A DNA stretch of 64,000 bases. Origin: an uncultured Oscillospiraceae bacterium. GTDB taxonomy: Bacteria; Bacillota; Clostridia; Oscillospirales; Acutalibacteraceae. The DNA is taken from positions 51,562 through 115,561 of the forward strand of contig UQSH01000001.1 of NCBI GenBank assembly GCA_900543795.1. Direction: 5' to 3'. The translations under genes were made by a program, and so were the position numbers. Below are positions 1-64,000 of the stretch, piece by piece. The notes under the pieces are model-generated. The model searched no databases and was not told the DNA's origin. It saw nothing but the letters and a program-made list of their open reading frames with translations. How positions within the stretch are numbered: the first letter of the stretch is position 1; each line of letters begins with the position of its first letter.

Positions 1-222
1 GATCCTCTTACTGTAGGTGTAAAAGTTATTACTGTTGTACTTCTTATAGGATTTCCGATAATCGGCTGGATTTGCACAATTTTAGCTATGAAAAAGAGCA
101 ATCTTACCTTTGAAAAAATGGAAGAGGTTCAGACAAACATAGCATACAAAAAATCTAAATTATCACAGGAAAACAAAAGCGAAATAGTTGAAGAAACGGT
201 AATAGAATTTACTGAAGAGTAA
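1..222 (+). CDS. 3' end of an upstream gene (hydrophobic C-terminal fragment, unknown function)
   Basis: Open frame runs from the window edge to a stop at 220-222. The translation has a TM-like stretch (LLIGFPIIGWICTILA). No recognisable family. Confidence 0.3.
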   Translation, partial: DPLTVGVKVITVVLLIGFPIIGWICTILAMKKSNLTFEKMEEVQTNIAYKKSKLSQENKSEIVEETVIEFTEE

Positions 223-297
223 TTTTATTGAATTTTAAAAACATAGATAATTTTCATAAAGAAATTATCTGTCATTACTTTACTATCAGGAGCATAT

Positions 298-2508
298 ATG
301 AGAAAAGCAATAAATTTTAATGAAAATTGGATTTTTAAGAAAGAAGGAAAAACAGAAAAAGTAAATATTCCCCATACTTGGAATTCTGTTGATGGTCAGA
401 CAGGACCTGAAGAATATTACAGAGGCATATGCACATATGAAAAAACTTTTTGCAAACCTCTGATAGAAAGCAATGAGCGTTGTTATATCGAATTTAATGG
501 CGTAAATTCGTCCTGCACTGTTTTATTGAACGATGTAAAAATAGCAGAACATAACGGAGGATATTCTACTTTCAGGAGTGATATTACCGATTATCTTAAG
601 AATGAAAATAGTTTAAAAGTATTTGTCGATAATTCACCTAATGATAAGGTATATCCTCAAAGAGCTGATTTTACATTTTACGGCGGTATTTACAGAGATG
701 TAAATCTTATTATCGTAAATGAAAATCATTTCGACTTGGATTATTATGGCGGTAAAGGATTATATGTAACTCCAAGAATAGAAGGCAATAATGCCATTGT
801 TGAGATAGAAGCATATTTTGCAGGTAACGCAGACGAAGTAGTTGTTTCTATTGATTCTGTCAGCAAAACTGTTCTGTATCCTACATATGAAAATAATAAA
901 GGGAAAGTAAAAGGTTCGGTAGAAATAAAAAATGTTCACCTGTGGAATGGTTTGGCAGACCCTTATCTTTATAACATTACGGCAACCTTGACAAAAAACA
1001 AACAACCTGTTGACAGAATTTATGACAGATTCGGGGTGAGAGAATACTATATTGACAGTGAAAAAGGCTTTTTCTTAAACGGAAAAAGCTATCCTCTTCA
1101 CGGTGTATCAAGGCATCAGGACAGAGCAGGTGTTGGCAACGCTTTAACAAAGGAAATGCATGAGAATGATATGGATATAATTCTCTCAATGGGAGCAAAT
1201 TCCATAAGGCTTGCACACTATCAGCATGACAATTATTTTTATGAATTATGTGATGAAAAAGGTGTAATTGTTTGGGCTGAAATACCATATATCACTATTC
1301 ATATGCCTACTGCAAGAGAAAACACTATTTCTCAAATGAAGGAATTAATTACGCAAAACTATAATCATCCGTCTATTATTTGTTGGGCATTATCAAACGA
1401 GATAACATTACAGGGCGTAACAGATGACTTAATTGAAAATCACAAAATACTTAATGATTTGGTTCACGAAATGGACAAAAGCAGATTATCTGCTATGGCA
1501 AATCTGTTTATGCTTGAAACTGATTCTCCTCTCATAACCCTGCCTGATTTAAGAGGCTATAATTTATATTACGGCTGGTATGTGGGAGATGTGGAAGATA
1601 ATGACAAGTGGTTTGATGATTTTCACAAAGAACATCCCAATGTTGCCATTGGTTTAACCGAATACGGAGCAGATTCTGTTATTAATTTACAATCTCCAAA
1701 GCCCGAAAAGGGCGATTTTACTGAAAGCTATCAAGCCATTTACCATGAACATATGCTTGAAATGTTTTCGACTCGCCCATATATATGGGGAACCTATTGT
1801 TGGAATATGTTTGAATTTGCGGCAGCGGGAAGAAATGAAGCCGGAGATCCCGGAAAAAACCATAAAGGGCTTGTTACATTTGACCGCAAAGAAAAAAAGG
1901 ATGCGTTTTATATTTACAAGGCTTGGTGGTCAGATGAACCGTTTGTGCATATTTGCTCAAAGCGTTATCATGACAGAATTGAGCCAATTACAGAAGTAAA
2001 AGTATATTCGAACCAAAATGATGTTACCCTGTTCGTTGACGGAGAAGAATTTGAAACGAAGCACGGCAAACATATTTTCAAATTTAATGTGCCTATCAAC
2101 GGTATTCACAAAATCATTGCCAAATCTAACGGTTTAGTTGATAATGCTGAAATACAAAAGGTAACTGCTCCGAATCCAAAATATTTTGCTTCACCGGAAA
2201 AGGTTAAAAACTGGTTTGACAAGCCCGAAGAATCCGAGCAGGCAGACAGCAACTATCTTTCTCTTTCAAGTACAATGGCTGAAATTCAAAGTACGGATGA
2301 AGGTAAAGCTCTGCTTGATGCAATGATGCAGAATTTAGGAAATAAAATGGCAGGCGGAATGGGAAAAGGAGTTGAAATTCCTAAAGCTATGATGGCTGTC
2401 GTTGCCCGTCAACCTCTTAGTAAGCTTTTAACCCAAGCAGGTATAGAATTAAGCAGCAACGAGGCAAAGCAAATAGCTCAGGCACTTTCAAAAATAAAGA
2501 AGGCATAG
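298..2508 (+). CDS. glycoside hydrolase family 2 (beta-galactosidase/beta-glucuronidase-like)
   Basis: 736 aa ORF with AGGAG RBS. N-terminal sugar-binding and TIM-barrel region typical of GH2 (NENWIFKK..., ...WSLSNEI..., acid/base-region motifs). Very AT-rich codon usage. Confidence 0.8.
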   Translation: MRKAINFNENWIFKKEGKTEKVNIPHTWNSVDGQTGPEEYYRGICTYEKTFCKPLIESNERCYIEFNGVNSSCTVLLNDVKIAEHNGGYSTFRSDITDYLKNENSLKVFVDNSPNDKVYPQRADFTFYGGIYRDVNLIIVNENHFDLDYYGGKGLYVTPRIEGNNAIVEIEAYFAGNADEVVVSIDSVSKTVLYPTYENNKGKVKGSVEIKNVHLWNGLADPYLYNITATLTKNKQPVDRIYDRFGVREYYIDSEKGFFLNGKSYPLHGVSRHQDRAGVGNALTKEMHENDMDIILSMGANSIRLAHYQHDNYFYELCDEKGVIVWAEIPYITIHMPTARENTISQMKELITQNYNHPSIICWALSNEITLQGVTDDLIENHKILNDLVHEMDKSRLSAMANLFMLETDSPLITLPDLRGYNLYYGWYVGDVEDNDKWFDDFHKEHPNVAIGLTEYGADSVINLQSPKPEKGDFTESYQAIYHEHMLEMFSTRPYIWGTYCWNMFEFAAAGRNEAGDPGKNHKGLVTFDRKEKKDAFYIYKAWWSDEPFVHICSKRYHDRIEPITEVKVYSNQNDVTLFVDGEEFETKHGKHIFKFNVPINGIHKIIAKSNGLVDNAEIQKVTAPNPKYFASPEKVKNWFDKPEESEQADSNYLSLSSTMAEIQSTDEGKALLDAMMQNLGNKMAGGMGKGVEIPKAMMAVVARQPLSKLLTQAGIELSSNEAKQIAQALSKIKKA

Positions 2509-2519
2509 GAGAATTATTT

Positions 2520-3848
2520 ATGAAAAAGTTTAGTAAAGATTTTTTACTTGGTGCCGCAACATCAGCACATCAAGTTGAGGGAAATAATATATATTCTGAT
2601 TATTGGGCAATGGAGCAAATGAAAAATTCCCAATTTGTTGAACCCAGCGGTAAGGCAGTAGATCATTATAACAAATACGAGGAAGACATAAAAATGCTTT
2701 CTGATGCAGGTCTAAATGCATATCGTTTTTCCATTGAATGGGCTAGAATAGAACCGCAAAAAGGGATATTTGACGAAAAAGAAATACAGCACTACAAAGA
2801 TGTAATTGATTGCTGTAAAAAATACAATGTTGAACCCATTATAACATTACATCATTTTACTTCGCCGAAATGGTTAATAGAAATGGGCGGATGGGAAAAC
2901 GAAGAAGTTGTAGAACTATTTGCAAATTATACAAAATATGTCGTTGAAAATATTAAGGACGATGTAAATTATATTTGCACCATAAATGAAGCAAATATGC
3001 GACTTCAGGTTAAATCGCTTATGGAACGCTTTATGAAGCAAATGATGGCGAAAACAGGCGGTAATACACCAAAAATTTCAAATGTTGAGCAAAATGACAA
3101 TTCTAATGATATGGAAGGTCAGCTTCAAGTAGGATTAAATCTTTCAAATCCGATGGAAAAAATGAAATTAACAGCCATTGAAAATATGCAGGTTTTCGGG
3201 GATATGAACCCACATACTTTTGTTTCAGCAGCGGGTGAAACCGGAGACGAAATAGTTATAAATGCCCATAAAGCAGCAAAAAATGTAATTAAATCAATCA
3301 ATCCGAAAATAAATGTAGGAATAACTTTATCACTTCATGATATTCAATGTGTAGAAGGCGGAGAAGAAAAGGCAAAGAAAAATTGGGACGAAGAGTTCGG
3401 ACATTATGTTGAATACATAAAAGATGATGATTTCTTTGGACTTCAAAACTACACAAGGACTGTTTATGACAAAGACGGTATAGTGCCGGTCGAAAACGGA
3501 GTTCCAATGACTCAAATGGATTACGAAATATATCCCGAAGCTTTGGAACACGTTATTCGCAGAGTTAATAAAGAAATGCCAAATGTGCCGATAATTGTAA
3601 CTGAAAACGGAATTGCTGTTGATGATGACAATATAAGATGTAATTTTATTGATAAAGCAATAAATGGTATTCAGTCTTGTCAGCAGGACGGAATAAATAT
3701 TTTAGGCTACTGTTATTGGTCACTTCTTGATAATTTTGAATGGCAAAAAGGTTTTGCTCTTACATTCGGACTTTGCGAGGTTAACCGCTCAACATATGAA
3801 AGAACACCTAAAAACAGTCTAACTCATCTCGGAAAATATGCAGGCTAA
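2520..3848 (+). CDS. glycoside hydrolase family 1 beta-glucosidase / 6-phospho-beta-glucosidase
   Basis: 442 aa with GH1 signatures LGAATSAHQVEGN, TLHHFTSPKWL, INEAN and C-terminal ITENG. RBS TAGGAG. Confidence 0.8.
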   Translation: MKKFSKDFLLGAATSAHQVEGNNIYSDYWAMEQMKNSQFVEPSGKAVDHYNKYEEDIKMLSDAGLNAYRFSIEWARIEPQKGIFDEKEIQHYKDVIDCCKKYNVEPIITLHHFTSPKWLIEMGGWENEEVVELFANYTKYVVENIKDDVNYICTINEANMRLQVKSLMERFMKQMMAKTGGNTPKISNVEQNDNSNDMEGQLQVGLNLSNPMEKMKLTAIENMQVFGDMNPHTFVSAAGETGDEIVINAHKAAKNVIKSINPKINVGITLSLHDIQCVEGGEEKAKKNWDEEFGHYVEYIKDDDFFGLQNYTRTVYDKDGIVPVENGVPMTQMDYEIYPEALEHVIRRVNKEMPNVPIIVTENGIAVDDDNIRCNFIDKAINGIQSCQQDGINILGYCYWSLLDNFEWQKGFALTFGLCEVNRSTYERTPKNSLTHLGKYAG

Positions 3849-3864
3849 AAAAAGAGGGATTTAA

Positions 3865-4731
3865 ATGATAAAAAAAGCAGTTCAGCAAATTATGATAGGC
3901 TCGGTGTGCAAAACCGAGGAAAATACTTTAAAGGTGTTAAACTCTATTAAGTCGGCAGGCTATGACTCTATTGAATTAAATGGATTTATGATAAAGCCCA
4001 CGCCGTTTATAGTAAGAGTGCTTACAAAAGCCGCCGGTATGCCTACAGGTTCAGCAGGAAAATTTGATTGGAAATCCCTTGTTAAAGAATCGGGACTTGA
4101 AGTTTGCAGTATTCACGAAGATTTAGGCAGCATTGAAAATGATATTGATTCAGTTATAAATGAGGCACATTCATTTAACACTAAAAATATTGTTGTTACC
4201 GGAATGTATCGCTTTGCTTATAATGATAAAAATGAAGTTAAGAAACTGGTGCAGCGTCTTAATAAAGCAGGCGAAGAGTTAAAAAAGAATGACATAAACT
4301 TGCTCTATCATAACCACAATGTTGAATTTGTTCATTTTGACAATCAGCAAAGTGAATATCTTCAAAACTGCCCTTATTCATTACTGATAAACGAAACAAA
4401 CGAAGAATATGTGAACTTTGAGTTTGACTCATATTGGGCTTGCGACGCAGGTGTTAATCCACTTGATATAATAGATATACTTTCAAGCAGAATGAGATGC
4501 TATCATATTACTGACAGGGGCTCAAGACTTTCTTCTGCATCAATAACTCCAATAATTAAAAATGACAGCATGGAGCTTGGCTGCGGTAATATGAATATAG
4601 CTTCACTGATTGAGAAAGCAAAGTCCTGCAATACCGAAGCAATTATACTTGAAAGTCACAAGAATTGGATAGATAAAAATCCCGTTAAATCACTTGAATT
4701 ATCAGCAAAATATCTAAATTCAAAGATATAA
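3865..4731 (+). CDS. sugar phosphate isomerase/epimerase (xylose-isomerase-like TIM barrel)
   Basis: 288 aa with GAGGG RBS, co-oriented inside the glycosidase cluster. Fold assignment rests on weak motif resemblance only. Confidence 0.5.
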   Translation: MIKKAVQQIMIGSVCKTEENTLKVLNSIKSAGYDSIELNGFMIKPTPFIVRVLTKAAGMPTGSAGKFDWKSLVKESGLEVCSIHEDLGSIENDIDSVINEAHSFNTKNIVVTGMYRFAYNDKNEVKKLVQRLNKAGEELKKNDINLLYHNHNVEFVHFDNQQSEYLQNCPYSLLINETNEEYVNFEFDSYWACDAGVNPLDIIDILSSRMRCYHITDRGSRLSSASITPIIKNDSMELGCGNMNIASLIEKAKSCNTEAIILESHKNWIDKNPVKSLELSAKYLNSKI

Positions 4732-4744
4732 TAGGAGACATATT

Positions 4745-7318
4745 TTGAAAGCGATTAATATTAAAGTTGAACATTTGAAAAGTCCTATCGGCATCGACAT
4801 AAAAAAGCCTTACATAAGTTGGAACTGCGATGATGGAATTCAGCAAACTGCATATATTATAAATGCTTATAACTATTGTAATGACAAAAAAGGCGACTTA
4901 TTTTATTCGACAAATAAATGCCATACATCGGATATGTTTGCATATTTCCAAGGCCCTTTGCATAGCAGGCAAAGAGTCCTTATTGAAATCACCCTTTTTG
5001 ACGAAAACGATGTACAGGGTGAAACACAGTCAACTGTTTTTGAAACTGCATTTTTAGATAAAAATCAGTGGGTTGCAAAATGGATTAATCCTGAAATCGA
5101 AAATTTGACAAAGGTTAACTCCCGTCCCGCGTCTTATTTGAAAAAAACATTTAATGTGGAAAAAACAGGCACATCAAGATTATACATAACCGCTCACGGA
5201 TTATATACAGCGTTTATCAATAACCAAAGAGTAGGCGATTATGTTTTAACGCCCGGGACTTCAGAATATTCTGTAAATTTGGAATATCAGACTTATGATG
5301 TTACTGAATTGATTAACGAAGGCAAAAACGAGATAGTAGTTGTTTTGGGCGATGGCTGGTACAGGGGCAAAAGCGGAATGAATAATCCAAACGGTAATTT
5401 ATTTGGTGATGATATTTCTCTTTTAGCACAGCTGGAAATTAATGGAGCCTCCGTTTTAATTACAGATGAAAGCTGGCAGGCTTCTCAATATGGGCCTATA
5501 TTGAAAAACGGTCTTGATTTTGGTGAAGTGGTTGATTCTACTATCGGCGACGGCTTTTTTGCGATAGAAAAATTTCATCAAGTAAAGATAGAAAACTTTG
5601 GTTATCAGAATCTAAAGTGCAGTAACAATGTCCACATAAAGGAAAAAGAAAAGTTTGAAGGGACAGTTATTAAAACGCCTAACGGCGATACCGTAATTGA
5701 TTTTGGGCAAAATATTGCCGGCTATGTAAGCTTTTCAGTCAAAGCTAAACAAGGTCAAAAAATCAAACTTGTTCACGGTGAAGGATTAGATGAAAACGGA
5801 AACTTTACCATTGATAATTTTCAGCACGAAGCTCCAACGCCTGAAAATATGATTTATCAGCAAGTTGAATATATATGTAAGGAAGGGCAAAACGAATACA
5901 AACCGCAATTTTGCATTTTCGGATTTCAATATGTTAAAGTTGAAACAGATATTAATATAGATGACATTAAATTCACCGCGCAAGCAGTATATTCCGATAT
6001 GGATGAAACCGGTTCGTTTGTTTGCGGCAACGAAGATGTAAATAAACTTGTAAAAAATTCTCTTTGGAGTATGAAAGGAAATTTTGCCGATATACCTACT
6101 GATTGCCCAACACGGGAAAGACAGGGATGGACAGGTGATGCAGCTGCTTTTGTTAATACCGGTATGTATCTAATGGACTGCTATCCGGTATTTAGAAAGT
6201 GGTTAAACGAAGTTAGAGCAAATCAGCTTGAAGACGGTAAAATACCCGGTGTTGCACCTAATAGTGAGCCGGATGGATTTTTTAAAAAATTATCTAACGG
6301 CTCTGCAGGTTGGGCAGATGCAATCACTATAGTACCTAATGCTTTATGCAGGGTGTATAACTGTACTGATATAGTTAAAGAAAACTATGGTGCAATGAAG
6401 AAATGGGTGGATTTCTGTGAAAAAAGAGCCCACAAAAGTCGTATTAAATCTAAATTTAAAATTGATAAAAACAAAAAATATATTGTTGATACAGGATTTC
6501 ATTGGGGAGAATGGCTGGAGCCGGATGTTAATTCAAAGGATGCACTTAAGCAAACTCTTATGAAAGGCTCACCTGAAGTTCCAACTGCATATTTTGCCTA
6601 TTCAGCATATCTTTTAAGTGTGGCTGCAAAAAAAACGGGAAAAGACTCCGAAAGCAAATATTATTTGAATTTATCTGAAAAAATTAAAGAGGCTTATCGT
6701 GCGTATTTTGTTAAGAACGGAAAAATAAATTCTGATCGCCAAGCAAGCTATGTTAGACCTGTTGTTTTAGATATTTTGAATCAATCAGAAAAGCAAACTG
6801 CATCAGATAATTTAAATGAGCTTGTGAAAAATAATAATTATCATTTGAACACAGGCTTTTTGTCTACACCGTTTTTATGCAGTGTTCTGTCTTCATACGG
6901 TCATACGGATACTGCCTACAAACTTCTATTGCAGGATACAGCTCCTTCATGGCTTTATGAAGTAAAAAAAGGTGCAACTACAATTTGGGAAACCTGGAAC
7001 GGAATTGATGAGAATCATAAGGTTAGCGCATCACTAAACCATTATTCTTACGGCGCAATTGCCGGGTGGCTTTTTGGAGATGTTGCCGGAATAAAGCTTA
7101 ATTACGGCAAGATTACAATTGCTCCCCATCCGGACAAGTCTATCGGATTTGCGAGTGCCACATATAACTCGCCTTTAGGAAAGATTTCATCAAAATGGGA
7201 ATACAAAAACAACGGTATTATTTACTCAATTGAAATACCTGCAAATTGCACAGCAGAAATTATTTTGCCGAATGGTGAAAAACATAATGTTACTGCAGGA
7301 AAATACACTTTCTCTTAA
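4745..7318 (+). CDS. alpha-L-rhamnosidase (GH78)
   Basis: 857 aa with the diagnostic GH78 motif DCPTRERQGWTGD and six-hairpin glycosidase region. TTG start preceded by AGGAGA. Confidence 0.85.
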   Translation: MKAINIKVEHLKSPIGIDIKKPYISWNCDDGIQQTAYIINAYNYCNDKKGDLFYSTNKCHTSDMFAYFQGPLHSRQRVLIEITLFDENDVQGETQSTVFETAFLDKNQWVAKWINPEIENLTKVNSRPASYLKKTFNVEKTGTSRLYITAHGLYTAFINNQRVGDYVLTPGTSEYSVNLEYQTYDVTELINEGKNEIVVVLGDGWYRGKSGMNNPNGNLFGDDISLLAQLEINGASVLITDESWQASQYGPILKNGLDFGEVVDSTIGDGFFAIEKFHQVKIENFGYQNLKCSNNVHIKEKEKFEGTVIKTPNGDTVIDFGQNIAGYVSFSVKAKQGQKIKLVHGEGLDENGNFTIDNFQHEAPTPENMIYQQVEYICKEGQNEYKPQFCIFGFQYVKVETDINIDDIKFTAQAVYSDMDETGSFVCGNEDVNKLVKNSLWSMKGNFADIPTDCPTRERQGWTGDAAAFVNTGMYLMDCYPVFRKWLNEVRANQLEDGKIPGVAPNSEPDGFFKKLSNGSAGWADAITIVPNALCRVYNCTDIVKENYGAMKKWVDFCEKRAHKSRIKSKFKIDKNKKYIVDTGFHWGEWLEPDVNSKDALKQTLMKGSPEVPTAYFAYSAYLLSVAAKKTGKDSESKYYLNLSEKIKEAYRAYFVKNGKINSDRQASYVRPVVLDILNQSEKQTASDNLNELVKNNNYHLNTGFLSTPFLCSVLSSYGHTDTAYKLLLQDTAPSWLYEVKKGATTIWETWNGIDENHKVSASLNHYSYGAIAGWLFGDVAGIKLNYGKITIAPHPDKSIGFASATYNSPLGKISSKWEYKNNGIIYSIEIPANCTAEIILPNGEKHNVTAGKYTFS

Positions 7319-7329
7319 GGATTAACACA

Positions 7330-8700
7330 ATGACATATTATTTAGCAATAGACATAGGAGCCTCAAGCGGACGGCATATTCTCGGATATATAGACAACGG
7401 CAGATTAAAACTTGAGGAAATACACCGATTTGAAAACTACATAACAAATCAAAACGGCACACTTGTGTGGGATATAGAGCATCTTGTCAGCGAGGTAAAA
7501 AAAGGTATTGCAAAATGCAAAGAAATTGGCAAAATACCTTGTACAGTTGCTATTGATACTTGGGGCGTTGACTATGTTTTGCTTGATGAAAGCAAGCAGG
7601 AAATTCTGCCTGCCGTATCTTATCGTGACAGCAGAACAAATAGAGTTATTAACAAAGTTGAAAGTATCATATCTGCAGAAGAATTGTATCTGAAAACAGG
7701 GATTCAAAAGCAGAATTTTAATACAATCTATCAGCTTTATGCAGATAAACTGTCCGGCAGGCTTGAGGACGCCAAGCATTTTCTTATGATACCTGCTTAT
7801 TTATCCTATAAGTTGACAGGCATTATCAAAAATGAATACACTAATGCTACAACAACAGGTATGGTAAATGCAGATACAAAGCAATGGGATTATGAGATTA
7901 TTGATAAGCTATCCCTGCCAAAGCATTTATTTGGTACGCTTGATACTCCTTGTACCGTAATCGGTAATTTCACAAAGGAAATGCAGGACTATGCAGGCTT
8001 TGACAGCACTGTTATTTTTGCACCGAGCCACGATACGGCAAGTGCCGTCTGTGCTTGTCCGATAGATGATAACAGCGTATATATTTCTTCAGGCACATGG
8101 TCGCTTATCGGTGTTGAAAGCTTGAATCCCATTGTAAATGAAAAATCAATGGCGGCGAATTTTGCTAACGAAGGCGGTATTGATTATCGTTTTAGATTTC
8201 TTAAGAATTATATGGGAATGTGGCTTTTTCAGAATGTTAAGAAAAATCTTAATAACGAATTTAGTTATGATGATATGATGCGCCTTGCAATGCAAAGTAA
8301 GCGGTTTGAAATGATTGATACCAACGCACCTGATTTTCTTGCACCTGAAAATATGATAAATGCTATTCGCAGTTATCTGAAAAATGAAAGTATACCAATA
8401 GAGGTTGTTATCAATTCCGTTTATCATTCACTTGCACAATCATACAAAAATGCCATTGATGAAATTGAAAAGTTAGCCGGCAAGACAATAGATAATGTAT
8501 TCATTGTCGGCGGCGGAAGTAAAGATACATATCTTAATAAACTGACTGCACAGTACACAGGTAAAAAAGTAGTAACAGGACTCAGCGAAGCAACTGCAAC
8601 AGGCAATCTACTTTCACAGATTATGTATGATAAGAAAATATCCCTTGCACAGGCAAGAGATATAGTTAAAAATTCATTTGATATTAAGGAGATTAATTGA
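7330..8700 (+). CDS. rhaB: rhamnulokinase
   Basis: 456 aa FGGY-family kinase. N-terminal YLAIDIGASSGRHILG and C-terminal FIVGGGSKDTYLN match RhaB. Directly precedes rhaA-rhaD. Confidence 0.85.
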   Translation: MTYYLAIDIGASSGRHILGYIDNGRLKLEEIHRFENYITNQNGTLVWDIEHLVSEVKKGIAKCKEIGKIPCTVAIDTWGVDYVLLDESKQEILPAVSYRDSRTNRVINKVESIISAEELYLKTGIQKQNFNTIYQLYADKLSGRLEDAKHFLMIPAYLSYKLTGIIKNEYTNATTTGMVNADTKQWDYEIIDKLSLPKHLFGTLDTPCTVIGNFTKEMQDYAGFDSTVIFAPSHDTASAVCACPIDDNSVYISSGTWSLIGVESLNPIVNEKSMAANFANEGGIDYRFRFLKNYMGMWLFQNVKKNLNNEFSYDDMMRLAMQSKRFEMIDTNAPDFLAPENMINAIRSYLKNESIPIEVVINSVYHSLAQSYKNAIDEIEKLAGKTIDNVFIVGGGSKDTYLNKLTAQYTGKKVVTGLSEATATGNLLSQIMYDKKISLAQARDIVKNSFDIKEIN

Positions 8701-9953
8701 TGTCACGATACGATGAGGCAAAACAGATTTACGCGAAGTACGGTGTTGATACAGATAAGGCTATCGAAAAATTAAAAAATATTTCTGTATCACTTCACTG
8801 CTGGCAGGGTGATGATGTAAGAGGCTTTGATACAGACCCGAATAAACCGTTAACAGGCGGTATTCAGACAACAGGTAATTATCCAGGCAGAGCATCTACA
8901 CCCGAAGAGCTTATGGAGGATATTGATGAAGTTCTTAAACTTATTCCCGGTAAGATTAAGTTAAATCTTCACGCAAGCTATGCAATTTTTGATGACGAAA
9001 ATCCTTGGGTTGACCGAGATAAAATTGAGCCTAAGCATTTTAAAAAATGGGTGGATTTCTGCAAGGAAAGAGGACTTGGTTGTGACTTTAACCCAACATT
9101 CTTTTCACACCCAAAATGTGATCCGTTAACCCTTTCTTCACCAAATGAAGAAACAAGAAAATTCTGGATTGAACACGGTAAGGCTTGTATCAGAATTTCA
9201 AATTATCTTGCTAAGGAGCTCGGCGAGCCCTGTGTAATGAATATATGGACAGGTGATGGATTTAAGGATATTCCTGCCGACAGAATAGGTCCGAGAGAGC
9301 GTTATCGTAACTCTATTGATGAAATTCTTTCAGAGCCATACGATTTTAATATGGTTAAGCCTTGTGTTGAAAGCAAGGTGTTTGGTATAGGTGTTGAGGC
9401 TTATACAGTCGGCTCTGCTGAATTTGCACTCGGCTATGCAGCCGTGAATAAAGATAAATGTATTCCGCTTATGGATAATGGACATTATCATCCGACAGAA
9501 GTAGTAAGTGATAAAATATCTGCACTCCTTACATTTTTCCCTGAAATCGCATTACATATTACAAGACCTATACGCTGGGACAGTGACCATGTTGTTTTAT
9601 TTGATGACGAAACAAAGGAAATTGCAAAAGAGATTGTACGCTGCGGTGGTCTTGACGGTAAAGTGAATATTGCACTTGATTATTTTGATGCAAGCATTAA
9701 TCGAATATCAGCTTGGGTAACAGGTGTAAGAAATGTTCAAAAGGCGTTATTATTTGCACTTTTAGAGCCAAGCAATTCACTTGAGAATATGCAGAATAAT
9801 TCCGATTTCACACAGCTTATGATCGTGCAGGAAGAACTCAAAACTGCACCGTTCGGTGATATCTGGAATGAATATTTAGAAAGAGAAAACACCCCTGTCG
9901 AGTATTTTGCAGAGGTTAAAAGATATGAGCAGGAGGTTTTAAGTAAGAGATGA
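8700..9953 (+). CDS. rhaA: L-rhamnose isomerase
   Basis: 417 aa with LHCWQGDDVRGFD and HITRPIRWDSDHVV, typical RhaA. ATG at 8700 follows AAGGAG and overlaps the rhaB stop. Ends with TGA. Confidence 0.9.
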   Translation: MSRYDEAKQIYAKYGVDTDKAIEKLKNISVSLHCWQGDDVRGFDTDPNKPLTGGIQTTGNYPGRASTPEELMEDIDEVLKLIPGKIKLNLHASYAIFDDENPWVDRDKIEPKHFKKWVDFCKERGLGCDFNPTFFSHPKCDPLTLSSPNEETRKFWIEHGKACIRISNYLAKELGEPCVMNIWTGDGFKDIPADRIGPRERYRNSIDEILSEPYDFNMVKPCVESKVFGIGVEAYTVGSAEFALGYAAVNKDKCIPLMDNGHYHPTEVVSDKISALLTFFPEIALHITRPIRWDSDHVVLFDDETKEIAKEIVRCGGLDGKVNIALDYFDASINRISAWVTGVRNVQKALLFALLEPSNSLENMQNNSDFTQLMIVQEELKTAPFGDIWNEYLERENTPVEYFAEVKRYEQEVLSKR

Positions 9954-10768
9954 AAAATATTTTAGATGCACCGTTTGTAAAGGAAATGTGCGATACAACA
10001 GCCAATATGTACCGCTTGGGTTGGGACGAGAGAAACGGCGGAAACATTAGCTATATGCTTGATAAAAATGAGGTTGCAGAGTATCTCGACCTTAACAATG
10101 TTATCCGTACAATACCAACAGGCTTTGATGCAGCAGATCTTATCGGCAAGATTTTTATTGTAACAGGCACAGGAAAATATTTTAAGAATGTAAAGTATGA
10201 TCCTGAAAACAATCTCGGTATTATTCGCATTGCGAAGGACGGTACAACTGCCGAACTTCTTTGGGGATACGCAGACGGTGGCAAGTTTACAAGTGAGCTG
10301 CCTGCTCATCTTATGAGCCATATGGCAAGACTTTCGGTTGATCCCGAAAACAGAGTTGTTATGCACTCACATCCAACAAATACACTTGCAATGAACTATG
10401 TTCACGAACTTGATGAAAAGAAATTTACGCATACTCTTTGGGAAATGTGCACCGAATGTATTGTTGTATTTCCAGATGGTATCGGCGTTCTTCCTTGGAT
10501 GCTTTGCGGAACAAATGAAATCGGCAAGGCAACTGCAAAGAAAATGGAAGAGTATAGGCTTGTTGTATGGGGAATGCACGGCATTTACGGTGCAGGCAAA
10601 ACTATGGACGAAACCTTTGGTCTTATCGAAACAGTCGAAAAGGCAGCACAAATTTATATGCTCACCGCACATCTGCCCAGAGTAAACACAATCAAGGACG
10701 AGGATATGAAAACCCTTGCCGAAGCCTTCGGTGTTGAATACAGAAAGGACTTTCTCAATTTAGATTGA
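9950..10768 (+). CDS. rhaD: rhamnulose-1-phosphate aldolase (class II aldolase/adducin family)
   Basis: 272 aa class II aldolase fold. ATGA overlap with rhaA, completing the rhaBAD order. TGA stop. Confidence 0.8.
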   Translation: MKNILDAPFVKEMCDTTANMYRLGWDERNGGNISYMLDKNEVAEYLDLNNVIRTIPTGFDAADLIGKIFIVTGTGKYFKNVKYDPENNLGIIRIAKDGTTAELLWGYADGGKFTSELPAHLMSHMARLSVDPENRVVMHSHPTNTLAMNYVHELDEKKFTHTLWEMCTECIVVFPDGIGVLPWMLCGTNEIGKATAKKMEEYRLVVWGMHGIYGAGKTMDETFGLIETVEKAAQIYMLTAHLPRVNTIKDEDMKTLAEAFGVEYRKDFLNLD

Positions 10769-10862
10769 TTTTCTGTCAACCACTTGAAAACAAAATTAAT
10801 TTTTGGTCTGGATATTCAAACTCCTTTGTGGTATATGTTTGTACTACAAGGGAGTTGATTTT

Positions 10863-11111
10863 ATGTCAATACTACAAGAATTGTGGTATGGGAACATTAG
10901 ACCAAATGAAGATAAGGTCATTACTGATGAGGAGAAAAAATTAGTTTCGCTGATTGCTCGGCATCACGAAACATTATCTTCTTCCCTAAAGAATGATGAC
11001 TTGGATGTGTTTGAAAAATATGTTGATTGCTTTACCGAGTATACCTCACTGATTGAATGTCAGGCATTTGAAATAGGATTTAAGTTAGCATTAAAATTGC
11101 TGAAAGAATAG
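10863..11111 (+). CDS. small hypothetical protein (mobile-element associated)
   Basis: 82 aa starting MSILQELWYG with AGGGAG RBS. First gene after the rhaD stop. No known domain recognised. Confidence 0.4.
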   Translation: MSILQELWYGNIRPNEDKVITDEEKKLVSLIARHHETLSSSLKNDDLDVFEKYVDCFTEYTSLIECQAFEIGFKLALKLLKE

Positions 11112-11143
11112 CCGGAGCTTGTTTACACTCCGGCTATAACTAT

Positions 11144-12118
11144 TTATTCAGTTCTAATTATCTCCAAAGCCTGTGCTTCGGATAGTTCATTATTCAAATA
11201 CATATTCTTGGCATTGACTGCTCTGTTAAGCCAAGCGGTGTATTCATCAGGTGATATTGCCTTTGGTGTTTCGCCGAATGTATATGCTCGTTCCATTCGC
11301 TTATACATTTTGTTCTTTTCCTTGTTAAAGGTCTGCAAAACCAAATCATTTTCCTCAAGCTTTTTGTGCTTCAGTAAAGGTCCGATTTGCTTGCAGGTCT
11401 TACCGTCCTTGAAAACTCTGTCACAGTACAGGGTTTTCTTTTTTGTCTTTGGAATGAAATACCTACTGCAAAGCTCACATTCGCAAACTGTTTCTTTTCT
11501 GTTGTAAAACAAGAGCATTAAATATTCGTAATAGTCCTTTACATAATCAAAAAACAGTAAGCTCTTTTCCTGTCCGTCAATATATGTGTAAACAGTCTTG
11601 CAGAAAACTGCTTTTGGAATTATTTCACTTAAATAATCTTCAAACAACTCTCTGTGGATTATACAAGGAAAGAAATTGCGTACCTTTCTTTGAATTACAA
11701 GAAGCTCATAAAGTCTAATGCTTAAAGTTGTTAGTGCCGTTTCAAGGCTTTTACTTGATTCGTAAGTGATTAGAATTTCTTTATCGCTTACAATCTCTGC
11801 AAATGTTCCCGAAAGCAAGGCTCCCAAGGTTTTGTTTCTCTGTCCTATTATCTCTGCAATCTCATAACACCTGTTGATTGCATTTCGCAATTCGTCTTCG
11901 TCCGGCTTGCTAATATCTATTAGATGCAACAGGTTATAAATCTCATCTTCTAAATCCCTGAAATCACAATCGCAGAAGCTTTGAATTTCCATTCTGTAAT
12001 CAACAGGCTTTAATTTTTTAACACCGTCATCACTAACCCAAAGTCGATGAGCAATATTTTTGTTTTGGAAATTAATATACAGTCCGTTTCTTAATTCAAT
12101 ATCTTTGTCCATAATCAA
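11144..12118 (-). CDS. hypothetical protein with internal Cys-rich zinc-finger-like motif
   Basis: 324 aa containing CECELCSRYF...CDRVFKDGKTCKQ (CxCxxC...CxxxxxxxxC). Sits inside the IME-like module. No confident family. Confidence 0.45.
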   Translation of the reverse strand: MIMDKDIELRNGLYINFQNKNIAHRLWVSDDGVKKLKPVDYRMEIQSFCDCDFRDLEDEIYNLLHLIDISKPDEDELRNAINRCYEIAEIIGQRNKTLGALLSGTFAEIVSDKEILITYESSKSLETALTTLSIRLYELLVIQRKVRNFFPCIIHRELFEDYLSEIIPKAVFCKTVYTYIDGQEKSLLFFDYVKDYYEYLMLLFYNRKETVCECELCSRYFIPKTKKKTLYCDRVFKDGKTCKQIGPLLKHKKLEENDLVLQTFNKEKNKMYKRMERAYTFGETPKAISPDEYTAWLNRAVNAKNMYLNNELSEAQALEIIRTE

Positions 12119-12227
12119 TCTTTCTTAAAAAAATCGTTTTTCACTAAAGCATAGTGATTTATTCTTTCCTGTATTACTATCATAACAGAAAGAGATTTCT
12201 CTTTCAATATTACGAAAGGAGTAAAAA

Positions 12228-12524
12228 ATGAAAACTGAATATCGCAAAGCCTGTTTCTTTCTGACACCGAATAAAATATTCGATGAAGGCTTAAAGCCAA
12301 GAGAGTTTATTGTGTATAGCTACCTGCTACGATGCGGTGATGCAAAAAGGCAATCGTTTCCTTCAAGAAAAAACATTGCAGAAAAATGTTCAATATCAGT
12401 TCCCACAGTTGACATTGCACTTAAAAATCTTGAAGAGGGCGGATTGATTTCCATTACACACAGAAACGATCCTCAAAACGGTAATCATCTATCGCACCTT
12501 TACACAGTCGAAAAAACTTGGTAA
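12228..12524 (+). CDS. winged helix-turn-helix DNA-binding protein (plasmid/ICE replication-initiator N-terminal-like regulator)
   Basis: 98 aa with AAGGAG RBS. Pattern REFIVYSYLLRC...SFPSRKNIAEKCSISVPTVDIALKNLEEGGLI is typical of a wHTH. Confidence 0.55.
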   Translation: MKTEYRKACFFLTPNKIFDEGLKPREFIVYSYLLRCGDAKRQSFPSRKNIAEKCSISVPTVDIALKNLEEGGLISITHRNDPQNGNHLSHLYTVEKTW

Positions 12525-12815
12525 GGGCTCGTAAGGACACCTGACAAAAAGAATATAAAGCACCTTGAAAATTGAATATTGAGAATAAGCAAAGTAATCG
12601 TCTGAAACACAAAACTCGATTGTAGGCAATTTGTGAGGGTGTTGCAGAGCTGAATTGGGGCTATGTACCGTAGTATTACCACGATATTATCTTAAGCAGG
12701 ATAAAGTGAGGCGTACCTCACGGTTCACATCAGCCGGCAGAGCCGACTGTTTTCAAGCCTTTAACCGACAACAGCTTAGGGGTAACTCAAATTTTGGAAG
12801 ATTGGAGGTACAAAT
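12525..12815 (+). promoter_or_regulatory. candidate oriT / structured non-coding region upstream of the RHH-relaxase genes
   Basis: 290 bp gap with a perfect hairpin GTGAGG-CGTA-CCTCAC (12706-12721) followed by imperfect inverted repeat CAGCCGG-N5-CCGACTG. The position 5' of mobC-like/relaxase genes is typical of oriT. Confidence 0.3.
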
Positions 12816-13217
12816 ATGGACAATATGAAAAAATATGCATTCTATATGCCTAAAAGCTTAATTGATGATGTTGATAATACAATCAACTCTCTTGGCAAAA
12901 TGTCAAGAGCAGAGTTCATTCGTGAGGCAGTTGATTTCTATATCGGCTATCTTAATTCACTGAGGGCAAGTGATTACCTGTCACCTATGCTCTCCCGTGC
13001 AATCAAAGGTGAGATAGAAAGCGTTGAAAAGAATGTCAGTGAAATGATTTTCAAATTGGCAGTTCAAAGCGCTGTTGCAAATATATTTATTGCAAACGGA
13101 TTAAATCTTGATACTTCTAACATTGATTATCTTACAAAGTGTGCAGCGAAAGAGATAGCAAAGCAAAACGGTATTATTGATTTAAAAAAGGCAAGTGAAA
13201 TGTTTAGAGCTGAATAA
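12816..13217 (+). CDS. ribbon-helix-helix protein (MobC/CopG-like relaxosome accessory protein)
   Basis: 133 aa with GGAGG RBS. N-terminal MSRAEFIREAVDFYIGY is an RHH signature. Stop overlaps the relaxase start (TAATG). Confidence 0.5.
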   Translation: MDNMKKYAFYMPKSLIDDVDNTINSLGKMSRAEFIREAVDFYIGYLNSLRASDYLSPMLSRAIKGEIESVEKNVSEMIFKLAVQSAVANIFIANGLNLDTSNIDYLTKCAAKEIAKQNGIIDLKKASEMFRAE

Positions 13218-14695
13218 TGGCACAGATAATTCTAAGCAGCAGATATATTAAAAATCCCAAAAAGGTTAATGCCGGAAAGCTTGTTAAGTATATGGGTACT
13301 CGTGAGGGAGTTGAAAAGCTACCTAAAGGTATTGAAATCAAGCCTGCAACAAAGAAGCAACAAGAACTTATAAATACAATTACAAACCGTTATCCCGAAA
13401 CAAAGGACTACCTTGAATACAAGTACTATGACAAAAGCAAAACAAAAAGCAGTGCAACGGAATTCATTGACGCAGTTGTTGAAAGAAATGCTGACAGAGC
13501 CGAGCAGTTAAAATCATTGGTTTCATATATGGCTCAGTGACCGAGTGTTGAAAGGATAGGCAGTCACGGATTGTTTTCAGCCACAGATGATGAAATCAAT
13601 CTTGATGAGGTTGCAGACAGAGTATCTAATCACGATGGAATTGTTTGGACTCATGTAATCAGCTTAACTCGTGAGGATGCCGAAAGATTAGGCTACAACA
13701 ATGCAGAGGCTTGGAAAAATCTTGTTCGAAGAAACGAGATTGAAATAGCCCAGGCGCACAAAATAAGCCAAGATGATATTGAATGGTACGGTGCGTTTCA
13801 CAATACAACGCATCACCCGCACATACATCTGCTTGTATATTCAAAATCAGGACAAGGCTATCTAACTGCAAAGGCAATAAAGGATATGAAATCATCATTT
13901 GCAAATGACATATTCCGTAACGAAAGATACAAGCTGTTCAAGGAACAAACAGAGATAAGAAATGAACTCAAGGATGAATTTAACTCTTATCTTGAACAAA
14001 TCAAAAACGGAGATATTGTTTTATCCGACAGAATGCTTAAGCTGGTAAACAATTTAAAAACACAATTGAATAACTACAAAGGCAAAAAGGTTTACGGATA
14101 TCTGCCAAATAAAATGAAAAGAACGGTTGATCAAATACAATGGTGCCTACTGCTTGACAACGAGGACCTATATTTTCTCTATCATTCTTGGAACGACATA
14201 AACAACAAAAAGCTATCAACATATTACGACAGCAAGAATAATTATGTTTACATTATTAATAACAAGGAGTTTCGTTCCGTAAAGAATGCAATCATAAAGG
14301 CAATAGACGAAATGGACATAACCGATAGCGCAGAGCAAAGCAGTAATGTAACAAACATCATTAATGATTTGACAAGACTGCTTGCAAATATGCTTTCGTT
14401 AAGTGCAGAAAAGAAAATGAAAAGTCTTAACTCTCAATCCATAGACCAAAAGCAAATGCAGATGATACTTGATAAAAAGCAGGCAAGAGGTCAAAGAGAC
14501 GGTGTTTCCAAAAATGACAAAAAGGAGGTTGATGAATCTAAATCACAAACTGCATCACAAAATCTTGAAGCTTTGTTTGAGCTTGGTGCTATGATGATTA
14601 GAAAGGCAGTAAGTCATAACAATGATTATGAATATGATTACAATAACGACAATAATGATTATGAAGAAGAACAAGGCTTTGATTTAACAATGTAA
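13217..14695 (+). pseudogene. MOBP-family relaxase (Relaxase/mobilisation nuclease domain) interrupted by an in-frame TGA at 13538-13540
   Basis: ORFs 13217-13540 and 13571-14695 are in the same frame. The N-terminal part carries the catalytic-Tyr region (KLVKYMGTRE, cf. RP4 TraI LVKYITDEQ). The C-terminal part carries motif II (THVISLTRED) and the His triad (HNTTHHPHIHLLVYS). TGA is a genuine stop in this genome, since rhaA and rhaD end in TGA. Confidence 0.7.
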
Positions 14696-14842
14696 CTAAA
14701 ACTAAAAAGTTCCGGCGAGCAATCGTCGGGCAGAAAGGAAATTAGAATGATTAAAAATATTATTACGATAGATGTAATTGCGAAAGGAGTGATGACATAA
14801 GGACAAGGTGCTTTTGCATAAGTTTCGTTGAGGCGATTGCTA

Positions 14843-15007
14843 ATGAAAACGAAAATCATTTTCGAAAATCAAAATGATTGTGCAAAAGACAAAAGCAAAG
14901 AATTTGAAGGTCAGTATATGAAAGCGATTTTACTTGCTCTGTTGGAGGGTGGAAAAATAAATCAGGCACAGTATGACGAGTGCAAAAGGAGGCTCAAAAT
15001 AAATTAG
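14843..15007 (+). CDS. small hypothetical protein upstream of the recombinase (possible directionality factor/regulator)
   Basis: 54 aa (MKTKIIFENQNDCAKDK...KAILLALLEGGKINQAQYDECKRRLKIN) with weak GAGG RBS. Speculative. Confidence 0.25.
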   Translation: MKTKIIFENQNDCAKDKSKEFEGQYMKAILLALLEGGKINQAQYDECKRRLKIN

Positions 15008-15105
15008 CTGGACTTTCAAATTACTTTGAATATAATGTGTGTTGAAAAAGGCAGGTGCCTTTACATCCGGTGCCTGCCTGTGAAAAAAACAGAAAGGAGA
15101 AAGTT

Positions 15106-16779
15106 ATGCTTAAAACTGATGACAGGGTACTGCGAGTGGCGGCGTACTGCCGTGTATCCACCGACAAAACGGATCAGGCAAATTCCCTTGAAAGTCAGCA
15201 ACGATACTTTAACGAGTACATAAGGCGAAATCCGCTGTGGGAGCTTTATAACATTTATGTTGATGACGGAATTACCGGCACAAGCACGAAAAAGCGTGTG
15301 GCATTCAATCAAATGATTGAGGACGCAAAGAGCGGTAAATTTGATTTGATTATCACAAAGGAAATCAGCCGATTTGCCCGAAATATTCTTGACAGCATCG
15401 GCTATACAAGAGAGCTGAAAAATTTAGGCGTCGGCGTAATTTTCCTCAACGATAACATAAACACTCTTGACAATGATGCGGAAATGCGACTTGCATTTTT
15501 CTCAACAATGGCACAGGAGGAAAGCCGAAAAACAAGCGAGCGTGTTAAGTGGGGACTGCGAAGGCAGATGGAAAAGGGTGTTGTTCTCGGCAGGGATATG
15601 CTTGGCTATGATGTGCGAAACGGACAACTCATCATAAACGAGGAGGGTGCCGAAACGGTCAGGCTGATTTACCACAAATTCCTTGACGAAGGCAAGGGTG
15701 CTCATAGGATTGCAAGGGAGCTTCGTGAGGAAGGAGTCAAGACCTCAACACGAATGAAAGATTGGTCATACACGGTTATTCTTCGCATACTGCGAAATGA
15801 AAAATACTGCGGCGACCTTATTCAGCAAAAGACCTACACACCCGATTATCTATCCCACAAAAAGAAACGCAACTACGGCGAAATGGAAACAGTGGAAATT
15901 CATAATCATCACGAACCGATTATTTCAAGAGAACGCTTTGAGGCGGTGCAAAGAGAGCTTGAAAGACGCAGACCTGCCGAAAGTACTGTGAAAGCCTTTG
16001 CAAACCGTTATGCACTGTCGGGTAAAATTGTCTGCGGCGAATGCGGTGCAGGCTTTGTAAGACGGCAAAAGAAACGCAAGGACGGCTCGTTTAATGTTAA
16101 GTGGGTGTGTGCCGAAAGTCAAAAGAACGGCTCGAAGCATAAAGAAAAGGACGGAACCTCCGCAGGATGTACGACAAATTCTGTCAACGATAGGGATATA
16201 AAAGAAATTCTGCAAAGTGTGGTTGCCGACACGATGGAGGGCAGATCAGAGGTTACAAGCTACCTGTTGCAGACGGTGGAAGCAGTTATTGAAGCAGTGG
16301 GCAAAAGCAATAACACCCACCACTTTGAAAAGGAAATTGAAAGGTGCAAGGAAAAGAAAAAAAGACTCCTCGATATGTGCCTTAACGGTTACATTGAGGC
16401 AAAGGAATACCGAGAAGCCTGTGATGAAATCACAATGCAAATTATTGACCTTGAAGAAAAGCTAAATCGTGAAAAGAGCAATCAAAAGATTATTGAGGAC
16501 AAGGAAAAGGTTATCGAGGATATAAGAGAATTCGTTGAAAATGTGTCCTGCGGTGCGGAGTGGAACGATACATTTTACCGCAACATAGTTGACAAAATCG
16601 TGGTTTACAAGAACAGAAAAATAGATATTCACCTAAAGCTGATACCTGAAAAGTGGCAGGCAAAAATCCTTGCAGGTGCGGGGGAAATTAACGCTTATGA
16701 GAGCAAAAAATCCTCTTGTGTATGCTCTACGCCGATATCGGTTAACAGACCTTTCAGCTCGGGCAACGGCATTGAATAG
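15106..16779 (+). CDS. large serine recombinase (resolvase catalytic domain + recombinase domain + zinc ribbon + coiled coil)
   Basis: AAAGGAG RBS. N-terminal AAYCRVSTDKTDQANSLESQ (catalytic Ser) and DDGITGTS resolvase motifs. CGECGAGF zinc ribbon. The C-terminal ~20 codons read into antisense cotJC DNA, so the true C-terminus is at or near the att junction. Confidence 0.85.
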   Translation: MLKTDDRVLRVAAYCRVSTDKTDQANSLESQQRYFNEYIRRNPLWELYNIYVDDGITGTSTKKRVAFNQMIEDAKSGKFDLIITKEISRFARNILDSIGYTRELKNLGVGVIFLNDNINTLDNDAEMRLAFFSTMAQEESRKTSERVKWGLRRQMEKGVVLGRDMLGYDVRNGQLIINEEGAETVRLIYHKFLDEGKGAHRIARELREEGVKTSTRMKDWSYTVILRILRNEKYCGDLIQQKTYTPDYLSHKKKRNYGEMETVEIHNHHEPIISRERFEAVQRELERRRPAESTVKAFANRYALSGKIVCGECGAGFVRRQKKRKDGSFNVKWVCAESQKNGSKHKEKDGTSAGCTTNSVNDRDIKEILQSVVADTMEGRSEVTSYLLQTVEAVIEAVGKSNNTHHFEKEIERCKEKKKRLLDMCLNGYIEAKEYREACDEITMQIIDLEEKLNREKSNQKIIEDKEKVIEDIREFVENVSCGAEWNDTFYRNIVDKIVVYKNRKIDIHLKLIPEKWQAKILAGAGEINAYESKKSSCVCSTPISVNRPFSSGNGIE

Positions 16780-16916
16780 CGCTGTGAGAGGTAGCGCAGA
16801 GAAGCCCCTAACTCGCCGTTCGGGCCTCCGTACTGCGATATTATCAGGCTTGCCGCCGCAGGATTGCACTTTTTAATGTTTATGGGATATTGAAGCTTTT
16901 TTATATAATTAAACAT
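16695..16916 (-). pseudogene. cotJC: truncated 5' fragment of spore coat protein CotJC (manganese catalase family). First ~64 codons only.
   Basis: Translation MFNYIKKLQYPINIKKCNPAAASLIISQYGGPNGELGASLRYLSQRYSMPLPELKGLLTDIGVE matches the CotJC/Mn-catalase N-terminus (KKLQYP..., YGG.nGEL.A.lRYL.QRY.MP, TDIGtEE). The frame then diverges (HTQEDFLLS*) where the recombinase gene begins. The same upstream motif as cotJB and ypeB is present. Confidence 0.7.
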
Positions 16917-17226
16917 AAAATCACATAGCCTTTCCAACTGCAAAAGTTTGTTTTGCACCGCCGATGCAGTTTTTCGTCGTGCAAAAATATGATAAAGGAG
17001 ATAATCATATAATTTAACTTATTCAGTCCATTGTATGCGAAAAGCTGCGTTTTGCTAACCTTACGGACATTTCATTGCGCTTCTCCTTTCTGCCATTAAA
17101 AAAGCGTCCTGTGTATATAAGACGATTAGACAGGAAATAAATAAATTGCAGAATGTATTATTTTTTGTTGTTTTTAGGGATAATATATGCTAAAATAATT
17201 TTATTACTAAAATAAAGAGGTTTAAA

Positions 17227-18177
17227 ATGAAACTTTCACTTGTTGTTCCCTGCTATAATGAAGAGGGAAATGTTGAAAAATTCTATTCAGAGGTTAAAAG
17301 GGTTTTTGACGGATGTGTTGAGGATTACGAATTTGTTTTCGTAAACGACGGAAGCAAGGACGAAACATATCATAAGCTTAAAAAGCTCTATGAAGAGCAT
17401 AAGGAATCGCAGATTCAGGTTTTGTCATTCAGCAGAAATTTCGGTAAAGAAGCCGCAATCTATGCAGGTCTTAACAGTGTTAAGGGCGACCTTGTGTGCC
17501 TTATTGACGCAGACCTCCAACAACGGCCGGAGGTTGTTTTGCGTATGCTTGATGTTATGCAGAAAAACGAAGAGATTGATTGCGTAACGGCATATCAGGA
17601 CGAGCGCAAGGAGGGCAGGCTGATGACAGCTATGAAATCTGCCTTCTATAAAATTATAAACGGCATTGCGGATGTTCCGTTTGTTAACGGCGCCTCCGAT
17701 TTCAGACTGATGAAAAGAAAAATGGTTGATGCAGTTATCGAAATGGGCGAGTATCACAGATTTTCAAAGGGTATTTTCAGCTTTGTCGGCTTCAACACGG
17801 AATATATTCCTTACACGGTTGAAGAGCGCGAAAGCGGAGAATCAAAGTGGGGCTTCAGAAAGCTTTTCAAATATGCTATTGAGGGTATTGTTTCATTTAC
17901 AACATTTCCTTTAAAATTATCAACATATATAGGGCTGTTTTCCTCGTTTGCTTCAATAATTTATCTTATCGTTGTTGTTATTCAAAAGCTTGCCTTCGGA
18001 ATAAATGTTCCCGGCTATGCAACAATTGTTGTGCTTGTTCTTCTCCTTGGAGGGCTTCAGCTATTCTGCCTCGGCCTTCTCGGAGAATATCTTTCAAAAA
18101 TATATGTTCAAGTTAAAAACAGACCTATCTATATTTTAAAAGAGCATCTCGGAAGTAAAGACAAAAAGGATATTTAA
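17227..18177 (+). CDS. gtrB: GT2 polyprenyl-phosphate glycosyltransferase (GtrB/CsbB/ArnC-like)
   Basis: 316 aa. LSLVVPCYNEEGNV and DADLQ (DxD) motifs, two C-terminal TM helices. RBS AAGAGG. Confidence 0.8.
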   Translation: MKLSLVVPCYNEEGNVEKFYSEVKRVFDGCVEDYEFVFVNDGSKDETYHKLKKLYEEHKESQIQVLSFSRNFGKEAAIYAGLNSVKGDLVCLIDADLQQRPEVVLRMLDVMQKNEEIDCVTAYQDERKEGRLMTAMKSAFYKIINGIADVPFVNGASDFRLMKRKMVDAVIEMGEYHRFSKGIFSFVGFNTEYIPYTVEERESGESKWGFRKLFKYAIEGIVSFTTFPLKLSTYIGLFSSFASIIYLIVVVIQKLAFGINVPGYATIVVLVLLLGGLQLFCLGLLGEYLSKIYVQVKNRPIYILKEHLGSKDKKDI

Positions 18178-18179
18178 TT

Positions 18180-18671
18180 ATGAAAAAAATAAAAGAGCTA
18201 TTGATTAAATACAAGGAATTGATAACCTATTTTGTTTTCGGAGTGCTGACAACGGTTGTTAACTTTGCGGCATTTTGGATTATCGACAGGGCTTTGGGCG
18301 ACAGGCTTTATCTTATCAGCAATGCAATTGCGTGGGTTATTGCCGTTGCGTTTGCCTATGTAACAAATAAAATTTGGGTTTTTGATTCAAAAAGCTGGGC
18401 ACCTAAGCTTGTTTTTAAGGAGATTTGCGAATTTGTTGCGGCAAGGCTTTTCAGCTTCGGAATTGAAGAGGGAGGCCTTTACCTTTTCGTAACAATTATG
18501 GGCTTCGGCAAATATTCGTTTACTCTTTTAGGAATTGAAATAACAGGTCAGCTTATCGCAAAGGTTATCCTTGCCGTTATCGTTGTTATTTTGAATTACT
18601 TTTTCAGCAAATTTATTATTTTTGCCAAGAAAAAGGATAAAAATAAAAACGATAAAACAGAAAAAGCATAA
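18180..18671 (+). CDS. gtrA: GtrA-family small membrane protein (glycolipid flippase-like)
   Basis: 163 aa with four TM segments. FGVLTTVVNFAAFWII...NKIWVF is typical of GtrA. Confidence 0.7.
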   Translation: MKKIKELLIKYKELITYFVFGVLTTVVNFAAFWIIDRALGDRLYLISNAIAWVIAVAFAYVTNKIWVFDSKSWAPKLVFKEICEFVAARLFSFGIEEGGLYLFVTIMGFGKYSFTLLGIEITGQLIAKVILAVIVVILNYFFSKFIIFAKKKDKNKNDKTEKA

Positions 18672-18697
18672 TCAAAGCAAAAACCGAAAAACACTAA

Positions 18698-18733
18698 ATG
18701 CCGCAAAAGCAAGGGCTTCTGCGGCATTTTTTA
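18698..18733. terminator. bidirectional rho-independent terminator shared by gtrA (+) and cotJB (-)
   Basis: ATGCCGCA-N14-TGCGGCAT stem flanked by an A-run upstream and a T-run downstream. Confidence 0.5.
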
Positions 18734-18783
18734 TCCTGCGTGATTACGATATAATCATAAAAGCACAGGCAAATATATTTTTT

Positions 18784-19017
18784 TTAATTATCCCACGGCC
18801 ACGGGTCTTTAAGCCATTCGTCCGTGTTTTCTCCGTTTAGGGTTAAAGGTCCGTAAAGGGACTCATATTCATTTTTAAGCTTTTCAAATTGCATTTTGTA
18901 TTTTCTGAAAAGTCTTTGCGCCTCTGCGTTTCCTTTGTGAGTGTCAAGATAAACATGCGTTTCCCACATTGCAAACTGTGCGGCGGAAAGCCTGTTTAAA
19001 AGCTGTTCTCTTTTCAT
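18784..19017 (-). CDS. cotJB: spore coat protein CotJB
   Basis: WETHVYLDTHKGNAEAQRLF...YGPLTL...DPWPWD matches the CotJB family (LYLDTHP..., PWPWx C-terminus). Start placed at the second ATG (19017). The first ATG (19029) lies inside the conserved upstream motif. Confidence 0.7.
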   Translation of the reverse strand: MKREQLLNRLSAAQFAMWETHVYLDTHKGNAEAQRLFRKYKMQFEKLKNEYESLYGPLTLNGENTDEWLKDPWPWDN

Positions 19018-19157
19018 AAAAATCTCCATAGCCTTTCCGGCTGCAAATATATTAATTAAAAATTCCTAACGCCTTATTGTAGCCGGATAAGGCGTATGAT
19101 GGGAATTCAGCCATCTCAAAATTATTTGAGGGCAATAAATAGTATTAGTGTGATTTT

Positions 19158-19373
19158 TCACACTATCACTCCTTTGCCTGTAAACGGCTTATCAAGCTCG
19201 GGAAAAAGCGTTCCTCTTTCAAGGCTCTTTTTTTCCTCTTCATATATAACGGGAGCCTGCTGAAAAGGAACATACGCCATGGCAACCGTTGCGTCAGACG
19301 GAAGCGGCGAGGGGATGCTGCTTTTTTTGCTTCTCAAAAAGCTCGGATTAAACATATCGTCAAAATCATGCAT
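19158..19373 (-). CDS. cotJA: spore coat-associated protein CotJA
   Basis: C-terminal AYVPFQQ...GTLFPELDKPF matches the CotJA motif. Start chosen at the internal ATG (19373), preceded by a GAAAGGCT element. The longer 127-aa ORF has no RBS. Confidence 0.55.
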   Translation of the reverse strand: MHDFDDMFNPSFLRSKKSSIPSPLPSDATVAMAYVPFQQAPVIYEEEKKSLERGTLFPELDKPFTGKGVIV

Positions 19374-19615
19374 AATAGCTTCAAGCCTTTCTGCCTGCGA
19401 TTGTTTCTCCGCCTTTGACTGCCGCAGGCTTGCAGACTGCGGAGCAAAAGAAATCCTTCTTATTCGGATTAATTTTTTTATTATAGGATTATCTCCCTCT
19501 GATTTATAATATGCCGGCGTGCGAAAAAAGTTTTTCGGCATATAATAGAATAGATGTTTAAAATTGCTGTTAATAGGTAAAACTATTTATGAAATTTAAA
19601 ACAAGGGTGATAATT

Positions 19616-19957
19616 ATGGTTGTTAAACGTGGGGATATTTATTACGCTGATTTAAGCCCTGTTGTTGGCTCGGAGCAGGGCGGAGTTCGTCCTGTTCTTA
19701 TAGTTCAAAACGATGTTGGCAACAAATATTCGCCAACGGTTATCGCCGCAGCAATAACAAGCCAGCGTGATAAAACAAATCTACCCACTCATATAGAGGT
19801 TGACGCAGGCAATTGCGGGCTTGCAAAGGACAGTATAGTTCTGCTTGAGCAGGTGCGCACAATAGATAAAAGGCGCTTGCGTGAAAAAATGGGAACGCTT
19901 GACAATGGGGATATGGGAAAGGTTAATGAAGCACTTTCCGTTTCCTTTGGTCTTTAA
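19616..19957 (+). CDS. ndoA: MazF/PemK-family endoribonuclease toxin (NdoA/EndoA orthologue)
   Basis: MVVKRGDIYYADLSPVVGSEQGGVRPVLIVQNDVGNKYSPTVIAAAITS is near-identical in pattern to B. subtilis EndoA. RBS GGGTGA. No antitoxin ORF in the 240 bp upstream or downstream. Confidence 0.85.
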   Translation: MVVKRGDIYYADLSPVVGSEQGGVRPVLIVQNDVGNKYSPTVIAAAITSQRDKTNLPTHIEVDAGNCGLAKDSIVLLEQVRTIDKRRLREKMGTLDNGDMGKVNEALSVSFGL

Positions 19958-20059
19958 AATGGGATTATCCTGATTTTATATCAGGTAATCCTTTTTTTGT
20001 TGCAATGAATGTAATTTAATGTTAAAATATAAAAGATATATTTGGAAAGAGGTTTAAAT

Positions 20060-20575
20060 ATGGATAGAATTGCACAGTTTGAAAAGGTCAGCTTTTCGCA
20101 GTTTGAGCAGGATTTTAAAAAGAATTTCCCGGAATGTGAGGATGTTAGGGCAGTTTATGATTCAATAAAGCTTCCCGTCAGAGCAACCTCCGGCTCGGCA
20201 GGCTATGACTTTTTTGCACCCGTTGATTTAACTCTTGAAAAGGGAAAATCGCTTTTAATCCCAACCGGAATTCGCTCGAGGATTAATGACGGCTGGGTGC
20301 TTAAAATTTATCCCCGCTCAGGCCTCGGCTTTAAGCACAGAGTACAGCTTGACAACACGGTAGGCATTATAGACGCAGATTATTATAATTCCTCTAATGA
20401 GGGGCATATTATGATTAAGCTTTCGTGCGATGCTCACGACGACGGCCACTCCGTTTCAATTTCAGCGGGAGACGGCTTTGCTCAGGGAATTTTCCTTCAA
20501 TTCGGTATAACGGTTGACGATAATGCAGTTGGCGAAAGAGACGGAGGCTTTGGCTCAACAACCAAGAAAAAATAA
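20060..20575 (+). CDS. dut: dUTP diphosphatase (dUTPase/dCTP deaminase superfamily)
   Basis: SGSAGYDF (motif 3-like) and C-terminal RDGGFGSTT (motif 5). RBS GAAAGAGG. Confidence 0.7.
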   Translation: MDRIAQFEKVSFSQFEQDFKKNFPECEDVRAVYDSIKLPVRATSGSAGYDFFAPVDLTLEKGKSLLIPTGIRSRINDGWVLKIYPRSGLGFKHRVQLDNTVGIIDADYYNSSNEGHIMIKLSCDAHDDGHSVSISAGDGFAQGIFLQFGITVDDNAVGERDGGFGSTTKKK

Positions 20576-20676
20576 ATAAACATTTATATAGGCAACGAAG
20601 AGGAATCCAAACCTGCCTAAAATGCGTTAATTTTTCAGCGTTTTTCATTTCTTTTATACATTATTTGCTAAAATAC

Positions 20677-20705
20677 TTGACTTTTTAAAATTATTTGTAT
20701 ATAAT
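20677..20705 (+). promoter_or_regulatory. sigmaA-type promoter for rpsU
   Basis: TTGACT - 17 nt - TATAAT, about 60 nt upstream of the rpsU GTG. Confidence 0.5.
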
Positions 20706-20764
20706 CTTGCTCGGATATTAAAGATATCAAATAACCCCTGACAGAGTCGGAGGGAGGGAATTAA

Positions 20765-20941
20765 GTGAGCCAGGTTAGAATTAAAGAGAATGAGTCTCTT
20801 GACAGCGCTATCCGCCGTTTCAAGCGTCAAACATCGCGCGACGGTATTATTCAGGAGGTGCGCAAAAGAGAGCATTATGAGAAGCCGTCGGTTGCTCGTA
20901 AAAAGAAGAGCGAGGCTGCTCGTAAAAGAAAGTATAAGTAA
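20765..20941 (+). CDS. rpsU: 30S ribosomal protein S21
   Basis: GTG start after GGAGGGAGG. 58 aa [58 protein letters not shown]. Below the 60-aa ORF-track cutoff. Confidence 0.85.
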
Positions 20942-20951
20942 TATATACATA

Positions 20952-20984
20952 AAGGGAAACGCAACCGTTTCCCTTAATTTTTTT
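20952..20984 (+). terminator. rho-independent terminator after rpsU
   Basis: AAGGGAAACG-caac-CGTTTCCCTT followed by a T-run. Confidence 0.6.
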
Positions 20985-21005
20985 GATAGAAACGGTTGAT
21001 GCTTT

Positions 21006-21443
21006 ATGAAAAAAATACTTGTTTTAAACGGTCCTAATCTTAATATGACGGGAATCAGAAAAAAGAATGTTTACGGTGCCGAAACGCTTAAAGATATTAA
21101 CGAAGAGCTTAAAGCATACGGAAAGGCAAACGGAGCAAGGGTGTCCTTCTTTCAGTCTAATCACGAGGGAGACATTATTGATGTTATCCACGAAAGCAAG
21201 GATGAGTTTGACGGCGTTGTTATCAATGCGGGAGCATATACTCATTATTCCTATGCGATAAGAGACGCTATTGAAGCCGTTTCGGATTTTACTCCTTTTG
21301 TTGAGGTGCATATGAGCGATATTCACAAAAGAGAGGATTTCAGAAAAATTTCCGTTATAACCGATGTTTGCGTAAAGCAGATATGCGGCTACGGTAAAGA
21401 CAGCTATAAAATGGGTATTGATTTATTAATGGAAATATTATAA
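21006..21443 (+). CDS. aroQ: 3-dehydroquinate dehydratase type II
   Basis: LVLNGPNLNMTG...VINAGAYTHYS...H.SDIH are AroQ signatures. Confidence 0.85.
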   Translation: MKKILVLNGPNLNMTGIRKKNVYGAETLKDINEELKAYGKANGARVSFFQSNHEGDIIDVIHESKDEFDGVVINAGAYTHYSYAIRDAIEAVSDFTPFVEVHMSDIHKREDFRKISVITDVCVKQICGYGKDSYKMGIDLLMEIL

Positions 21444-21488
21444 AATAGAAATAAGTTAATATAATAACACTACGGAGGTATAAAAATT

Positions 21489-22046
21489 ATGGTATCAGCA
21501 GGTGATTTCAGAAACGGCGTAACCTTTGAGGAGGACGGTAACGTTTTGCAGGTTATTGAATTCCAGCATGTTAAGCCGGGTAAGGGTGCGGCATTCGTTA
21601 GAACAAAAACTAAGAATGTTATCACCGGTGCGGTTACGGAAAAAAGCTACAACCCGTCGGCAAAATTCCCAACTGCATATATTGAAAGAAAAGAAATGGT
21701 TTATTCCTATAATGACGATGGACTTTATTACTTTATGGATCAGGAAACATTTGATATGATTCCCGTTGCAGAGGCTGAATTAAGCGATAACTTTAAGTTC
21801 GTTAAGGAAAATGATGTTTGCCGTATTCTTTCATATAAGGGCAAGGTTTTCGGCGTTGAGCCGCCAACCTTCGTAACTCTTGAGGTTACCAAAACAGATC
21901 CGGGCTTCAAGGGCAACACTGCAACAAACACCCTTAAACCCGCAACTCTTGAAACAGGCGCAGAAATCCGTGTTCCGCTTTTCATTAATGAGGGCGATTC
22001 CATCAGAGTGGACACAAGAACCTGCGAGTATATGGAAAGAGCATAA
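21489..22046 (+). CDS. efp: elongation factor P
   Basis: 185 aa. [16 protein letters not shown] loop region and OB-fold repeats. GGAGG RBS. Confidence 0.9.
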
Positions 22047-22075
22047 CCTAAATATTTTAACGGAGGGTAATCATT

Positions 22076-22471
22076 ATGAACACAGTTGAAAGCCTCGGCT
22101 ATCTTAAAGGGCTTCTTGAAGGCCTTGATTTTGACGGCGGAAAAAAAGAAACAAAAATGTTTAAGGCAATTGTTGATGTTCTTGATAATATTATTGAGGA
22201 TTTAGACACTGTAAACGAGGATATTGATATTCTTGCAGAGCAGGTTGACGATATTGACGATGACCTTGCGGCTGTTGAGGATTATCTTGCAGAGGACGAT
22301 TGCGATTGCTGCGGATGCGAAGAGGATGATGAATATTCAATTGTTTGCCCAAGCTGCGGCGAGGAAATCGTTGTTGATGAGCAAACAGTTATGGAGGGTG
22401 GCATTGAATGTCCTAATTGCGGCGAATATCTTGAATTTGAAATCGAGGATGAAGAAGAGGACGAGGAATAA
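22076..22471 (+). CDS. acidic zinc-ribbon protein (CD1247-N-like, conserved downstream of efp in Clostridia)
   Basis: 131 aa, extremely acidic, with CDCCGC...CPSCG...CPNCG. GGAGGG RBS. Confidence 0.45.
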   Translation: MNTVESLGYLKGLLEGLDFDGGKKETKMFKAIVDVLDNIIEDLDTVNEDIDILAEQVDDIDDDLAAVEDYLAEDDCDCCGCEEDDEYSIVCPSCGEEIVVDEQTVMEGGIECPNCGEYLEFEIEDEEEDEE

Positions 22472-22494
22472 GATAAACCGCTATAAAGAACTTA

Positions 22495-22524
22495 AAAGGC
22501 GCTCCGGCAACGGAGCGCTTTTCC
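22495..22524 (+). terminator. rho-independent terminator
   Basis: GGCGCTCCG-gcaa-CGGAGCGC followed by TTTTCC. Confidence 0.6.
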
Positions 22525-22561
22525 TTATTTAGAGGATAGGGGCGTGAACAAATGAGGCATA

Positions 22562-22774
22562 ATAGATTAAAGGGTGCTTTAACCGCATTGCTTTTGTGTG
22601 CGGTTGTTGCTTTTGCGTGATTTATATGCAGATGCGTTAAATGAAATGTTCCTTCATTTTAATGAAAGCAAGATCTCTGAAAATTTCAACGAAAGCCTTG
22701 ATTTGAACGCAGACGGATATATTAATATTCGAGATTACACATTGTTATATTATACAGGCAAGGCAATAAAATAG
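22562..22774 (+). pseudogene. gene remnant: signal peptide (frame A) fused out of frame to a dockerin-like repeat (DLNADGYINIRDYTLL)
   Basis: ATG at 22562 gives a 22-aa signal-peptide-like ORF ending at TGA 22628. The +1 frame encodes ...LYADALNEMFLHFNESKISENFNESLDLNADGYINIRDYTLLYYTGKAIK*, with a D1-N3-D5-N9-D12 Ca-binding dockerin loop. No intact ORF exists. Confidence 0.3.
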
Positions 22775-22822
22775 AAAAAGCACCAGGGAGCCGTGAATTG
22801 CTCCTTGGTGTTTTTTTGCGCC

Positions 22823-23122
22823 TTATTCAAGTGCGTCCCTTGCTGCATCGCCAACATCGGAAACGGCGTTTCCTGCTCCGCCAACTGCGTCGCCGACTGC
22901 TTCGCCGACATCGGAAGCCGCTTCGCTTGCGTTATTTGCGGCGTTGTCAGCCCCATTTTGTGCCGTGTTATCATATCTGTTTGTTGTAACGGTTGTTGCG
23001 TTCGTTGGAGCGGTTGTTGTTGATGTTGTTGTTGAATCATACTGCTTGTTATTGGCACAGCCTGTAAATGCCGAAACGGCAACCACGGCTGCAACGATTA
23101 ATATTAATGCTTTCTTTTTCAT
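22823..23122 (-). CDS. small lipoprotein, low-complexity (Thr/Ala/Asn-rich)
   Basis: Signal peptide with lipobox AFTGC. Bidirectional terminator hairpin at 22782-22816. Confidence 0.45.
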   Translation of the reverse strand: MKKKALILIVAAVVAVSAFTGCANNKQYDSTTTSTTTAPTNATTVTTNRYDNTAQNGADNAANNASEAASDVGEAVGDAVGGAGNAVSDVGDAARDALE

Positions 23123-23177
23123 AATATCGCCTTTCCTTTTGTTTTTTATAGTATTTGCAAAATAACGGGTTTTATTA

Positions 23178-24494
23178 TTATTTTGTTAAAATTCCGTTAT
23201 CGGAGTAAAGAAGCAGCAGAATATCTTCATCCACGCCCGTTTGTGCGTTTTTATAAATCAGAACCTCCTGCGAGCTGCTCTTGCTTTTGCAGTGATATTC
23301 AATGCAGTAAACCTCTGTGCCGTTATCCTTTGGAATAAGGCATTTTTTAGTTGAAATTATTTCAACATTCGGATTTAACTGCACGCTTCCTCCGTCCTGT
23401 GAAAAATCAGCACTCTGCCTGCTCTTGCGGTTCATAATATATCCTGTTGCCTCAACGGAATATATTTCTCCGTTTGAAAGCGAAACGCCAACCTTGATTA
23501 AATCGGGATAATAAATAACGCCGTTTTCACTGTAAGCAAAATTAATTACGCAAACATTGCTTTGAACTGAATAATAGCTTTCCTCCATATTTTTATATCC
23601 TATTTTGTTTAAAAATTCCCGAGCAATATTAACGGCGTTTTCCTCGGTAACAGACGATTGAGAAGCGTTTGAATCGTTCATAATATATGAAATATATCCG
23701 CCGTTTTTAGTTACGGCAACGGTGTAGAGCTTATAAGAGAAAACATAAGCCGGAATTTTTCCGTTTTCCTCTGTTTTATAAACAACTCCCTGCTCGCTGA
23801 CTCCGAGAATATCTGCAACAATTTTTCTGCATTCCTCTTTTGATTTTTCGCTTGAATTTTTCAAAAGCTCCGATTCCCTGTTTATAACCGCATCTGCGTA
23901 TGGGCCGTCATAAAGCAGGGTGGGGTAGTCGGAAAAGGTTTCCTCGGCAGATTTAAAATCAACAGAAATAGAGGAGTATTTCATCGCTCCGCCGTCTGCC
24001 GAAACAACCTCGTTTTCAGTTATCATTCCGCCTGCATTGCATCTGCTAACCATATCCTCGGTAAAATCGGAATATTTTTTTGCGTAGCCCAAAAGCTGAG
24101 ATATTCCCTCATAGTCTTCGGCTGTAAGCTCCTCCTTTTGAGATATACTGCGTGCATAATCTCCTGCCTGGCTTAAAAACTTATATATTCCGCTCAAATT
24201 CATTTGCTCAATCGGAAGTGAGGAAAGCGCACCCTTTGCCGTTGTGCATTCCGAATATATATCGCTCGAAACGGAGGAAAGCATATTTCCGGAGCTTGCA
24301 TACTGCACCTTTGTTAAATTTGTTTCAATTGAATCAAGACATTCGGAAAGCTCTGTTAAATTCCTTTGATAAGAGGCTTCAAGCTTTGTCTTATAGCTTC
24401 TGCTTTGCACACCGCCGATAATTGCAAATGCGGCCAAAGCTGCAACAAGGCAGATTGAAAAGGAGCAGAGACGCACAATGTTTCTTTTTTTCAT
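23178..24494 (-). CDS. ypeB: germination protein YpeB-like (N-terminal membrane anchor + PepSY-type domains)
   Basis: 438 aa with N-terminal TM. The region ...SSLPIEQMNLSGIYKFLSQAGDYARS resembles the YpeB Lx(L/M)PxxxN...L...GDFsyR segment. C-terminal PepSY-like repeats. Carries the same upstream motif as cotJB and cotJC'. Confidence 0.6.
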   Translation of the reverse strand: MKKRNIVRLCSFSICLVAALAAFAIIGGVQSRSYKTKLEASYQRNLTELSECLDSIETNLTKVQYASSGNMLSSVSSDIYSECTTAKGALSSLPIEQMNLSGIYKFLSQAGDYARSISQKEELTAEDYEGISQLLGYAKKYSDFTEDMVSRCNAGGMITENEVVSADGGAMKYSSISVDFKSAEETFSDYPTLLYDGPYADAVINRESELLKNSSEKSKEECRKIVADILGVSEQGVVYKTEENGKIPAYVFSYKLYTVAVTKNGGYISYIMNDSNASQSSVTEENAVNIAREFLNKIGYKNMEESYYSVQSNVCVINFAYSENGVIYYPDLIKVGVSLSNGEIYSVEATGYIMNRKSRQSADFSQDGGSVQLNPNVEIISTKKCLIPKDNGTEVYCIEYHCKSKSSSQEVLIYKNAQTGVDEDILLLLYSDNGILTK

Positions 24495-24736
24495 AAATAT
24501 TCACATAGCCTTTCCAACCGCAGATAATCTATGCCGAAAGCTCCCCGTGCGGTTTGTCGGGGCGGCATTGTTGTTTCGGCGTGCGTGCCGATGCTTGAAA
24601 AAATATGCTTCAAACTGATTTTGCCCTGTTTTTACGAAAACATACAAAAAAAGTCTTTTATTAAATGTATTTATTTGTTATAATAAACTGAATTTATATT
24701 CATAATTTTAATGTGTGAAAATGCGGAGCTAAAACA

Positions 24737-25528
24737 ATGACACTTGAAAACGGTAAAAAAAGAATAGTAGTTAAGGTTGGAACATCAACCTTAACGCATA
24801 AAACGGGAAAAACCAATATAGCCGTTATTGCAAAGCTTGCCTCCGTGCTTTCCGATTTGAAAAATGAGGGACATCAAATTATCCTTGTTTCATCGGGTGC
24901 AATCGGAATAGGTATGAGCAGATTGCGAATTAACGAAAGGCCGAGGGAAACAAAATGCCTTCAAGCTGCGGCGGCTGTCGGCCAATGTGAGCTTATGTTT
25001 TTATATGATAAGCTCTTTTCGGAATATGATGTTGTTGTGAGTCAGCTGCTTTTCACATCAGACGCACTCAAAAAGCCCGAAAGCAAAATGCATCTTATTG
25101 ACACCTTTAATCAGCTTCTTGATTATGATTGCCTGCCGATTGTTAACGAAAACGATTCTGTTTCGGTTGAAGAGCTTTTAAACGGAGATAACGATTGCCT
25201 TTCCGCAACCGTTGCCGCTCTTACCGATTCGGATTTGCTCATTCTTTTAACAGACACAGACGGACTTTATGACAGCAACCCCTCCGAAAATAAGGACGCC
25301 AAGCTTATTTCAAGGGTTGAGAGGATAGATGATAATATAAAAGCAATTGCAGGCGGTGCAGGTAAAAAGGGCACAGGCGGCTTCATAACAAAAATAAAAG
25401 CGGCTGAAATTGCCGTTAATGCAGGCATACCTGTTGTTATAACAAACGGTTCAAGACCAACCGATATATATCATATTTTAAGAAATCAGCAAACAGGAAC
25501 ATATTTTGAGGCGGTAAAAAATGATTAG
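24737..25528 (+). CDS. proB: glutamate 5-kinase (no PUA domain)
   Basis: VVKVGTSTLT, SSGAIGIG and GGF motifs. Followed by proA with a 4-nt overlap. Confidence 0.85.
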   Translation: MTLENGKKRIVVKVGTSTLTHKTGKTNIAVIAKLASVLSDLKNEGHQIILVSSGAIGIGMSRLRINERPRETKCLQAAAAVGQCELMFLYDKLFSEYDVVVSQLLFTSDALKKPESKMHLIDTFNQLLDYDCLPIVNENDSVSVEELLNGDNDCLSATVAALTDSDLLILLTDTDGLYDSNPSENKDAKLISRVERIDDNIKAIAGGAGKKGTGGFITKIKAAEIAVNAGIPVVITNGSRPTDIYHILRNQQTGTYFEAVKND

Positions 25529-26756
25529 ATTAGGCAATAATGCTTTAAAGGCAAAGGATTTTCTTTCAACCGTAACAACACGGCAGAAGAATATTGCACT
25601 TGCAGAGATTGCAAGGGGATTGAGAGAAAACTGCGAAACAATTATTCAGGAAAATAAAATTGATATTGAAAATGCAAAAAAAGACGGCTTGCCCGACGCA
25701 CTTGTTGACAGGCTTATGCTCAACGAGAGCAGAATAAATGCGATTGCAGATTCAGTTGAGCAGGTTGCCGAGCTTCCCGATCCGTGCGGAGAAATTTTGA
25801 GCGAATATATAAAGGATAACGGACTTAAAATAACAAAGGTTTCCGTTCCGATAGGCGTTATCGGAATTATATATGAGGCACGCCCGAATGTTACGGCAGA
25901 CGCCGCCGTGCTTTGCCTTAAAAGCTCAAATGCGGTTATTTTGAGAGGCGGAAAGGAAGCCATTAATTCAAATATGGCTATCGCCGGGGTTATGAGAGCG
26001 GCGTTGAAAAGCTGCGGCTTTGACGAAAACTGTATTCAGCTTGTAACAGACACTTCAAGAGAGTCTGCAAACGAAATGATGAGGATGAAGGGTTATCTTG
26101 ATTGCCTTATTCCTCGCGGCGGAAAGGGGCTCATAAGAAGCGTTGTTGAAAATTCAACCGTTCCCGTAATTGAAACCGGCTCCGGCAACTGCCACATTTT
26201 TGTTGACGAAAGCGCCGATATTGATATGGCGGCAAGAATTATTTTTAATGCAAAAACGCAGCGTGTCGGAGTTTGCAATGCGTGCGAAAGCCTTGTTATC
26301 CATTCGGGTATAATAGATAAGGCGCTCCCCGCAATCAAGGCGCTTCTTGACGCTGAAAATGTTGAAATCAGGGGCGATGAGCGTGCAATGCTTGCCGCAC
26401 AGGGTATTCTGCCTGCAAGTGAAGAGGATTTTGCAGAGGAATATCTTGATTATATTATCAGCGTTAAATCCGTGGATAATCTTGATGAAGCCATAAATCA
26501 TATAAACCGTTATTCAACGAAGCACAGCGAAGCAATCATAACCGAAAATGAAGAAAATGCACGGCAGTTTCTTGCACGGATTGATTCTGCTGCGGTTTAT
26601 GTTAATGCATCAACAAGGTTTACCGACGGCGGCGAGTTCGGCCTCGGCGCAGAAATAGGAATTTCAACTCAAAAGCTTCACGCAAGAGGACCTATGGGCT
26701 TGCGCGAGCTGACAACAACAAAGTATTTGATTTACGGAAACGGTCAGGTTAGATAG
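25521..26756 (+). CDS. proA: gamma-glutamyl phosphate reductase
   Basis: 411 aa aldehyde-dehydrogenase fold (GVIGIIYEARPNVT, catalytic Cys region VGVCNACE). Confidence 0.9.
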   Translation: MIRLGNNALKAKDFLSTVTTRQKNIALAEIARGLRENCETIIQENKIDIENAKKDGLPDALVDRLMLNESRINAIADSVEQVAELPDPCGEILSEYIKDNGLKITKVSVPIGVIGIIYEARPNVTADAAVLCLKSSNAVILRGGKEAINSNMAIAGVMRAALKSCGFDENCIQLVTDTSRESANEMMRMKGYLDCLIPRGGKGLIRSVVENSTVPVIETGSGNCHIFVDESADIDMAARIIFNAKTQRVGVCNACESLVIHSGIIDKALPAIKALLDAENVEIRGDERAMLAAQGILPASEEDFAEEYLDYIISVKSVDNLDEAINHINRYSTKHSEAIITENEENARQFLARIDSAAVYVNASTRFTDGGEFGLGAEIGISTQKLHARGPMGLRELTTTKYLIYGNGQVR

Positions 26757-26766
26757 GATTTTTTAA

Positions 26767-28203
26767 ATGGATAAGTATAAAAAGCTTGCCTCAAACACAA
26801 TAATTTTCGCAATAGGCACCTTTTCCTCAAAGCTGCTAACGCTTGTTTTAACATTTTTCTATACTCGCGTTATGGCAACGGGAGATTTCGGCGGCGCAAC
26901 GCTGATTCAAAATGCGGTTAACATTCTTGTTCCGATTGTAACTCTTGCCGTAAACTCTGCGGCTTTACGCTTTGCGCTTGATAAAAACAGTAATAAAAAG
27001 CAGGTGTTCACAACCGGCGTTGCAACAACGCTTATCGGCTTTCTTGCCTTCTGCCTTTTTGCTCCCGTAGTTGTTAATATTAATATAAACGATTTTAATA
27101 TGGGCCAATATGCCATATTGCTTTATTTAATGCTTCTCGGCTCTTCCCTGCGCCATCTTTGCCAGCAGTTTGTTAGGGGCTCGGGCTTTGTTAAGCTTTA
27201 TGCGATAGACGGCGTTATAGCAACTGCAACCTCGGCAGGCTTTACATTCCTTTATCTCGGTGCATTCCATTGGGGAATATACGGATATATTCTTGCAATT
27301 TTTACAAGTGATATGCTATCCGTTGTGTTTATGTTTGTATGCGCAAGGCTTTGGAGATACCTTGATTTAAGGCACGGGCTGAAAAGGAACACGGTTGTTC
27401 CTATGCTCAAATACTGTATTCCGCTCATACCAACCATTGTGCTTTGGTGGATTATTAATGTTTCCGATCAATATATGGTAACCTATTTTAACGGTGTTTC
27501 GCTCAGCGGAATATACACCTCGGCATATAAAATTCCGAATTTAGTTATAATTTTCTCTTCTATATTCATAGATGCTTGGCAGCTGTCGGCAGTTGATGAA
27601 TACGATAATAAAGGCAAATCGGAATTTTTCACACGAGTTTTCAGGGTTTACAGCGGCGCGCTTATTTCAGTCGGCGCATTGCTTATTGCAGGTTCAAGGA
27701 TAATAACGGATTTATATCTCGGCAAGGATTATTACGATTCGTGGCATTATGTTCCAATACTCGTTATTGCAACAACCTTTTCCTGCCTTGTTAATTTCTA
27801 TGCCTCCGTTTATATGGCAGAGAAAAAAAGTATGCTTTCAATGATAACTGCGGCAAGCGGAGCCGTTGTTAATATAGTTTTAAATCTTGTTTTAATACCA
27901 AAGTATGCCGCATACGGTGCGGCAATAGCAACTGCCGTTTCGTTTGTAACGGTATTCGTTTTAAGAATTGTAAACACGAAAAAATATGTTAATATCAAAA
28001 TTGATGCTAAAAGCTTTCTGCCGTCTGTTTTGCTTATGCTTGCAGGCTGCGTTGTTATGCTTTCGGAAATTGGCGGTCAGTGGGTAAGCTTCGGTGTAAC
28101 GCTTGCATTTTCCGCACTCGTAGTTATCATCAATTTCAAATCGGTTAAGGATATAATCACCCTTTTGCTCGGAAAATTCATTAAAAAAAGGGGCAACGAA
28201 TAA
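26767..28203 (+). CDS. MOP-superfamily oligosaccharide/polysaccharide flippase (Wzx/SpoVB-like)
   Basis: 478 aa with 12-14 predicted TM helices. N-terminal LASNTIIFAIGTFSSKLL is typical of polysaccharide biosynthesis protein family members. Confidence 0.6.
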   Translation: MDKYKKLASNTIIFAIGTFSSKLLTLVLTFFYTRVMATGDFGGATLIQNAVNILVPIVTLAVNSAALRFALDKNSNKKQVFTTGVATTLIGFLAFCLFAPVVVNININDFNMGQYAILLYLMLLGSSLRHLCQQFVRGSGFVKLYAIDGVIATATSAGFTFLYLGAFHWGIYGYILAIFTSDMLSVVFMFVCARLWRYLDLRHGLKRNTVVPMLKYCIPLIPTIVLWWIINVSDQYMVTYFNGVSLSGIYTSAYKIPNLVIIFSSIFIDAWQLSAVDEYDNKGKSEFFTRVFRVYSGALISVGALLIAGSRIITDLYLGKDYYDSWHYVPILVIATTFSCLVNFYASVYMAEKKSMLSMITAASGAVVNIVLNLVLIPKYAAYGAAIATAVSFVTVFVLRIVNTKKYVNIKIDAKSFLPSVLLMLAGCVVMLSEIGGQWVSFGVTLAFSALVVIINFKSVKDIITLLLGKFIKKRGNE

Positions 28204-28297
28204 TATTACTATTGAATATTGGTATTTTTTAGTGTATAATTAACAAACAGGTAATAAAATTTACTTTATTTTCAAATAATTTTTGGAGGAATTGTAT

Positions 28298-30796
28298 ATG
28301 AAATCAACCATTTCCGTTGCTCAGGCAAAGAAAATGATAGATGATAAATTAAGCCACTTTTTCGGCGTAAGTCCCGAAACGGCTTCAATTGAGCAGTATT
28401 ATAAGGCTGTTTCAATGATTGTGCGTGATGAGCTTCAAGCGGCAAGCAGTGATTTTCGCCACATCGCAAAGGGACAGGATTCCAAAACGGTTTATTATTT
28501 GTGTATGGAATTTCTTATGGGCCGTTCACTTAAAAATAATCTTTATAATCTTGGCTTAACAGAGGTTTTCAACGAAGCGCTTAAAGGCTTTGATGTCAGC
28601 ATTGAAAAGCTTTATGAGCAGGAGCCCGATGCCGGTCTCGGAAACGGCGGTCTTGGCAGACTTGCCGCATGCTATCTTGACGGCCTTGCAACAAACGGCT
28701 TTCAGTCGATGGGCTATTCAATCAGATACGAAGCAGGCATCTTCAAGCAAAAGCTTGTTGACGGCTGGCAAACAGAGCTTCCCGATTTCTGGCTTCCCGG
28801 CGGAGATGTTTGGCTTGTTCCGAGAGAGGAAAGAGCAGTTGAGGTTAAGTTTGAAGGCTGGGTTGACGATAGTTGGGACGGAGATTATCATCATGTTGAG
28901 CAGCGTGATTGCAACAGTGTAACAGCTATTCCTTATGATATGTATGTTTCCGGTGCAGGCAAGGGTGTTTCAAGGCTTCGCCTTTGGGCTTCCCGCAAGC
29001 CCGAGCTTGATATGAGCCTCTTTAACCAAGGCTCGTTTATCAAGGCTATGGAGCAGTCTGCTATGGCAGAGGCAATTTCAAAGGTTCTTTATCCTGCTGA
29101 TAATTCTCCTGAGGGTAAATCCCTTCGCTTGCGTCAGCAGTATTTCCTTGTTTCTGCTTCAATTCAGGATATTATTCAGCGCCATTTAACTAAATACGGC
29201 ACACTTGATAATCTTCCCGAAAAGGTTGCAATTCATATTAATGATACTCATCCAACCATGGCAATCCCCGAGCTTATGAGAATAATGCTTGATGAATGCG
29301 GCTATGGATGGGATGATGCTTGGAGCATTGTTACAAAAACAGTTGCTTACACAAACCATACCGTTATGAAGGAGGCGCTTGAATGCTGGAGCGAGGAGCT
29401 TTACAGCAGACTTCTTCCTCGTATTTACCAAATCACAAAGGAAATTGATAACCGTTTCCGTGCTTATGTTTGGGGAGTAACCCATGATGCCGATAAGGTT
29501 GAAAGAATGGCAATCGTTTCGGGCGGAGTAGTTCGCATGGCAAATCTTTGTGTTGCAGGCTCACACAGTGTAAACGGTGTTTCTGCGCTTCATTCGGAAA
29601 TTCTTAAAGAAACTGTTTTTAACGATTTTTATACAATCACTCCCGATAAATTCACTAATGTAACAAACGGTATTGCATTCAGAAGATGGCTTTGTCAGGC
29701 TAACCCTGCGTTAACAAAATATATTACAGAGCTTATCGGCGATGGCTTTATCACAAAGAGTGATGAGCTTATTAAGCTCCGTGATTTCAAGGATGATAAG
29801 CAGGTGCTTGCCGATTTAGCTGAAATCAAGCGTCAAAATAAGGTTCGCTTTGCAGAGCTTGTTAAGAAAAGAAACGGCGTTGAAATTAATCCCGATTCAA
29901 TTTTTGATGTTCAGGTTAAAAGACTTCATGAGTATAAGCGCCAAAGCCTTAATATTCTTAATATAATTGCAGAATATCAAATGATTAAGGCAAACCCAAG
30001 CGTTGATTTTGAGCCCAGAACATATATCTTTGCTTCAAAGGCAGCTCCCGGCTATTATATGGCGAAGAAAACCATTGAGCTTATAGACGCACTTTCAAAG
30101 CTTATTAATAACGATCCCGATGTAAACGGAAAAATCAAGGTTGTGTTTATGGAGGATTATAATGTAAGTCTTGCAGAGGTTCTTATGCCTGCCGCTGATA
30201 TTTCCGAGCAGATTTCTCTTGCCGGAACAGAGGCATCGGGCACGGGAAATATGAAGCTTATGCTTAACGGAGCAATAACCCTCGGCACACTTGACGGCGC
30301 AAATGTTGAAATTGCGCAGGCTGTTGGCAATGATAATATTATCATATTCGGTATGAAAACTCCCGAGGTTCAGCAGCTTCAAAGAGACGGCTATTATCCG
30401 ATGAATTATATTAATAATAATCCTGCTCTCAAGGGTGTTATTGATTTTCTTAATATGGGCGTTAACGGTAAATCCTTTGGCGAGATAACATCAAGCCTTA
30501 TGAATGTTGATCCGTATATGGCACTTGCCGATTTTGCGGATTATCAAAAGGCACAGGCATTTTCCGCTGAGGTTTACAGGGATAAAGAGCGCTTTGCAAG
30601 AATGTCGCTTATGAATATAAGCGGCGCAGGTGTGTTCAGTGCAGACCGTTCGATTATGGATTATGCAAACAATATTTGGCACACAAAGCCGGTTCAGTTT
30701 CCCGAGGAAGCAAAAAAGCCGGTAAATGCAGAGGGTGCTTCCGTAAAAAAAGCGCAGAAAAAAACTGCTTCAAAAAAGAAAACGGCTAAAAAATAA
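28298..30796 (+). CDS. glgP: glycogen/maltodextrin phosphorylase
   Basis: GGAGG RBS. GT35 signatures (ACYLDGLAT, EASGTGNMK pyridoxal-phosphate site). C-terminal Lys-rich tail. Confidence 0.9.
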   Translation: MKSTISVAQAKKMIDDKLSHFFGVSPETASIEQYYKAVSMIVRDELQAASSDFRHIAKGQDSKTVYYLCMEFLMGRSLKNNLYNLGLTEVFNEALKGFDVSIEKLYEQEPDAGLGNGGLGRLAACYLDGLATNGFQSMGYSIRYEAGIFKQKLVDGWQTELPDFWLPGGDVWLVPREERAVEVKFEGWVDDSWDGDYHHVEQRDCNSVTAIPYDMYVSGAGKGVSRLRLWASRKPELDMSLFNQGSFIKAMEQSAMAEAISKVLYPADNSPEGKSLRLRQQYFLVSASIQDIIQRHLTKYGTLDNLPEKVAIHINDTHPTMAIPELMRIMLDECGYGWDDAWSIVTKTVAYTNHTVMKEALECWSEELYSRLLPRIYQITKEIDNRFRAYVWGVTHDADKVERMAIVSGGVVRMANLCVAGSHSVNGVSALHSEILKETVFNDFYTITPDKFTNVTNGIAFRRWLCQANPALTKYITELIGDGFITKSDELIKLRDFKDDKQVLADLAEIKRQNKVRFAELVKKRNGVEINPDSIFDVQVKRLHEYKRQSLNILNIIAEYQMIKANPSVDFEPRTYIFASKAAPGYYMAKKTIELIDALSKLINNDPDVNGKIKVVFMEDYNVSLAEVLMPAADISEQISLAGTEASGTGNMKLMLNGAITLGTLDGANVEIAQAVGNDNIIIFGMKTPEVQQLQRDGYYPMNYINNNPALKGVIDFLNMGVNGKSFGEITSSLMNVDPYMALADFADYQKAQAFSAEVYRDKERFARMSLMNISGAGVFSADRSIMDYANNIWHTKPVQFPEEAKKPVNAEGASVKKAQKKTASKKKTAKK

Positions 30797-30858
30797 TAAA
30801 TAAAATGAAAGACGGCAAGGGCATAAAAATTAAAATGTCCTTGCCTGTGTAATATTTT

Positions 30859-32709
30859 ATGCAGATATTCAATTCACGAAAAAAAGAATATAAATCGCAG
30901 ATAAGCGCAATTGCCGTTGATGAAAGGGTTAAATTCAGGCTTATCGTTCCAAGGTGTATTAAATGCTCTTGTGCCAAGCTTGCCGTTTTTAAGGACGGTG
31001 AAAGCACTGTTTATTATAATATGTTTTGGGCGGGAATGTGCGGAGAAAGCCACGAGTTTTGGGAAATTCATTTTTCTGCAACAACCGCCGGTCTTTATTT
31101 TTATCATTTTGAGCTTGAAACGCCTTGGGGAAATTCGCTCGTTAAAAATGTCGGCAACGGCGAGGGCGAGTTGAATGCAGAGGGAACGGAATTTCAGCAA
31201 ACCGTTTATGAAAAGGATTTCAAAACTCCCGATTTTCTTAAAGGCGGTTTGATATATCAGATTTTTCCCGATAGGTTTTATAACAGTAAAACCCCTAAGA
31301 AAAATGTTCCCGAGGACCGTGTTATGCGCAAATGGGGTGAGGAGCCCTATTGGCATGAAAGCCAAATGAACGGCGTTTGGAACAATGATTATTTTGGCGG
31401 AGATTTAAAGGGTGTTGAGGAAAAGCTTGAATATCTTTCGAGCCTCGGCGTTTCCTGCATTTATCTTAATCCGATTTTTGAAGCCCATTCAAACCACAGA
31501 TATGATACTGCCGATTATGAAAAAATCGATTCGTTGCTCGGCGATGAAAATGATTTGAAAAGCCTTTGCGAAAAGGCGCACGGGCTCGGCATCTCTGTTA
31601 TATTAGACGGCGTTTTCAGCCACACCGGCTGCGATTCAAAATATTTTAATATGTATAAGCGTTATAACACCGTTGGAGCGTATAACAGTAAAAGCAGTCC
31701 TTATTTCAGCTGGTATAAGTTCACCGATTATCCAAACGGATATAAAAGCTGGTGGGGGATTAAGCTTCTTCCCGAGGTGTCAGAGGAGGATGAGGACTAT
31801 CGCGAATATATTTGCGGTAAAAACGGTATTTTGCGAAGGTGGCTTCGCCTCGGTATAAGCGGCTGGCGGCTTGATGTTGCAGATGAGCTTCCCGATGTTT
31901 TTCTTGATGATTTGCGCAATGCAGTTAAGGAGGAAAACGAAAACGCAGTTATTATCGGCGAGGTTTGGGAGGATGCAACAAATAAATTCGCTTACGGCGA
32001 AAGAAGAAGGTATCTTCTCGGAGGTCAGCTTGATTCCGTTATGAATTATCCGTTTGCAGACGCAATTTTGAATTATGTTAAATTCGGCAATGCACAGGCA
32101 TTTATGTCCGCAATTATGAGCATTATTGAAAATTATCCGCCATGCGTTGTCAATGTTCTTATGAACCATATCGGCACTCACGACACGGAGCGTGCAATAA
32201 CCCGTCTTGCAGGCGAAAGCGCACAGGGCAAGGATCGCTCGTGGCAGCACAGTCATAATCAGCTTTCCGATTATGATTATTTGAAAGGCGTTTCAATGAT
32301 GAAGCTTGCAAGCCTCATTCAATATACCCTTCCCGGCGTTCCGTCGCTATATTACGGCGACGAAGCAGGTATGCAGGGAATGAAGGATCCGTTTAACCGT
32401 GCGTGCTTCCCGTGGGATAATATAAATAAAGAGCTTTATAGATGGTATAAGCGCCTCGGCGAAATAAGAAGGGGCTGCAAGGCGTTTAGGGAGGGCTCGT
32501 TCGAGCCGCTTTATGCCGCAGACAGCGTAGTTGCTTATGTCAGAAGAAGCAATGAAAACAGTGTTTTAACTGCCGTAAACAATTCCGAGCAGGAGATTTA
32601 TATACCCGTTGGCGAGGAATGGGATAATTCATATAGCTTCTTTGAGTTCTCCTCAAAAAACGGCATATTAACCCTCCCGCCGTATCAGTTCGCCCTGCTT
32701 TCAAAATAA
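30859..32709 (+). CDS. GH13 alpha-glucosidase (neopullulanase/cyclomaltodextrinase-type, with N-terminal Ig-like domain)
   Basis: Conserved GH13 regions DGVFSHTG, GWRLDVADE and EVWE, plus NHIGTHD-type region. Confidence 0.8.
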   Translation: MQIFNSRKKEYKSQISAIAVDERVKFRLIVPRCIKCSCAKLAVFKDGESTVYYNMFWAGMCGESHEFWEIHFSATTAGLYFYHFELETPWGNSLVKNVGNGEGELNAEGTEFQQTVYEKDFKTPDFLKGGLIYQIFPDRFYNSKTPKKNVPEDRVMRKWGEEPYWHESQMNGVWNNDYFGGDLKGVEEKLEYLSSLGVSCIYLNPIFEAHSNHRYDTADYEKIDSLLGDENDLKSLCEKAHGLGISVILDGVFSHTGCDSKYFNMYKRYNTVGAYNSKSSPYFSWYKFTDYPNGYKSWWGIKLLPEVSEEDEDYREYICGKNGILRRWLRLGISGWRLDVADELPDVFLDDLRNAVKEENENAVIIGEVWEDATNKFAYGERRRYLLGGQLDSVMNYPFADAILNYVKFGNAQAFMSAIMSIIENYPPCVVNVLMNHIGTHDTERAITRLAGESAQGKDRSWQHSHNQLSDYDYLKGVSMMKLASLIQYTLPGVPSLYYGDEAGMQGMKDPFNRACFPWDNINKELYRWYKRLGEIRRGCKAFREGSFEPLYAADSVVAYVRRSNENSVLTAVNNSEQEIYIPVGEEWDNSYSFFEFSSKNGILTLPPYQFALLSK

Positions 32710-32720
32710 TATTAAAATAA

Positions 32721-32757
32721 AAAAACGACTGATTCCGCAATGGATTCAGTCGTTTTT
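32721..32757. terminator. bidirectional terminator between convergent genes
   Basis: CGACTGATTCC-gcaat-GGATTCAGTCG (one mismatch) with A-run 5' and T-run 3'. Confidence 0.55.
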
Positions 32758-32772
32758 GATATTTGTGTTGCA

Positions 32773-34368
32773 TTAATGCTCGTCGGAGAGGACTGCGTGG
32801 GCACATTTGATTCCGTCAACGGCGGCTGAAACAATTCCGCCGGCATATCCCGCACCCTCTCCGCAGGGATAAACTCCGCTGATGTTGCATTGGCAGAATT
32901 CATCACGCAAAATACGAACGGAGCTTGAGCTTCTTGTTTCCGGAGCGGTTAAAACCGCATCATACATATTAAAGCCGTTGAGCTTTTTATCCATCTCAAC
33001 TATTGCCGATTTCATCGTCTGCGAAACCTTATCAGGCAGGCACGCATCTAAATTTGTTAAGGTAACTCCCGTTGGGCAGGTTGGATTAACACTGCCGAGT
33101 GCCGTGCTTGCCTGTCCTTTCAGAAAATCGCCCACAAGCTGAGCAGGTGCCGTGTAATCCGCTCCTGCAAGCTCAAATGCCTTGTGCTCTATTTCACGCT
33201 GATAGTATATTCCTGCAAGCGGATGCTCGCTCGGAAAATCCTTTGGTTCTATGCCAACGAGCAGAGCACTGTTTGCGTTTTCTCCGTCTCGTGCAAGACT
33301 GCTCATTCCGTTAACTATAACGCCCTCTTTTTCACTTGCGGCGGCAACAACCGTTCCGCCCGGACACATACAAAAGGTGTATGCTCCTCTTTCGTGTAAG
33401 CCGTGGCAGGAAAGCTTATAATCTGCCGCACCGAGCTTTTCGTTGCCTGCAAATTTTCCGTATTGCGCCTTGTTAATTAGGCTTTGCGGATGCTCAATTC
33501 TTGCGCCGACGGAGAATGGCTTTTGTATAATTTCAACGCCTAAATTATAAAGCATTTCAACCGTGTCTCTTGCGCTGTGCCCAATTGCCATTATAACGCA
33601 ATCCGCTTCCTCGTCTATTAGCTCTCCGTTATGAGAATATGTTATTCCCTGAACGAATTTGTTGTAAACAATCAGTTTTTCAAGCTTACATTCAAGGCGC
33701 ACCTCTCCGCCCAGGGCTTCAATCTTTTTGCGTATGCGTTTAACAACAACAGCAAGCCTGTCTGTTCCTATATGAGGCTTCGAGGAATAAAGAATTTCCT
33801 CGGGCGCGCCTGCCTCGTAAAGCTCGTTTAGCACCTTTCTGATGAATGGGCTTTTTATTCCCGTTGTCAGCTTTCCGTCGGAAAATGTGCCTGCGCCGCC
33901 TTCGCCGAACTGAACATTTGATTCCTCGTTCAATTTGCGCTTTGTCCAAAATTCATTAACATCCTTTTGTCTTTCGTCAATGCCTTTTCCCCGTTCAAGT
34001 ATAATCGGGCGCAATCCTGCCTCGGCAAGAATTATACCTGCAAGCATTCCCGCAGGACCGAAGCCGACTATAACGGGCCTGTATTTTGAAATGCGTTTGT
34101 TTTCCGGCAGCTCATAAATATAAGGCTTAACAAGAGTGATTTTCCCCGTTTTGCATTTTGCAACAATCTGCTCCTCGTCAAGCAGTATTTCAACATCAAC
34201 CGAATAGGAGAAATGAATATCGTCCTTTTTTCTTGCGTCAACGCTTTTTTTATAAATTGTAAGCGATTTGATATATTTTTGATTTATGTGAAGCGCCTTT
34301 GCCGCTTTCCTTTTAAGCTCGCCTTCCTCCTCGTTGAGAGAAAGCCTTATTTCGTTAATTCTTATCAT
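32773..34368 (-). CDS. FAD-dependent oxidoreductase (COG2509-type uncharacterised flavoprotein)
   Basis: Rossmann motif VIVGFGPAGMLAG. 531 aa. Confidence 0.55.
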   Translation of the reverse strand: MIRINEIRLSLNEEEGELKRKAAKALHINQKYIKSLTIYKKSVDARKKDDIHFSYSVDVEILLDEEQIVAKCKTGKITLVKPYIYELPENKRISKYRPVIVGFGPAGMLAGIILAEAGLRPIILERGKGIDERQKDVNEFWTKRKLNEESNVQFGEGGAGTFSDGKLTTGIKSPFIRKVLNELYEAGAPEEILYSSKPHIGTDRLAVVVKRIRKKIEALGGEVRLECKLEKLIVYNKFVQGITYSHNGELIDEEADCVIMAIGHSARDTVEMLYNLGVEIIQKPFSVGARIEHPQSLINKAQYGKFAGNEKLGAADYKLSCHGLHERGAYTFCMCPGGTVVAAASEKEGVIVNGMSSLARDGENANSALLVGIEPKDFPSEHPLAGIYYQREIEHKAFELAGADYTAPAQLVGDFLKGQASTALGSVNPTCPTGVTLTNLDACLPDKVSQTMKSAIVEMDKKLNGFNMYDAVLTAPETRSSSSVRILRDEFCQCNISGVYPCGEGAGYAGGIVSAAVDGIKCAHAVLSDEH

Positions 34369-35464
34369 TTTTATATTCTTCCGTAATCGTATTTGCAGCG
34401 GCTATTCCCGAATGAAATGCAAAGTCAAGATTGAAGCCTCCGCATTCAAACTGTTTGTCAAGAATTTCTCCGCATATATAAAGACCTTTAACCTTTTTGG
34501 ATTTAAAGCCGTTAACCTCATCAAGAGGTATTCCGCCCGAGGCTATCTGTGCAAAATCAAAGCCCTTTGTTCCTGTTATTATGAGCCGCCAGCCCTTTGC
34601 AATTGCAGACGCCTTTTTTAAATCTCCGTCTGACTGCTTTATTATAATATCGGAAAGCTTTGTTCCGAGTATTCCCTTTAAATCTCCAAACCGTTCAAGA
34701 TAGGATAAGATTTCCTCGTTGCTCATTTCGGGTATAAGGTCAATAACAGCCGTGCAACGAGCCGATTTCTTTTTTGAAAGCGCCTTCGAAAACACACACG
34801 ATAGATTCATAACGGCTATGCCCGAAAGGCCGTAATCCGTAAATAGCACCTCGCCGTATTCGCTTTTTACTATTTCACCGTCTATCTCGGCTGAAACAAG
34901 GCATTTTGTTCTTGTGCCTTTAATCATCCTCGGATATTTGCTTGAAGAGATAAGCTGAACAAGAGCGGGGTAAACGGGTGTAACGCTGTGTCCCAAGCTC
35001 TTCAAAATTTCATATCCGCTGCCGTTTGAGCCTAAATTGCTTTGCGCACAGCCTCCCGTGCAAACGATAACTCTGTTTGCCTTGAATAATCCCTTGCTTG
35101 TGTAAACATTAAGGTGTTTATCTATTCTTTCCGCTGTGCATTGAGTTATTATTTTTATTCCGAGCTTATCACATTCGCGAAGCAAAACAGAGGCAACTGT
35201 TTCCGCTTTAAGAGAATATGGATAAACTCTTTCCTCTTCCTCACGAAGCATTAAGCCCAATGAGGCAAAAAACTGCGAAACCTCTTTATAGCTTTTTGCC
35301 TTCGTGTTTGTTAGGTTGCATCTTCCGTTGCCTGTTGCAAGAAGCTTTTTGCACGGAGCGTCAAGCCTTTCAATAACGGTAACATCAGCACCCTCAATAT
35401 TCCTTTTTAACTGAATTGCAGCGGCAAGTCCAGAGGCGGACGCACCTATGATAATTGCGGTCAT
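34355..35464 (-). CDS. HI0933/BaiN-like NAD(P)/FAD-binding flavoprotein
   Basis: IIGASASGLAAA plus a GNGRCNLTN motif typical of the HI0933 family. Confidence 0.65.
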   Translation of the reverse strand: MTAIIIGASASGLAAAIQLKRNIEGADVTVIERLDAPCKKLLATGNGRCNLTNTKAKSYKEVSQFFASLGLMLREEEERVYPYSLKAETVASVLLRECDKLGIKIITQCTAERIDKHLNVYTSKGLFKANRVIVCTGGCAQSNLGSNGSGYEILKSLGHSVTPVYPALVQLISSSKYPRMIKGTRTKCLVSAEIDGEIVKSEYGEVLFTDYGLSGIAVMNLSCVFSKALSKKKSARCTAVIDLIPEMSNEEILSYLERFGDLKGILGTKLSDIIIKQSDGDLKKASAIAKGWRLIITGTKGFDFAQIASGGIPLDEVNGFKSKKVKGLYICGEILDKQFECGGFNLDFAFHSGIAAANTITEEYKNDKN

Positions 35465-35683
35465 AATAACTCCAAAGCACTATATATATGATTTGTTTTT
35501 TATATAATATAATAAAATAGAAATAAATGCAAATTTTTTTTGAAATGCACTTGACGGATTGAAGCGGATGTGGTATATTATCCATACCTCTAAAAGGGGG
35601 TAAATTTTTTTTGCCCTTTTTTTATAAGAGCTAATGCTCGTGAGGGAGATTTAAAATATCGAAAGAAAAACGGAGGTGCCGAA

Positions 35684-35833
35684 ATGAGAGTTAAAGTTAC
35701 TTTAGCTTGCACTGAATGCAAACAACGCAATTACAACACAATGAAAAACAAGAAGAATACTCCGGACAGGCTTGAAATGAATAAGCACTGCCCATTCTGC
35801 AAAAAGCATACTCTTCACAGAGAAACGAAATAA
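35684..35833 (+). CDS. rpmG: 50S ribosomal protein L33
   Basis: 49 aa [57 protein letters not shown]. Below the ORF-track cutoff. Confidence 0.85.
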
Positions 35834-35845
35834 CGGAGGATAGAG

Positions 35846-36208
35846 ATGGCTGAAAAAAAGACTTCAAGCGCCGAAGAGCAGAAAAAGTCTGCCAAGGCTC
35901 CTAAGAAAAAGTCCCCAAAGAAAAATCCGTTTAAATCAGCTGCAAAATTCTTTAAAGGCGTAAACACAGAACGCAAAAAGGTTGTTTGGCCAACTGCGAA
36001 GGAAACGATTAAAAACACAGTTATCGTTCTTATTGTTGTTATTATTGTCGGCGTAGCAATTTACGGTGTTGATACTCTTCTTTCACTCGGTATGAAAGGT
36101 ATTAAAAGCCTTAAAGAAACAACAACTGTCAGCCAAACCGTAGAAGATACAACTGAAAGCGCTCTTGAAGAAGCAACTTCGCAAGAAGCAGATCAAACAG
36201 CAGAGTAA
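35846..36208 (+). CDS. secE: preprotein translocase subunit SecE (with extended C-terminal tail)
   Basis: FFKGVNTERKKVVWPTAKET followed by a single TM helix. Sits in the conserved rpmG-secE-nusG context. Confidence 0.75.
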   Translation: MAEKKTSSAEEQKKSAKAPKKKSPKKNPFKSAAKFFKGVNTERKKVVWPTAKETIKNTVIVLIVVIIVGVAIYGVDTLLSLGMKGIKSLKETTTVSQTVEDTTESALEEATSQEADQTAE

Positions 36209-36238
36209 GCTGTAAATCTATTTACGGAGGCTCTTTTA

Positions 36239-36763
36239 ATGGATGAAGCAAAATGGTATGTTGCCCACACCTTTTCGGGCTACGAAAATAAGGTTGCAAG
36301 CAACATTCAAACCGTTGTTGAAAACAGAAATCTTCATGATTTAATTCAAGAGGTTTCCGTTCCGACTGAAACGGTTGTTGAAATAAAGGATGACGGAACA
36401 AAAAAGGAAGTAGAAAGAAAAATATTTCCCGGTTATGTTCTTGTTAAAATGGTTATGAACGACGATACATGGTATGTTGTTCGCAACATAAGAGGCTGCA
36501 CGGGCTTCGTTGGCCCCGAAAGCAAGCCTGTTGCTCTCACAGAGGAAGAGGTTAAAAAGCTCGGTGTTGACAAGGTCAGCGTTGAGGTTTCCTATCAGGC
36601 GGGCGATCTTGTTAATGTTATTGACGGACCGCTTGACGGCTTCTCGGGAACTGTTGAAAGCGTTGATGTTAACAACAACAGCGTTCAGGTAACCATTTCA
36701 ATGTTCGGCCGTGAAACATCGGTTGAATTCGAGCTCGATCAGCTTGAAAAAGCAGAAAATTAA
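36239..36763 (+). CDS. nusG: transcription termination/antitermination factor NusG
   Basis: KWYVAHTFSGYENKV NGN domain and C-terminal KOW. Confidence 0.9.
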   Translation: MDEAKWYVAHTFSGYENKVASNIQTVVENRNLHDLIQEVSVPTETVVEIKDDGTKKEVERKIFPGYVLVKMVMNDDTWYVVRNIRGCTGFVGPESKPVALTEEEVKKLGVDKVSVEVSYQAGDLVNVIDGPLDGFSGTVESVDVNNNSVQVTISMFGRETSVEFELDQLEKAEN

Positions 36764-36862
36764 TTTTTGGTAATTCGCAGTATATCTGCTTATTATGCAC
36801 CTTACGGTGCGTGGGAGGGGATTGCTTCCCCGCCAAACCACAATTTTTAGGAGGAAATAATT

Positions 36863-37288
36863 ATGGCTCAAAAGGTAGTAGGTTTAATTAAACTTCAAAT
36901 CCCTGCAGGCAAAGCAACTCCGGCACCGCCGGTAGGACCTGCACTCGGTCAGCATGGTGTAAACATCATGGCATTCACAAAGGAATTCAATGAAAGAACC
37001 AAGAATGACGCAGGACTTATCATTCCTGTTGTTATTACGGTTTTTGAAGACCGTTCATTCACATTCGTAACAAAAACTCCGCCTGCGGCAGTTCTTATTA
37101 AAAAGGCTTGCGGAATCGACAAGGCTTCCGGCGTTCCTAATAAGAATAAGGTTGCAACAATCACAAAGGCTCAGGTTCAGCAGATTGCAGAAACCAAAAT
37201 GCCCGATCTCAACGCAGCTTCTCTTGAAGCGGCAATGAGCATGATTGCAGGAACCGCACGCAGTATGGGTATCGTTGTAGAGGACTGA
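36863..37288 (+). CDS. rplK: 50S ribosomal protein L11
   Basis: [25 protein letters not shown] signature. Confidence 0.95.
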
Positions 37289-37335
37289 TTCCCGTGTGGG
37301 AGGAAAAATCCGATTAACCACTGGAGGTATTTATT

Positions 37336-38043
37336 ATGAAACACGGAAAGAAATATACAGACGGCGCAAAGCTTGTTGACCGTTCAAAATTATATGAAAG
37401 TGCACAAGCACTTGAACTTGCAGTTAAAACTGCAAATGCAAAGTTCGATGAAACAATCGAGGTTCATATCCGTTTAGGCGTTGACTCCCGCCATGCCGAT
37501 CAACAGGTTCGCGGTGCAGTTGTTCTTCCAAACGGAACAGGTAAGGATGTAAGAGTTGCCGTTTTTGCAAAGGGCGATCTTGCAAAGGCTGCTGAGGAAG
37601 CAGGCGCAGATGTTGTTGGCGATGCAGACCTTGTAACTAAAATTCAGGGTGGCTGGATGGATTTTGATGTTGCCATCGCAAGCCCTGATATGATGGGATT
37701 CGTTGGTCGTTTAGGTAAGGTTCTTGGTCCTCGCGGACTTATGCCTTCTCCGAAAGCAGGCACAGTAACAATGGATGTTGCAAAGGCTGTAACAGAAGCA
37801 AAGGCAGGTAAGATTGAATATCGTCTTGATAAGGCTAATATCATTCACTGCCCAATCGGTAAGGCTTCATTCGGAACAGATAAGCTTCTTGAAAACTTCA
37901 ACGCTCTTCTTGATGCAGTTATTAAGGCAAAGCCTGCCGCTGCAAAGGGTCAGTATATCAAATCCTGCGCAGTAGCGTCAACTATGGGCCCCGGCATTCG
38001 CATCAATCCTAACAAGGTTGGTTCGGCTGCCGTTGCAGAATAA
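37336..38043 (+). CDS. rplA: 50S ribosomal protein L1
   Basis: 235 aa L1 fold, conserved order rplK-rplA. Confidence 0.95.
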
Positions 38044-38302
38044 TTTATTAAGGTATTGACAAGGCTTTTGTCTTGTGGTAAAATACATTCGCTGTTCAGC
38101 CAAAGACAGTAGGTGCCGTATGGCGTAAGATAGAAATATCGCCTGCCGAGGAATGAGCATTTTAAGCATATATAAATTGTTTTATATATAGTTATAAAAA
38201 TGTGTGTGCATTCCAAGGCTTTTTGGAATGCACTTTTTATTTTTGGAAAACAGCCATAAAGCCCTTTGAGCTTCAAAGGCAAATAATTATGGAGGTAAGA
38301 TT
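38044..38302 (+). ncRNA. ribosomal protein L10 (rplJ) leader with attenuator hairpin
   Basis: Structured 5'UTR between rplA and rplJ, including GTGCATTCCAAGGC-tttt-TGGAATGCAC followed by a T-run (38200-38245). Position and architecture match the L10 autoregulatory leader of Firmicutes. Confidence 0.5.
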
Positions 38303-38887
38303 ATGCCAAGCACAGTAGTTCTTGAAAAGAAACAGGCTCAGGTTGCTGCCCTTGCAGAAAGAATTAAGGGCTCAATCGCAGGCGTTGTTGTTGACTACAA
38401 GGGTATCAATGTTGAAGATGATACAAAGCTTCGTAAAGAGCTCCGTGAAGCAGGTGTTGAATACACCGTTATTAAGAACTCAATTCTTAAAAGAGCAGCA
38501 GACGAAGCAGGTCTTTCAGGTCTTGATGATGTTCTTGAAGGCACAACTGCTATCGCAACCTGTGCAGACGATTATGTTGCTTCTGCCCGCATTCTTCAAA
38601 AATATGCAGACGGCCATGATAATTTCAGTGTAAAATCAGGCTATCTCGACGGCGAAGTAATCAGCGTTGAAAAGATTGCATCACTTGCAAAGCTTCCGTC
38701 AAGAGAAGTTCTTCTTGCAACTGTTTGCAGCGTATTCAACGCACCTATCGCAGCATTTGCCCGTGCAGTTCAGGCAATTGTTGACAAAGGCGGTGTTGAG
38801 GCTTGTGAGCCAACAGAGGCTCCGGCTGAGGAAGCACCCGCTCAAACAGCAGAGGCTCCTGCTGAGGAAGCAGCTGCAACAGAATAA
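38303..38887 (+). CDS. rplJ: 50S ribosomal protein L10
   Basis: L10 fold with Ala/Glu-rich C-terminal extension. Confidence 0.9.
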   Translation: MPSTVVLEKKQAQVAALAERIKGSIAGVVVDYKGINVEDDTKLRKELREAGVEYTVIKNSILKRAADEAGLSGLDDVLEGTTAIATCADDYVASARILQKYADGHDNFSVKSGYLDGEVISVEKIASLAKLPSREVLLATVCSVFNAPIAAFARAVQAIVDKGGVEACEPTEAPAEEAPAQTAEAPAEEAAATE

Positions 38888-38927
38888 TTAAAAAAATTAA
38901 CTAAAAAATTTTACGGAGGAAATCAAA

Positions 38928-39305
38928 ATGGCATCAGAGAATGTAACAAAAATTGTTGAAGAGCTTAAAGCTCTCACAGTTCTTGAGCTTTCAGAGCTCG
39001 TATCAGCAGTAGAAGAAGAATTCGGCGTAAGCGCAGCAGCAGCAGTTGCAGTTGCAGCACCGGCAGAAGGCGGCGCAGCAGCAGCTGAAGAGAAAACAGA
39101 GTTTGATGTTGTTCTTAAAGATGTTGGTCCTAACAAGATTCAGGTTGTTAAGGCTGTTAAGGAAGCAACAGGTCTTGGTCTTAAAGAGGCTAAGGAGCTT
39201 GTTGACGGTGCTCCTTCAACTCTTAAAGAAGCAGTTCCAACAGCAGACGCTGAGGCTCTTAAAGCTAAAATTGAGGAAACAGGCGCAACTGTTGAGCTCA
39301 AATAA
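38928..39305 (+). CDS. rplL: 50S ribosomal protein L7/L12
   Basis: Ala-rich hinge and C-terminal [11 protein letters not shown]...KA.IEE.GA.VE.K. Confidence 0.9.
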
Positions 39306-39328
39306 TTCTATTTCCATAATTAAAATCA

Positions 39329-39355
39329 GCATCCGCAAAAGCGGATGCTTTTTTT
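39329..39355 (+). terminator. rho-independent terminator after rplL
   Basis: GCATCCGC-aaaa-GCGGATGC followed by TTTTTTT. Confidence 0.7.
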
Positions 39356-39433
39356 GTATAAAAAGCCGTTATTGACAAAGGAATAGCTAAATTTTATAAT
39401 GTAATTAATAATTCTTTTATGAGAGATTTTGTT

Positions 39434-40513
39434 ATGCGTATTTTAAATGTAATTCCCGACATAGGAATATCAAACGGCGTTATGAGCGTTGTTTTGAATT
39501 ATGCAAAGGCTATGCCCGAAAATATTGTTTTTGATGTTTTGTATTTTCAGGATAAGGAAAAAACACGCATTGGCGACATAGAAGCGCTCGGAGGCAGGGC
39601 ATTCAAAATTCCTTTTCCAAGCGTGAAGGCTCTTTTTAAAAATAAAGAGCTTGAGAATATTTTAAAGAATCACGGCGGCGAATGGAGCGCAGTTCATATT
39701 CATTGTCCTCATTTTACCGCTTTTATTGCTCCGCTTGCGAGAAAATACGGCATAAATAAAATCTGCACTCATTGCCACACCACCTGTTATTCTCTCACAC
39801 CCGAAAACGAAAAAAGGAATAAACTGCTTTTTAATCTCGGAAAAGGCTTTGCCGATAAATATTTCGCTTGCAGTAAGGACTCGGGCAGATTGTGGTATAA
39901 AAAAAGTAATTTTACCGTTTTGAATAATGCTGTTGATTGCAGAAGGTTTGCATTTGACAAAGCAAAAAGGAAAAAGGCGCAGGAGCTTTTGCAAACGAAG
40001 GATTGCTTTGTTGTTGGCCATATAGGAAGAACGGATATTGCGCAAAAGAACCACCCGTTTTTAATAGATGTTTTTGCACAGATTAATAAAAGAAAGAATA
40101 ATGCGGTGCTTTTGCTGATTGGAGCAGAGAAAACCGAAGAGCTTTCGAAGAAAATTGTGGATTTAGGAATTGAAAAAAGCGTTCGTTTTTTGGGACTGCG
40201 GGACGATATTGACCTCGTTTTGCAGGCGGTTGATTTGTTTTTGTTTCCGTCAACAAATGAGGGACTTCCCGTTTCCGTTATAGAAGCGCAGGCGGCGAGC
40301 TTGCCTGTTCTTATATCTGATTCGATAACCGATGAGGTTGCTGTAACCGATAATGTTTGTGCATTATCTCTCAATCTTTCCGATTCAAAATGGGCAGAAA
40401 AAGCGATTGAGATTTCGAATAGTGAAAGAAAAGATACTTATGATATTATGAAAGCAAACGGCTGGGATATTTTTGACAGCGCAAAAAGGCTTGCGGATTA
40501 TTACTCCGCTTAA
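39434..40513 (+). CDS. GT4-family glycosyltransferase
   Basis: GT-B fold. C-terminal FPS..EG.P.S..EA motif (FLFPSTNEGLPVSVIEAQA). Confidence 0.75.
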   Translation: MRILNVIPDIGISNGVMSVVLNYAKAMPENIVFDVLYFQDKEKTRIGDIEALGGRAFKIPFPSVKALFKNKELENILKNHGGEWSAVHIHCPHFTAFIAPLARKYGINKICTHCHTTCYSLTPENEKRNKLLFNLGKGFADKYFACSKDSGRLWYKKSNFTVLNNAVDCRRFAFDKAKRKKAQELLQTKDCFVVGHIGRTDIAQKNHPFLIDVFAQINKRKNNAVLLLIGAEKTEELSKKIVDLGIEKSVRFLGLRDDIDLVLQAVDLFLFPSTNEGLPVSVIEAQAASLPVLISDSITDEVAVTDNVCALSLNLSDSKWAEKAIEISNSERKDTYDIMKANGWDIFDSAKRLADYYSA

Positions 40514-40525
40514 AAGGAGAATATT

Positions 40526-41512
40526 ATGCCATTATTCAGTATTATCGTTCCCGTTTATAATGTTGAGGAATATTTGGAGGAATGCGTTGAAAGCGTTCTT
40601 AATCAATCCTTTGATGATTTCGAGCTTATTCTTGTTGACGACGGCTCAACAGATTGCTCCTTTGAGCTTTGCAAAAAATTTGAAGCCGATAATAATTGCG
40701 TTAAGTCGTTTCGTCAAAGCAATTTGGGAGCGTCGTGCGCAAGAAATAACGGGCTTGAATGTGCAACGGGCGAGTATATTCTCTTTTTAGACAGTGATGA
40801 TTTTTATAACGATAAAGACGCTTTATTGAAGCTGAAAAATAAAATCAACTCAATAGGTGCAGATGCAGTTGTTTTCGGCTGTACCGATTGGAATATGAAA
40901 ACGAATGAAACCGTTGTTTCAAGAACGGGATATAATCTTGAACTGATAAATGAAAACGATATAAATAAAACTCTTCATTGGCTTCTTTCATCAAAAATGC
41001 TCCCCGGAGGGCCAACGATTTTTACCGTAAAAAGAAGCGTTATTGAAGAAAACGGTATAAGATTTAAAACAGGTATTCAGGATGAGGACTATGATTTTGT
41101 TTTAAGTGTTTTTTGTGCCTGTAAATCCGTTTGCGCTATTGATAATCCATTTTATACCTATCGAAAGGGCAGAGATAATTCCGTAACAGGCTCCTCAAAT
41201 ATAAAAATGATTGAGGGCATTGCCTACACTCTTGATAAGTGGCTCCCTATAAGTGAAAGCATTGAAAATGAAGAAATCAAAAGGGATGTGCAAAATTATC
41301 TTGCTTTTATTTACACAACAGGCTTTGTTGTGAGTGGAAGAATGGATTCAAAAACAAGAAAAAAAGCGCTTTCAATTATGAAAAAATATAAATCTGTTTT
41401 GAAGTACGGCTATTGGAGAAAAACCAAAATAACAAGAGCTGCCGTTAATCTGCTTGGAGCGAATTTGTTTTCAAGGCTTTCAAGCGTATATTTCAAATTA
41501 ACGCATATATAA
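40526..41512 (+). CDS. GT2-family glycosyltransferase
   Basis: FSIIVPVYNVEEYLEECVESVLNQ and DDGSTD motifs. AAGGAG RBS. Confidence 0.75.
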   Translation: MPLFSIIVPVYNVEEYLEECVESVLNQSFDDFELILVDDGSTDCSFELCKKFEADNNCVKSFRQSNLGASCARNNGLECATGEYILFLDSDDFYNDKDALLKLKNKINSIGADAVVFGCTDWNMKTNETVVSRTGYNLELINENDINKTLHWLLSSKMLPGGPTIFTVKRSVIEENGIRFKTGIQDEDYDFVLSVFCACKSVCAIDNPFYTYRKGRDNSVTGSSNIKMIEGIAYTLDKWLPISESIENEEIKRDVQNYLAFIYTTGFVVSGRMDSKTRKKALSIMKKYKSVLKYGYWRKTKITRAAVNLLGANLFSRLSSVYFKLTHI

Positions 41513-41522
41513 CGGAGAAAAA

Positions 41523-42629
41523 ATGAAAAAGGTTTTAGTTGTTATTCAGCTTTTAAGACGCGGCGGAGTTGAGCTTGCCGCACTCAATTTTGCAAAAGCA
41601 TTAAGCAAGGAAAAATATGCCGTAACGCTTTTACTTGTTAATCCCGATGAAGCGCAGGATAAAGAGCTTGAGCAGGAGGTTAAGGCTCAGGGCTTTGAAA
41701 TAGTTAAAATTCCGAGAAATTGCAATTCATATTTGAAAAAATATAAGTTTATATCCGAGCTAATGAGCCGCAATGGCTTTTATGCAGTCCATTCCCATGT
41801 GCTTTTTTTCAGCGGAATTGTTATGCTTGCCGCAAAGAAAAACGGCATTAAAAAGCGTCTTTGCCACTCGCATCTCTCAAAGTGGAACAGAAAAGAGGGC
41901 GTTGCATTTAAGCTTTATAAGAACGCTATGCGATTTCTTATAAACTTATTTGCAACGGATAGGCTTGCGTGCAGCTATGAAGCAGGCTGCTTTCTTTACG
42001 GAAAAGGCAAATATGAAAAAAACGGTGTTTTTATTGCAAATGCAATTGACACCGAAAAATATTCATTCAACGAGGAAGCACGAGGAAGGATAAGAAACGA
42101 ATTTTCAGTTTCGGATGATGAGGTTCTCGTTGGGCATATAGGAACAATTTATAGAATTAAAAATCAGGTTTTCTTAACCGAGGTGCTTGCAGAGATGCAA
42201 AAGCGCAATGCCGATGTTAAGCTTCTTTTGGTAGGCGAAGAGCTTGAAAGAGAAGCCGTTGAGGAAAAGGCAAAATCGCTCGGCGTGGCGGAAAGAATAA
42301 TTTTTGCAGGTCAAAGAAGCAATATTAATGAAATTTTGCAGGCAATGGATATAATGATTTTTCCGTCGCTTTTTGAGGGATTACCCATATCCCTTATTGA
42401 AGCGCAGGCGTCGTCATTGCCGTGCCTTGTATCTAATGCGGTAACGCAGGATGTTAAATTTAATGATAATGTTGAATTTATGTCTTTAAACGAAAGTGCT
42501 GAAAAATGGGCAGATAAGGCGTTTGAAATGCTTAATGAAAGCAGAAAAGCGGTTTCAACAGAAAAGCTCAGGGAAAGCTATGATATAAGTGCTTGCGCCA
42601 AAAGGCTCGATGAAATTCTGTTGTCTTAA
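41523..42629 (+). CDS. GT4-family glycosyltransferase
   Basis: C-terminal IFPSLFEGLPISLIEAQA GT-B motif. Confidence 0.75.
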   Translation: MKKVLVVIQLLRRGGVELAALNFAKALSKEKYAVTLLLVNPDEAQDKELEQEVKAQGFEIVKIPRNCNSYLKKYKFISELMSRNGFYAVHSHVLFFSGIVMLAAKKNGIKKRLCHSHLSKWNRKEGVAFKLYKNAMRFLINLFATDRLACSYEAGCFLYGKGKYEKNGVFIANAIDTEKYSFNEEARGRIRNEFSVSDDEVLVGHIGTIYRIKNQVFLTEVLAEMQKRNADVKLLLVGEELEREAVEEKAKSLGVAERIIFAGQRSNINEILQAMDIMIFPSLFEGLPISLIEAQASSLPCLVSNAVTQDVKFNDNVEFMSLNESAEKWADKAFEMLNESRKAVSTEKLRESYDISACAKRLDEILLS

Positions 42630-42655
42630 ATCAATTTTGCAGTCGGGGTGTTTTT

Positions 42656-43672
42656 ATGAAAATCAGCGTTATAGTTCCGATTTATAAGGTTGAAAAATAC
42701 CTTGAAAAGTGCATAAAAAGTATCATCAATCAAACCTTTTCCGATTTGGAAATAATCCTTGTTGATGACGGCTCGCCCGATAACTGTCCGCTTATTTGCG
42801 ATGATTTTGCAGGGCAGGATAGCCGCATAACCGTTATCCATAAGAAAAATTCCGGGCTTGTTTCCGCAAGGAAGGCGGGGCTTGAAATAGCGCAGGGAGA
42901 GCTTGTTGCCTTTGTTGATGGCGATGATTGGATAGAGCCCGATATGTATGAAAGGGCAGTAAGTGCCATTGAAAAAACAGGTGCAGATATTGCAATAACG
43001 CAGTTTTACTATTCCTATCCCGATAAGGAGGTTAAAAGCGAGTATAAGCTTAATAAGGAATTTTACACCAAAGAGGATATAAAAAATGAAATAATCCCGT
43101 CTATGCTCTTTACGGGAAGGTATTATGATTTCGGAATTTATCCGAATTGCTGGACTAAAATTATTAGGCGTTCTCTTTTGGAAAAGCACCTGCCGTCTGT
43201 TGATAACAGAATAAAAATGGGCGAGGATGCAGCATTTACATACGCCTGTATAATGGAAGCAAAAGGCATTTGCTTTGTTGATAAGCCGCTTTATCATTAT
43301 ATTATTAATTATGATTCAATGACTAAAAAATACGATCCCGACCTTAATGATATTTTTCTTTTGCCGTATAATGCATTGTTGAGCGCTTCAAGGCAGCTTG
43401 AAACGGATTTGAGCGGTCAGCTCTCGTATTATCTTCTCTATCTTGTTAATTTCGTTGTGCGCAATGAAGCAAGCCCCGATAATCCGAAAACTAAGAAAGA
43501 AAAGAATTACGCTATGAAAATGCTTATAAATAACAAAAGCGTTCGGGAATGTATGAAAAATGCAGATTTGAAAATTCTGCCGCTTCACACAAGGCTTCTT
43601 GTTTTGTTTTTCAGAGCAAAAAGCGTTAGCCTGTTGAATATTTATAAATTACTGATTAAAAGATTTTTATAA
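42656..43672 (+). CDS. GT2-family glycosyltransferase
   Basis: ISVIVPIYKVEKYLEKCIKSIINQ, DDGSPD and DGDD motifs. Confidence 0.75.
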   Translation: MKISVIVPIYKVEKYLEKCIKSIINQTFSDLEIILVDDGSPDNCPLICDDFAGQDSRITVIHKKNSGLVSARKAGLEIAQGELVAFVDGDDWIEPDMYERAVSAIEKTGADIAITQFYYSYPDKEVKSEYKLNKEFYTKEDIKNEIIPSMLFTGRYYDFGIYPNCWTKIIRRSLLEKHLPSVDNRIKMGEDAAFTYACIMEAKGICFVDKPLYHYIINYDSMTKKYDPDLNDIFLLPYNALLSASRQLETDLSGQLSYYLLYLVNFVVRNEASPDNPKTKKEKNYAMKMLINNKSVRECMKNADLKILPLHTRLLVLFFRAKSVSLLNIYKLLIKRFL

Positions 43673-43691
43673 CAAAAGGAAAGGATAAGCC

Positions 43692-44870
43692 GTGGATAAG
43701 AATAAGCAGTATTTTATATATCTCGTTTCCTGCTTTCTTAATAATGAAATCCCAATGTACGATAAGGGAGTGAGCCTCGGGGAGGTGTATAAAATCGCCT
43801 CGGCACACGGACTTTCTGAGGTGGTTTGCCAAGCAGCGCTTTCCTATTTCGATAAGGAGCTATCCGATGAAAAAATGCGCTCTGTTTTCAGGCAAAAGAT
43901 TGGTCTTGCCGTTATTCAAAGCGAAAAGGTCGAATCGGCAATGCAGGCGGTTAGCGGCTTTCTTAACGGTATCAAGGAGGATCATATATTTGTTAAGGGT
44001 GCAATTATCCGTGAATATTATCCCGTTAAGGAATTCAGAACAAGCGGAGATATTGATGTTATAGTCAGAAAAAGCTCGTTTGATAAAATTTGTAATGCAG
44101 TTAAAGGTAACAACGCCTTTACAGTTAAATCGCACAAAACAGATGTTTTAACGGCAGAGATTAATTCGGTTGAGATTGAATTTCATAATAACGCCGATGT
44201 TGACTGTGCTTATTTCGATGATATTTTCAGCCTTTGCGAAAAGGGTGCAGAGCATCTGTATATGCTTGATAACTATAATCATTTGCTTTATGTTATCTGC
44301 CATATTGCAAAGCATCTGTCGTATTGCGGTGCAGGTGCAAGAATGCTTGCGGATATAGATGTTCTTGTGCGTGCTCAAAAGGATTTTGATGTAAGCAAAT
44401 TTTTTTGTCTTGCCGAAAAGGCAGGCAGAGCAAGGGTTTGCGAGGCGCTTCTTTCCCTTTGTGCTTATTGGTTTAAAACTCCCGTTAAAGGCTTTGTTGA
44501 TTTTTCAAAGGAGTCGGCACTGCTTGAAGGCTTTGAAAGAGCATTTATTGACGGCGGAGCCTTTGGATATGAAGCGGGCTCGGTGCCGCTTCGGTATATA
44601 AACACCGAAAAGAAAAAGCAAGGTGCTTTTGATAAAATCGGAGTTATATTAAAAATAGCATTTCCAAGCAGAGATTATCTGAAAAAATGCTATCCATATT
44701 ATGATAAAAATAAGCTTCTGTATCCTGCCGCTCGGATAAACAGAATTGCGGATTGCATTAAAAAAGCAGGAGCATCAAAAAGGTCTGTTAAGCAGATTCT
44801 ATCGCCGGGAGATTCAGCAAAAATTCGGGCGGAAATTATGAAGGAGCTTAAAATTGAAAATAATCGGTAA
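43692..44870 (+). CDS. uncharacterised nucleotidyltransferase-family protein (NTP_transf_5-like) at the end of the GT cluster
   Basis: 392 aa, GTG start. GD.D segment (SGDIDVIV) consistent with Pol-beta-like NTase. Such proteins commonly accompany polysaccharide loci. Confidence 0.45.
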   Translation: MDKNKQYFIYLVSCFLNNEIPMYDKGVSLGEVYKIASAHGLSEVVCQAALSYFDKELSDEKMRSVFRQKIGLAVIQSEKVESAMQAVSGFLNGIKEDHIFVKGAIIREYYPVKEFRTSGDIDVIVRKSSFDKICNAVKGNNAFTVKSHKTDVLTAEINSVEIEFHNNADVDCAYFDDIFSLCEKGAEHLYMLDNYNHLLYVICHIAKHLSYCGAGARMLADIDVLVRAQKDFDVSKFFCLAEKAGRARVCEALLSLCAYWFKTPVKGFVDFSKESALLEGFERAFIDGGAFGYEAGSVPLRYINTEKKKQGAFDKIGVILKIAFPSRDYLKKCYPYYDKNKLLYPAARINRIADCIKKAGASKRSVKQILSPGDSAKIRAEIMKELKIENNR

Positions 44871-44893
44871 GAAGAATTGAAAATAATCGGTAA

Positions 44894-44930
44894 GAAGAAA
44901 AATCCTTTAAGGATTTTTCTTCTTTTTTTT
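44894..44930 (+). terminator. rho-independent terminator
   Basis: GAAGAAAAATCC-ttta-AGGATTTTTCTTC followed by T8. Confidence 0.7.
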
Positions 44931-45007
44931 ATGAAGATTTTTTTTAAATGTATTTTCCGGGATTAACTGTTAAAAATAATTCAAAAGAGATTATGAGAGG
45001 TAAAGCT

Positions 45008-46114
45008 ATGAAAAAAATCATTTCTGTTTTATTAACCGCAGTAATCTGCATTGCCTTTACTGCGTGCGCTTCGGGCAATATGCAAAATGAAAATCAGCAG
45101 GAAGCAACAGCCGCTGCGCAAAAGGGCGAGATTTCCGTTTTTTATTACAGCTACAGCGACACATATATTTCAAGCGTTCGCTCCGCTCTTGATAAATCAT
45201 TAACGGAAAACGGCGTTTCTTATAATAATTACGATGCAAACGGCAATCAAACAACACAAACAGAGCAGGTGCAAACCGCAATCGCCAAGGGCTCAAAAAT
45301 GCTAATCGTTAATATTGTTGACACCGGCTCAAACGATGCAGCGCTTCACATTATTGATTTGGCGCGTAATGCTTCAATTCCTGTTGTTTTCTTTAACCGT
45401 TCAGTTGAGGAGTCGGTTGTTTCAAGCTATGATAATTGCGTTTTTATAGGCACGGATTATGAGGAGGCAGGCAAGCTTCAAGGCGAGATGATAGGAAATT
45501 ATCTTGCCGAAAATTATGATAAGGTTGATTTGAACAAGGACGGAAAAATCAGCTATGTTCTTTTTAAGGGGCAGGAGGGCAATATGGAGGCTATCGCCAG
45601 AACGAAATATTCGGTTGATTATTGTAATAAAATTCTTAAAGAAGCAGGCAGAGCGGATATTGAATTTTACGATTCCTCAAACACAAATAAATATCTTGTT
45701 GACCAAAACGGCCTTTGGTCATCTGCCTCCGCAACAGATTATATGAACACAATCCTCGCAAAGCACAGCGAGGCTAATAAAAATATGGTTGAGCTTGTTA
45801 TTGCAAACAATGATGAAATGGCGCTCGGCGCAATCTCCTCGCTTCAAGGAGCAGGATATAACACAAGCGGAAAAACGATTATTCCCGTTTTCGGTGTTGA
45901 TGCAACTCAGGCGGCAAAATCCGCAATAGAAAACGGCAATATGGCAGGCACGGTTAAGCAGGATGCAGAGGGAATGGCTGAAACAATAACAGATATTATG
46001 AATAATTATTTAAACGGCGCAAACGCTCTTAACGGCATACCGGCTGAGGAAACAGTTGGAAATTGGAGAGTTAATATTCCTTATTCTGTTTACACAGGCA
46101 AAGAGGGTGCGTGA
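45008..46114 (+). CDS. sugar ABC transporter substrate-binding lipoprotein (CUT2, MglB/RbsB-like)
   Basis: Signal peptide with lipobox FTACASG. Periplasmic-binding-protein type I fold. GAGAGG RBS. Confidence 0.75.
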   Translation: MKKIISVLLTAVICIAFTACASGNMQNENQQEATAAAQKGEISVFYYSYSDTYISSVRSALDKSLTENGVSYNNYDANGNQTTQTEQVQTAIAKGSKMLIVNIVDTGSNDAALHIIDLARNASIPVVFFNRSVEESVVSSYDNCVFIGTDYEEAGKLQGEMIGNYLAENYDKVDLNKDGKISYVLFKGQEGNMEAIARTKYSVDYCNKILKEAGRADIEFYDSSNTNKYLVDQNGLWSSASATDYMNTILAKHSEANKNMVELVIANNDEMALGAISSLQGAGYNTSGKTIIPVFGVDATQAAKSAIENGNMAGTVKQDAEGMAETITDIMNNYLNGANALNGIPAEETVGNWRVNIPYSVYTGKEGA

Positions 46115-47631
46115 TTATTGTGGAGGAAAAAGACGAACAGATTGTTTTGAGAATGGAAAGGATAGTTAAAACCTTTCCGGGCGTCAAAGCGCTTGATGAG
46201 GTTTCACTGAATGTTAAGGGTGGAAGCGTTCATGCGCTTATGGGCGAAAACGGTGCAGGCAAATCAACGCTTATGAAATGCCTTTTCGGCGTTTATTCAA
46301 AGGATTCGGGTAATATTTACCTTGACGGCAAAAGGGTTGATTTTAAAAATTCAAGGGAAGCACTTGAAAACGGAGTTGCAATGGTGCATCAGGAGCTTAA
46401 TCAGGCACTAAAACGGAATGTTATGGATAATCTTTGGCTCGGCAGGTTTCCGTGCGTTTCAAAAAATATTCCGCTCACAAGCGAAAAGAAAATGCTTGAA
46501 GAAACGAAAAAGCTTTTCAATATGCTTGAAATTTCCGTAAATCCCAAAGCCGTTATGGGCAAAATGCCTGTTTCTCAAAGGCAAATGGTTGAAATAGCAA
46601 AGGCGGTTTCATATAATTCCCGTGTTATTGTTTTTGACGAGCCAACCTCTTCACTCAATGAGGAGGAGGTTGAGCATCTTTTTAAGATAATTAATATGCT
46701 CAAAGAAAAGGGCTGCGCAATAATTTATATATCTCACAAAATGGAGGAAATTTTCCGCATATCCGATGAAATAACCGTTATGCGTGATGGAAAATTGATT
46801 GAAACACGCAGAGCAAGTGATATTGATATGAATAAAATTATTCGCTTAATGGTTGGCAGAGAGCTTAAAAACAGATATCCCGAAAAAACAAACCGTGTGG
46901 GAAGCGAGCTTTTTCGGTGTGAAAATTTGAGCGCAAGGTATTCAAGGTTAAAAGGTGTTTCCTTTTCTGTCGGAAGGGGAGAAATTCTCGGCGTTGCCGG
47001 TCTTGACGGCTCGGGAAGAACAGAGCTTCTTGAAACAATTTTCGGCATTGCCTCAAAGGAGCAGGGCAGGCTATTTCTTGACGGGCAGGAAATAAAAAAC
47101 AAAAATGCGCGCAAGGCTGTTAAAAACGGCTTTGCGCTTTTAACCGAGGAGCGCAGAGCAACCGGAATCTTTTCAATTTTAAACATCCGTGAAAACTGCG
47201 TTATTTCAAGTCTTGATAAATGCAAAGCGGGCTTTCTTTTAAGTAATAAAAAAATGAAGGAAAAAACAAAATGGTGCATAGACGCAATGCGTGTTAAAAC
47301 ACCTAATCAGGAAACAAAAATCAGCACCCTTTCGGGCGGTAATCAGCAAAAGGTTATTCTCGGCAGATGGCTTTTAACAGACCCAACGGTGCTTTTGCTT
47401 GATGAGCCCACAAGGGGAATAGATGTTGGCGCAAAGTATGAAATCTATCAGCTTATAATAAATCTTGCAAAAGAGGGAAAGGCTGTTATTATGGTGTCCT
47501 CCGAAATGCCGGAGCTTCTCGGCGTTTGCGACAGGATAATAGTTATGTCCGGCGGAAGACTTGCCGGCGAGGTTAACGCCTCAAAAACAACGCAGGAGGA
47601 AATAATGACTCTTGCATCACAATATGCTTAG
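46111..47631 (+). CDS. sugar ABC transporter ATP-binding protein with duplicated ABC domains (MglA/RbsA-like)
   Basis: Two Walker A sites (GENGAGKST and GLDGSGRT) and two LSGG signatures (VSQRQM-type and LSGGNQQK). GTG start after GAGGG. Confidence 0.85.
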   Translation: MIIVEEKDEQIVLRMERIVKTFPGVKALDEVSLNVKGGSVHALMGENGAGKSTLMKCLFGVYSKDSGNIYLDGKRVDFKNSREALENGVAMVHQELNQALKRNVMDNLWLGRFPCVSKNIPLTSEKKMLEETKKLFNMLEISVNPKAVMGKMPVSQRQMVEIAKAVSYNSRVIVFDEPTSSLNEEEVEHLFKIINMLKEKGCAIIYISHKMEEIFRISDEITVMRDGKLIETRRASDIDMNKIIRLMVGRELKNRYPEKTNRVGSELFRCENLSARYSRLKGVSFSVGRGEILGVAGLDGSGRTELLETIFGIASKEQGRLFLDGQEIKNKNARKAVKNGFALLTEERRATGIFSILNIRENCVISSLDKCKAGFLLSNKKMKEKTKWCIDAMRVKTPNQETKISTLSGGNQQKVILGRWLLTDPTVLLLDEPTRGIDVGAKYEIYQLIINLAKEGKAVIMVSSEMPELLGVCDRIIVMSGGRLAGEVNASKTTQEEIMTLASQYA

Positions 47632-47644
47632 GAGTTAAACAATA

Positions 47645-48730
47645 ATGTTTGAAATTAATTCCAAAAAAGAAAATGTTATTTCATCAAAATTTGCCGAATA
47701 CGGAAAAATGAGCCGTGAGGAAAGGCGAAGAGCATTAACTGACGCACTGTTAAACAATGCTATGTATATTATCATAGCGGCGGCAATAGTATTTATAGCC
47801 TTTAAGGTTCCTTCGTTTCTTTCGCTTTCTTCAATAATAAACATAATTTCGCTAACGGCGGCAAAGCTTCCGATTGCGCTCGGCATCGGCGGAGCAATCG
47901 TTTTAACGGGAACGGATATTTCTGCCGGCAGAGTTGTTGGCTTAACGGCATGTATCGCCGCCTCGCTTCTTCAGCTTGCACAATACCCAAACAAAATGTT
48001 TCCCAATCTTGAAACGCTTCCGCTTCCCGTTGTGCTTCTTGCGGTAATAGCTGTGGGGGCGGTTATCGGGCTTGTTAACGGCTTTTTCGTTGCAAAATTT
48101 AAGCTTCATCCGTTTATTGTAACGCTTTCAACTCAGCTTATAGTTTTCGGCGCGGTTTTAATGTATCTTATGATAGGCACAAATAACGGTCAAACGCTTT
48201 CGGGGTTATCTCCGACTTATACGGATTTTGTGAGAGGAACACTTTTTACCGTCGGAGGAGTTGCCGTTCCCAAATATGTTCTTTATTCGGCAATTCTAAC
48301 CGTGCTTATTTGGTTTGTTTGGAATAAAACAAAATTCGGAAAAAATATGTTTACAGTCGGCTCAAACGAAGAGGCGGCTAATGTTTCGGGCGTTAATGTT
48401 TTCAAAACGATTGTCGGAGTTTTTGTGCTTGCAGGTGTAATGTACGGCATAACAGGCTTTATCGAGGGTGCAAGAATTGCCTCCTGCTCGGCAAATACCG
48501 GGCTTAATTATGAGTGCGACGCCATTGCGGCGTGCGTTATCGGCGGCGTTTCGTTTGTTGGCGGAACAGGTAAAATAAGCGGAATAGTTATCGGCGTTCT
48601 GCTTTTGCAAATAATTTTTGTTGGCCTGAATTTTCTTTCTGTTGACGCAAATATGCTTTATATAATAAAGGGCATGATTATCCTTGCCGCCTGTGCGGTT
48701 GATATGAGAAAATATCTTTCAAAGAAATAA
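47645..48730 (+). CDS. sugar ABC transporter permease (MglC/RbsC-like)
   Basis: 361 aa, about 10 TM helices. Conserved order SBP-ATPase-permease. Confidence 0.8.
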   Translation: MFEINSKKENVISSKFAEYGKMSREERRRALTDALLNNAMYIIIAAAIVFIAFKVPSFLSLSSIINIISLTAAKLPIALGIGGAIVLTGTDISAGRVVGLTACIAASLLQLAQYPNKMFPNLETLPLPVVLLAVIAVGAVIGLVNGFFVAKFKLHPFIVTLSTQLIVFGAVLMYLMIGTNNGQTLSGLSPTYTDFVRGTLFTVGGVAVPKYVLYSAILTVLIWFVWNKTKFGKNMFTVGSNEEAANVSGVNVFKTIVGVFVLAGVMYGITGFIEGARIASCSANTGLNYECDAIAACVIGGVSFVGGTGKISGIVIGVLLLQIIFVGLNFLSVDANMLYIIKGMIILAACAVDMRKYLSKK

Positions 48731-48742
48731 GGCGGTTAAGGT

Positions 48743-48883
48743 ATGGAAAATAAAGAGAAGAAAAGTAAAATCGGGGGAGTTTACTCAAAAATAAATATGC
48801 CCATCAAAACGGCAGACGCCCTCGTGTGCCTAACTGGCGGAGCATTGCTCATTTTAATAATCACGGCAGTTTTAACGGCATAA
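48743..48883 (+). CDS. small hydrophobic peptide (46 aa) downstream of the ABC permease
   Basis: MENKEKKSKIGGVYSKINMPIKTADALVCLTGGALLILIITAVLTA with a single TM. A terminator hairpin (48889-48914) follows. Speculative. Confidence 0.25.
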   Translation: MENKEKKSKIGGVYSKINMPIKTADALVCLTGGALLILIITAVLTA

Positions 48884-48912
48884 AAAAAGAACGGCAATAT
48901 TAAGCCGTTCTT

Positions 48913-49947
48913 TTAAATTATTTCCGATAGAATTGTATTTGAAACAAGGAAGCCCTTTGGAGTAAACGAAATGCTTTCTCCGCTTTCCTCCATAAATCCT
49001 GCGCTGATATAAGGCGTTAAATCCCTTTTTATAAGGGATTTTTTTATGCCTTTTTTTAGGCGAAGTCCAAGCATTATTCTTTCACCGTCATCTCCGCCCG
49101 TTCCGTCCTGAATAACATTAAAATCCTTATCATAATAAAACCGCTTTCCATGCCAAAGGGAATGAGCCGAAGCACCTATTCCAAGGTAATCGCAAAGCTC
49201 CCAATACTTAATATTATGCCTGCTTTCATATCCGTTTTTTGCAAAGTTGCTTATCTCATACTGCTTAAAGCCCAAATCATTTAAAACAGAAACGGTCTTT
49301 AAATACATTTCGCTGACATCATCCTCGCTCGGAAGAGAAAGTCGGTCCTTCATTTCATAAAACTTTGTATTTTCCTCAATTTTAAGCATATAAGCGCTTA
49401 TGTGGGAAACCTTCATTTTGTCGATAAAATCGAAGGTTTCATCAAGTGAGGAAAGGGATTGATAGGGAGTTCCCAGCATTAAATCAAGGCTGATGTTTTC
49501 TATTCCTGCGTTTTTTGCATCTGAAACAGCCCTTGCAATCTCCGCCTGACCTGCCATCCTGCCGAGCGCAAATCTTTCCTCTTTTCTTGCACTTTGCATA
49601 CCGAGGCTTATTCTGTTTATGCCGTATTGAGCATAAGCCTTAAAATCCTCTGCAAGGCTTTTGGACGGGTTACATTCTATTGTTATTTCAGAGCTTGTGT
49701 CAATGTTAAATTGCCTTTTCGCCTCGCAAAGCACTCTGCCGATTAGTGCAGACTCAATAATACTCGGCGTTCCGCCGCCGAAATAAACTGTATCGAATGA
49801 GCCGTCATATTTCCTTATCTCTGCACACAAACGGCTTATATAGGCTTCTGCCGCCTCCTTGCAGTATTTTACGCTGTAAAAGTCGCAGTAGGGGCATTTG
49901 CTTTTGCAAAAAGGAATGTGAAAATATAATCCTGCTTTTTCAGTCAT
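48913..49947 (-). CDS. hemW: radical SAM family heme chaperone HemW (HemN-like)
   Basis: LYFHIPFCKSKCPYCDF radical-SAM CxxxCxxC motif plus a HemN C-terminal domain. Confidence 0.75.
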   Translation of the reverse strand: MTEKAGLYFHIPFCKSKCPYCDFYSVKYCKEAAEAYISRLCAEIRKYDGSFDTVYFGGGTPSIIESALIGRVLCEAKRQFNIDTSSEITIECNPSKSLAEDFKAYAQYGINRISLGMQSARKEERFALGRMAGQAEIARAVSDAKNAGIENISLDLMLGTPYQSLSSLDETFDFIDKMKVSHISAYMLKIEENTKFYEMKDRLSLPSEDDVSEMYLKTVSVLNDLGFKQYEISNFAKNGYESRHNIKYWELCDYLGIGASAHSLWHGKRFYYDKDFNVIQDGTGGDDGERIMLGLRLKKGIKKSLIKRDLTPYISAGFMEESGESISFTPKGFLVSNTILSEII

Positions 49948-50020
49948 AGAAATATCCTCAAATAAAACATATAAAATTGCAAAGCGACGGCGCAAAAGCA
50001 CGCCGCCGCAGCCAATCGTT

Positions 50021-51847
50021 TTATTTTTTTCTGCTTTCTGCTTTTAAGCGAAGAGATTTATCAAGAATTGTTTTGCGAAGACGGATAGATTTCGGGGTTA
50101 CCTCCAAAAGCTCGTCGTCTGCAAGAAATTCCATGCTTTGTTCAAGTGAAAGAACAGTTGGCGGAATGAGTTTTAATGCCTCGTCGGAGCCGCTTGCTCT
50201 TGTGTTTGTGGCGTGCTTTTTCTTGCAAACATTGCAAACAATATCCTCATCCTTTGCACATTCGCCGACTATCATACCCTCGTAAACCTCAACACCGGGG
50301 CCAACGAAAAGCCTGCCTCTGTCCTGCGTGTTCCAAAGTCCGTAGCCTGTTGTTGTTCCCGTTTCGTGCACAACTATTGAGCCTCTTGTTCTTGTTGCAA
50401 TATCACCCTTATACGGCTCATATCCGCTGAAAAGCTGATTCATAATTCCGTTTCCGTTTGTGTCGGTTAAAAATTCGCTTCTGTATCCTATAAGGCCTCT
50501 TGACGGAATTTTGATTTCAAGATGCGTCATACCCGTTGAGCGAGTGTCCATATTTTCAATTTCGCCCTTGCGTGAGCAAAGCTTTTCCATAACAACGCCC
50601 ACATATTCCTCGGGAACCTCGATTATTGCAAGCTCAATCGGTTCAAGAGTTTGCCCTGTTTTTTCATCACGCTTCATAATAACCTGAGGCCTTGAAACCT
50701 GAAATTCATAGTTTTCACGGCGCATTGTTTCAATCAAAATAGAAAGATGAAGCTCGCCTCTTCCCGAAACCTTAAAGGTGTCCATGGAATCCGTTTCCTC
50801 AACCCTCATGGAAACATTCGTTTCAACCTCTTTAAAGAGTCTTTCACGCAGGTTACGGCTTGTAACAAACTTACCCTCCTTGCCTGCAAACGGGGAATCG
50901 TTTACTATGAAATTCATTGCAATGGTCGGCTCGTCTATTTTTACAAACGGAAGTGCTTCAACACATTCGGGATCACACGCCGTTTCGCCTATGTTCAAAT
51001 CGGGAATGCCCGCAACGCAGATTATGTCGCCAAGGTGCGCCTCCTCGCAGGGAACTCTTTTAAGCCCCTCAAATTGAAAAAGCTTCGTTAAGCGTATGTT
51101 TTCCGTTGAGCCGTCCTGCTTGCAGAGAACATAAGGAGTGTTTACCTTAACGGCTCCTCTTTCAATTCTGCCTATTCCTATTCTGCCAACATAATCGTCG
51201 TATTCAAGCGATGAAAACAGAATTTGCGCAGGTCCGTCGGGATCGCCCTGAGGAGATGGGATGTATTCAAGTATGGCGTCAAGCAATGGACGCATATCGC
51301 CGCTTCTTGCGTTCGGATCAAGGCTTGAATAGCCGTTTCTGCCCGAGGCGTAAACAACGGGGAATTCTATTTGGTCATCGTCTGCACCGAGCTCTATGAA
51401 TAAATCGAGCACCTCGTCAATAACCTCTTCCGGTCTTGCGCCGTCTCTGTCTATCTTGTTGATAACAACAAGGGGTGTTTTGTGAAGCCCAAGAGCCTTT
51501 TTAAGCACAAAACGAGTTTGCGGCATACAGCCCTCAAATGCGTCAACGAGCAGCAGAACGCCATCTACCATAGTGAGTATGCGTTCAACCTCGCCGCCGA
51601 AATCAGCGTGGCCGGGAGTGTCAACTATATTAATTTTTGTGTCTTTATAATGAATTGATGTGTTTTTTGAAAGGATGGTAATGCCTCTCTCTCTTTCAAG
51701 GTCATTACTGTCCATAACACGCTCATCAACTACCTCGTTAGTGCGGAAGGTTCCGCTCTGGCGGAGCATTTCATCAACGAGCGTTGTTTTGCCGTGGTCA
51801 ACATGTGCAATTATCGCTATGTTTTTTATGTTTTTTCTTGTGCTCAT
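50021..51847 (-). CDS. typA: translational GTPase TypA/BipA
   Basis: [18 protein letters not shown]1 motif, [11 protein letters not shown]-like domain order. 608 aa. Confidence 0.9.
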
Positions 51848-51883
51848 TTTTTCTCCTGCAATTGTGAAATGATGATTTATGGT

Positions 51884-53563
51884 TTATTTTCTAGCGTTAA
51901 AGCTGTCTCTAAGCTGAACGGTGCGGTTAAAGATAAGCTCGTTGGGCTTTGAGTGAGTGTCGGCACAGAAATATCCGTTTCTCATAAATTGGAATTTATC
52001 ACCCGGCTGTGCAAGCGCAAGGCTCTTTTCACAGTAAGCCGTAACGGATTTAAGAGAATCGGGATTAAGATTATCCTCAAATGAAGAAACACCCTCCTCG
52101 TCGCTTGGGTTGGGAACATCAAATAAGCGCTCATAAAGTCTAACCTGTGCTTTAACATTGTCCTTTGCGTCAACCCAGTGAATTGTGCCCTTAACCTTTC
52201 TGCCGTCAGGGCTGTCTCCTCCGAAGGTTTCGGGATCGTATGTGCAGTGAACACAGGTAACATCTCCGTTTTCATCTGTTTCATATCCCGTGCAGGTAAC
52301 AAAATATGCCTTGAAAAGACGAACCTCATTTCCCGGGAACAGGCGGAAATATTTTTTAACAGGCTCAATCATAAAGTCGTTTCTTTCGATAAATATTTCC
52401 TTTGAAAATGTCATTATCCTTGTTCCGTATTCGGGGTGGTCGGGGTGATATTCAGCCTCAATTTCCTCTGTTTTGCCGTCGGGATAATTATCAATAACAA
52501 CCTTAATCGGATCTAAAATTGCCATTGCTCTGCGTGATGTTTGATTAAGCTGGTTTCTAACGCAGCTTTCAAGAAGCGCAAAATCAATAACGCTGTATGC
52601 CTTTGAAACACCTATTCTTTCGCAGAAATCTCTAATTGCCTCAGCGGGATAGCCTCTGCGCCTCATACCGCTGATTGTTGCCATTCGGGGATCGTCCCAG
52701 CCGTCAACAATTCCGTCCTTAACAAGCTTTAAGCACTTGCGCTTTGAGGTTAAGGTGTAGTTCAAATTCATTCTTGCAAACTCAATCTGCCTCGGCTTTT
52801 CGCCGTCAACACATTCGTTTACAACCCAGTCGTAAAGCGGTCTGTGGTTTTCAAATTCAAGCGAGCAAAGCGAATGAGTAACCTTTTCGCAGGCGTCTGA
52901 AAGCGGGTGTGCGAAATCGTACATAGGATAAACGCACCATTTGTCGCCCGTTCTGTGATGATGTGCAAACATAATTCTGTAAATTATGGGATCACGCATA
53001 TTAAGATTAGGGCTTGACATATCAATTTTCGCCCTTAAAACTCTTGTGCCCTCGGGAAATTCGCCATTCGTCATTCTCTCGAATAAATCAAGGTTTTCTT
53101 CAACAGAACGGTTTCTGTATGGGCTTTCTCTGCCGGGCTCGGTAAGCGTGCCTCTGTATTCTCTCTGCTGCTCGGGCGTTAAATCGCAAACAAACGCCTT
53201 GCCTTTTTTGATAAGCTTGATTGCACATTCGTAAATATAATCAAAATAGTCGGAGGCATAGTAAACATTATCCCAATCAAATCCAAGCCACTTAATGTCC
53301 TCCATAATAGCGTCAACATATTCCGTGTCCTCTTTTGTAGGGTTGGTGTCGTCAAGCCTTAGGTTGCATATTCCGTTGTATTTTTCCTTTGCGCCGAAGT
53401 TTATGCAAATAGCCTTTGCGTGGCCTATATGAAGATAGCCGTTTGGCTCGGGAGGAAATCTTGTTTGCACTCTTGAATAAACCCCGTCTGCCAAATCTTT
53501 ATCTATAAAATCGTGGATAAAATTTGAATATTCCTTGATTTCTTCGGTGTTTTCCTTTGCCAT
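51884..53563 (-). CDS. glnS: glutamine--tRNA ligase
   Basis: Class I HIGH ([10 protein letters not shown]) and KMSKS-region (TSKRK), with GlnRS-specific anticodon-binding beta-barrels. Confidence 0.85.
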
Positions 53564-55224
53564 TAGTTCTCCTCCTTATAATGCTTTAAAGCGTCATTAA
53601 GCCGTTTTATAACTCTTTCTCTGCCGAGTAATTCGGATATTGAGTATAAATCGGGGGTGTTCGTTCTTCCGGTAAGCGCAACGCGTATAACTGTTGAAAC
53701 ATCGCCTACATGGCCTCTGTAATTTTCGGGATTTTGCTTAAATTCCTTAACATTCGGGGTGCATCCGAGCGGCTCGCATAAATCCTTAATTCTTGCAAAC
53801 CATTGGTCTTTATCGTCATTTTCGTTAAAAGCGTCAATGTATTTTTCGATAACCTCTCCGGCAAGCTCTTTATCTGCGTTTCCGCAAAGCTCATAGCAGG
53901 GAATAAATGCTTCGTCAAACATATAGCTGATATAATCGGGAATATCGCTCCATTTTGCAATATCCTTTCGCGGCTTTTTGTTTTCACGGTCTATGTTTAA
54001 AACAGCCTTTGCATAATCCGTGTCCTGCTCATAAAGAGAGGCGAGCTGAGGATTATATTCCTTTGCCCATTCATAGGAAAGCGTGAAAACCTTGTCTGCA
54101 TTCATTGTGCTGATAACATTTTTTGAAATATCGGTTAATTTAACCGTGTCGAAAAGAGCACCCGAAATGCTCATCTTTTTAAAACTAAGCGGAAATTTTT
54201 CAGCCGGCTCTGCTTTGTTTGCTCTGCGCCAGTCCTCAAAATTTGAATTTGCAAGCGTTAAAATATATTCAATAACGCTTTCCCTCGGATATCCCTGCTC
54301 GGCGTAATAGGTAACCGCAGCTTCGGGGTCTTTACGCTTGGAAAGCTTCCTCTTTCCGCCGTTTTCCTCCTTCATAATTGTTGCAACATGAGCATATTTA
54401 GGCGGCTTGAAGCCAAGAAGCTTAAATAATTGAAGATGTATCGGTGCGGAGGAAATCCATTCGTCTCCGCGAACAACATGAGTTGTTCTCATTAAATGAT
54501 CGTCAATAACATGTGCAAAATGATAAGTCGGTATTCCGTCGGATTTAAGAAGAACTATATCCTGAATATTTTCGGGCATTTCGATTTTGCCTTTAATTGC
54601 ATCGTCAAAAACGCATTTTCCGTCTGCCGTTCCGGGAGATTTCAGGCGCAAGGTCCATTCCTTGCCGCTTTCAATATTTTTCTTGATTTCATCAAAGGAA
54701 AGATTGCGGCATTTTGCCCATTTGCCCCAGTATCCCTTCTGCGGCTCATTTTCCTGGCTGCTTCTTATTTCATCAAGCTCCTCGGGCGTGCAGAAGCAGG
54801 GATATGCAAGCCCTTGTTCAACAAGATGCTTTGCATAGGCTTGGTAAATATCCTTCCTTTTGCTTTGATAATAGGGTCCGTAGGCTCCCTTTTCCTCGTT
54901 TTCACCGATAACGCCCTCGTCTGCCTCAATGCCGTAGGCGGCAAGGCTTTTGAGCATAACTCCTATTGCTCCGTCAACACGGCGCTTATTATCGGTGTCC
55001 TCAACTCTAACATAAAAAACACCGTTTGAATTTTTGGCAATTCTGTATGCAACGAGCATTGTATATAAATTTCCGAAATGCAAAAAGCCTGTTGGGCTCG
55101 GAGCAAATCTTGTTACCCTTGCTCCCTCGGGAAGCTCTCTTTGCGGATAAAGCTCCTCGTAAAATGCAGGAGATTTGTCCGTGCTCGGGAAAAGAAGCTG
55201 TGCAAGTTTTTCAAAATCCGTCAT
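53563..55224 (-). CDS. gltX: glutamate--tRNA ligase
   Basis: [14 protein letters not shown] (HIGH-like) and LSKRK (KMSKS). Stop overlaps the glnS start. Confidence 0.85.
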
Positions 55225-55364
55225 ATATAGTACTCCATAATAATTAATCAATATATTATTACACATATTTTAAAATTATTCAATATTTAATTATTTATAT
55301 TTTATTGAAAAAGCGGTTTTTTTGTGTTATTTTATAAAAAAAAGAAGCAAAGGAGTTTTATTAT

Positions 55365-55541
55365 ATGAGCTTGCCAAAGGATAGTTTTATGCTTTTAAGT
55401 GTTTTAAATACAAAATTAAGAGATTATTATTCAAGCCTTGATGAGCTTTGCTCAGCCGAAAATGTCAGTAGGGCGGAGGTTGAAAACCAGCTTTCGCAGG
55501 CAGGATATAATTATGATGAGAATATAAATCAGTTCGTTTGA
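55365..55541 (+). CDS. DUF4250-like small protein
   Basis: 58 aa MSLPKDSFMLLSVLNTKLRDYYSSLDELCSAENVSRAEVENQLSQAGYNYDENINQFV. AAGGAG RBS. Bidirectional terminator at 55554-55583. Confidence 0.45.
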   Translation: MSLPKDSFMLLSVLNTKLRDYYSSLDELCSAENVSRAEVENQLSQAGYNYDENINQFV

Positions 55542-55595
55542 ACAAGATTAAAGAAAGCCGCAGGAAATTTTTCCTGCGGCTTTCATAATGAAATT

Positions 55596-56138
55596 TTAAA
55601 GCTTTTTTTCGGCAAGCTTTATAAATATTAGCCTGTTAAGCTTGTCTGCAAGCTCTTCGATGTTTTGCTCCTTGTCGCTGAAAATCATCGAGATTGTGTA
55701 TCCCGTAACGCCGTTTGCAGTAAATTCAATTATGAAATCGGCATCTGCTCTTGCAGCATATCCGGGGGGAACAAATCTGTTGTAAAAATCAGATGAAAAT
55801 TCTATAACGCTGTTTCTCATCAGCGAAACCATATAGCCCGAAACGGATGAGTTGAAGCATTTTTTCAAGAATTCCTTATTTTTTTGAATACGGTTAAAGT
55901 ATATGACGGTTGCGTCCTTCATGCTTTGAGCGTGCTTCGCTTCATTAACACATCCGATTGTGCTTTGCTTAACGCCCCAGTCGATAAGTGATTGAATATC
56001 GGCAAAATGATAATAAAAGGTTTGCCTGCTTATGTTGCATTTTTCAACAAGCATTGTAACTGTTATTTTATCAAAGTCATGGTCAGCAAGAAGCTCTGAA
56101 AACGCTTTTAAGATTAAAGCCTTTGTTGATTTAGCCAT
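55596..56138 (-). CDS. TetR/AcrR-family transcriptional regulator
   Basis: N-terminal HTH KALILKAFSELLADHDFDKITVTMLVEKCNISRQTFYYHF. Confidence 0.75.
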   Translation of the reverse strand: MAKSTKALILKAFSELLADHDFDKITVTMLVEKCNISRQTFYYHFADIQSLIDWGVKQSTIGCVNEAKHAQSMKDATVIYFNRIQKNKEFLKKCFNSSVSGYMVSLMRNSVIEFSSDFYNRFVPPGYAARADADFIIEFTANGVTGYTISMIFSDKEQNIEELADKLNRLIFIKLAEKKL

Positions 56139-56270
56139 AATACCGCCCTCCGTGTTTTTTATATTAACGGTATTATAGCATTATTTTACAAATATCGCAA
56201 TATTGTAATGACAATGTTAACAGCCTTGTAACAAAAATTTTATAATTATAATGCCGATGCCTGTGAAAAA

Positions 56271-57782
56271 TCAGTTTTTATTTTCGAGAATTTCAAGATA
56301 TTTCTTGTATTTTGAAGAAAGAACGCTTTTTTCTTCGGATTTTTCAACCATCTGATTAACAGCAGAGGTTGTCTTTTTAACAGGTGCAATCGTTCCTGCG
56401 CCTGCAACACATCCGCCGGGACATGCCATTCCTTCAAGCAGATATCCGTTGTATTTTCCTGCCTTTGCCATTTGAAGCATTTTTCTGCAATCGGGAAGTC
56501 CTTCTGCTCTTGCGGTAAGCACCTCTCTGTCGGGGTCCAAAACCTTTATTGCGTTTTGAACCGCCTTTGCAACGCCGCCCGAAACTGCAAAGCCGTTTCC
56601 GTCTCCGCTTGCCTCGTAAAACGGTTCATCCTCTTCGCATTTTGAAACATCAATTTCTTTTGCTTCCAGGATAGAGCTGAACTCCTCAAAGGTTAAAACA
56701 AAATCAACATGGCTTCTGATTGTTCGTCTGCTTGCCTCAAGCTTTTTAGCTGCACACGGTCCAACAAAAACAACCTTACAGTTAGGATGCTGCTGCTTTA
56801 TAAGCCTTGCAGTCAACACCATAGGAGTAAGCGCCATTGAAATATAAGACGCAAATTCGGGGAAAAGCTTTTTCGCCATAACAGACCAAGCGGGGCAGCA
56901 GGAGGTTGCCATAAACGGCTGACTTTCGGGAACCTCCTTCATAAAGTCAAGTGCTTCCTCAATTGTGCAAAGGTCTGCACCGATTGCAACCTCAACAACA
57001 TCTTCAAAGCCAAGCTTTTTAAATGCCGTTCTGATTTGACCGGAGCTGACATTTCCAAACTGTCCTGCAAACGCGGGAGCAATTGCTGCATAAACGGGGG
57101 TATCGCTCTTAATTGCGGTTATTGTTTGATATATTTGGCTCTTATCTATTATTGCACCGAACGGGCAGTTAACAAGGCACATACCGCACGAAACGCATTT
57201 TTCGGGATCTATCGTTGCTCTGCCGAGCTCGTCGGAATGAATTGCATTCATTCCGCAAACCTTTGCGCAGGGGCGCTCCTGCTTAACGATTGCGTGGTAT
57301 TCGCACGCATTTAAGCACATTCCGCACTTTATGCATTTGCTTTCGTCAATATGAGATCTGCCGTCCTTGATTGAAACGGCTTGCTTTGGGCAAACCTCAA
57401 CGCAGGGATGTTCAAGGCAATTTTGGCACGCATCTGTAACATAAACTCTTTTTTCGGGGCATCTGTTGCAGGCGAATTTTATTATATCAATAAGCGGAGG
57501 CTCATAATATTTTTCGTCAACAATGCTTTCGTCAACACCCTCGCAGATTGATGAAAAGTCGTTAAAATCTCTTAATGAAAGTCCCATAGCCGCACGAAGT
57601 CTTTCCGCAACAACCTCGCGCTCAACGAAAACGCTGTCTCTGTATTGAGCAACATCGCCTTTGATTATTTTATAGGGCAGGTTTTCGAATTTTTTCACAT
57701 CCCAGCCCTCATACGCCATTTTCGCAACCTCGGTAAAAATCGTTTTTCTTATTCTCGATTTTGATGTTTTGATTCCTCGCAT
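56271..57782 (-). CDS. [FeFe]-hydrogenase family protein (ferredoxin-like 4Fe-4S domains + H-cluster domain)
   Basis: AAGGAGG RBS. Two CxxCxxCxxxCP ferredoxin motifs. H-cluster motifs TSCCPAW, (F)VGPCAAKK and MACPGGC. Confidence 0.75.
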   Translation of the reverse strand: MRGIKTSKSRIRKTIFTEVAKMAYEGWDVKKFENLPYKIIKGDVAQYRDSVFVEREVVAERLRAAMGLSLRDFNDFSSICEGVDESIVDEKYYEPPLIDIIKFACNRCPEKRVYVTDACQNCLEHPCVEVCPKQAVSIKDGRSHIDESKCIKCGMCLNACEYHAIVKQERPCAKVCGMNAIHSDELGRATIDPEKCVSCGMCLVNCPFGAIIDKSQIYQTITAIKSDTPVYAAIAPAFAGQFGNVSSGQIRTAFKKLGFEDVVEVAIGADLCTIEEALDFMKEVPESQPFMATSCCPAWSVMAKKLFPEFASYISMALTPMVLTARLIKQQHPNCKVVFVGPCAAKKLEASRRTIRSHVDFVLTFEEFSSILEAKEIDVSKCEEDEPFYEASGDGNGFAVSGGVAKAVQNAIKVLDPDREVLTARAEGLPDCRKMLQMAKAGKYNGYLLEGMACPGGCVAGAGTIAPVKKTTSAVNQMVEKSEEKSVLSSKYKKYLEILENKN

Positions 57783-57940
57783 AATGTCCTCCTTGTTATT
57801 TTTTGAACAATGTTGTTCTGAACGCCATTATAATAACACGATGTATATATAAAATCAATGAAAAAATTTACAAAAAAAGGCTTTTTTTAGCTTGCATTTT
57901 AGTCTATAATTTTCTTATTAGGTTATTAGGGGTAGTTTTT

Positions 57941-58891
57941 ATGGAAAACAAATTTATGAGTATTAATTCACTCGGCAAGGCGCTTGTTAATGAGCTTGAT
58001 TTTGATTTCAGCATAAACGAGAAATATATCTCAACTCTTGAAGAGTTTAATGAGTGTTTAAAAAGACCGTTTACCGAAAAGGAACGGAAAATATTTTACA
58101 GAGGAGAAAGAGTGAACGATTCATCAAGGCCTCTTATTCCCACCTTTCTGCGCAACAAAAAAATGCTTTTGCGCGAGGGGGAGCTTGTTGTTAATATAGA
58201 TTGCGATTATATTCTTGATTTTTATAAAAGTCAGGGCGAATATTATAATATTTTTAAAAGCGTTTTCGGCAATGCTTCAAGATACAGACTTTATGAAATT
58301 TGTGCGTTTTCCCAGCATTATCTTGATTTTTCTCCGTTTATTGATTTTACCAAATCGCTTTATGTTGCACTTTCCTTTGCAATAAAAAGCAGGGATATAA
58401 TTAAAGACGATATTGTTATTTATACGGTTGATATAAGCGATGAGGAAAACTACACAAACGATATTGTAACCGCAGAGTGCTGGCTGAATGATTACAAGGT
58501 TACGGTTTATAATTCGCCCGATGAAATTCGCAGAATAAGGCCGAATATCAGTGCCGCCACTCTTAAAGCGGCATTGGAAACGATTGAGTCAAGAAGCAGC
58601 ATTTCATCTCCGCAGGCAAAGCTGATTGATATTCCCACAAATGATTTTATGAAGCATCAGCAGGGCGTTTTTCTTCTTTTAACTGATTATATTATGCTTC
58701 ACAAGTCTTATTTTACAAAAAATCTGCGTGAGGATTTTAATTTGACCAAATATGTTATTAATAAGGATATCTGCGAGTATTTAAAGGATATGGTTTCAAC
58801 CGAAGCTCCGTGGTATGAGTATTATTGCCTGACAGATTTGAAAAGTGCAATTAAAAAAGCCGTGGAGGCAGACACAAAATATCTTTTGTAA
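57941..58891 (+). CDS. FRG-domain protein (uncharacterised)
   Basis: IFYRGERVNDSSRPLIPTFLR plus SPFIDFTKSLYVALSFA match the FRG-domain hallmarks (F-R-G motif and SP..D.T.S..VAL.FA). Confidence 0.5.
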   Translation: MENKFMSINSLGKALVNELDFDFSINEKYISTLEEFNECLKRPFTEKERKIFYRGERVNDSSRPLIPTFLRNKKMLLREGELVVNIDCDYILDFYKSQGEYYNIFKSVFGNASRYRLYEICAFSQHYLDFSPFIDFTKSLYVALSFAIKSRDIIKDDIVIYTVDISDEENYTNDIVTAECWLNDYKVTVYNSPDEIRRIRPNISAATLKAALETIESRSSISSPQAKLIDIPTNDFMKHQQGVFLLLTDYIMLHKSYFTKNLREDFNLTKYVINKDICEYLKDMVSTEAPWYEYYCLTDLKSAIKKAVEADTKYLL

Positions 58892-59017
58892 TTTCAACAA
58901 ATCGCCTTAATTGTATAAATATACACATATTATTTCCTGTATTTTCAAAATTAAATTGAAACAGGGCTAATAATGTGTTATAATTTCATACATAAATTTG
59001 TTTATGGAGGTGCTTTT

Positions 59018-60259
59018 ATGGATTTACAATCTATAATCGCTAAAAAAGACGAAGCAGCAAAATATATGGTTAAAGAAATAACCCATATATGCAAAGCCTT
59101 TGAAAAAAGGTCTCCCGGTTCAAAGGGTGAAGAGCAGGCTTGCGAATATATGGCGGATGTTCTTAAAAAGGACTGCGGCTGCGACAGTGCAGTTGTTGAG
59201 CCCTTTAAGGAAAATCCCGGTTCGTTTTACGGTTGGATTTTCTTCACTATTTCATTTGTTTTGCTTGCGGTTGCTCTTTTCTTTTTCTGCCCGCTTCTTT
59301 CTGTAATTCTTATTGTTGCAGGCTTGTTTATCGTTCTTGCAGAGTTCGGATTTTATAAAAAGCTTATTGATCCGCTCTTTCCCGAAAAAACAGGTCATAA
59401 TGTAACCGCTATCAAGAAATGCAAGGGCGAAACAAAAAGAAGAATTGTTTTTAACGGTCATCCGGATGCGGCTTGGGAATGGCCTGTAAACTATAAGCTC
59501 GGCGGTGTAGGCTTTGAGGGCCACGCAATTATCTGCGGCTTAGGAGCGGTGTATTATATCGTTATTTCAATAATTTATATTGCAAAATACGGTATTACCT
59601 TCGCCCCTGCCGACACATCTATTTCTATCGTTAAGGCAGGTCTTATAGGACTTATCTTTGTTCCGTTCCTTATCGGTCTTTACTTTATGGTAAATTACCG
59701 CAGAGTTGTTGACGGTGCAAACGATAACCTTTCGGGCTGTTATATGGGAATTGCAGTTCTTAAAGCTCTTAAAGATGAGGGCATTGAGCTTGAAAACACA
59801 GAGCTTGCAGTTGTTTTAACAGGCTCCGAGGAAGCAGGATTAAGAGGCGCAAAGGCTTGGTGTGAACAGCATAAAAACGATTTTCAGGATGTTCCGACCT
59901 TTATTTTCTCTTATGATACAATTCACGATCCTAAATATCTTATGACTAATTACCGAGACCTTAACGGAACCGTTGCGGCAGATAAGGATGTTTCCGATTT
60001 GTTTATGGAGGCTGCAAAGGCGGTGAATGTACCCTGCAAAAAGGGTTGGGTTCCACCTCTCGGCGGTGCAACGGATTCAGCTGCGTTCGCTCAGGCAGGC
60101 TTCCGTGCAACAGGTGTAACAGGTCTTAACCATAAGCTTGAGGATTATTATCACACAAGAAGAGATACCTATGATAATATGAACGAGGAAGGACTTGCAA
60201 ACTGCTTCGCAGCAAGCGTTAAAGCGCTTGAAATGTTTGATAACGGCGCAAAGCAGTAA
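59018..60259 (+). CDS. membrane-anchored M28-family Zn peptidase
   Basis: GGAGG RBS. Central TM segments. NGHPDA, D...E (TGSEEAGLRGA) and H/D metal-ligand pattern of M28. Confidence 0.55.
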   Translation: MDLQSIIAKKDEAAKYMVKEITHICKAFEKRSPGSKGEEQACEYMADVLKKDCGCDSAVVEPFKENPGSFYGWIFFTISFVLLAVALFFFCPLLSVILIVAGLFIVLAEFGFYKKLIDPLFPEKTGHNVTAIKKCKGETKRRIVFNGHPDAAWEWPVNYKLGGVGFEGHAIICGLGAVYYIVISIIYIAKYGITFAPADTSISIVKAGLIGLIFVPFLIGLYFMVNYRRVVDGANDNLSGCYMGIAVLKALKDEGIELENTELAVVLTGSEEAGLRGAKAWCEQHKNDFQDVPTFIFSYDTIHDPKYLMTNYRDLNGTVAADKDVSDLFMEAAKAVNVPCKKGWVPPLGGATDSAAFAQAGFRATGVTGLNHKLEDYYHTRRDTYDNMNEEGLANCFAASVKALEMFDNGAKQ

Positions 60260-60597
60260 CCAATTTAATACATAAAATAAAAACATGTGTTTAAAGGCCA
60301 ACGCCACATTAAGAAGTAATTTGAAAGCATGATTGAAAATAAAGAAATAATGTATGCAAAAGAAAACGGCGGCAGGGAGAGCAGTTCTCCTTGCCACCGT
60401 TTTTTTAATCATCATCGTTAGATCAACCGGATATAATATGTAATTCGCCTGAGTCCATATCCATTGCCATATTATCTCCCATCCTCATCAATAAATCTCC
60501 GTCAGAATCTATTGCCATATTGTCAGAGATAGAATGAGCAAAATCGCTATCCTCGAAATCAAAAAACGCTTACCTACATAGCACCACGCTTGAAAAA

Positions 60598-61278
60598 TTA
60601 ATAATCATATTTGTTTATTTCTAAAACTTTGAAGGTTGCATTTTTGAATTGATTCAGTTTTTCCTGATCAACGTATTCAAAAGCTTTCAGATATATCTCT
60701 TGTCCAGCACCTAATCTATCAGCGTAAATCGTATCTGTATCAATTCTTGCGCCGTTTTCGTCAACTGCTTCAATTGTTATGAAATAAGTGCATTGTTTTT
60801 CAGCTTTGTTTTTTACTGTAATATCAAGGGATGTTTCAGAGAAGTATCCATTATTAGTTACTTTGAATTCCCCAAAAGAAACGTCAACATATTTTTCTAA
60901 AATTTCATCTGTCGTTTCTTCTCTAAACACATCACCAATTGCAGGTGTATTTGATTCAATATCATTTGATATGTTACTAAGAAGCGAAGTAGCAAAAACG
61001 ACATACAGAATTACAAGAATAATAGATAAAACGATTTTAGTTAGAAAGCCAATCAAAGCGCCTTTACCTACTGACTTGGCTCGTTTAGGTTTCTTTCCTT
61101 CATATATGAGAAAGAGTATTAAACCAACAATTGGGATAAAAAATCCCAAGATAGCAAACCCAAAACTTGAACTATCTTCAGAAACATTTGCATTGAACTT
61201 ATTATCGATCCGTGCTCCGCAGTTATTACAATATGATGAAGTATCATCTACAATTTTACCACAATTTTTACAATACAT
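60598..61278 (-). CDS. zinc-ribbon / 2-TM membrane protein with extracytoplasmic beta-rich C-terminal domain
   Basis: N-terminal CKNCG...CNNCG zinc ribbon, two TM helices, then a ~120 aa domain. GGAGG RBS. 22 bp downstream of the NTase gene. AT-rich. Confidence 0.5.
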   Translation of the reverse strand: MYCKNCGKIVDDTSSYCNNCGARIDNKFNANVSEDSSSFGFAILGFFIPIVGLILFLIYEGKKPKRAKSVGKGALIGFLTKIVLSIILVILYVVFATSLLSNISNDIESNTPAIGDVFREETTDEILEKYVDVSFGEFKVTNNGYFSETSLDITVKNKAEKQCTYFITIEAVDENGARIDTDTIYADRLGAGQEIYLKAFEYVDQEKLNQFKNATFKVLEINKYDY

Positions 61279-61300
61279 AAAAACTTATCCTCCGCTTTTG

Positions 61301-61960
61301 CTATCGATAATACCCATTTTGCTGACAGACTTGATGAATTGTTTCAGCAAAAATTGATCTGGATTTTTTATTATCATCGGCGTTTGTATTCTTTTTGTCT
61401 ATGTAATTATCTCTGACCTGCTGCCACAGTTTATGCTTTTTAATCCACTCTATTTTGTTAGGTAGATCATAATACCCTTTGGGCTGATATTCCCACGAAT
61501 AACTGTGTTGTTCTTTGTTATAGCGAATATATTGTTGCCGTCCATCGCCACATTCATATATAATGCAAAAGTCGCAACTATGCAAGATACAAGAGTTGGC
61601 TCTATCCTTTACTTTGATGGTGAGAACACGGGTGGAATCTTCGGTGAAATCATATCCGAAAATCGAAAATCCATTAGGATTAGCGACCTTATCGAGACCT
61701 TTGTGAAGAATGTTTCGTATTTCTTCGGCAGAATAATCTTCGTCGGGGTCATTTACTTCAATATTCACATCAAAGTCAAAACCAGTGTTAGAGTTTCGGT
61801 CACGGGTTATCATCTTTCGTTTGCTACTGCCCACAAAATGATATTGAAAAGTAAAATCATCTCTGACTTCATTTTGTAATCTGTGGATAATTTTAAAAAG
61901 TTCATCTCTAATCGGTTTCCATTCTTCTTTTGGAACATACTCGAAATCGTGCATAATCAT
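61301..61960 (-). CDS. Pol-beta-superfamily minimal nucleotidyltransferase (SMODS/CD-NTase-like or toxin-type NTase)
   Basis: hFVGSSKRK...GFDFDVNIEV (G[GS]...DhDh) with later acidic residues (KVKD/CDFC) as third catalytic candidates. AAAGGAG RBS. AT-rich, unlike neighbours. Confidence 0.4.
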   Translation of the reverse strand: MIMHDFEYVPKEEWKPIRDELFKIIHRLQNEVRDDFTFQYHFVGSSKRKMITRDRNSNTGFDFDVNIEVNDPDEDYSAEEIRNILHKGLDKVANPNGFSIFGYDFTEDSTRVLTIKVKDRANSCILHSCDFCIIYECGDGRQQYIRYNKEQHSYSWEYQPKGYYDLPNKIEWIKKHKLWQQVRDNYIDKKNTNADDNKKSRSIFAETIHQVCQQNGYYR

Positions 61961-62017
61961 AATATCTCCTTTTATCCCAAGCCGCCCAAATAGATTTTAC
62001 TGAATCTAAATCATATC

Positions 62018-62046
62018 AGTATATACTTATCATACGCAAATGTCAA
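62018..62046 (-). promoter_or_regulatory. sigmaA-type promoter driving the NTase/Zn-ribbon pair
   Basis: On the minus strand: TTGACA - 17 nt - TATACT, about 60 nt upstream of the NTase ATG. The leader contains a TAGATT-N7-AATCTA palindrome. Confidence 0.45.
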
Positions 62047-62250
62047 CAATTTTTCAACAAATTTCGATGTTCTTACGAAAAAGAACTGACAAGCATATTT
62101 AAGGTTGGGTTTTGTCCTACTCGCTGTCGACTTATTGAGAGGGTAGTTAAAAACCGCTTGTTTTTAACTACTTAATGACTGTCTGAATGGAATGTGATTT
62201 TGCGATTTTCGCATACTGTAACAAGCAGGGAAACTGTACGGACAGTTTCC

Positions 62251-62300
62251 AGAAACAAAAAAACATGGTGTATCATCGTAAGATACGATGCACATCATGT
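62251..62300 (-). terminator. nadC terminator (hairpin + T-run on minus strand)
   Basis: Imperfect ~10 bp stem CATGGTGTATCATCG/ACGATGCACATCATG preceded on the plus strand by an A-run. Further perfect hairpins at 62229-62250 and 62143-62171. Confidence 0.4.
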
Positions 62301-62370
62301 TTTTTACATAAATAACTCCTTATGTGGTGTTGCCAAAAACGAACACCTGTTTTTGTATGTATAAATATAT

Positions 62371-63210
62371 TTAATCTGTCGGAATAAGGTTTTTTAGGCT
62401 TAAATCCATTATCGGAGCAGAGTGAGTCAGCGCTCCGCAGGAAACGAAGTCAACGCCTATTTCTGCAATTTCACGAAGCCTTTCCTTCGTAACATTGCCC
62501 GAGCATTCCGTCTGCGCTTTGCCGTTTATCAATTCAACGCATTTGCGCATAACCTCGTTTGTCATATTATCAAGCATTATAATATCCGCACCTGCGTCAA
62601 GAGCCTCCTTAACCTGCTCAATTGTTTCCGTTTCAATCTCGATTTTTCTTACAAACGGAGCATAGGCCTTTGCCATTTCAATCGCCCTTGTTATTGAGCC
62701 TGCCGCACCGATATGATTATCTTTAAGCAAAACTCCGTCGGAAAGGTTGTATCTGTGGTTGGTTGCTCCGCCTACGGTTACTGCGTATTTCTCAAACGGT
62801 CGCATATTAGGGGTTGTTTTTCTTGTGTCAAGCAAAACTGTTTTGTATCCCTTTAACTCGTCGTTATATTCCTTTGTTATTGTTGCAATTCCGCTCATTC
62901 TTTGAAGATAGTTAAGTGCGGTGCGTTCGCCGGAAAGAATAGCCTTTATATCGCCTTTGATAACGCCGATAAGCTGCCCCTTTTCAACATAATCGCCGTC
63001 CTTAACATTTGTTTCAAAATGTGATTTTTCATCAAGAATTTTAAAGGTGCGTTCAAAAACATCAAGTCCGCAGATTATACCGTTGCTTTTGCAGATTAAA
63101 TCTGCCTTTCCGTTTTTGTTTTCCGGCATAACGGCGTTTGTTGAAACATCCTCGCTTGTTATATCCTCTTTTAATGTGTTGATGATATAATCGTCAACAT
63201 TAATTTTCAT
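62371..63210 (-). CDS. nadC: nicotinate-nucleotide diphosphorylase (carboxylating), quinolinate phosphoribosyltransferase
   Basis: QAPRTase fold motifs (LLDTRKTTPNMR, ..IIMLDNM...). Start uncertain between 63210 and 63228. Overlaps the nadB stop. Confidence 0.8.
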   Translation of the reverse strand: MKINVDDYIINTLKEDITSEDVSTNAVMPENKNGKADLICKSNGIICGLDVFERTFKILDEKSHFETNVKDGDYVEKGQLIGVIKGDIKAILSGERTALNYLQRMSGIATITKEYNDELKGYKTVLLDTRKTTPNMRPFEKYAVTVGGATNHRYNLSDGVLLKDNHIGAAGSITRAIEMAKAYAPFVRKIEIETETIEQVKEALDAGADIIMLDNMTNEVMRKCVELINGKAQTECSGNVTKERLREIAEIGVDFVSCGALTHSAPIMDLSLKNLIPTD

Positions 63211-64000
63211 CGTTACACCACTTATCATAAAACGCCTTGTCCTTTCTTTCAATCTCGTTCATAATGAGCTCCTTGAATTTTCTTTCTCGCTCCTTCTTTT
63301 GAGGGTAAGCCGAAAAATCAATGTCGGGCTCATAGGCTTCCTTTTCATCATCGCAGCTGGCAATCAAATCTGCCGCCCTTTTTGAGAAAACAAGGCTTTC
63401 AAGCAGGCTGTTTGAAGCAAGCCGGTTTCTGCCGTGAACGCCGTTGCAGGCGGTTTCTCCAACTGCGTAAAGGTGCTTCATAGAGGTTTTGCCGTTAATA
63501 TCCGTTTTTATTCCGCCCATCATATAATGTTGACCGGGAGTAACGGGAACCTTGTCTCTTGTAATATCGTAGCCCTCCTCCATACAAGCCTCAAAAATGT
63601 TCGGAAAGCGTTTTCTTGCCTCCTCGCTCGTCATGGTCGGCAGGGTTATATAAACATGGTCTGTGCCGAATTTTTCCATTTCTCTGCATATAGCTTCGGT
63701 AACAACATCTCTCGGTTGAAGCTCATCGGTAAAGCGCTCGCCGTTTTCATTCAGCAGAATTGCGCCCTCTCCTCTAACGCTTTCGCTGATAAGAAAGCGC
63801 CGTCCGCTTTTTTTACTGTAAAGCGTTGTGGGATGAATTTGAATATAATTTATATCCTGAAGCTCAATGTTGTGCATAAGCGCAAGCGCAAAGGAATCGC
63901 CGGTTATATGCGAAAAATTAGTAGAATTTTTGAAAAGTCCTCCTATTCCGCCTGTTGCAAGAATAATATCTCTTGCAATAATAGCGCCGCTTTCGCCAAG
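63200..64000 (-). CDS. nadB: L-aspartate oxidase (3' part; gene continues beyond the window end)
   Basis: FAD-dependent succinate dehydrogenase/fumarate reductase-like flavoprotein C-terminal domains (RGEGA, H.MGG). The open frame continues to nt 64000. Confidence 0.8.
   Translation of the reverse strand, partial: LGESGAIIARDIILATGGIGGLFKNSTNFSHITGDSFALALMHNIELQDINYIQIHPTTLYSKKSGRRFLISESVRGEGAILLNENGERFTDELQPRDVVTEAICREMEKFGTDHVYITLPTMTSEEARKRFPNIFEACMEEGYDITRDKVPVTPGQHYMMGGIKTDINGKTSMKHLYAVGETACNGVHGRNRLASNSLLESLVFSKRAADLIASCDDEKEAYEPDIDFSAYPQKKERERKFKELIMNEIERKDKAFYDKWCNDEN

Follow-up and report, generated by a model that had tools for sequence, protein, structure and literature searches.

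The window, that is the whole stretch of 64,000 nucleotides analysed here, carries a broken cotJC gene next to the gene of a large serine recombinase (LSR), and the question raised by this locus is whether the interruption belongs to an element excised in the sporulating mother cell, hence restoring cotJC, or represents plain insertional inactivation. The sequence features listed in the earlier note were all recovered at the coordinates given there; those around the break are as follows.

15106–16779, plus strand: LSR gene, 557 aa, apparently intact (Pfam Resolvase, Recombinase, Zn_ribbon_recom)
16695–16916, minus strand: cotJC', a 73-aa ORF encoding an N-terminal CotJC fragment, cut after codon 62–64
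16705–16760, unstranded: probable attR junction, with the host (B) arm from 16734 rightwards and the centre CC at 16732–16733 (GG in the cotJC sense)
17227–18177, plus strand: GT2 glycosyltransferase gene (Pfam), native, between cotJC and cotJB
18180–18671, plus strand: GtrA-like protein gene (Pfam), native, between cotJC and cotJB
18784–19017, minus strand: cotJB, intact (Pfam CotJB, E 3.3e-24)
19158–19373, minus strand: cotJA, intact (Pfam CotJA, E 4.4e-15)

The cotJC' product matches positions 1–65 of the 284 positions of Pfam Mn_catalase (E 3.6e-17), and a tblastn search of the 64-kb window with full-length CotJC yielded aa 1–64 alone (16916–16725), in agreement with the earlier statement that the distal part of the gene is absent. 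The same species also has an intact allele, L025, which encodes a 208-aa CotJC beside an identical GT2 protein. Identity between the window and this allele stops at 16732, placing the break at 16732–16733; the earlier note had put the end of homology at ~16725. By the same alignment, CotJC residues 1–62 are host-encoded, while the last 11 codons (V63, E64, HTQEDFLLS) and the stop come from the element end, the stop following the end of homology by nine codons. The LSR gene is convergent with cotJC', and its last 15 codons and stop (16732–16779), rather than about 20 codons, are antisense cotJC DNA. The 10-bp palindrome CCGATATCGG, earlier noted next to the break, is plain cotJC coding sequence (T-D-I-G) and, as it is present in the uninterrupted L025 allele, forms a part of attB and not of the element. 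Both cotJA and cotJB are intact, as had been noted (the gene calls in related contigs are 71 and 77 aa, respectively), but they do not directly follow cotJC', being separated from it by the GT2 and GtrA genes on the other strand. Since the same layout, cotJC-GT2-GtrA-cotJB, is seen in L025 and L021–L024, it is native to the species.

The alignment to uninterrupted cotJC of relatives, suggested earlier as a way to define the att sites, was extended to a three-way comparison of attB (L025, L036, L038, L040), attR (the window, L001, L021, L031, L032) and attL (L122–L127, L037). The only sequence common to all three is the dinucleotide GG of codon Gly62, which reads CC at 16732–16733 on the plus strand and lies shortly before the stretch encoding the metal-binding motif EELGH. 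It is flanked on either side by element arms, TTGTGTGTGCTCGACA and TTGTGTATGCTCTACG, which form an imperfect inverted repeat (13/16) centred on GG; the element (P') arm of attR is CTTGTGTATGCTCTACG, ending at 16731, and the reconstructed attP is …TTGTGTGTGCTCGACA-GG-CGTAGAGCATACACAAG…. At the level of aligned sequences, this comparison shows site-specific integration, with attB, attL and attR defined. We conclude, with a probability of about 0.7, that the feature in the window represents attR, where an integrative element joins the host DNA on the right, and that the LSR of this element would recognise a site of approximately 40 bp inside cotJC and recombine at the GG of Gly62.

This site is used repeatedly. 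All of the best 120 database matches to the 73-aa fragment are truncated (65–123 aa) and share a break after TDIG.E, followed by at least three different tails, and in about 11 of the 80 species-representative genomes, the gene is split at codon 57–62. Approximately 25 LSR relatives with at least 53% identity (53–95%) are, without exception, followed by antisense cotJC codons 1–65; hence, as judged from these loci, the whole LSR clade is shown to be strictly tied to the Gly62 site. Complete elements, with both cotJC halves in register, are seen in related genomes (L007/L008, 8 kb; L136 with L037, 10.7 kb; L112, 6.1 kb; L115, 5.1 kb; L073, 3.8 kb). The locus belongs to the known class of mobile elements interrupting mother-cell sporulation genes, as the earlier note had supposed. 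The target itself is not new, contrary to that note, since a 2021 preprint (bioRxiv 10.1101/2021.11.22.469490) names cotJC, an interrupted sporulation gene, as a frequent target of integration and gives Abe et al. 2013 (Mol Microbiol) as its source. The present analysis adds the att sites, the use of three sites within a single gene, and the conserved small ORF with its upstream motif (see below).

Two further LSR lineages are integrated at other cotJC positions, at times in one and the same gene. One of these positions is unoccupied in the window:

16815–16836, unstranded: second cotJC integration site, codons ~27–34, used by a different LSR family in a sister lineage

In L116–L121, a 481-aa LSR (26% identity to the LSR of the window) is situated directly upstream of cotJC from approximately codon 27, and in L119 the element at this second site is complete, with a length of about 7.5 kb. 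Single cotJC genes split by several elements were observed in six loci (L130, L134, L138, L145, L147, L148).

If the element in the window were intact, the distal half of cotJC and attL would be expected at its other end. Neither is present in the 64-kb window; thus, the element is not intact, and simple excision cannot rebuild cotJC here. The DNA to the left of the LSR module contains the following features.

10769–14750, plus strand: mobilizable-element backbone (Pfam), beside rhaD
10803–11111, plus strand: DUF6809 gene (Pfam)
11144–12118, minus strand: DUF6076 gene (Pfam)
12228–12524, plus strand: HTH_36 gene (Pfam)
12816–13217, plus strand: RHH gene (Pfam)
13217–14695, plus strand: MobL relaxase gene (Pfam), broken by a CGA-to-TGA nonsense codon at 13538–13540
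14621–14750, unstranded: join with the tyrosine-integrase-type backbone on its left side and the LSR module on its right side, a repeat boundary at which assemblies disagree

One suggestion had been a far larger element that starts outside the window, to the left of nucleotide 1, and carries the rhamnose cluster as cargo. The lack of distal cotJC and attL would fit, and some related elements do exceed 10 kb (L037/L136, L137), but we consider this very improbable. Window positions 1–14750, comprising the rhamnose locus and a tyrosine-integrase mobilizable element, are 98.8% identical to a chromosomal locus of many strains, where the cluster and the same downstream element occur with variable right flanks and no LSR or cotJC nearby. 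In L013–L019, this backbone, also beside rhaD, has an intact MobL of 489–492 aa and ends in an excisionase-like HTH_17 gene and a tyrosine integrase gene. Moreover, the rhamnose cluster is 99.8–100% identical to that of other strains, whereas the LSR module differs from strain to strain. In its small size, MobL, RHH and HTH proteins and absence of conjugation machinery, the backbone resembles Firmicutes integrative mobilizable elements with exchangeable integration modules, in which the integration module attached to one backbone can be of the tyrosine integrase or of the serine recombinase type; unlike these, the element in the window has a relaxase pseudogene and two ends from two different integration systems.

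The other proposal made at the outset, a deletion of the distal part of cotJC, is not supported either. Homology to L013–L019 stops at ~14750, and the LSR module is tied to the tyrosine-integrase backbone via a shared 3' segment of MobL. As contigs from independent assemblies of this strain break off or diverge at the segment, the join is either an assembly chimera or a product of real recombination, and we lean slightly towards the former. The 105.7-kb scaffold L023 matches the window at 100% identity and stops at 14625, while L021 is identical over 14621–25899 and has 11 mismatches clustered in 14539–14620, so that the 82 bp immediately left of the join are of another variant; such a pattern is a signature of an unresolved repeat. 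Linkage of rhaD to the LSR was seen in none of the other contigs, all 22 rhaD contigs read having the tyrosine-integrase element, either complete or with a deletion. On the other hand, the window is one contiguous sequence, its left junction does not differ from the rhaD/element junction of L014, L017 and L018 (no differences over 9000–10996), and its right junction is an authentic attR. Across strains, the MobL 3' ends linked to the LSR and to the tyrosine integrase form a mosaic, which shows frequent exchange, and the relaxase nonsense mutation would suit a decaying remnant. Homologous recombination between a rhaD-linked tyrosine-integrase element and a cotJC LSR element via the shared MobL segment, with the intervening DNA deleted or inverted and attR stranded, is hence possible, at somewhat less than even odds; if it did occur, cotJC could not be restored by simple excision in the strain of the window.

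The possibility of developmental excision thus concerns the complete elements of the family. Their constant unit is the LSR with a neighbouring 54-aa ORF, in the window accompanied by regulatory candidates:

14797–14835, plus strand: promoter-like motif, ATA (14797–14799), 17 nt, then GCATAAGTT, with the -10 CATAAGTT at 14817–14824 and GAGG ~10 nt before the ATG
14843–15007, plus strand: 54-aa ORF, always beside the LSR of this clade; candidate recombination directionality factor
15009–15036, plus strand: sigma-70-like promoter upstream of the LSR gene, TGGACT-16-TATAAT, a consensus match at 10/12 positions
~15048–15080, plus strand: inverted repeat read from the sequence, between the sigma-70-like promoter and the LSR gene

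The LSR matches PHROG 95 integrase (E 9e-131). The 54-aa ORF directly upstream of it encodes a basic protein and adjoins the LSR in about 27 loci, with amino acid identity of 45–100%; searches against Pfam, PHROG and NCBIfam gave no match, to known directionality factors included. Upstream of this ORF, ATA, GCATA, TTT and GAGG are invariant across 19 distinct sequences, GGACAAG is found in the spacer of the window motif, and sequences further upstream are unalignable. The C. difficile promoters of sigmaE and of sigmaK have a CATA-type -10 in common, the sigmaE -35 is ATA, and 16–18-bp spacing is called classical (PMC3789822). The conserved ATA-N17-CATA motif may therefore be a mother-cell, sigmaE-type promoter, although a C. 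difficile consensus may not fit uncultured gut Oscillospirales and the bare pattern is of low information (5 matches in the window vs 1.2 expected).

If the 54-aa protein is a directionality factor made from such a promoter, complete elements would be excised in the sporulating mother cell and cotJC rebuilt, as in C. difficile skin. We give this slightly less than an even chance; the motif lends some sequence-level support to sporulation-linked control and is the one source of support for excision. Alternatively, these are ordinary integrative or mobilizable elements that use a conserved stretch of a dispensable gene as a safe landing site, undergo no developmental excision and leave their carriers without CotJC, a reading to which we give somewhat less than even odds. 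It agrees with the relaxase genes (MobL in the window, Mob_Pre in L112), with the sigma-70-like promoter of the LSR, and with the defence or metabolic cargo. This cargo varies, the MobL mobilization backbone of the window being replaced in other elements by genes for type I restriction-modification, Fic or acetyltransferase proteins or by metabolic genes. As B. subtilis cotJC mutants show no apparent phenotype or spore defect, according to a citation in PMC12122855, cotJC may be merely tolerated as a target, and intact alleles coexist within species (L025).

Horizontal spread and turnover within one species, likewise expected of ordinary mobile elements, are shown by the sequence comparisons. 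Identity of the LSR is incongruent with that of the host CotJC (95% vs 82% in L137, 77% vs 91% in L135/L136); relative to L024 of the same species, the LSR has dS 0.13 and the host genes 0.02–0.07. However, three LSR lineages, unrelated to each other, have come to target the same small sporulation gene, similarly to the mother-cell-gene bias of skin, SPbeta, vfbin, gin and yin; no additional frameshift or stop was seen in any of the approximately 36 pieces of split genes examined; and the sigmaE-like motif is kept across elements whose 54-aa ORF has diverged to 45% identity, all of which speaks against plain insertion. For the split N-terminal half, dN/dS is 0.025 vs L001, but the element (dS 0.15) is younger than the host divergence (dS 0.22–0.54), so that this value speaks for neither reading.

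Among the excised elements, C. difficile skin is similar in organization. Its recombinase CD1231 has a sigmaA promoter and inverted repeats, and its 72-aa directionality factor CD1234 is under sigmaE and SpoIIID, with the start site 14 bp from the start codon (PMC5025042). Similarly, in the window a mother-cell sporulation gene is split by an element that has an LSR at its end, the sigma-70-like promoter of the LSR gene is followed by an inverted repeat, and a small unannotated protein gene has a putative sigmaE-type promoter, a motif match, near its start codon. In contrast to skin, which splits sigK, the target here is cotJC; the small ORF, of 54 aa, encodes a basic protein and immediately precedes the recombinase gene, the elements spread horizontally and vary in their cargo, and attL is missing from the copy in the window. 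SPbeta (SprA/SprB in spsM) and vfbin, vrin, gin and yin of Bacillus, Geobacillus and C. botulinum are serine-recombinase elements, prophage-like or non-phage, that interrupt late spore-envelope genes and are excised at sporulation (PMC4191935, PMC5595907, PMC10747680). With gin, the cotJC family shares a minimal constant unit of a recombinase and a small factor. It differs from this whole group, and in the last respect also from skin, in its hosts, uncultured gut Oscillospirales (Ruminococcaceae, Acutalibacteraceae and 'Eubacterium' by contig-record names), in its mobilization or defence cargo in place of phage genes, and in being known here from sequence alone.

Developmentally excised elements are also found in Anabaena heterocysts, for example the fdxN element with the serine recombinase XisF. 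The LSR belongs to the same broad family (110.7 bits against NCBIfam XisF, under the 375-bit cutoff), the phylum and the genes are different and the relationship is not close, so the likeness is one of analogy: in Anabaena, a terminally differentiated cell excises more than one element, and here, several elements can split one cotJC.

The cotJC region of the window comprises an N-terminal fragment of the gene (cotJC'), a recombinase gene and the following neighbours.

16916-16695, minus strand: cotJC', 73 aa (Pfam Mn_catalase positions 1-65 of 284, E 3.6e-17)
15106-16779, plus strand: large serine recombinase (LSR) gene, 557 aa (Resolvase, Recombinase and Zn_ribbon_recom domains)
between cotJC' and cotJB, plus strand: two genes, for a GT2 glycosyltransferase and a GtrA-like protein
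18784-19017: cotJB, intact
19158-19373: cotJA, intact

All these cotJ and recombinase features had been described from the sequence in the earlier note and are present as described. The split gene encodes a CotJC/Mn-catalase homologue, and cotJA and cotJB lie close by. A tblastn search with full-length CotJC retrieved residues 1-64 alone and nothing of the protein beyond them in the 64 kb, which agrees with the lack of the distal part reported in the note. The recombinase gene is convergent with cotJC' and overlaps it. Since its product combines an N-terminal resolvase catalytic domain (PF00239, E 5e-32) with recombinase (PF07508, E 8e-27) and zinc-ribbon (PF13408, E 1e-8) domains, it is a large serine recombinase; a YCRVST motif lies close to its N terminus. 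The GT2/GtrA layout is native to the species, as contigs with an uninterrupted cotJC have the same one. In C. difficile, cotJC-like genes are sigmaK-dependent (PMC3789822). The window also encodes a YpeB homologue, whose score against TIGR02889 (274 bits) does not reach the cutoff of 303.55 bits. A PemK/MazF-type toxin gene (19589-19957) directly adjoins cotJA, and PemK-family genes also occur within cotJC elements of the L007 type (L numbers denote comparison contigs and loci). Upstream of cotJC', at 17030-17058 on the minus strand, there is a CATACAAT sequence (scan output TTAGCA-17-TACAAT), which could be the mother-cell-type -10 box mentioned in the note.

The exact position of the break follows from an intact allele of the same species. 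Contig L025, 98.9% identical to the window across 2.36 kb, has a complete 208-aa cotJC beside a GT2 protein identical to that of the window, and the identity of the two sequences ends at 16732. We compared intact alleles (attB, the empty host site) with N-side and C-side element-host junctions of related loci, all on the cotJC sense strand.

attB: ...ACCGATATCGG|AACGGAGGAATTGG
attR of the window: ...ACCGATATCGG|CGTAGAGCATACACAAG
attL of L122-L127 (sister lineage): TTGTGTGTGCTCGACAGG|CACGGAGGAGCTTGG

The sole bases common to attB, attL and attR are GG, bases 1-2 of codon Gly62, corresponding to CC at 16732-16733 on the window plus strand. The alignment to uninterrupted cotJC, a check proposed in the note, defines attL, attR and the 2-bp crossover. 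An imperfect inverted repeat around a central dinucleotide is the usual build of the attP site of LSR elements; here, the element arms TTGTGTGTGCTCGACA and TTGTGTATGCTCTACG form such a repeat around the shared GG, 13 of 16 positions being identical. The palindrome CCGATATCGG, noticed earlier beside the break, is indeed located there; as only GG is common to all att sites and the palindrome is already in the empty site, it is host coding sequence, encoding T-D-I-G. Similarly, the 3' end of the LSR gene does derive from antisense cotJC, the contribution being fifteen codons and the stop rather than about 20 codons. The break immediately precedes the EELGH codons. The EELGH residues of Mn-catalases are, by analogy, metal ligands, and since their codons are lost at the break, the cotJC' product, judged by this analogy, could not be an active enzyme.

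All of the best 120 database matches to the 73-aa fragment were truncated proteins of 65-123 aa, sharing the break after TDIG.E and ending in at least three different tails. Among the matches listed, cotJC was interrupted at codon 57-62 in about 11 of 80 species-representative genomes with a close CotJC relative. A metagenome scan with the window LSR yielded about 25 relatives (53-95% identity), all abutting antisense cotJC codons 1-65; two further types, that of L007 (52% identity) and that of L112 (39%), belong to the LSR clade, and the phage database contained no recombinase above 46% identity. Complete elements, with both cotJC halves in the same orientation and with attL and attR in one target, were observed in L007/L008 (about 8 kb), L136 (10.7 kb, on the same contig as L037), L112 (6.1 kb), L115 (5.1 kb) and L073 (3.8 kb). 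Joining attR and attL of related loci at GG gives ...TDIG-TEELGHLEM..., matching the intact allele, and none of about 36 split gene pieces had an extra stop or frameshift. A species survey for the distal half belonging to the window species retrieved, among the matches listed, other species only (identity at most 91%). L116-L127 and L001-L005, considered as members of the same species, were rejected and represent a sister lineage, with about 92% nucleotide identity in cotJC. In L030, four tandem serine recombinase genes (7104-13371) lie beside a cotJC N-fragment, one being a truncated relative of the window LSR and three having about 25% identity to it.

The skin-like interpretation put forward in the note is partly supported, in that the LSR integration into cotJC is real and of the skin-like class; the window copy itself is one-ended and cannot alone rebuild the gene. 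Only attR is present: an arm search allowing 3 mismatches revealed no attL-like arm in the window (the single match, at 44366, is at chance level), two gene halves kept in register are absent from it (tblastn with intact and with reconstituted CotJC), and nothing in it matches the genes that relatives carry downstream of cotJC (cupin, GH2, others). The true left part of the LSR element was also sought by exact-protein look-up of the C-half protein P0121 and the window HTH_36 variant, with no record for either. For the missing half, the note had offered two explanations, a giant element carrying the rhamnose cluster and extending beyond the window, or a deletion. Neither is supported. On the left, the boundary in the window coincides with the rhaD junction belonging to another, tyrosine-integrase element, and many strains have a locus with 98.8% identity to window 1-14750; in these strains, rhaD is followed by a DUF6809-DUF6076-HTH_36-RHH-MobL backbone, an HTH_17 gene and a 400-aa tyrosine integrase; in 9000-10996, including the rhaD/element junction, there are no differences from three such strains. 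Homology to this locus stops about 50 nt past the MobL stop, and the integration modules differ from there. Contigs of the same strain match the window exactly from the LSR rightwards, yet not across MobL: the 105.7-kb scaffold L023 terminates at 14625, and L021 has 0 mismatches in 14621-25899 and 11 in 14539-14620. Contigs of other strains likewise terminate between 14527 and 14671. Phasing of SNPs in the MobL region yields a mosaic among strains, with no clean switch point except the 14539-14620 patch.

Because both the homology and the same-strain contigs break there, the MobL 3' segment is, judged from these alignments, a repeat common to two element types and crossed by the window contig. 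In this contig, a shared module connects two different mobile elements, and the connection is due either to a chimeric assembly or to real recombination between them. Under either reading, the rhamnose cluster as cargo of a giant cotJC element is ruled out; the cluster locus is found in many strains. Without read-level checks, neither a giant element nor a loss of the distal half should be concluded from the window contig.

With a MobL protein (E 8e-21), RHH and HTH_36 proteins and no transfer genes, the rhaD-linked element has the composition of an integrative mobilizable element. Its mobL has a nonsense codon in the window (CGA->TGA, 13538-13540), giving ORFs of 107 and 374 aa; every strain compared has an intact gene (489-492 aa). 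The element (10769-14750; L013-L020) directly follows rhaD in many strains, and beyond it there are an acetyltransferase gene, an Aminoglyc_resit-family gene and then strain-variable DNA; L020 contains a deleted variant.

The constant unit of the cotJC elements is the LSR gene with a 54-aa ORF (14843-15007), observed in about 27 loci at 45-100% identity, and the cargo is as follows.

Cargo of cotJC elements
Window: MobL backbone
L137: type I restriction-modification with a putative HsdS shufflon, matching the attL-side cargo of L122/L123
L037: transport and molybdoenzyme genes
L112: Mob_Pre relaxase

Among LSR relatives from other species, the closest is that of L137 (95% identity), which is accompanied by an identical small ORF. 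Positions 1-9000 of L137 include two HsdS genes around a tyrosine recombinase, an arrangement that looks like a phase-variable shufflon, as well as Fic and RhuM genes. The cargo of L137, L122 and L123 represents a defence island inserted in cotJC. Similarities of the LSR and of the host are incongruent, being 95% for the LSR and 82% for CotJC in L137, versus 77% and 91%, respectively, in L135/L136. Within the window species, dS is 0.13 for the LSR versus 0.02-0.07 for host genes, while in comparison with the sister lineage it is 0.15 versus 0.22-0.54. These comparisons show that the cotJC elements move horizontally and replace each other at the site.

The same gene has further integration sites. 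A second one, at codon about 27-34, hosts prophage-like elements with a 481-aa LSR, 26% identical to that of the window; it is empty in the window (16815-16836) and occupied in the sister-lineage contigs L116-L121 and several species representatives. The L116-L121 elements carry S24 repressor, VRR_NUC, PcfJ/PcfK, ParB and HicAB genes, their recombinase is co-directional with cotJC, and L119 has a complete element of about 7.5 kb. In a third group of loci, cotJC similarity stops at about codon 178 and yet another LSR gene is located just downstream, which tentatively suggests a third integration site at the cotJC 3' end, with the element providing a substitute end. The group comprises L082, L085, L090 and L095, also L041, L070, L094 and L103, with the recombinase gene 0.5-1 kb downstream of the codon-178 end; in an alternative layout, a second copy of codons about 166-200 is situated 2-3 kb downstream of an intact cotJC. 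Six metagenome loci (L130, L134, L138, L145, L147, L148) have cotJC cut at least twice, in the order window-type LSR, cotJC codons about 25-31 to 64, unrelated LSR of the second type. The distal cotJC piece of L145 also ends at codon 178.

As a target, cotJC is not new, contrary to the note: a 2021 preprint (bioRxiv 10.1101/2021.11.22.469490), citing Abe et al. 2013, names it as a frequent site of integration. Reviews of intervening elements name sigK, spsM, spoVFB, spoVR, gerE and yabG. A literature search for cotJC with serine recombinase, intervening element or prophage integration found no characterization of the cotJC elements, and, as far as searched, the att sites, the several sites per gene, the unit of LSR and small ORF, and the conserved motif considered below are undescribed.

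A sigma-70-like promoter (TGGACT-16-TATAAT, 15009-15036) precedes the LSR gene, and an inverted repeat comes after this promoter. Upstream of the 54-aa ORF, about 45 nt are common to 19 distinct elements, the DNA further upstream being unalignable; ATA, GCATA (17 nt on), TTT and GAGG are invariant in all 19. In the window, this motif reads ATA (14797-14799)-N17-CATAAGTT (14817-14824) and ends 19 nt before the ATG. Its spacer contains GGACAAG, which we take to resemble the B. subtilis SpoIIID box. L007-type elements have a similar, weaker layout, with AATA for CATA. The bare promoter pattern is of low specificity (5 matches in the window versus 1.2 expected). C. difficile sigmaE and sigmaK promoters have a CATA-type -10 box, with an ATA -35 box for sigmaE and a spacing of 16-18 bp called classical (PMC3789822). 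The fit of ATA-N17-CATAAGTT to the published sigmaE description is suggestive, the consensus being that of C. difficile and perhaps not that of the host. In the C. difficile skin element, the recombinase is sigmaA-driven, and sigmaE and SpoIIID control a 72-aa directionality factor, whose transcription starts 14 bp upstream of its start codon (PMC5025042); the sigma-70-like LSR promoter and the candidate sigmaE-like motif before the small ORF form a suggestive parallel. A dN/dS test of the split alleles for retained function is uninformative, since the hosts diverged before the elements arose.

It is possible, with a probability of roughly three in ten, that cotJC is a developmentally rearranged gene in many uncultured gut Clostridia. 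During growth, it would be split by up to three independent serine-recombinase elements with defence and mobilization cargo, which would be excised in the mother cell, with a sigmaE-type promoter driving a small directionality factor, and inherited via the unrearranged forespore genome while being horizontally mobile. Programmed excision that restores sporulation genes is documented for only a few cultured species of Bacillus and Clostridium; if the cotJC elements behave alike, spore formers abundant in the human gut would be added to these. More than one programmed excision would then be required to assemble a single spore-coat gene, the spore life cycle would be linked to the carriage of defence systems and mobilizable elements, and genome engineering could profit from a set of recombinases that have a defined 40-bp target and, as a candidate, a small directionality factor.

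Just upstream of the conserved motif, at 14747-14800, there is a mini-ORF of 17 codons (MIKNIITIDVIAKGVMT), which contains a strong GAAAGGAG-like sequence close to its end. The stop codon of the mini-ORF overlaps the invariant ATA, and similar mini-ORFs are observed in several related elements.
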